The position numbers were made by a program, and so were the translations under genes. Positions 1 to 28,668 of a DNA stretch of 28,668 nt are shown here, in pieces. This DNA comes from an uncultured archaeon. GTDB taxonomy: Archaea > Asgardarchaeota > Thorarchaeia > Thorarchaeales > CAZPUN01. The stretch spans positions 1 through 28,668 of the forward strand of contig CAZPUN010000044.1 in NCBI GenBank assembly GCA_964589775.1, in the 5' to 3' direction. Each line of letters begins with the position of its first letter. The stretch's first letter is position 1. The notes under the pieces are model-generated. The model made no database searches and was not told the DNA's origin. It saw nothing but the letters and a program-made list of their open reading frames with translations.

Positions 1-269
1 TCTGATTTATGTTTAAATTAATATGATTTCTCATCTCCATTTTTTAATTTTTTATAAAATTATAATTAAAATTTAAAAGAAAATTTTTTTGGTCCTATGA
101 TAAAAAATTAAAAAACATTGGGATTGCACCGGATTAAAAGATAAGCCTATTTAACAATTACTAAATTCATGCAAAAAATTTAATTATATGTTTATTACAA
201 AATATTTATTGAACAAGTATAATTGTATTTTTTAAGTTGCTATGAATCAAATTCAAATAAAAAAGAGGT

Positions 270-1700
270 ATGAATGTGTGCCCCCAAAGATCCGATTATG
301 AAAAAAAATCTACAATTGATACTGTAATAAAAAAGTACGACCCTTTATTTCCTCAAGTAGACGATCCTGACATTAATGAACTATTTCGTATGATCAAAAT
401 CTATTTTGCTCGATATGATGGCCTTATTGATGAGTCTAATATAATGTTGGGGCCCAAAACTAGCAGTATCGTTGTATTTAATCCCATTGATGCGCCATTA
501 GACGAAACATTATATGAGGGTTTGAAAACTCGCTTATCTGTAATTAAGAAATACAAAATAACTTCTCCAGACAGGATTTTAAGATTAATAAGAACGAGTT
601 TCTATACTGAAAACAAATTAACAGTTCCGGAGCATAAATTCCTTCGTGTCATTGTAAAGAATCCTCGCATGAGTTTTGTTGAAGTCAGCGATAAACTAAA
701 GATGAAGCGTAGTCTCGTTACGTATTATTACAAAAAGCTACACAAGAGTATTCTCTTAAGATACAGCGGCTACATTGATTTTACTCGTTTCAAGCTGAAC
801 AAATATTTAGTAATTGCCGAAGTTCCCGCTGACCTCGGAGCAATAAAGATCAGTAAAATGCTTTCGGCTCCATTTACAAAGTCCATGAATGCAGATACTG
901 CTACATCTGGGCAGAGTCAATGGATTTGGGCTTCTTATTTGATTCCTTCATATCCGAAATATGAAAATGAATTCAAAAAGAGTATTTCCCGAATTCTTGA
1001 TGAATATACAACAAATCATTTCATTACAGAAGTAATCAGTGGCGCTTACAGTGCGAATCTGGATCTATATGATACAGAGGGTTGGATCTTTCCTGATGGT
1101 TCGTGGCCCTATGGTCTGTTTAACATGGTTGAAGAGAACAAAGAAAACTTCGAATTGCCTAATCTTTTTGAACATAGTAACGATCCCGTCTATTTCGATA
1201 AGAAAGAATTCCTAATCGCAATGCTACTTAGTCATGACCTAAAAATCTCACGCGGAAAATTACTGGATGCATTGAAAACAAAAGACATTCGAATATCCGA
1301 ACCGACTCTTAGTAGGCTAATATACAAGCTTCTTAACAATGAGATAATTTATCCGTATGTATCATTTTCGGGACTTGGTCTTGAAGAATTAGTTTTGGTT
1401 GATATTCGTGGAACTGATGAAGCCGAGCAGGACATTTTATTACGCGGACTTGCACAATTTCCAATGTTCTTTGGAGCTATCTATATTGACGGTCTTACAG
1501 CATTCATAAAGGTCCCATTTGGTAGTGTAGGTCGTTTTCTCTATTTGTTCGAAGGTTTGCGTGATGACCACATAATTACAATATTTCACAGACTATACAA
1601 TCTGGGGTCCAAGTTGCCATATGATTTCGTTGATTTCTGGGATGAAGATCGTCAACGATGGACATTTCCAAAGGAATATTTCTCACTTAAGATGGAGTAA
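270..1700 (+). CDS. Tandem Lrp/AsnC-like winged-HTH transcriptional regulator with extra N-terminal domain
   Basis: Two AsnC-like HTH units: 'KFLRVIVKNPRMSFVEVSDKLKMKRSLVTYYYKKL...GYIDFTRFKL' and 'KKEFLIAMLLSHDLKISRGKLLDAL...ISEPTLSRLIYKLLNNEIIYPYVSFSGLGL'. Each is followed by a RAM-like alpha/beta segment. About 115 aa of unassigned N-terminus. Confidence 0.7.
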   Translation: MNVCPQRSDYEKKSTIDTVIKKYDPLFPQVDDPDINELFRMIKIYFARYDGLIDESNIMLGPKTSSIVVFNPIDAPLDETLYEGLKTRLSVIKKYKITSPDRILRLIRTSFYTENKLTVPEHKFLRVIVKNPRMSFVEVSDKLKMKRSLVTYYYKKLHKSILLRYSGYIDFTRFKLNKYLVIAEVPADLGAIKISKMLSAPFTKSMNADTATSGQSQWIWASYLIPSYPKYENEFKKSISRILDEYTTNHFITEVISGAYSANLDLYDTEGWIFPDGSWPYGLFNMVEENKENFELPNLFEHSNDPVYFDKKEFLIAMLLSHDLKISRGKLLDALKTKDIRISEPTLSRLIYKLLNNEIIYPYVSFSGLGLEELVLVDIRGTDEAEQDILLRGLAQFPMFFGAIYIDGLTAFIKVPFGSVGRFLYLFEGLRDDHIITIFHRLYNLGSKLPYDFVDFWDEDRQRWTFPKEYFSLKME

Positions 1701-1718
1701 TTCTCTCCCTTTTTTTTA
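1701..1718 (+). terminator. Probable oligo-T terminator
   Basis: Pyrimidine tract ending in a long T run (ttctctcccttttttt...) immediately after the stop codon, typical of archaeal intrinsic terminators. Confidence 0.45.
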
Positions 1719-1835
1719 TGAACTTTCTATAGTTATTCATTATTAGTATATCCTGAGTATATGATTCCCATATGATACACACTTTTTTGTAGATTTTTTG
1801 TAATCATAATTATGTGTATTTTAGGGAGGTTAATT

Positions 1836-2684
1836 ATGTCTATAAGAAAAGCGACTCTATACGACTTAGGCGATTTAATCAAGATATATGCTACAGCACC
1901 TGATATTGAGACCATACCTGATGAATTAGAAATTCGAAAGAAGAGAAAGGCGAAAGGATTTGAACGTGATGGCTGGCTATGTTTTGATGAAAATGGAAAA
2001 GTGGTTGGCGAAATAAACACCAGAATCGATATGTCGCCTAGATTTGGTAAGGTTGGTGTTATAACAAATATCGTTGTAGATTACGAATATCGTTCAAAAG
2101 GCATTGGTAAATCACTAATGGCTGCAGCAGAGGAACGATTTGTTGAGAAAGGCGCCTCCCGTATCTTCATAAATGCTCCCGTAAGTATATATAATTTCTT
2201 TATGAAATTGGGTTATTTCAGATATGACCAAGTCATTAAAGTTCGGAGTTCTCTTGAAAACCTCAAGAGTCTTCGACCACGGAATTTTGAAATGAATGAA
2301 TTGGATCTTCGTAAGCGATTGCGACCCTCGACAAGATTATTGAATTTGGGAGTTCCCGGGCAAATTTCAGAAGGCATTACCAATATGATGTCCGGCATGA
2401 GTAAAGGAAAGTTTTTCGAATTTAGAAAAGCTGGCATGTTTATTGGTATAGGTGCTATTTGGAATGTAGATGAGAGCACTGTACAAATAGCTGTAGATGT
2501 AGACAAGCATGGCTTAAAATATCTTCCAGCAATAATTGTAAAGACGTCCAAGGCCGCAAAAGATTATGGCGTTTCAAATATTGAGTCATACGTGTCATCA
2601 AGGGCAATGCAATATTTTTACAATGCTGGTAAATGGACTGAAGAAAATACTGACATTTTAATTCTTACAAAAATAATAAAATAA
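1836..2684 (+). CDS. GNAT-family N-acetyltransferase (N-terminal GNAT plus probable second, degenerate GNAT-like domain)
   Basis: Start 'MSIRKAT', acetyl-CoA motif A 'IVVDYEYRSKGIGKSLM' and 'NFFMKLGY'. ATG 1836 is preferred over 1812 because GGGAGGT lies 5 nt upstream. Confidence 0.85.
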   Translation: MSIRKATLYDLGDLIKIYATAPDIETIPDELEIRKKRKAKGFERDGWLCFDENGKVVGEINTRIDMSPRFGKVGVITNIVVDYEYRSKGIGKSLMAAAEERFVEKGASRIFINAPVSIYNFFMKLGYFRYDQVIKVRSSLENLKSLRPRNFEMNELDLRKRLRPSTRLLNLGVPGQISEGITNMMSGMSKGKFFEFRKAGMFIGIGAIWNVDESTVQIAVDVDKHGLKYLPAIIVKTSKAAKDYGVSNIESYVSSRAMQYFYNAGKWTEENTDILILTKIIK

Positions 2685-2700
2685 AAGAGTTTGAAGAGTT

Positions 2701-4296
2701 TCACTCTTCTTTTGCTTCTTCTTCAGGTTTTTCGATAAATGATTCAAGTATTCCGATGGCTATTATTTGGAATATGAATACTAAGCCAATACTCCAGACA
2801 CTTGCGAGATTTATGAACCAATATAGGTCTTCAAATGTATTGATACCCAAGGACCACATTAGTGCTGCAACGAAGATTGCATAGAATACTGAGGTCCATA
2901 CAACAAATTTCATTGGCTGTCCGCTTCGGAATCTTCTGAACATCAAGAACAATCCAATTCCAATAAGTACTATGAATGAGACGATCTCTGGAATTGTCAG
3001 GCTTGAAAATGCGATTTCGTGAGTTAAGGTGTATTCAAGTCCTTCTGGAGTTGTGATGACAACTTTGATTGTGTGTTTTGCTTCAGAATATTGTGTGGTA
3101 TCGATTGTGAACTGGAATAATCCCGAAGAAACTTCTGTGTTATTGTATGCAGGGATTATCTCGTCATCAATATACACGGTGACATTTACGCGTGGATAAT
3201 CCGAATTTATTTGGACTTGGAATGTTACTTGTCCTGAAACGACCCAATATGTGGGTCCTACCCATGTAGCATTTGGTTCATGATGATTATCAAATGTAAG
3301 AATTACTGTTTGATTCCATTTATGCACTGTACTATCGTGTAGAAAGATCTGAATTGTGTGGCGTCCATCATCATATTTTGTGGAATCGAATGAGATTATT
3401 TGGGTTCCATTTCCAATATGAATACCATTTACTTGGGGATCGGTTACATTATCTACTAATAGCCATGCACGATTATTGTCTGTAATTGCATCAACTCTTA
3501 ATGTAATGTTTACTATACCACTTACAATGTCATAGTTTTCATTTGAAGTGATTTTGAATCTGATATAGTCGAAAAAGTTTAGCATTGTAAAGTTACTATC
3601 TGTTAAGCCCTCCATAGTTCTTACGACAACTGAGACGTTGTGTTCGCCATTTGAGTATCTGCTTGCGTTGATTGCTGCATTGTATATTCCAGATGGTACG
3701 ACTGTGACATTATATTCCGGAGTTATTTTTTGATCAACGTATACTGATAGATTTACTTGAGCATAATCTGAAGAAATATTTAATGTCAGGTTAAAAAGTC
3801 CAGTAACTCTGCTACCTTCTGCAGGACCTAATATTTCAACTTGTGGGGCTTCATGGTTGTTAAGGAACACTTCAACTACTACATGTGTGAGGTGTCCATA
3901 TGAATCTATAAACCAATTATCAATTAATGCTTGTCCGTCTCTATAATCTGTAGTATTAATTAAGACGAAGACGGTTCCATTATTAATCGTCCTATTAATA
4001 TAATCTGAAACGTAATGTCCTTGAACAGCCACAGTAAGGTTCAGAGGGCTATATGTAGAATGGACTTCGAATGTAATATTCAGTAAGCCCTTTATGTCTA
4101 CTGAGTGATTGGTTGGAGATATTAATGTCACATTTATATGGGGGTCATATTCTAATGATAGAACTTTATTATTTACTTCAAAATTATTGTAGCTACCTGA
4201 ATTTGTCATATATGGCACATTCATTTGAGTTGGTAGCAACGTGAATATAATTCCGGTAATGAGTATTATGCTGAGCAATCTGGTGAGAGTCTTCAT
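2701..4296 (-). CDS. Cell-surface glycoprotein with four Ig-like (Big-type) repeats and three C-terminal TM helices
   Basis: N-terminal signal peptide; four ~95-aa beta-rich repeats each with (D/N)xxxYx(D/N)GxHx-like motifs (NTTDYRDG, NASRYSNGEH, DSTKYDDGRH, DTTQYSEAKH); many N-x-S/T sequons; three hydrophobic helices and an acidic tail. Confidence 0.75.
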   Translation of the reverse strand: MKTLTRLLSIILITGIIFTLLPTQMNVPYMTNSGSYNNFEVNNKVLSLEYDPHINVTLISPTNHSVDIKGLLNITFEVHSTYSPLNLTVAVQGHYVSDYINRTINNGTVFVLINTTDYRDGQALIDNWFIDSYGHLTHVVVEVFLNNHEAPQVEILGPAEGSRVTGLFNLTLNISSDYAQVNLSVYVDQKITPEYNVTVVPSGIYNAAINASRYSNGEHNVSVVVRTMEGLTDSNFTMLNFFDYIRFKITSNENYDIVSGIVNITLRVDAITDNNRAWLLVDNVTDPQVNGIHIGNGTQIISFDSTKYDDGRHTIQIFLHDSTVHKWNQTVILTFDNHHEPNATWVGPTYWVVSGQVTFQVQINSDYPRVNVTVYIDDEIIPAYNNTEVSSGLFQFTIDTTQYSEAKHTIKVVITTPEGLEYTLTHEIAFSSLTIPEIVSFIVLIGIGLFLMFRRFRSGQPMKFVVWTSVFYAIFVAALMWSLGINTFEDLYWFINLASVWSIGLVFIFQIIAIGILESFIEKPEEEAKEE

Positions 4297-4624
4297 GCCG
4301 TCCTCATCCTCAATTTTCTCAAGTTTTTATTGATTGTAGGGCATATTTTTACCCTAAAATTTCTTTTGTTTTTTTTGCTAATATTTGGCGCACTTGGGAT
4401 ATTTGAGATCATATCCAATTCTTCATTAAGATATTTCTTTCCTTAATGAAGTTTGAATACAGGTGCGTCTTTTTTCTTATTTGATTTTTCATATCGACTT
4501 ATAGGTCGATTGAATTCTCAAGCATTTATTTATTTTCTTAAGTGTAATTTTTCATCGATTTATCTTATACACTACCGCCTAAATATCTCAATCCCTTTAA
4601 AAGGTTGCTGTGCTAAATCCCTTT

Positions 4625-5038
4625 TTATACTATTGGTAATTTTTGTACTTCCACATGATTTATGTCATTTACAGATTTGAGATCATATTCTATTGACTCA
4701 TAATTTATATTGTCTCTTGGAGCAACCAGTACTTCATATTCACATTTATCTTTCATTTTGCAAAATCCTGTGGAAAACATCACTTTCAATTCGTATTTGC
4801 TCCATAGTTTCATTAATGAGTCCAGAAGCCTTGGTGTAACGCCTGCAGTCTCTATTTTTATTCTTAATGCCTCATTAGAATCTATAGGAATTATTCTTAT
4901 CTCTTTGGACTTTTCCAAAAAAACGATTAAACTTGCCTTTCCACCGGGGAACGGATTATCAAAAATTGAAGTTTCTATCTTTAATATTCTATCGTATGGT
5001 TTTGTAGTTACTATTCCTTTAATCAACTTCGCACGCAC
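4625..5038 (-). CDS. Small protein with probable C-terminal ACT-like domain
   Basis: The C-terminal ~80 aa has a beta-alpha-beta-beta-alpha-beta pattern (LRIKIE..PRLLDSLMKLWSKYELKVMFSTG..YEVLV..IEYDLKSVNDINHVEVQKL). GTG start; start position uncertain. Confidence 0.55.
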   Translation of the reverse strand: MRAKLIKGIVTTKPYDRILKIETSIFDNPFPGGKASLIVFLEKSKEIRIIPIDSNEALRIKIETAGVTPRLLDSLMKLWSKYELKVMFSTGFCKMKDKCEYEVLVAPRDNINYESIEYDLKSVNDINHVEVQKLPIV

Positions 5039-5179
5039 CTGTATTGTTGTACATATTTACAATGTAAACTACTAATTAAATATTTTTCCAATAATTGCTT
5101 TACAATTGTATAATATATTTTTAAAAAATCAAAATTTGTATATTATTTGGCATTCTAAAAGTATTACCTATTCCAAAGC

Positions 5180-5187
5180 TTTATAAA
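5180..5187 (+). promoter_or_regulatory. Probable TATA box for rpo5
   Basis: TTTATAAA preceded by a purine-rich AAAG, about 50 nt upstream of ATG 5237. Confidence 0.45.
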
Positions 5188-5236
5188 TCTCCTATTAGGA
5201 ATTCATTATAGTTAACTGAAAAAAGGCTGATTTTGT

Positions 5237-5809
5237 ATGAGCGATATAGATCTCACGGACCGGCTTAAAATATTAGTGGAAAAGACTATAAAACTATTAG
5301 AACTCAGGAAATATAGAGTATATTCCGAAGATACTGACAAAATTCCTGCAGAGATTTTAGCCGAGAGTACAGATCCTCGCAAGCCCGGTAAATATGTGAT
5401 TTGGGTTTATCCCGAGACAAAGACAATTGGTGTTGCTGGTATTCGTGAATTAAAGAAAGCCATTGACGAAGAAGGCGCCGATAGAGGTATGATTGTTGGG
5501 ATTCAACGCCTTACACCTGCCGCTGTAAGAGAATCTCGTGCATACAATATTGAGCTGGTCAGAGGCGGATTTGCATCATTTAGTCTTCTCAGTCATGAGC
5601 TTGTACCGAAGCATGAAATACTCACGCCTGAAGAAGTACGAGAACTTCTTCAAAAATACGGTATTACAAAGGATAAACTACCCAGAATTTTCGAAAGTGA
5701 CCCTGCGGCGAAGATAATTGGTGCCAAGCCCGGTGATGTTTTGAAAATCACTAGAAAGAGCGATGTTTCAGGTATATCCATTTATTATCGCGTTGTTGTT
5801 TCAGAGTGA
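5237..5809 (+). CDS. rpoH: DNA-directed RNA polymerase subunit Rpo5/H, long eukaryote-like (RPB5) form with N-terminal restriction-endonuclease-fold jaw domain
   Basis: C-terminal signature 'HELVPKHEIL..E..ELL.KY....LPRI..SDP.A...GAKPGDV.KITRKS..SG...YYRVV'. The N-terminal ~110 aa resembles Mrr/RPB5-N ('IGVAGIRELKKAIDEEGADRGMIVG...LTPAA...NIELV'). Confidence 0.93.
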   Translation: MSDIDLTDRLKILVEKTIKLLELRKYRVYSEDTDKIPAEILAESTDPRKPGKYVIWVYPETKTIGVAGIRELKKAIDEEGADRGMIVGIQRLTPAAVRESRAYNIELVRGGFASFSLLSHELVPKHEILTPEEVRELLQKYGITKDKLPRIFESDPAAKIIGAKPGDVLKITRKSDVSGISIYYRVVVSE

Positions 5810-5955
5810 AGCATTTATTTTTTCATTTTTTATCTGGTCGCCCAATACCTCTTAAAATCACTTTCCATATACCTTATATTTTTATATTTGTATTATAATC
5901 ATATACTGTTGAAAAGCAGCCCACATGGTTCGCGGATTGAAATGAGGAAAAAGCA

Positions 5956-6801
5956 ATGCAGAATCTTTCAGATGCCCATATTCTAAGTGTCGTGATTATA
6001 TTATTGATGATTACTGCTGTTCCAATTAATGTAAGTGCAAGTGGGCATGGTATGGATACTTCAAACATTAAATTGACATATCATTGTAGCGTTGAAAACC
6101 GCATTGTTAGTGATAATAAGGTTGAAAAATCAATTTTATATGGTCTGGTAGGAATCACCGTGTTAAATTTATCTGGTTCGCATGATGAAATCATAGAGAT
6201 CAATGAAGTATATTTAAATGAAAATACAACTTCACTCATAAAAAACAGCACACGATATATTAACGCACATGAATCCCATTTAAAGCTAAATATGTCTATT
6301 GTTGATTCTGATATGAATGGATATGCAGATCATATCTTCGTTATGCTTGAAAATACTTCGTGGTGGAATGGCGAAGGTATATGGTATCTAGATAAAAATT
6401 GGGATGTTGATAGTTCCGATTGGATAAATATTACTTCAAAATTTGCTCAACAACCATTGATTAAGTCTATTAGGACTGAAATAAATGAGGGCCTTTATCA
6501 TTTTGAAATATCTGTTTTCAGTGAATTTGATTTTAATAATGATACAATAAAAGAGCGTGGAATAACAACAATTAGAGAAACTGCACATTATGCTTATTCG
6601 GGTTGGTTAAATTATTACATTCACAAAGAAACTACCGAAATCTGTGATGGGATAAACACATGGTATGCTGAACGAACAATTCTCATACAGCTTGACGGCA
6701 CATTATCTCCACCAGAGATCATGGCACTTCAACAAAATAGCATATATTTACTTGGTGCTCTAATAATATTTATTATAATATTGGTGAAAAGAAAGAAATA
6801 G
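5956..6801 (+). CDS. Secreted, C-terminally anchored surface protein of unknown function
   Basis: Signal peptide ending near 'VSA-S'; beta-rich body; DxDxNG-type loop 'DSDMNGYAD'; C-terminal TM helix followed by KRKK. Confidence 0.65.
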   Translation: MQNLSDAHILSVVIILLMITAVPINVSASGHGMDTSNIKLTYHCSVENRIVSDNKVEKSILYGLVGITVLNLSGSHDEIIEINEVYLNENTTSLIKNSTRYINAHESHLKLNMSIVDSDMNGYADHIFVMLENTSWWNGEGIWYLDKNWDVDSSDWINITSKFAQQPLIKSIRTEINEGLYHFEISVFSEFDFNNDTIKERGITTIRETAHYAYSGWLNYYIHKETTEICDGINTWYAERTILIQLDGTLSPPEIMALQQNSIYLLGALIIFIIILVKRKK

Positions 6802-6859
6802 AAAATAAACATATATATTATTGTTCAAAAAAATTAAAATTCATCGGGATGATTATTAA

Positions 6860-7930
6860 ATGTGGTTATTGGGAATACTGGTAGTTGAAACAATATTCAT
6901 ATTGCTATACATCAGAGCCAGTTATTTCCATTTAAAATCTTATGGCGATTTTGACCGTATTAATATATTTTTGCGAGATCTGCTCGTGTTATTGTTTGTA
7001 TTCATTTATTATTTATATTGCATATTTTATACATTTGGGGTTGATGTTACAATCTCCAATATTATTATTGATATTGTTTCTACACTCGCAATTTTTATAT
7101 TTCTGTATTCTGAAGGATACTTCTTTGAATTTCAAAAATTAGAATATTGGCTAACTATTTATTTTGGTTTTGGATTTACCATATCTTTATACTTGTTACG
7201 GCTTGTATTTTTTGATAATACTTTTTATTTACCTAATTTTGATATGATATCCCATGTTCAAGTCTATGGTTCTATCATAATATTATTTATTGTTTCTCTT
7301 AATCATATTTATGCGGCATACAAATTCAAAAAGAAACGATACAAGGATTTTATTTCTTTATTTATTATTAATTTAGGCATATTATTCACTCCTACTTCTA
7401 GGCACATTCAATTTATGAATTCAGATGTTGAAATGATAAAAAGCATTATTTTATTCGCTCTAATTATTGTATTTTTGCCAAGAATGCTAAATCTTGAATT
7501 CATGACGCATCTTAATCTATACATGATTTCAATTTCGAGTAAAAATGGAGATTTCTTTTATATACTTAATTTTCTAAAATCAAAGATTTCTAATAAAGAA
7601 CTTGTACCATTTGTTGCTTCATCTTTCAATGCATTGGAGAATTTTTCATCAAAACAGCCCATTAAAATGATTCATATGGCGAATTATACAATTTTTTCTA
7701 ATAATGACGAAATTGTAAACATATTCATAATTATTGATCGTCCCACTAAAATTATACATACGATTTTTAAGCGATTAAATTCTCCAAAATTAGCAGCTAT
7801 TGTCGATAAAGAAATATTTCACGATGATTATGAAATGCAAAAATCTGTCATTCGTTCATTAATTCAAAAAGCATTCTATCCATATACAAAAATTAATACT
7901 AAAAATGATTTTATATATCGAATAGAATAG
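6860..7930 (+). CDS. 7-TM membrane protein with C-terminal longin/roadblock-like cytoplasmic domain
   Basis: Seven hydrophobic segments in aa 1-207, then a soluble domain from ~aa 218: 'LYMISISSKNGDFFY...ELVPFVASSFNALENF...IKMIHMANYTIF...IFIIID', matching the beta-beta-alpha-beta-beta-beta-alpha longin-like order. Confidence 0.6.
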   Translation: MWLLGILVVETIFILLYIRASYFHLKSYGDFDRINIFLRDLLVLLFVFIYYLYCIFYTFGVDVTISNIIIDIVSTLAIFIFLYSEGYFFEFQKLEYWLTIYFGFGFTISLYLLRLVFFDNTFYLPNFDMISHVQVYGSIIILFIVSLNHIYAAYKFKKKRYKDFISLFIINLGILFTPTSRHIQFMNSDVEMIKSIILFALIIVFLPRMLNLEFMTHLNLYMISISSKNGDFFYILNFLKSKISNKELVPFVASSFNALENFSSKQPIKMIHMANYTIFSNNDEIVNIFIIIDRPTKIIHTIFKRLNSPKLAAIVDKEIFHDDYEMQKSVIRSLIQKAFYPYTKINTKNDFIYRIE

Positions 7931-7975
7931 TAATTTTTATAATATGATTAAAAACATAATATACTTGGTGTATTT

Positions 7976-9085
7976 ATGAGCGACTTTGTTTATGGGATTA
8001 CAATATTATTCATCGGTATTGCATCAATACTAATTATAACAATACATAAAGAATCAAAATTAAATATATGGCCTGACGGTCGCTTTATAATAAACACTAG
8101 TATTACTTTTGGCTCTATTGCATCGATCTTAATTGGTATTTTTGAAATCTATGAATCTATTCCCGTATTACTGTTTGCAATATTTTTCTCTGGCTTATCA
8201 ATTTCATTTATATTTGGTGGATTTATTAACTTAAATCGAGAAAAGGTATTCCGTCAGTTAATTGGATTTATTGGTATTACTTCTGGATTTATGAACGCGT
8301 TATTATTATTTACACCACTCAAGGTATTATATGATAATTTAAAAATTGGTATATTTCCCGGTCATGCGTTTCTATCACTTATATTTTATACTCTTTTTCT
8401 AGTAGGTATAATAAAAATTTTTTATATAATTGATTTATACTCTTATTCATATAAACAATATTTTCGTGTTTATTTGTTATTTTCATTATATGCGTTATGT
8501 ATTTTCATATTGCCATCAATAATATTTTTTAATTTGTTTTATTCCCCAAGCTTAATTTGGATTACTGCGTCTGAATTTAGTTTTTCACTTGGTTGGCTAT
8601 TCTTAAGTTTGCTTACTCTTGATGAAAATATATTACAAGTATTTCTTCCCTTTGTGGATTTATATTTTGTACAAGCTAACATTGCGGGCGGAATTAATCT
8701 TTTTACAATTTCATATAAAAAAACAGACCTCGATTTTGATTTTGTTTCTGCTTTAGTATCTTCATTAAACAATGCATTGGAAATGATTATTCCTGAGACT
8801 GAGTATTTTGTTTATACGATCTCACTTCACGATAAGATATTATTGGTGATACATAATCCAAAATCTCCATTGTATTATGTAGCAGCTGCAAAATCCTATC
8901 CTGTTAATTTAAAAATTGCAGCTCACAATCTTCTTCTCAAGGAAAGTATGATTCTAGATGAATTGTCGCAAAGCGATATATTTTCTATGTCACCGGAGCT
9001 TACAACCAAGATACTTGAAATTCTTCTTGACAGCTTTGGTAAGCGTTTGGGCTTTAAAATTGTTGAGAGTGTGGCTAATTTCTAA
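7976..9085 (+). CDS. 7-TM membrane protein with C-terminal longin/roadblock-like cytoplasmic domain
   Basis: Seven hydrophobic segments, then from ~aa 227 'LYFVQANIAGGINLFT...DFDFVSALVSSLNNALEMI...YTISLHDKILLV...YYVAAA'. Same architecture as the upstream gene. Confidence 0.62.
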   Translation: MSDFVYGITILFIGIASILIITIHKESKLNIWPDGRFIINTSITFGSIASILIGIFEIYESIPVLLFAIFFSGLSISFIFGGFINLNREKVFRQLIGFIGITSGFMNALLLFTPLKVLYDNLKIGIFPGHAFLSLIFYTLFLVGIIKIFYIIDLYSYSYKQYFRVYLLFSLYALCIFILPSIIFFNLFYSPSLIWITASEFSFSLGWLFLSLLTLDENILQVFLPFVDLYFVQANIAGGINLFTISYKKTDLDFDFVSALVSSLNNALEMIIPETEYFVYTISLHDKILLVIHNPKSPLYYVAAAKSYPVNLKIAAHNLLLKESMILDELSQSDIFSMSPELTTKILEILLDSFGKRLGFKIVESVANF

Positions 9086-9150
9086 AATGCACAAAGTTAA
9101 AAACAAAATTTGTATATTTCAAAAATAACTAATTTCAGAGGTGTGTCGCT

Positions 9151-9405
9151 TTGAACATTGAAAATCTTGCATTTATATTAAAGATATTAACAATTTCATT
9201 TTTAATTCTTGGAGTCGCATTATTTCTGCTGGATATGTTTTATCTTGGTTCTATGTTGATGCTAAATGCGTTATGGATTCCAATTGTGTGGTTAAGTCGT
9301 TTAGCTCCTACTAGTGATCCATATACAGATTTAGAAATTATACCTAGAAATGAAAAATCCATTGAACCCCCTGCATTTTTAAAGAAAATGTTTGGTGAAG
9401 AATAG
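9151..9405 (+). CDS. Small two-TM membrane protein, unknown function
   Basis: GAGGTG SD 7 nt before a TTG start; two hydrophobic helices and a Pro-rich polar tail; T-rich tract after the stop. Confidence 0.65.
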   Translation: MNIENLAFILKILTISFLILGVALFLLDMFYLGSMLMLNALWIPIVWLSRLAPTSDPYTDLEIIPRNEKSIEPPAFLKKMFGEE

Positions 9406-9446
9406 TTTTTATTCTATTTTTTATTTATTATCTTGAGGAAGATAGA

Positions 9447-10805
9447 ATGCCGATCCGGAGTGTTTTTGATAGATTTGAAGAAATTAAGCCATCTATGTCG
9501 GAAAAGATCGAGCGTAATTCCGTTTCTATATCTGTTATTAGTTCTCTTGATGAAAGTGGGATTACCATAAATAATGCAACCGTCATGGGCGGGCAGGATT
9601 TAATTAAAGATGAAGATGTTAGATTAGAGGCTGAGGCTGGGTTTGTGCAGTTAAATATTGTTGATCTATTTGAACTGAGAAAACATGTATTACATTCAAT
9701 CAAGTACACGCCAGAGCAGATCCATGGTACAACGGATCTTGTCTCAAACATATATCAAGTTAAAGCGAGAAAAGAAAGTACGTATTATCTTGGTTTATTA
9801 GTTACGCCGTATCATGATATTAATCTCACTAAATATGAGGAATTTATCGATTTCGCATGTTCGGCATATTATGGTACTCTCCATAGGTCTATTACTCAGA
9901 TGCAACAAGGCCAATTAACTGAAAAAGAAGTTTACGAGCAACTAGATGAAACTTCTTCATCTATTATGTCCCTATTAGCACATTTACTCTTTAAGCGACG
10001 GGAACTAGCAGGTGGTCCGGAATCCGTAGGCGTGCCAACTTATTTCTTTGGTTTGTTAATTTTTGACTATGAGATTATTCCTGCTAAGCGAATTTGTATG
10101 AATGATTCATGTAAGTCTGTGTATGATATTGATGAAGTAAATTCCGACACATGTCCTCGATGTGGCTCAGAATTGAGTTATCTTCCTCCCGATGTTGAAT
10201 TTCAGCGTGTTTCACTTGTATTTCCGAAAGAATCTATACACTATTTAACTACTAACTATGAAGTGCCTCGAGATATTGTCTCACTTTTTGAATTATCTCG
10301 TATTCCCTCTAGCGTTATGTTATCCATTAATCTAATGAATCAGGAGATTTTTTCGCATTATATCTACTTACCTAGCAGAGCCGTATTGCTTCACAGAAAT
10401 GGAAAAGACATATTGACTATCGATGCATTATCCAAGCGAGTTGAAAATAAAATCCGCGTTGTTGTAGCATTAACTGATAGTGTTCCCAAAACTGAGAATC
10501 TCATTGGTTTTATGCCCATGCGAACGTTCTTGAGAGATCTTCGTGAGGGATTTGGCAAAGGCATAGATATTGATGAGATACTCTCAAAATCAATCGTGTC
10601 GGACTGGATTAAAACACCGTTCTTTAAACCGGGCGATGCAACACTTGATGATTTTGGCTCGCTTTTTGAAGTTTTAGGAATTGAAATTCCCAAGCGTGAA
10701 GATAGTCTGGATACATCACATGAAGAAGAATCATCCGAAGTCGATGCAGAGGCTGAAGATAGCGACAGAGTCGCTGCAGACAATGAACACGTAGAGGTGG
10801 ACTAA
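9447..10805 (+). CDS. Hypothetical protein: probable tandem longin/uDENN-like domains with inserted C4 zinc ribbon and acidic tail
   Basis: Long ORF with C217-x4-C222-x13-C236-x2-C239; two alpha/beta segments opening with a hydrophobic strand plus D ('SVISSLDESGITI', 'FFGLLIFD...VSLVFP'); very acidic last ~35 aa. The CDS is solid, the fold call is tentative. Confidence 0.5.
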   Translation: MPIRSVFDRFEEIKPSMSEKIERNSVSISVISSLDESGITINNATVMGGQDLIKDEDVRLEAEAGFVQLNIVDLFELRKHVLHSIKYTPEQIHGTTDLVSNIYQVKARKESTYYLGLLVTPYHDINLTKYEEFIDFACSAYYGTLHRSITQMQQGQLTEKEVYEQLDETSSSIMSLLAHLLFKRRELAGGPESVGVPTYFFGLLIFDYEIIPAKRICMNDSCKSVYDIDEVNSDTCPRCGSELSYLPPDVEFQRVSLVFPKESIHYLTTNYEVPRDIVSLFELSRIPSSVMLSINLMNQEIFSHYIYLPSRAVLLHRNGKDILTIDALSKRVENKIRVVVALTDSVPKTENLIGFMPMRTFLRDLREGFGKGIDIDEILSKSIVSDWIKTPFFKPGDATLDDFGSLFEVLGIEIPKREDSLDTSHEEESSEVDAEAEDSDRVAADNEHVEVD

Positions 10806-10807
10806 AA

Positions 10808-12022
10808 ATGGATACATTCAGCAATATTGTTAGCGAGTTCAAGACAAAATTTGAGAGCCCCTTAAATCAAATGGAAAAAATGAAAGAATCGCAAAAGATA
10901 CTTATATCGCGAGATATAAAGAGGCATTCTGCAGCGATTGCTACTTTGAAATTGAATGAAGACGAGGTTTTTGATGCTTTTACTGCCTATAGATATTTTA
11001 CTTTAAATCATCTTGTGCCTGAAAATTACAATCCGATCCATCTGACAAAAGACTTAGAAAACTTGCGGAAGTTAATTGTGGCTGGTGGGGGAAAAGCCGT
11101 TAGCACTTTACAAGCTGCCGCTTATTTATCACAACAGATCGTTGCGGCAGTTTCTGCAGCATTTGATGCATTTACAATCCTGTTGGATGAAAAGACTTCT
11201 GGGACGCAAGACCATATTGTTCGTGCAATAATGATTCGTAAGAAGTTAATGCCGGCGTTGCAGAAGATTTCTGAATTTATAATTAAGGATAGTTTAATTG
11301 ATATTCGCTGGGGTGCAACGCTTCTTAAGATGGGCTATGCAACCTTGTTTAGAATTAAAAACACTTCATATTCGTTCTCAAATATCAGTTATGAATTTGA
11401 TAAATTTAAGAAGATCTATCCGCTCGACAAAGGTTCAGAGTACTATTGGGATATTATATATCATTTTGTACTTAAGGATGTTTATGAAAAGCTAAAGATT
11501 CTTGGTAAGGATATAATCGATGAGCGTGTTCAAAAGTTGGAATCCGGGCGTCAAGCATCCCGCGGATTAGTACGTTCATATCGCCGACCATCAAGCTCGC
11601 AAGGAGTCGATATGCCTACTGAATCTATACTCTATGATATTTTTAAGCGGCAGGGCACATTGGACTCTGCAACTCTAAGCAAAATTGAAACCGCTTTGGA
11701 CAGAACATTTCGACAAATTGCGAATAAGAAATATGGCATGCAAGACCTTAGCGATGAATCTAAGCTAATCGAAATTGGTCTCGATATTTATACCAAGATG
11801 ATCTGGAGCTTTCCAATACTTGCATATTCTGTGATAAATCCTGTAGAATACGGGAAATTGTTGGATAATCCTGAATCCTATGTTCGTGCAAATAAGGGTG
11901 CGATAATTCAAGCAACTCGCAAGAAGCTCAACAATCTTCTCGTCGGAAGGGTCAACACACGTTCTATGGCTCGTCTAATTGCAAAATTCATTCAGAAAGC
12001 ATATGGTGCAAAAAGATATTGA
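10808..12022 (+). CDS. Hypothetical, mostly alpha-helical protein, translationally coupled to the upstream gene
   Basis: 404-aa ORF starting 2 nt after the upstream stop, with a GAGGTGG SD inside the upstream gene; amphipathic helical pattern; no motif recognised. Confidence 0.7.
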   Translation: MDTFSNIVSEFKTKFESPLNQMEKMKESQKILISRDIKRHSAAIATLKLNEDEVFDAFTAYRYFTLNHLVPENYNPIHLTKDLENLRKLIVAGGGKAVSTLQAAAYLSQQIVAAVSAAFDAFTILLDEKTSGTQDHIVRAIMIRKKLMPALQKISEFIIKDSLIDIRWGATLLKMGYATLFRIKNTSYSFSNISYEFDKFKKIYPLDKGSEYYWDIIYHFVLKDVYEKLKILGKDIIDERVQKLESGRQASRGLVRSYRRPSSSQGVDMPTESILYDIFKRQGTLDSATLSKIETALDRTFRQIANKKYGMQDLSDESKLIEIGLDIYTKMIWSFPILAYSVINPVEYGKLLDNPESYVRANKGAIIQATRKKLNNLLVGRVNTRSMARLIAKFIQKAYGAKRY

Positions 12023-12237
12023 GCTTCTGAATTTTTATTACTTAATTCAATTATGCGAGATCATTTCGTTTCCGATATTTGTTGTTGTAGTATCTAATTT
12101 TTTTATACTATTTTTGAGTTTTAATTTTCAAATATAATTATGATTTGTTTGTCAATTAATTAAAATATACACTTTAGCCTTAATATTTTTAAGTAAATAC
12201 TTTCTTGAAATCTTAGAAAGCAAAGAGAGTGATTCTC

Positions 12238-13026
12238 ATGGTACGCATAATTGTTCCTGTGAAATATTCCGTTGATATTGATGAGCTTACATTTGCAAGT
12301 GATGGAACTCCAAAAATCAAAGAAGCGCCAAAGAAGATAAATCCCGTTGATAAAAGTGCAATGGAAGCCGCTCTAAGAATTAAAGAAAAGCATGGCGGTG
12401 AAGTTCTTGCATTAACTGTCGGTCCTGAAGAGGCACATAAAGCACTTCGAGAAGCTCTTGCAATGGGTGCAGACGACGCATATCATGTTATTTTGCCAGA
12501 AGAGAAGAAGAAAGATACATATCTGACCGCTAAAATCTTAGCTGAAGCAATTAAGAAAATTGGTGATTTTGACCTTGTTATCACTGGAAAAATTACTGTT
12601 GATGGCTGGACCGGTGTTGTGAGTATCCGCCTGGCTGAAGAATTAGGTCTTCCAAATCTCGGATTCACTGCTAAATTAGAAGTTGAGGACAAAAAGGTAA
12701 AAATTAGACGTGACATGGGCGGATATATTGAGGAAGTCGAAGCCGAATTTCCCGTAGTACTAAATGTAGTCCAACCAATTTATGAGCCCCGTCTTGTAAA
12801 TGTTATGAAACTAATGAAAGCTATGAAGCGGCCCATTCATAAATGGACTGTTGAAGAATTAGGTTTCACTGATTCTGATATTGAAGATGCTAAGACCTTA
12901 GAATTGCTTGATCTCCGTTATCCCCAGATTGAGCGTAAGAAGATCAAGATTGAAGAAGAAGATCCAAAAGCAGCTGCACAGAAACTTGTTGAATTACTCA
13001 TGAAAGATGGAGTACTTTCGAAGTAG
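12238..13026 (+). CDS. etfB: Electron transfer flavoprotein subunit beta (EtfB/FixA)
   Basis: 'INPVDKSAMEAALRIKE', 'LREALAMGADDA', 'DLVITGKITVDGWTG', 'EPR'. ATG 12238 is preferred because the GTG at 12229 sits within the SD-like GAGTGA. Confidence 0.95.
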   Translation: MVRIIVPVKYSVDIDELTFASDGTPKIKEAPKKINPVDKSAMEAALRIKEKHGGEVLALTVGPEEAHKALREALAMGADDAYHVILPEEKKKDTYLTAKILAEAIKKIGDFDLVITGKITVDGWTGVVSIRLAEELGLPNLGFTAKLEVEDKKVKIRRDMGGYIEEVEAEFPVVLNVVQPIYEPRLVNVMKLMKAMKRPIHKWTVEELGFTDSDIEDAKTLELLDLRYPQIERKKIKIEEEDPKAAAQKLVELLMKDGVLSK

Positions 13027-13039
13027 GTGGTGAAGAATA

Positions 13040-14017
13040 ATGAGTGATTATAATGGTGTATTGGTTTATTCAGATGTTCCCAAAATTCGACTACAAATGA
13101 TTACTGCTGGAAAGAAGATCACGTCAAAGCTTGGTGGCGATGTTTCTGTTTTATTGTTTGGTAGTTCCGTATCTGAAGACGAGATCAATGAAGTTGCCAA
13201 ACACGGTGCGGATAAAATAATTGTAATTGAGAATGAGAATCTCAAGCAATTTGACCCAATAAGCTATACTGATGCATATCAAGCTGCTGTAGAAAAGATC
13301 AAGCCCAAATATGTCTTATTCGGCGGCACTCGACCTGCAGTTGAAAGTGCTCCACGACTTGCAACTCGCTACAAGACCGGTGTTGTGTTTGGTTGTGGTG
13401 CTCTTGTAATTGATGAGGAAAATAATACAGTCATCTGTGGTCGCGTAGCAATGGGTGGCAAAGCGATATCAAAAGAACGAATAATCAAATATCCCGGTGT
13501 ATTGATTGTTCCTGGTGGTGTTCACAACATTCCCGAAGAAACTGAAGCAAAGGCGGAAATAATTAAAATTACAGATGCGAAGATTTCCGAGCCCAAGATA
13601 AAGCAAGTCAATAAAATTGCAAAAGAAAAGAAAGGAATTCCACTCAATGAAGCCGAAAAGATCGTTGGAGTCGGTCGTGGCTTTAAGAAGCAGGAAGATC
13701 TTGAAATGGCAAATGAGCTTGCCAAAGTTCTCGGTAATGCTGTTGTAGGCGCAACACGACCGCTTGCCGCTGATTACGGCTGGTTCAAAGAATGGATCGG
13801 AATTTCCGGAATTGTTGTTCGACCTAAGTTGTATTTTGCAATTGGGATCTCTGGAGCCGCCCAACATGTCATGGGCGTAAAGGACGCAAATACGATTATT
13901 GCAATAAACAAGAATCCCGATGCGGACATATTCGAGTTTTCTGATTATAATGTTGTCGGCGACTTGTATCAGATTCTTCCTGAAGTCGTTAATGAGTTAA
14001 GGAATAAGTTGAGTTAA
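13040..14017 (+). CDS. etfA: Electron transfer flavoprotein subunit alpha (EtfA/FixB)
   Basis: 'LNEAEKIVGVGRG', 'VGATRP', 'PKLYFAIGISGAAQHVMG', 'IIAINKNPDADIF...VGDL'; GGTGGTGA SD upstream. Confidence 0.95.
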   Translation: MSDYNGVLVYSDVPKIRLQMITAGKKITSKLGGDVSVLLFGSSVSEDEINEVAKHGADKIIVIENENLKQFDPISYTDAYQAAVEKIKPKYVLFGGTRPAVESAPRLATRYKTGVVFGCGALVIDEENNTVICGRVAMGGKAISKERIIKYPGVLIVPGGVHNIPEETEAKAEIIKITDAKISEPKIKQVNKIAKEKKGIPLNEAEKIVGVGRGFKKQEDLEMANELAKVLGNAVVGATRPLAADYGWFKEWIGISGIVVRPKLYFAIGISGAAQHVMGVKDANTIIAINKNPDADIFEFSDYNVVGDLYQILPEVVNELRNKLS

Positions 14018-14030
14018 AGCTCAATCAATC

Positions 14031-14046
14031 TTTTTATTTTTTATTT
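14031..14046 (+). terminator. Probable oligo-T terminator after etfA
   Basis: T-rich tract tttttattttttattt just downstream of the etfA stop. Confidence 0.45.
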
Positions 14047-14067
14047 GGTTCTAATTCCAAACTAAGA

Positions 14068-14076
14068 TTTTATATA
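14068..14076 (+). promoter_or_regulatory. Probable TATA box for the AOR-HPS gene
   Basis: TTTTATATA about 100 nt upstream of ATG 14176 and downstream of the etfA terminator. Confidence 0.4.
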
Positions 14077-14175
14077 CTACAATAGTTGAGAAGAACATGA
14101 AGTATATGTCTTAGGAAAAATCTTAATATCAAGTTACCTTTGGCATGAATAGCCTCAGTCTAGGGGTTTGAAATT

Positions 14176-16698
14176 ATGGAAAGAAGCATTTTCGGTTATG
14201 TTGGTAAACTCTTACGTGTAAATTTAACAACTGGTGAACTTAAATCTGAACCACTTGACATTTCAATTGCGGAGCAGTATCTTGGTGGTCGAGGATATGC
14301 TGCAAAGCTCTTATATGATAATTTACCGCCTCGGATAGATCCCTTATCTCCTGAAAATATCCTGATTTATATGACCGGTCCTCTTACTGGTACTGCCGCA
14401 CCAACCTCTGCACGTTTCACAATATCTACAAAGAGCCCACTAACAGGTCTAATAAACGACTCCAGTATTGGCGGTTTTATGGGTCCTGCAATCAAGCGTG
14501 CTGGTTTTGATGGTTTCATTTTCGAAGGTAAAAGCAATAAACCAGTTTATCTGTTCGTTAATGAAGGTAAGGCAGAACTTTTGGACGCCTCGGAAATCTG
14601 GGGCAAAACCGTCTATGAAGCTGCGGAATACTTGAAGAAGAAACACGGTAATGACATCAGAATGGCGATCATCGGACCTGCAGGCGAGAATATGGTACGA
14701 TTTGCATCTATTATGATTGATGAGCATCGAGCTGCAGGACGCGGTGGAACCGGAGCCGTTATGGGTTCAAAGAATCTTAAGGCAGTTGTTGTTAAGGGTC
14801 GCATCCCAATAAAAGTTGCTAATAAGTTTGCATTTCTAAAACTCGTAAAAAATGCAACTGAGGTTCTTAAAGGTCATCCTGTAACAGGAACAGGTCTTGA
14901 ACGCTATGGAACTGGCATCCTGACACATCTTGTGAATAAGAGTGGTGTTCTTCCCGTTCGGAACTTCCAAGATGCCTCTGTAGAAGATGCTGAACCCATT
15001 AGTGGAGAATACATTCACGAAAAAATGTTGATTAAAGCTAAAGGATGTTATGGTTGTCCAATTCGGTGTGACCGTCTTACGGAAGTTCGGGAAGGAAAAT
15101 TCAAGGGACTTAAGGTCCATGGGCCTGAATACGAAACCATATGGGCATTCGGTCCAAATTTGGATAATCTGGATATTGGATACATTGCGAAAGCAAACGA
15201 CCTCTGTGATGCTCTCGGTATGGACACAATAACAATGGGTGCAGTAATGGCATTTCTGATGGAAGCAAAAGAAAAGGGAAAGATTCCCCCTGAACTTGAT
15301 AAGGAATTGAATATCAAGTGGGGCGATATGGAAACTGTTCTTAAATTAATCGAGGATACCGCATTCCGACGTGGAATTGGTAATTACCTTGCTGAGGGCA
15401 GCAAGAGACTTTCTGAGCAATGGCATGCAGAAGAACTCGCAATGCACGCAAAGGGTCTTGAGATACCTGCATATGACCCTCGTGGATTGAAAGGTATGGC
15501 GCTTTCATATGCGGTATCTAACAAGGGCGGCGACCACCTCCGTGCATATATAGTAGCTTCTGAAATTGGGAGTATGCCTCGTTATCTTGATCCAAATACA
15601 ACTGAGGGCAAAGCAGCTCTGGTTAAGCGAATGCAAGATGTCTTTGCAGTGATCGACTCAATAGGTTTATGTAAGTATACAAGCTTTGCATTCTTTGACA
15701 CGCTGAATTACGAGGCTGAAATGTATGCTAAGTTAGTTACAACAGCAACTGGATTTTACTTTGATGAGAAAATAATTTCTGAAGTCGGCGAGCGAATCTA
15801 CAACTTGGAACGGCTTTTCAATATTCGTGAAGGATTCACATACAAGGACGACACATTACCTGAGCGCTTTAAGACCGATCCAATCAAACATGGTCCAGCA
15901 CAGGGTAAAACCGTAGATGTTGCACCAATGGTTCTTGAATATTACAAGGTGCGCGGTTGGACTCCTGATGGAATTCCTATGGAGAAGACCTTATCGCGAT
16001 TGGGCATTGAGACACCTGAAGTCAATCGTCCAATGCTTCAAGTTGCACTTGACCTGCGAAGTTTAGATGAAGCTATGAAAATTGCAGAAAAGTGTCACGA
16101 GGGCGGAATTGACATATTAGAAGCTGGTACTCCACTCATTAAACAGAATGGTATGGAGGCAGTCGAACGGCTCAGGAAGACATTTCCAAACGCACTTATC
16201 CTCGCAGACCTCAAAACTATGGACACGGGTTGGCTAGAAACCGAAATTGCAGCTCAAGCAGGTGCTGACATTGTTGCAATTCTTGGTGTAGCCGATGATG
16301 GAACCATAAAGGATGCAGTTGGAGCAGCTCGAAAATATGGCGTAAAAATCATGATTGACATGATAAATCATCCAGACCCAATCAAGAGAGCAAAAGAAGT
16401 TGAGAAACTCGGTGTCGATATCGTAGCAGCACACGTAGGAATTTCTAAGCAGATGCGAGAACGCGAAATTAATCAGCGAGTTGAGGAGATCAAAAAGCTG
16501 GTTAAGGCAGTTAACATACCGGTTTCTGTGGCTGGTGGAATTCGCCTCGAGGCAATTCCTGCACTCGTCAAAGCTGGTGTGAAAATCATCGTGGTCGGTG
16601 GTGCAATAACTCGTTCCTCAGACCCTGGTGAAGCAACACGCATGATGAAAGATGCAATCATAAAAACCTATGCAGAAATAGAATCTAAAGAAAAATAA
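14176..16698 (+). CDS. Fusion protein: tungsten-type aldehyde:ferredoxin oxidoreductase (aa ~1-612) + 3-hexulose-6-phosphate synthase (aa ~619-835)
   Basis: AOR motifs 'KSPLTG', 'GRGG.GAVMGSKNLKA', 'CYGCPIRC', 'EYET', 'DALGMD', 'DSIGLC'. HPS/OMPDC-family motifs 'LQVALD', 'LEAGTPLI', 'ADLKTMDTG', 'VAGGI', 'VGGAIT'. One uninterrupted reading frame. Confidence 0.93.
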   Translation: MERSIFGYVGKLLRVNLTTGELKSEPLDISIAEQYLGGRGYAAKLLYDNLPPRIDPLSPENILIYMTGPLTGTAAPTSARFTISTKSPLTGLINDSSIGGFMGPAIKRAGFDGFIFEGKSNKPVYLFVNEGKAELLDASEIWGKTVYEAAEYLKKKHGNDIRMAIIGPAGENMVRFASIMIDEHRAAGRGGTGAVMGSKNLKAVVVKGRIPIKVANKFAFLKLVKNATEVLKGHPVTGTGLERYGTGILTHLVNKSGVLPVRNFQDASVEDAEPISGEYIHEKMLIKAKGCYGCPIRCDRLTEVREGKFKGLKVHGPEYETIWAFGPNLDNLDIGYIAKANDLCDALGMDTITMGAVMAFLMEAKEKGKIPPELDKELNIKWGDMETVLKLIEDTAFRRGIGNYLAEGSKRLSEQWHAEELAMHAKGLEIPAYDPRGLKGMALSYAVSNKGGDHLRAYIVASEIGSMPRYLDPNTTEGKAALVKRMQDVFAVIDSIGLCKYTSFAFFDTLNYEAEMYAKLVTTATGFYFDEKIISEVGERIYNLERLFNIREGFTYKDDTLPERFKTDPIKHGPAQGKTVDVAPMVLEYYKVRGWTPDGIPMEKTLSRLGIETPEVNRPMLQVALDLRSLDEAMKIAEKCHEGGIDILEAGTPLIKQNGMEAVERLRKTFPNALILADLKTMDTGWLETEIAAQAGADIVAILGVADDGTIKDAVGAARKYGVKIMIDMINHPDPIKRAKEVEKLGVDIVAAHVGISKQMREREINQRVEEIKKLVKAVNIPVSVAGGIRLEAIPALVKAGVKIIVVGGAITRSSDPGEATRMMKDAIIKTYAEIESKEK

Positions 16699-16718
16699 AA
16701 ATAAAAATTGATGAACTC

Positions 16719-17654
16719 TTACTGTTCATCATTATTTCTTTTTAGACCCTTGATTCCTAAAGCCCCAACGCCGCTGATATTGTCAAATTTCATGTCTGGC
16801 ATGTATGATGGTACAAAGATCAAGTTGCCCTTTCCAGAAATACCTAGTTCATATAGAATGTTCATCCATCTGAGTTCCATGGCTCTGGGATCTTGTCCAT
16901 AGATCTTTGCGGCTTCAAGGAATTGGTCTGAGGCTTCAACTTCTGCGGATGCAAGAATAACACGAGCTCGCTTCTCACGTTCTGCCTGGGCCTGTCGTGC
17001 CATAGCGTCTTGAAGTGCAGAAGGAATCTTAATATCTCGTACTTCAACAGAAATTACTTGTACACCCCATTCCTCGGTCTTTGTATCAATAATATCCTTC
17101 AATCTTTGACCTAATTTCTCACGTTCCGCAATTAATTCGTCTAAGACATGCTCACCTATAATTTCTCGTAGCGATGTCTGAGATACATATGAAATCATGC
17201 TCAGATACTTTGAGACGTTTAGAATTGCCATCTCTGGATTTATGACTTTCCAATATATAATTGCATCTACATTCACAGGGACATTATCCTTTGTCATAGT
17301 CTCTTCGCTTCTCGCCGTGACTGCATTAACACGAAGGTCAATGACTGTTACTATGCTTTCCAATCCTCTCCATACATGCATGAATCCCGGACCTAGCATT
17401 CCGATATACTTACCCAATCTAAGTATTGGCGCACGTTCCCATTCACTAACTACTTTAAATCCAATGGCTACATAGAATCCAAAGAAGAATAACAATAACC
17501 AAGTAATAATTCCTAATGCCGTAGCCAATGGAAATGGAAATCCCAACAGTAGAAATGGACTAATTATTAATCCAGTTGGGATCGCTATTATCAATATTAT
17601 GAACAATAGTAGATCCATAAAAAGTAAAGTTAGTGCCGAATTACCCATTCGCAT
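16719..17654 (-). CDS. SPFH/band-7 stomatin-like membrane protein
   Basis: Two N-terminal hydrophobic helices; 'EWERAPILRLG', 'TKDNVPVNVDA', 'QTSLREIIG', 'WGVQVISVEVRD', 'AMARQAQAEREKRARVILA'; AGGAGA SD. Confidence 0.93.
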   Translation of the reverse strand: MRMGNSALTLLFMDLLLFIILIIAIPTGLIISPFLLLGFPFPLATALGIITWLLLFFFGFYVAIGFKVVSEWERAPILRLGKYIGMLGPGFMHVWRGLESIVTVIDLRVNAVTARSEETMTKDNVPVNVDAIIYWKVINPEMAILNVSKYLSMISYVSQTSLREIIGEHVLDELIAEREKLGQRLKDIIDTKTEEWGVQVISVEVRDIKIPSALQDAMARQAQAEREKRARVILASAEVEASDQFLEAAKIYGQDPRAMELRWMNILYELGISGKGNLIFVPSYMPDMKFDNISGVGALGIKGLKRNNDEQ

Positions 17655-17941
17655 ATTTAGTTCATCTCCTATTTAGAGACCTGACTCACACTCCAATCAT
17701 TTGTCTTGATTTAATCGTGTTCAGATCCCCATTTATCCTCTCGCGAGACACCCGCTCGCTTAATTATTATATATTAAAATTCATTTATACGTTTTATGAT
17801 TCTACTAATCTAATATTATGGAGATACAACATAAAATGATTAGATTTTTCATTATTAACAATTGTTATTTTCAATTCTAATAGTAACATATTGATATCTC
17901 ATAATATGACTACATATTGTGTCTTCATGTTGTGAGTCCGC

Positions 17942-17949
17942 TTTATATA
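17942..17949 (+). promoter_or_regulatory. Probable TATA box upstream of the small ORF/GTPase
   Basis: TTTATATA about 23 nt upstream of a GAGGTGA SD. Confidence 0.45.
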
Positions 17950-17983
17950 GGTAGATTTGATGATATATCGTGAGGTGATAAAG

Positions 17984-18064
17984 ATGAACACAAGAAAGAA
18001 AACTCAGAAGCCAAAGGTCTTGCATGAAGTGTTAGTACATACTTTAAGAATTAATCCGAGATAA
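17984..18064 (+). CDS. Candidate 26-aa basic small protein/leader peptide (MNTRKKTQKPKVLHEVLVHTLRINPR)
   Basis: Strong archaeal SD GAGGTGA (17972-17978) 5 nt before the ATG, TATA upstream, T run after the stop. Below the size cut-off of the ORF track. Confidence 0.5.
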   Translation: MNTRKKTQKPKVLHEVLVHTLRINPR

Positions 18065-18170
18065 TTTTTTAACAATCTCGATCTCTTTCTCTTTTCACAT
18101 ATAATAGTTAGATATAAAAGTAATTTTTGAAAATGTCTTTTTGGGGTACTAATTCAGGCAAGTGTTTCAA

Positions 18171-19838
18171 ATGAGTAATTCCTATTCTATTGACAAGATT
18201 CTTCAAAATGGAGAAACCGATATTTCTGAGTTTAAATTACGATTGACTGAGGCTGATTTGAAAGGCTCGCGTAAGCAGAGCCTAATTGCTAGAATTAAAT
18301 TCATGACTCAAGATGATGCTGAGGCAATTTATCTAATTGGTATAGATGATATTGAAGGAAAGAAATGGAAGGTCCATGGCTTATCTCTTAAAGAATTAAA
18401 TAGATCCGCCGAAATTTTGCAGAAATTATGTGACGAAGCAGGCGTAGATATAATTGAAGAAGTACATATTCAGACCGAGAAAGGCATTGTTGGTAAGTTT
18501 ATACTGAGGCGGCGTCCTATTGAAGAAGTTGGAGAAACCATTAGCATAAACGTTGCAGGTCGTGTAAATGCAGGTAAATCCACATTGATAGGGACTTTAA
18601 TTACACAGCAGCTTGATGATGGTAGTGGTAAAACCCGAACATATCTCTTGCGACATCCTCATGAGATTCGCAGAGGTCAGACTTCAGACATTCATATTGC
18701 GTTCATTGCCTTTGATAAGAATGGGAATGTTATGCCGTTTCGTAATCCTCTAGATAAAGAGGAATGCGGTCGAAAACTCGATATGGCTGCGAAAATCGTC
18801 ACGTTGTTTGATGCTCCCGGTCATGCCGAATTTTCCAAAACCATGATTAGGAGTATTCTCGGTGCCGACGCGCAATATGGAATGATTTTGATTCCTGCGC
18901 CTGAAGAAGCAAAACTAGCTTGGACCTATGCTGAACGCACTGGAATTGTCAGATTGGATGAGATCTCTAGAGAGCACATGATTCTAATGGGCAATCAAGA
19001 ACTACCCATGTTTATAGTGATTTCGAGAATTGATGTTGCAACGAATAAGGAACTCGAATTCACTCGCTCATTAGTTAAAAAAACATTACGGGATATTGGG
19101 AAGATCCCACTGCACGTTTCAGACAAAAAGGACCTTGACACAATTACCAAAGAACTCGTACATCGTGCGATTGTTCCGATTTTTGAGGTGTCTACCGTAT
19201 CTGGTGAGGGTTTGGAGTTATTAACCGCATTCATTTCGAAATTAAAGCCTACGATCGAATCTGACATATCTGAAAAGCCTGCTCTTGCATATGTTGATAA
19301 AGTTTATCGGGGTATTCCGGGTACGCATGTAGTAGTTACAGGCACGGTATATCAAGGTATATTTAAGGATGGGCAAAGAGTCCTTGTTGGGCCTGATGTT
19401 TCTGGGAAATACCATATTGGTAGAATCGCAAGTATCGAGATGTTCAAAAAGAGGGTTGAAAAGGTTAAACCTGGCGATTCATTCGGTTTTGATATTAAAG
19501 GAGTTGATTCGCAAATAATTCGTCGCGGGATTATCATAGGGGATCCTGATGTGGAAGTAAGTCCATGCCGTGAATTCGAGGCGAACATTGTTGTCACCAA
19601 GCATGCGCGACGGATTACAGAAGGGTATTCTCCAGTTTATCATAGCCATACGATTCATCAGACTGTTGAGTTAGTGAAAATTTACGGAAAGGATTATCTT
19701 ACAGTTGGTGATTTCGCACAGGTACGTATTAGATTCATCAAGCATCCTGAGAATGTTTATGTCGGTGATAAGTTAGTTCTGCGAGAAGCAAATACAAGAG
19801 CAATTGGAACAGTAAAAGAAATAATAAAAAAAGAATAA
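18171..19838 (+). CDS. GTPBP1/GTPBP2-like translational GTPase (EF-Tu superfamily)
   Basis: N-terminal GTPBP-type domain 'EFKLRL...EAIYLIGIDD'; G1 'GRVNAGKST', G2 'HEIRRGQTS', G3 'DAPGH', G4 'SRID', G5 'VSTVSG'; EF-Tu-like barrels II/III. Alternative GTG start at 18162. Confidence 0.88.
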   Translation: MSNSYSIDKILQNGETDISEFKLRLTEADLKGSRKQSLIARIKFMTQDDAEAIYLIGIDDIEGKKWKVHGLSLKELNRSAEILQKLCDEAGVDIIEEVHIQTEKGIVGKFILRRRPIEEVGETISINVAGRVNAGKSTLIGTLITQQLDDGSGKTRTYLLRHPHEIRRGQTSDIHIAFIAFDKNGNVMPFRNPLDKEECGRKLDMAAKIVTLFDAPGHAEFSKTMIRSILGADAQYGMILIPAPEEAKLAWTYAERTGIVRLDEISREHMILMGNQELPMFIVISRIDVATNKELEFTRSLVKKTLRDIGKIPLHVSDKKDLDTITKELVHRAIVPIFEVSTVSGEGLELLTAFISKLKPTIESDISEKPALAYVDKVYRGIPGTHVVVTGTVYQGIFKDGQRVLVGPDVSGKYHIGRIASIEMFKKRVEKVKPGDSFGFDIKGVDSQIIRRGIIIGDPDVEVSPCREFEANIVVTKHARRITEGYSPVYHSHTIHQTVELVKIYGKDYLTVGDFAQVRIRFIKHPENVYVGDKLVLREANTRAIGTVKEIIKKE

Positions 19839-19843
19839 AGCGT

Positions 19844-21139
19844 CTATGGCGAGATTCTATTTATCGTTCTTGGGAATGGGATTGAATCTCGGATATGCTC
19901 AAGTTTTAGCATCCATGTAATCATTCGGTCGACTCCAACGCCAAATCCGGCATGGGGTACGCTACCGAATCTTCTGAGATCCAAATACCATTCATATTTT
20001 GCGGGATCGTCCCCATCTCTCTTGAGTAGCTCTATGATTTTATTGACATCTGTTTCTCTGACACTTGCACCGATAATCTCGCCATATCCTTCTGGGGCAA
20101 TCATATCGTTACATAAAACGGTTCTTGGATCATCCGGATTTTCTTTCATGTAAAATGCTTTGATTGCTTTGGGATAATGTGTTATTATTAATGGCTTTTC
20201 TAAGTCTCGAGATAGTATATCTTCCGCTTCTGTTCTTATATCCTCGCCCCATTTGATTTTAAGGCCCTGTTGTTGTAGTTTCTCAATTGCTTCTGAATAT
20301 GTTATTCTTGGGAATGGTGGCTTAACCACTCGCAACCGCTCAGGATCAACTTCAAGAAATTCTAATTCTTTCTGGCAATTATCCGCTACAGATTGTGCTA
20401 TGTGACTGATTAGATTCTCTTGGGTTCTTATATTACAGTCGAAATCACAGAATGCCTCTTCAACCTCTAAGTGCCAAAATTCAGTCACGTGTTTTCTGGT
20501 CTTTGATTTTTCGGCTCTAAATGACGGGGCTAATGTGAATACTTTCTCCAGTCCAAAGATCATAGCTTCCAAATACATCTGGCTTGTTTGTGTTAGATAT
20601 GCTGTTCGCCCAAAATAATTGACTTCAAATAACTGGCTTCCCTCTTCTCCTTTCTGACCCACGATCATGGGTCCTGTAGTCTCAAAATAGCCATTGTCTG
20701 TTAGATATTCCCGTGCAGCTCTAAATACTTCTGCCCTAACTTTTGCAACATTTACCAACTTTAGAGATCTAACCCAAAGATGCCTCTTATCCATCAAAAA
20801 TTCAACGCTTTTATCTTTTGTAATGGGAAAGTCTTCCGCAAAATGAATGACATTTAAATTATTCACTTGGATTTCATACCCGCCTACTGCTCGTTTATCT
20901 TCTTTCACAATACCTTTTATTTCAACGGCGGATTCGACCAGCATATCCGTGGCATCTTTGAATTCTTTTTCACTCACTACGTCTTTTTTAATTACGGTCT
21001 GGATAATGCCTGTTACATCTCTTAGAACTACAAATACCATTTTCTTTTGCTTTCTAATGCGATATACCCAGCCTCTTAGTTTTACCTCTTTTCCGACATA
21101 TTTCTCGGACTTTACTTCTTCTGTATGTAGAAATGACAT
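19844..21139 (-). CDS. asnS: Asparagine--tRNA ligase
   Basis: OB-fold 'LRGWV...FVVLRD.TG.IQ'; 'AYLTQTSQMYLE'; motif 2 'FRAEKSKT.KH.TEFW'; 'WYLDLRRFGSVPHAGFG.G'. ATG 21139 follows a GGTGA SD. Confidence 0.92.
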   Translation of the reverse strand: MSFLHTEEVKSEKYVGKEVKLRGWVYRIRKQKKMVFVVLRDVTGIIQTVIKKDVVSEKEFKDATDMLVESAVEIKGIVKEDKRAVGGYEIQVNNLNVIHFAEDFPITKDKSVEFLMDKRHLWVRSLKLVNVAKVRAEVFRAAREYLTDNGYFETTGPMIVGQKGEEGSQLFEVNYFGRTAYLTQTSQMYLEAMIFGLEKVFTLAPSFRAEKSKTRKHVTEFWHLEVEEAFCDFDCNIRTQENLISHIAQSVADNCQKELEFLEVDPERLRVVKPPFPRITYSEAIEKLQQQGLKIKWGEDIRTEAEDILSRDLEKPLIITHYPKAIKAFYMKENPDDPRTVLCNDMIAPEGYGEIIGASVRETDVNKIIELLKRDGDDPAKYEWYLDLRRFGSVPHAGFGVGVDRMITWMLKLEHIRDSIPFPRTINRISP

Positions 21140-21373
21140 TGTGATCACCGAATGAGCAGGAGCCAGTCCTGAAAGTATTTTGTACGAATTATGTTATTTT
21201 ACTTTTTAACTTCATCGTAGATGAATATTTTTCATCTGTTTTTAATTAACTAAAAAAGCGGTGGATAAATATATTTTTCCTACATGACATAAAATTGAGA
21301 GACAATTCAAAAGAAAAATAAGTACATTTGTATACAGAATTAATAATTAAAAAGAGGCTCAGGAGAAGGTTAC

Positions 21374-22762
21374 ATGATTGATAATTTAATTGATGCAATA
21401 GACTACTTTTCACCCGAAGCAGACTATCTCGAAATTCGTTACCACAAGCGCATAAGGAATGGTGTTTTAGTTAAGAATGGTATGGCAACTGCAAGCTCTG
21501 GAAAATTGGAAGGCATTTTCGTTCGCGCTCTTATTGCCAACGCGTGGGGTAGTTATTCGATTGACTCTCTGGACCGCCAGAGTATATTCCACGGAATTGA
21601 GATGGCAATTAGATCTGCAGAATCTGCAATTGGGCTGAAACACAAATCCGTTCATCTTGCTGATGTTGAAGTAAATGAAGACATTGTACGACCACATGTT
21701 GAAATAGATCCGTTGGATATCTCAATTGAGGATAAGGTTTCGCGAATTCAAGAGATTGATAAACAGGTTCATGAGTTCAATTCAAAAATAGTTAGTAGCT
21801 CGACAAACTATTTTGATGTCAGTGATACGAAATATATTCTAACATCTGAAGGTACTCAGTTAGAGCTATATGATACAAAAGTTTCTCTTTATATATCTGC
21901 AGTAGCCAAAGATGGTGCTGAAACATCCGTTGCATCATCACGAATTGCTCAGACTGGTGGATATGAACGACTTAATGATGAAGCCGTAGATGGTTTAATA
22001 AAGACTGTTGGAGAACGTGCAATCAATCTTCTCGGCGCACCTATGCCACCCTCTGGAATTGCTACAGTAATACTGGGGCCTCAACTTGTTCGACTTTTAG
22101 CCCATGAAGCCCTAGGGCATTCTGTGGAAGCAGATATTGTTGAAGCAGGTTCAGCGCTGCGTTATAAGATCCACCAACAGATTGCGCCTTCGTTCCTGAA
22201 TTTCATAGATGACAAGATTGGATATCCCTATGATTATGGGTCTCTTCCTGGCTATGATGATGAAGGAGTACGTGTTGGAACCACTTATATAATTCGTGAC
22301 GGTATTCTTGAGACATTCTTACACAATCGCGAGTCTGCTGCTGATTTTGGAGTTCAGCCTACGGGAAATGCACGAGCCCAAGACCATAGATTCGAGCCTA
22401 TAATCCGTATGACGAATTCTGTGATTTTTCCAAGTCATGGCGAAGGCTGGGGCGCAGATGAAATAATTGAAGATACACGAGAAGGATACCTTCTTCTGGG
22501 TCGTAATATGGGGCAAGCAGATTCAACCACCGAGTTTATGTTTGGCGTGGGTGAAATCTGGGAAATTAAAAATGGTGAAAAGTTTCGTCCCTACAAAGGA
22601 GTGACAATTTCAGGTATTGCAATTGACGTTCTACAACAAATAGATGCACTATCACGTGAGATCAAGCGAGGATTTGCAGGACATTGTGGTAAAGGTCAGA
22701 TTGCATTTACGGGTGGTGGCGGCTCCTTCGCAAGAACAAAAGTACTTATTGGAGGTAAATAA
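21374..22762 (+). CDS. tldD: TldD metalloprotease (catalytic subunit)
   Basis: 'HEALGHSVEAD' (HExxGH), 'YDDEG', 'TGNAR...PIIRMTN', C-terminal 'CGKGQ'; AGGAG SD. Confidence 0.92.
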   Translation: MIDNLIDAIDYFSPEADYLEIRYHKRIRNGVLVKNGMATASSGKLEGIFVRALIANAWGSYSIDSLDRQSIFHGIEMAIRSAESAIGLKHKSVHLADVEVNEDIVRPHVEIDPLDISIEDKVSRIQEIDKQVHEFNSKIVSSSTNYFDVSDTKYILTSEGTQLELYDTKVSLYISAVAKDGAETSVASSRIAQTGGYERLNDEAVDGLIKTVGERAINLLGAPMPPSGIATVILGPQLVRLLAHEALGHSVEADIVEAGSALRYKIHQQIAPSFLNFIDDKIGYPYDYGSLPGYDDEGVRVGTTYIIRDGILETFLHNRESAADFGVQPTGNARAQDHRFEPIIRMTNSVIFPSHGEGWGADEIIEDTREGYLLLGRNMGQADSTTEFMFGVGEIWEIKNGEKFRPYKGVTISGIAIDVLQQIDALSREIKRGFAGHCGKGQIAFTGGGGSFARTKVLIGGK

Positions 22763-22764
22763 AA

Positions 22765-24120
22765 ATGGAATTTCCTGATGTAACTATAGCGGTATCCGAG
22801 CTCGAACATGAGCTTGAAAATGCGAAAGAAAAATATTCAGATGCTTCGTTTGAAGTCTTCTTGGTTCAGAAATATGAATCTGAAATCAGCATGCAAGTTC
22901 TTGATATTCACAGTATAGCTCAATCGATGCGTATGTATGTTGCAGTAAGAGCCGCTGTAAACAAGCAGATCGGTTTTACATTCACCACTTCATCGTATGA
23001 TTTTGATTCAATCTTTGACCGTGCATATAAGATTGCGAAAGTATCTCCGAAGCATGAATATTTTGAGGGTTTCCCATATTTTGATAAATATCCTGCAGTT
23101 GAGGGCTTGATTGATTATGATATTACGAATTTTGATACGGATGTTCTTTGCGAATACGGGCATCGTATAATTGAAAGCATGCGTGATGTATCCTTTGATG
23201 TGCGAATTCGTGGTCGGCTTAATGTTTTTACGCAAGTCAAGCGGATTTTTAATACCGAAGGCTTAGATGTTGAAAGCGCTAGTACCGGAATGTCTCTGTT
23301 TGCAATGATGATTTCAAATGAAAATGATATTGTGGGTGGTGCAGTCGCAGACACCTATTACGGGCACAGCATTGATATTGATTTTGAGAAGTTCAGTTCT
23401 GACCTCGCCCAAAGAGCATTAAATAACCATCAAGGAAAGCCAATTTCATCATTTACGGGTGATGTGTTATTAGTGGGTGATGCTTCTGCCATGCTTATAG
23501 ATTCAATTCTCTCAATGGCATTTAATGGCGAGCATATTCTTACGAATCGTTCTCCATTTACAAATCGTATTAACGAACAAGTGTTCAGTGATAATATTTC
23601 TCTTTATTCTGATGGCCGATTAGAAGGTGGATTTTTCTCTTCTCCGTTTGATGATGAAGGAGCTCCTACTAAGCGTGTGTCACTTGTCGAAAATGGTGTT
23701 GTGAAGGGTTTTATGACCGATAGTGAAACTGCAAAAGGACTTGGTATTTCAGAAAGTACAGGCAATGCGCGTCGTCAGGATCCTGAAAGCCCACCTAAAA
23801 TAATGCCACTAAATCTGGTATTTTCAGAAGGTGAAACGAGTCTGCAAGAAGCTATTGCTTCAATTAAAAAAGGTTTAATTATTCGTCGCATTTCGGGAAA
23901 TGGAAGCTTTGTCACAGGTAATATTAGTGGTATAGCAAAAGAAGCTACAATAATTGAAGACGGCGAATTAACAAAAGCCGTCCGAAAAACAATGCTCGCA
24001 GGAAATGTATATGATTGGTTAAAAGACAATTTACAACCATTACGTGGGCTTATGGCACGTGCTCACTTGATGGTTCCGCCATTACTCTTATCAAATGTAA
24101 AAATTGTAGGTACAAAATAG
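22765..24120 (+). CDS. pmbA: PmbA/TldE partner subunit (non-catalytic)
   Basis: TldD-family motifs 'PFDDEG', 'STGNA.R' without HExxH; directly follows tldD with a GGAGGT SD. Confidence 0.88.
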   Translation: MEFPDVTIAVSELEHELENAKEKYSDASFEVFLVQKYESEISMQVLDIHSIAQSMRMYVAVRAAVNKQIGFTFTTSSYDFDSIFDRAYKIAKVSPKHEYFEGFPYFDKYPAVEGLIDYDITNFDTDVLCEYGHRIIESMRDVSFDVRIRGRLNVFTQVKRIFNTEGLDVESASTGMSLFAMMISNENDIVGGAVADTYYGHSIDIDFEKFSSDLAQRALNNHQGKPISSFTGDVLLVGDASAMLIDSILSMAFNGEHILTNRSPFTNRINEQVFSDNISLYSDGRLEGGFFSSPFDDEGAPTKRVSLVENGVVKGFMTDSETAKGLGISESTGNARRQDPESPPKIMPLNLVFSEGETSLQEAIASIKKGLIIRRISGNGSFVTGNISGIAKEATIIEDGELTKAVRKTMLAGNVYDWLKDNLQPLRGLMARAHLMVPPLLLSNVKIVGTK

Positions 24121-24132
24121 ACAACGCCCTTC

Positions 24133-25125
24133 TCATATTATTTTATTTTCTCTATACCATGCAATTGTTTCTTTCATGCCTTCTGGAAGCGTATATTTCG
24201 GTTGGTAGTTCAAGTATTTCTTTGCTTTTGCATTGCTATATGCTCTGTGATTTCTCATTTCTTCAACTACTTTTTTGTGAATTACGAAATTATCAATCCC
24301 TTTGCGGTTGTTTCGCCATTCTAAGTATCCAATGTACATCTTAGCTAGAAACATAGGTGCGGATTTTGTTGGAGCTGGTGCGTTAAGTAAATTCGCTATG
24401 ATTGTAAAGGCTTCCCTGTATGTGTAATAGTCATCGCTCGAAATAATGAATGTTTCTCCAATTGCCTTTCTAGGATTGCGTAGGGCTTTTACAAAACCGT
24501 GTGCAATGTCCTTCACGAACGTAAAATGAATATATTTATCACCTTTGCCTGGGAGTCTAGTCAATCGTCCTTTTAGGATCGTATCGATTATTGATATTGA
24601 TATGTATTGATCTCGAGGCCCATAAATACCCGTAGGTCTGATAATTGTCATGGGAAATCCTGTTTCTTCATACATTCTTTTAAGTGCTTGTTCGAGCATT
24701 AATTTGGTTTTGCCATAGTCAAAAACCGGATTACATGGGTATGTTTCATCGGCAGGTGGATTTTCAACAGGACCAATGGCTTCCGTAGAACTTGTGGCGA
24801 TAAAGTGTTTAACGCCATTTCGTTCTGCATCTTCTGCGAGAATTTGCGTGGCTTTTACATTTGGAGTATATAATTCTTTTAAATGTGTATGGAATTTCAT
24901 TTTTGCTGCCAAATGAATAACCACATCTATGTCTTGTGTTATGTTTTTCAGGGTTTCCGGTTTGTTGAGGTCCGCATATCTAATCTCAACACCTTGTTGT
25001 TCAAACTTTTTGGCTTTCTCTTTATTGCGAGCCATGCCTATAATCTCAATTGATTCATCGTTTCTTAATATATCAAAAACATGTGATGCAACGAAGCCCG
25101 TAATTCCTGTAATTAGAACTCTCAT
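24133..25125 (-). CDS. Extended SDR, NAD-dependent epimerase/dehydratase or 3-beta-HSD-like
   Basis: 'TGITGFVA', 'DVVIHLAA', 'SST', 'YGKTK' (YxxxK), 'RPTGIYGP'; ATGA overlap with the upstream luxC-like gene. Confidence 0.88.
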   Translation of the reverse strand: MRVLITGITGFVASHVFDILRNDESIEIIGMARNKEKAKKFEQQGVEIRYADLNKPETLKNITQDIDVVIHLAAKMKFHTHLKELYTPNVKATQILAEDAERNGVKHFIATSSTEAIGPVENPPADETYPCNPVFDYGKTKLMLEQALKRMYEETGFPMTIIRPTGIYGPRDQYISISIIDTILKGRLTRLPGKGDKYIHFTFVKDIAHGFVKALRNPRKAIGETFIISSDDYYTYREAFTIIANLLNAPAPTKSAPMFLAKMYIGYLEWRNNRKGIDNFVIHKKVVEEMRNHRAYSNAKAKKYLNYQPKYTLPEGMKETIAWYRENKII

Positions 25126-26669
25126 TTATCGGTCGCCTCAAAAATTGTATTCGCAGTCCTGATTACGTTTTTAATATCTGTATCAATATTTACGGTATTT
25201 ATCGTCAGCCATCGAAGCTTATTTGGCATGTAAAATTCTAAGATTGGTATTCTGCCATCCCATGATTCTTTGAGCCTAGGCAAATTAACAGTTCCAATAA
25301 CTCTTATGTTTGAAACTCCCATTTTTCCTGCTCTATTTGCAAAATTAAGTAGCCTCTTCTGTGGTATTGCAGCTCCTATTGTATCATAAAATTCTTGCCA
25401 TTTCTGGGTTAATTTGAACGCATCATGTATATTATTAACAGGGATTATTCGCAATATTCTATGTTGTGATGGGATTACCTTCCTTTCAGGATCATAAATT
25501 ATTGCAAAGTCATATTCCGGTTCTGCAAAAACTCGCTCATCATCTATCATGCTGGCAAATAAGTTTGCTAACTCCTGCTCTCGTAGTGCTTTATAATATT
25601 CAGATTGGGGTAACTTCTTAGAGATTTTCTTTCCTTGTTCGACCATAAATTCAAAGAATTCCTCCGGCGTTGCTTCGCCTCCTTCCTCAACAAAAAATCC
25701 AAGAACTGGCGCAGGATTCATACGTCCTTCATACCCAAAACCATCAATGACAGCTAATTTTGCTATATCTTCATTAACGTATTCTTTTGAAATAATGTCG
25801 AAGCTTACTCTTCCACCATGGCACGCTAAATATACATTTGAAGTGATCCATAATGATCTTCTAGCCTTCTTTTTAATGTATCTACAAAAGTCTCCAGATG
25901 TGTTGAGTTTGTTTTCTAACGCTACGATTATTGAATCTGAATTCTTGAAGATTATGTTATCAATTTCATCATCTCGTTTATACCATGGAAGAACAAAAAT
26001 CATGTTGGCCAATTCTTTATCAACTTCGAAAATGGATTCTGCAATTAATGCTGCAAAAAATGGTTGGCATCGTGGATTTTTTATGATCACTCCACTTCTA
26101 TTTTCAATACCTATCCATATGCCATACATTGCAATTAGTCCGATTGCGTTCGGGGGAGATAATAGCGTTAAGATTTTATGTGAACCTGTTTTAAAGTTCA
26201 TTCTTTTAACTTTAAACTTATCAATTATACTTCCAAATGCCTTAATAATTAGATTTTCTTCATTAATGGTTGAAAAATTGTATATTCCGCTTTTTATTTT
26301 TTCAAAAGTATCTGCAATATTAATAAGTTCTGGTCGAACGTTATCAAGTATCTTAAATTGATAAAATTCAAGTATTTCTTTGGAATAATTCGTATATTTT
26401 GGTAATAGTTCTATTGCTATTTTTCGTTTATCATAATTGGGGTCCTGCCACTTTTTAAGGACTTTCATAAAAATTTCTTTAATATATTCATCAGAATATT
26501 CTAAAAATGATTCATGAATATCTCTTATGCGCCTAATTATATCTAAGACATGTTCCGCTGTTAGTCTAGGAAGCATTAATGTATGCCCATCTAAAACAAG
26601 CTCATCTTTTGGGATATTCATTTCAATATCATATGCAATTGGTGGAATAAAGTACGTATTTATTTTCAT
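25122..26669 (-). CDS. LuxC-like acyl-CoA/acyl-protein reductase (ALDH fold), divergent
   Basis: LuxC-type layout 'PPNAIG...VIIKNP..QPFFA.L.AES...D.ELA....VLPW', 'HGGRVSF.II', C-terminal 'GVSNI..IG......WDG'; coupled to the luxE-like gene. Expected catalytic Cys is not evident. Confidence 0.68.
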   Translation of the reverse strand: MKINTYFIPPIAYDIEMNIPKDELVLDGHTLMLPRLTAEHVLDIIRRIRDIHESFLEYSDEYIKEIFMKVLKKWQDPNYDKRKIAIELLPKYTNYSKEILEFYQFKILDNVRPELINIADTFEKIKSGIYNFSTINEENLIIKAFGSIIDKFKVKRMNFKTGSHKILTLLSPPNAIGLIAMYGIWIGIENRSGVIIKNPRCQPFFAALIAESIFEVDKELANMIFVLPWYKRDDEIDNIIFKNSDSIIVALENKLNTSGDFCRYIKKKARRSLWITSNVYLACHGGRVSFDIISKEYVNEDIAKLAVIDGFGYEGRMNPAPVLGFFVEEGGEATPEEFFEFMVEQGKKISKKLPQSEYYKALREQELANLFASMIDDERVFAEPEYDFAIIYDPERKVIPSQHRILRIIPVNNIHDAFKLTQKWQEFYDTIGAAIPQKRLLNFANRAGKMGVSNIRVIGTVNLPRLKESWDGRIPILEFYMPNKLRWLTINTVNIDTDIKNVIRTANTIFEATDK

Positions 26670-27946
26670 TTATGCTTCCCTTCAATATTTCCTAGAATTC
26701 CTACGCAATCAGACTTTCTAATATCTTTTTTTGCTTCTATTTTTTCAATTATTGGTGTTTTTATTTCGCAATCATTTATTGTATCGTAATTTATTGTTAC
26801 ATAGTCATCTGTCAATATGAATCCCGGATATGATGTATTAGATGGTTCTAGAAATGCAAAGAATCCGGATACTTTACCTTCCGGTTCGATATATTCATAA
26901 TTTTTATCGAATAGAACTGGCATGATCCACGGTGGAATATGCATATGTCTACATTTCACATCTTCAATGAAAAGCGAATTTAGTTCTGCCATTGCATATG
27001 TATTCAATGGTTTATTTATAGTTATTCCAAATGCATTCTCATAAATATCTTTGTACGTTTGTGCATCTTTAAAATCTCTTACAGCTTGTAAAACTATAAA
27101 TACACTATCTTTTGATATTCTTAGTTTTATGTTATTTTCAATTATATTTTCAGCCATGCTCTTAATAAGTATGGGCGAACCAATAATGATGACCTTTATA
27201 CGATTGTATGTTCTCAGTTTATTTAATATTCGATTCGATACACGGTGGATATTTAATTTTTCGACATTTAAAAAGCTATGTAGTATTTTTTCATAGATTG
27301 TCTTTTCTTTTTTAATCGAACTTATAAATCCTGATTTTATATAGTCATTCTCGATATTGATTTCCTCTCTAGGAATTCCTTCCAAAACTTGATTCAACGT
27401 CCAAATAATTTGTAGATAACTCGTATGTCCCATTCCAAATATTTTATATGAAGTCCACATATTGTGCCCAAAAATTGTTTCAAAAGTCTCAGTATATGAT
27501 TTTATCATCATTATTTGTGTATATCTGTCGCGTGGAATAATGGACACATTCCCGGTTGTACCCCTACTAAAGCCTATGAGAATTTTGTTTTCATACAATT
27601 GATCTAAAAATTCCTTAAAGGACGTACTTTTTCTAATTTTGAAATCGAACCTTATCGTTGAAATATTTTCGACCCATCTCTTAAAATCTTCCGGTTTTAA
27701 TTCCGGGTCTTGAATATCATACGTTTTAAATACAGTATGTGGATATATTATTCTATGAAAATCATCAGGTGAAATTTCTCTATCAATACCCCTTGCTTTG
27801 CACAATTTATTATAAAATCGATTATGTTCATAATGATATATATGTGCCATTTTAATTGCTTGATTTTTTAGCTCTTCCAATTCTTTAGGAGATCGTACAT
27901 AATTTCTATGATCGATAAGTTTTCGTATGATGTTTTTATTAAACAT
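26666..27946 (-). CDS. LuxE-like acyl-protein synthetase (ANL-related)
   Basis: 'YHYEHNRFYNKLC', P-loop 'SRGTTG..S...RD', 'YAMAELNS', 'HIPPW', 'SYPGFILTDD', C-terminal Cys in 'KSDCVG'; GGGAGA SD. Confidence 0.78.
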   Translation of the reverse strand: MFNKNIIRKLIDHRNYVRSPKELEELKNQAIKMAHIYHYEHNRFYNKLCKARGIDREISPDDFHRIIYPHTVFKTYDIQDPELKPEDFKRWVENISTIRFDFKIRKSTSFKEFLDQLYENKILIGFSRGTTGNVSIIPRDRYTQIMMIKSYTETFETIFGHNMWTSYKIFGMGHTSYLQIIWTLNQVLEGIPREEINIENDYIKSGFISSIKKEKTIYEKILHSFLNVEKLNIHRVSNRILNKLRTYNRIKVIIIGSPILIKSMAENIIENNIKLRISKDSVFIVLQAVRDFKDAQTYKDIYENAFGITINKPLNTYAMAELNSLFIEDVKCRHMHIPPWIMPVLFDKNYEYIEPEGKVSGFFAFLEPSNTSYPGFILTDDYVTINYDTINDCEIKTPIIEKIEAKKDIRKSDCVGILGNIEGKHK

Positions 27947-28068
27947 ATTTGTCTCCCTTTATTTTATCATATTAATTTCTTAGCCTTATCATTATTAAAT
28001 AATACGGATTATTTTATCTAATTTCCATAAGTATAAAAGTCGGTATGGTATCTTATTTCTTATAGTCT

Positions 28069-28668
28069 ATGGAGGAGACTCCTTTGGAAGAGGAAATTTG
28101 GCAGAAGCTCGAAAGGAACGCAGAGAAAGAGACCGAAAAAGTAGTTGTTGATGATTCTGTGTGGCGTCCCAACATCATTTACATAATTACCCCACAAAAT
28201 TATGTGAATCCAAAAATTGTAACTGCCCTACTCGATGCCGGATTTGACCATGTAATTCCTTATACACAAATCAAACCCGATTCTCTAATCGATTGCATCA
28301 AAGAAATTGTTTCATCACGTCCCCCTATCGTTTCTCGAAAGCCCCGAATTTTACTTGATCTCCCAAATGAATATACTCGCGATGCAAACCTATTTGAATC
28401 TATACAAAAAAGTTCTGACCAAACTCTGATAATACTCGAAAACAATAACCTGTTTGCTTGCACAAGTGCTATAATCTCAAGAAGCCTAGTCGCTTTGGAC
28501 CTCTTATCCCTAAACCCCAGAGAAACATCGCTTTTCATATCTAAAGATCTTTCAAACGTATTTGAAATACTCGATGCGAACTCGCTTAATATCTTCAAAA
28601 ATATTAATATGGTCCCTTCAATTACAGACATCTTGAATAGCAGCGAAAACGCAATAATAATCACAACT
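28069..28668 (+). CDS. Hypothetical protein, 5' part (runs off the window end)
   Basis: Open frame of 200 codons from ATG 28069 (MEETPLEEEIWQKLERNAEKETEKVVVDDSVWRPNIIYII...) with no stop before the edge; missing from the ORF track; divergent from the luxE-like gene. Confidence 0.7.
   Translation, partial: MEETPLEEEIWQKLERNAEKETEKVVVDDSVWRPNIIYIITPQNYVNPKIVTALLDAGFDHVIPYTQIKPDSLIDCIKEIVSSRPPIVSRKPRILLDLPNEYTRDANLFESIQKSSDQTLIILENNNLFACTSAIISRSLVALDLLSLNPRETSLFISKDLSNVFEILDANSLNIFKNINMVPSITDILNSSENAIIITT

Follow-up and report, generated by a model that had tools for sequence, protein, structure and literature searches.

A conserved archaeal fusion of an aldehyde:ferredoxin oxidoreductase with 3-hexulose-6-phosphate synthase, a candidate enzyme for pentose synthesis with oxidation of formaldehyde

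Many archaea make pentoses by cleaving a hexulose phosphate, a reaction that releases formaldehyde, and to our knowledge the disposal of this aldehyde in organisms without Fae has so far been a matter of conjecture in genome papers. In such papers, separate aldehyde:ferredoxin oxidoreductases (AORs) were proposed to oxidize the formaldehyde derived from the ribulose monophosphate (RuMP) pathway (PMC9723716, PMC8065059). The locus described here raises the question of whether both steps could be carried by one polypeptide: on a contig of an uncultured Thorarchaeales archaeon (CAZPUN010000044.1; its 28,668 nucleotides are hereafter the window), a single gene joins an AOR to an HPS (3-hexulose-6-phosphate synthase). 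An earlier, sequence-only reading had seen in its product an H4MPT-independent, formaldehyde-oxidizing analogue of Fae-Hps.

The AOR-HPS fusion is a genuine and conserved architecture

The fusion frame runs from an ATG start over 840 codons with no internal stop (table 1), and its AFOR_N and AFOR_C matches cover the full Pfam models. The motifs pointed out by the sequence-only reading were all recovered by a sequence check, namely CYGCPIRC (residue 291), EYE (318), DALGMD (345), and DSIGLC (494), as was the linker GIETPEVNRP (residue 610), and its description of one frame joining a complete AOR to a full HPS barrel is borne out by the AFOR_N, AFOR_C, and HPS matches. Within the AFOR_C part, D345-D350 (DALGMD) and D494-C499 (DSIGLC) align to 1aor, and E320 and H454 to E313 and H448 of this Pyrococcus furiosus AOR; following the 1aor literature, we take E320 and H454 to be the catalytic Glu/His pair and DxxGL(C/D) to be the pterin-phosphate motifs. 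The cysteines C291, C294, C298, and C499 are invariant, together with E320 and H454, in an alignment of 24 fusion proteins.

The C-terminal half matches Pfam OMPdecase at residues 619-823 (142 bits) and positions 1-205 of TIGR03128 RuMP_HxlA, with 217.3 bits for the protein and 221.4 bits in a search of the genome DNA, for a curated equivalog cut-off of 200 bits. Its residues D626, E649, D678, K680, D683, and H753 do not vary among the 24 fusions and have aligned counterparts in 9lj9 and 3ajx; they correspond to the residues for metal binding and catalysis in HPS/KGPDC enzymes (Asp in QVAxD, Glu in ExGTP, DxKxxD, and His). In the AF2 model of the fusion protein (pLDDT 88, pTM 0.83), both halves match solved folds according to Foldseek, the AOR half with a TMt of 0.96 to 1aor, 9mqx, and 9g7j and the HPS half with a TMt of 0.90 to 3ajx. 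A docking prediction of one half against the other, with domain alignments as input, scored 0.01, a value that speaks neither for nor against a contact between them.

Table 1. Features of the fusion gene and its upstream region (positions in the window).
Feature	Position	Strand	Basis or remark
etfB	12229-13026	+	Pfam ETF / ETF_alpha search of the etfBA pair
etfA	13040-14017	+	Pfam ETF / ETF_alpha search of the etfBA pair
Intergenic region	14018-14175	+	Read from sequence
AOR-HPS fusion gene	14176-16698	+	Single open frame, 840 aa
AFOR_N domain	14203-14799	+	Residues 10-208, Pfam PF02730, 278 bits
AFOR_C domains 2 and 3	14839-16008	+	Residues 222-611, Pfam PF01314, 484 bits
C291-x2-C294-x3-C298, three of four [4Fe-4S] cysteines	15046-15069	+	Aligned to 1aor CxxCxxxC
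C499, fourth [4Fe-4S] cysteine	15670-15672	+	Aligned to 1aor cysteine
Six-residue insertion, residues 507-512	15694-15711	+	F507 and L510 invariant, then invariant E513
Short interdomain linker, residues 612-618	16009-16029	+	5-8 residues in 24/24 aligned fusion proteins
HPS domain	16036-16659	+	NCBIfam TIGR03128 RuMP_HxlA match

As the source is a single MAG contig, an assembly or frameshift error at the junction has to be considered, as does the production of two proteins through an internal start at Met620, with which a 234-aa NCBI record (P0123) that covers the HPS portion of a homologue from Methanomethylicota would fit. However, four independent assemblies of ~95%-identical relatives span the junction with the fusion intact, a 3081-nt Logan contig of depth 9, which may derive from the source sample, crosses it without any difference, and the same join is found in >100 database clusters. 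P0123 itself sits within a continuous frame of 850 codons, so that its separate record is an annotation choice. Just as the sequence-only reading had remarked, neither a stop nor a Shine-Dalgarno-like motif lies ahead of Met620 (nt 16033), and the internal start is not conserved, because this position is K, R, or Q in the orthologues. An artefact or a pair of separate proteins is thus largely refuted already, and we consider it scarcely credible. Beyond this contig, a second run gave two short Logan fragments.

The same architecture was found in 112 of the 120 best database clusters, which come from Methanomethylicia, Nezhaarchaeota, Bathyarchaeia, Hadarchaeia, Thermoplasmata, and Asgard archaea, and continuous fusion ORFs were recovered from named genomes belonging to several phyla. 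In the AOR-domain tree, the fused domains group as one clade (99), and the HPS-domain tree recovers the same subgroups. On the alignment, the six-residue insertion after the fourth cluster cysteine is a signature of this clade: it occurs in 44/44 fused rows and is missing from 98% of 81 unfused AORs. We found neither a paper describing the AOR-HPS architecture nor a solved structure with it, in line with the earlier remark that a characterized enzyme of this kind is not known, and the fusion is apparently undescribed so far.

Known relatives of the two halves

HPS is found in other fusions, from which the present protein differs by the partner. The Fae-HPS proteins of methanogens and other H4MPT users (NF009833 / PRK13307) resemble it in that HPS is joined to a formaldehyde-removing domain, within a reverse-RuMP synthesis of pentoses that keeps free formaldehyde low. 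However, their partner is an N-terminal Fae of 160 aa, a domain with neither redox activity nor a metal cofactor that catalyzes the condensation of formaldehyde and H4MPT, whereas here it is a pterin/[4Fe-4S] oxidoreductase of 610 aa, predicted to give formate and reduced ferredoxin. As a matter of fact, NF009833 matches the HPS half only (positions 171-379, 172 bits for a cut-off of 274), and the Fae domain (PF08714 / TIGR03126) is absent from the fusion protein. The HPS-PHI proteins of Thermococcales (NF041755), likewise archaeal reverse-RuMP enzymes that combine HPS with a partner from the pathway, provide the closest solved HPS domain (9lj9; 222 bits, 52% identity), when 3ajx gives 147 bits. 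In these proteins, HPS carries at its C-terminus the enzyme of the step before, PHI, whereas here PHI is separate and HPS lies C-terminal to the oxidoreductase; NF041755 accordingly matches positions 2-212 only (218.8 bits for a cut-off of 500), with no C-terminal SIS/PHI domain in the fusion protein. Among the NCBIfam models, the HPS half scores best (251 bits, 54-58% identity) against the 430-aa HPS-RraA-like proteins of Thermoplasmata (NF005442 / PRK07028), another archaeal HPS fusion, whose partner is a C-terminal RraA/DlpA-like domain and which group in the HPS tree as a separate clade (97).

The AOR half shares a common fold, the cluster cysteines, the pterin motifs, and the Glu/His pair with P. 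furiosus AOR (1aor) and the tungsten AORs 9mqx, 9g7j, and 8c0z (45-46% identity over 610 residues). These enzymes stand alone or work with electron-transfer subunits and have no lyase domain, and the fused clade adds the six-residue insertion. P. furiosus FOR (1b25), named for the oxidation of formaldehyde, belongs to the same family and fold (TMt 0.92), but the fusion falls outside the FOR clade: its AOR half scores 561-573 bits against 1aor and 9mqx, for only 360 bits and 34% identity against FOR. By sequence, the fused clade is therefore AOR-type, placed inside or adjacent to the broad-substrate AOR clade, and an assignment to a formaldehyde-oxidizing FOR type does not hold. With the broad-spectrum AORs as nearest relatives rather than the named FOR, specificity for formaldehyde is an assumption.

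Pentose and C1 gene content, and the proposed function

To see in which pathway the fusion could operate, we considered the gene content of its genome, which is 96.75% complete, absences being judged on draft MAGs here and in the other genomes. A profile search recovered the fusion as the only HPS. PHI (TIGR03127) is encoded at C46:7973-8548 (164.5 bits for a cut-off of 160), a second SIS protein or PHI copy reaches 151.6 bits, and RpiA is also encoded. Searches of this 96.75%-complete genome yielded no transketolase, transaldolase, G6PD, or Fae; a weak match to transketolase turned out to be the E1 alpha/beta of a 2-oxoacid dehydrogenase. The sequence-only reading had made its proposal hinge on PHI, which is indeed present; with no Fae, second hps, transketolase, or transaldolase detected beside it, HPS would have to run toward ribulose-5-phosphate and formaldehyde in this organism.

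On this basis, we regard the fusion as probably a bifunctional, pentose-forming enzyme of the reverse RuMP pathway, in which formaldehyde would be oxidized to formate and ferredoxin reduced on one polypeptide. The separate PHI would convert fructose-6-phosphate to D-arabino-3-hexulose-6-phosphate, which the C-terminal HPS barrel would cleave to ribulose-5-phosphate and formaldehyde; the N-terminal pterin/[4Fe-4S] AOR module, only 5-8 residues away, would then oxidize formaldehyde to formate with transfer of two electrons to ferredoxin. Ribulose-5-phosphate would proceed to ribose-5-phosphate through RpiA, and formate could be taken up by formate dehydrogenase or formate-THF ligase, for which FdhA (833 bits for a cut-off of 666) and Fhs (783 bits) are encoded. 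Since the predicted oxidation yields reduced ferredoxin, the disposal of formaldehyde could be energy-conserving.

Several observations temper this proposal. First, the genome encodes Mch, an H4MPT enzyme, and Fwd-like genes, with which an H4MPT-based formaldehyde sink would be chemically possible, and the spontaneous condensation of formaldehyde could compete as well. The chemistry predicted for the fusion does fit the term H4MPT-independent, but the organism has an H4MPT C1 branch, and the fusion is therefore not simply a replacement for a missing cofactor. The earlier comparison with Fae-Hps thus stands as regards architecture, catalytic residues, and gene content and is weakened by this branch and by the position of the AOR half outside the FOR clade. 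Second, among the 14 other fusion-bearing genomes, PHI is found in 12 and Fae in none, but six have a split transketolase N-subunit and both Hadarchaeia genomes are without PHI, so that the logic of an only route to pentoses is not universal.

Alternatively, the AOR module may act on other aldehydes (e.g., acetaldehyde, glyceraldehyde, or amino-acid-derived ones), in which case the two halves would share regulation or assembly and pass no metabolite. Its placement within or next to a clade of broad substrate range is consistent with this, as are the four further AOR paralogues of unassigned substrate recovered in this genome by profile search. However, formaldehyde is the sole aldehyde made by HPS, Fae is found in 0/15 fusion genomes, and the fused domains form one clade that has remained joined to HPS in several phyla of archaea, the short linker being fixed and the insertion next to an active-site cysteine being private to the clade, which makes this alternative unlikely.

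AOR-family enzymes are reversible in principle, and the whole module could also be imagined to run the other way, with the AOR module reducing formate by means of low-potential ferredoxin and HPS fixing the formaldehyde onto ribulose-5-phosphate, as an anaerobic C1 assimilation or pentose-to-hexose module. A tethered HPS would pull the unfavorable reduction, FdhA could supply formate from CO2, and 9g7j, the closest relative with a solved structure, is an acetogen's AOR, of a type that we take to be known for reducing acids. However, the formate/formaldehyde couple is very negative and, with neither transketolase nor transaldolase (nor G6PD) detected in the 96.75%-complete genome, ribulose-5-phosphate cannot be regenerated; no other biosynthetic origin is evident for it, HPS is represented by the fusion alone, and pentoses are still needed. 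The formate-assimilating direction, which had been offered as a second possibility from the sequence, is therefore disfavored in this genome, and we hold it to be very improbable.

Coming back to the pentose-forming direction, a bolder version would be a channeling machine from which formaldehyde never leaves, the insertion after C499 contributing to an interface or tunnel that links the HPS site to the tungsten site, possibly with reversibility in vivo. As barrels of the HPS type have to form dimers, the geometry would depend on the oligomer. This version seems to us a long shot. If true and reversible, it would, together with low-potential ferredoxin, provide an entry point from formate to sugar phosphates, and hence an unrecognized link from C1 compounds to sugars in archaea that live anaerobically, among them relatives of the eukaryotic ancestor. 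More generally, the conserved fusion represents a "Rosetta-stone" link that suggests a physiological substrate, putatively formaldehyde, for one clade of the large and mostly uncharacterized AOR family, and AOR-HPS may serve synthetic C1 biology as a compact module of two steps.

Origin and genomic neighborhood

Within the same order, 30 relatives have a different gene content: HPS is found in 0/30, transketolase in 29/30, and Fae-domain genes in 29/30, when the present lineage, as judged on its draft MAG, is without their transketolase route and Fae-domain genes. The fusion gene was probably acquired laterally by this lineage of the Thorarchaeota order. This would amount to a pathway swap within these Asgard archaea, with transketolase and Fae-domain genes in the relatives versus laterally acquired AOR-HPS and PHI here.

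The position of etfBA directly upstream of the fusion led us to consider Etf as a partner. The pair is also found upstream in the ~95%-identical relatives, but it is absent from 18 other fusion loci, and the two genes are thus lineage-specific neighbors of the fusion gene. A T-run (14031-14049) follows the etfA stop, and a second etfAB is found elsewhere in the genome; on these grounds, Etf was rejected as a general partner. Further along the intergenic region, A/T-rich, TATA-like stretches (~14069-14078 and ~14126-14133) and a weak AGGGG located 8-12 nt upstream of the ATG suggest that the fusion gene is probably transcribed from a separate promoter.

At other loci, a search with a single protein gave only distant bacterial AOR or HPS genes, and it is an alignment query that recovered the fusion loci. 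An apparent second HPS following the fusion in a Hodarchaeota locus (L026) was rejected, the stretch holding a MoaD-like gene and the 229-aa ORF sitting on a branch of 6.5 substitutions. Next to the fusion lie MoaD-like genes in 11 of 18 loci and, in the Hodarchaeota loci, SIS/PHI genes.

The AOR-HPS frame and its two halves

From the standpoint of domain architecture, the fusion is a single frame in which the two Pfam domains of the AOR precede an OMPdecase domain (see table), and its HPS half scores 217 bits against TIGR03128, the NCBIfam equivalog model (cut-off 200 bits); the NCBIfam models of Fae-HPS, HPS-PHI and HPS-RraA align to it by their HPS halves alone. The motifs cited in the sequence-only reading were all located at their positions and, as that reading had also noted for the internal Met620, no purine-rich motif lies upstream of this codon, a position occupied by K, R or Q in orthologues. 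In each of the 24 homologues aligned, a linker of 5-8 residues leads from the last helix of the AOR to the first strand of the HPS.

On sequence comparison, the AOR half is assigned to the AOR clade and not to the FOR clade. Aligned end to end with solved tungsten AORs, it is 45-46% identical (9mqx, 573 bits; 1aor, 561; 9g7j, 537; 8c0z, 530), against 360 bits for the P. furiosus FOR, 243 for WOR5 and 222 for BamB. The cluster cysteines (three plus one), both DxxGL(C/D) motifs, and E320 and H454, the equivalents of PfAOR Glu313 and His448, are kept and invariant in 24 fusion proteins. Immediately after the fourth cluster cysteine comes a clade signature, a six-residue insertion at 507-512 (F507 and L510 invariant) followed by E513; all 44 complete fused rows have both, and 98% of 81 unfused rows do without. 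The HPS half has its nearest match in the HPS part of 9lj9, a solved HPS-PHI (222 bits), followed by 3ajx, the Mycobacterium gastri HPS (147 bits); it retains D626, E649, D678, K680, D683 and H753. An AlphaFold2 model built from a 24-row alignment (mean pLDDT 88, pTM 0.83) was compared by halves with Foldseek, matching 1aor, 9mqx and 9g7j at a TMt of 0.96 and 3ajx at 0.90; among solved structures, no single chain spanning both halves was found.

Coordinates of the fusion, its domains and other features (window positions unless a protein, locus or genome:contig is given)
Feature	Position	Strand	Details
AOR-HPS fusion	14176-16698	+	ATG start, one frame, 840 codons
AFOR_N	residues 10-208 of fusion protein		Pfam
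AFOR_C	residues 222-611 of fusion protein		Pfam
OMPdecase	residues 619-823 of fusion protein		Pfam
Met620 codon	nt 16033
Rpb5/RpoH homologue	5237-5809	+	190 aa
Five ORFs	5956-9085, 9447-12022	+	281-452 aa, no Pfam match
EF-Tu/eEF1A-family GTPase	18162-19838	+	558 aa
LuxC-like/LuxE-like pair with NAD-dependent epimerase/dehydratase	25122-27946 with 24133-25125	-
Long AOR-HPS form	L028:425-3418		990-1014 aa
Locus of P0123	L019:5950-8499		234 aa in NCBI
DHDPS-family aldolase-Fae (example)	L113:523-1971	+	~480 aa
AOR paralogues in long frames	G016:C36:97874-99724, G014:C19:52932-54779, G021:C64:7831-9681		~1220 aa, twice the usual
Longin-domain protein	L003:2313-3158 (G000, contig C17)	-

Distribution and origin of the fusion

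The fusion junction, which could have been suspected of being an assembly artefact, is not one. The 90% cluster of the protein has 3 members, an intact, ~95%-identical gene with the same neighbours occurs in four further assemblies (two NCBI MAGs and two Logan run assemblies), and a Logan contig, possibly from the source sample itself (a hydrothermal-vent metagenome), covers 15400-16700 at depth 9 with zero differences. When the architecture was sought across genomes, it recurred in several archaeal groups: AFOR_C plus OMPdecase, at ~810-840 aa, in 112 of the 120 top-ranked clusters (90% identity) of a 5.8-billion-protein collection, and, among species representatives, continuous frames in genomes labelled Methanomethylicota, Methanosuratincola, Hecatellales and Bathyarchaeia, Thermoprotei, Hodarchaeota, Hadarchaeia and 'Nanohalarchaeota', with two frameshifted ones. 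The NCBI protein P0123 ('DUF561'), considered as a split HPS, was rejected: it starts at an internal Met just ahead of the linker, within a continuous 850-codon frame, and is therefore an annotation choice. Annotations of this kind conceal the fusion in databases.

In an AOR-domain tree of 130 rows, all 46 fused rows and three truncated or frameshifted ones form a single clade (SH-like support 99), whose sister clade comprises 65 unfused AORs from archaea and bacteria. Its subgroups reappear in the HPS-domain tree (TACK-type with Hadarchaeia; Asgard with Thermoplasmata and a 990-aa form), with a few stand-alone HPS nested among them and HPS-PHI and HPS-RraA in clades of their own. The pattern is consistent with a single ancient fusion event, after which both halves co-evolved. 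The long form (P0063, P0056, P0065), a tight subclade beside the Thermoplasmata versions, carries two OMPdecase-type stretches behind its AOR half.

As for the copy in the window, its genome is the sole member of its family in the collection compared, and neither the fusion nor any HPS was found in 30 same-order genomes. Identity reaches 58% with the Methanomethylicia and Nezhaarchaeota proteins but just 51-53% with the versions from Hodarchaeales and other Asgard archaea; the full-length tree places the window's protein next to the TACK group (support 84), and a clade with the Asgard fusions, albeit a group defined after viewing the first tree, is rejected by the AU test (p = 0.0017). The gene has a G+C content of 43.3% vs 36.4 ± 3.6% for the genome's long ORFs (98.5th percentile). 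The simplest reading of these sequence data is lateral acquisition by the window's lineage.

A putative route from formaldehyde to formate

The window's genome (96.75% complete, 64 contigs) has the fusion as its sole HPS, two stand-alone SIS/PHI genes, one exceeding the TIGR03127 cut-off, and RpiA. Transketolase, transaldolase, G6PD, Fae and FocA were not found in it; the sole weak transketolase match turned out to be a 2-oxoacid dehydrogenase E1. It also encodes FdhA (833 bits vs a cut-off of 666), formate-THF ligase (783 bits) and methenyl-H4MPT cyclohydrolase (Mch) with adjoining Fwd-like genes. Among its same-order relatives, 29/30 have a full-length transketolase and 29/30 two tandem genes with Fae domains, which are DHDPS-aldolase-Fae fusions lying 7-14 kb from an AOR paralogue and may be another aldolase-formaldehyde sink pairing. 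Some AOR paralogues of relatives occupy double-length frames, which may be other AOR fusions or neighbour-gene read-through. In the 14 other fusion-bearing genomes, PHI is present in 12, a split transketolase N-subunit in six, Mch in three and Fae in none.

Since no other route to Ru5P was found in the window's genome, its HPS would have to work as a lyase, releasing one formaldehyde per pentose made; the tethered AOR half would then oxidise it to formate and reduce ferredoxin. This is the best-supported function and a fairly probable one, given the cleavage direction, the tethering of the AOR 5-8 residues away, the absence of Fae from all fusion genomes examined and the presence of formate consumers. 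The sequence-only reading had also proposed the reverse, with formate reduced and assimilated onto Ru5P, a reading disfavoured in a genome that could not regenerate Ru5P. As for its view of formaldehyde oxidation as an H4MPT-independent analogue of Fae-HPS, the proposed chemistry indeed dispenses with H4MPT, but the host has an H4MPT branch, so that a missing cofactor alone does not explain the fusion. AOR-HPS would work likewise but is not a member of the Fae-HPS family; we rate it as belonging with a known kind, the bifunctional HPS fusions.

The proposal that formaldehyde from the RuMP pathway is oxidised by AORs, as separate proteins, is found in genome papers (PMC9723716; PMC8065059; PMC11291895). 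A full-text literature search found no mention of a fused AOR-HPS gene, and database names describe one half or the other. The window contributes the Thorarchaeota-order host with H4MPT genes, the evidence of lateral acquisition and of a transketolase-to-RuMP swap, and the AOR-clade assignment with its clade-specific insertion.

Gene neighbourhood

Directly beside the fusion, 11 of 18 other loci carry a MoaD/ThiS-like gene, and the Hodarchaeota fusion is grouped with a double-SIS gene, PFK and glycogen phosphorylase; none of these neighbours the window's fusion. There, an upstream etfBA pair with a T-run behind it is lineage-specific. Of the five Pfam-less ORFs, the first three lie in a 24-31% G+C stretch, and the last two, immediately upstream of etfBA, are kept in the 95% relatives, as is the placement next to the fusion of the GTPase, which has an N-terminal extension of ~125 residues. 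The LuxC-like acyl-CoA reductase and LuxE-like acyl-protein synthetase, a fatty-aldehyde-forming pair in an archaeon with five AOR genes, stand beside an NAD-dependent epimerase/dehydratase. The Rpb5/RpoH homologue joins a restriction-endonuclease-like (Mrr_cat) N-terminal domain to a C-terminal Rpb5, a two-domain arrangement resembling eukaryotic Rpb5, here in an Asgard genome. Elsewhere in that genome, a longin-domain (FUZ/MON1/HPS1-type) protein, a typical Asgard 'eukaryotic signature' gene, lies beside the second PHI copy.
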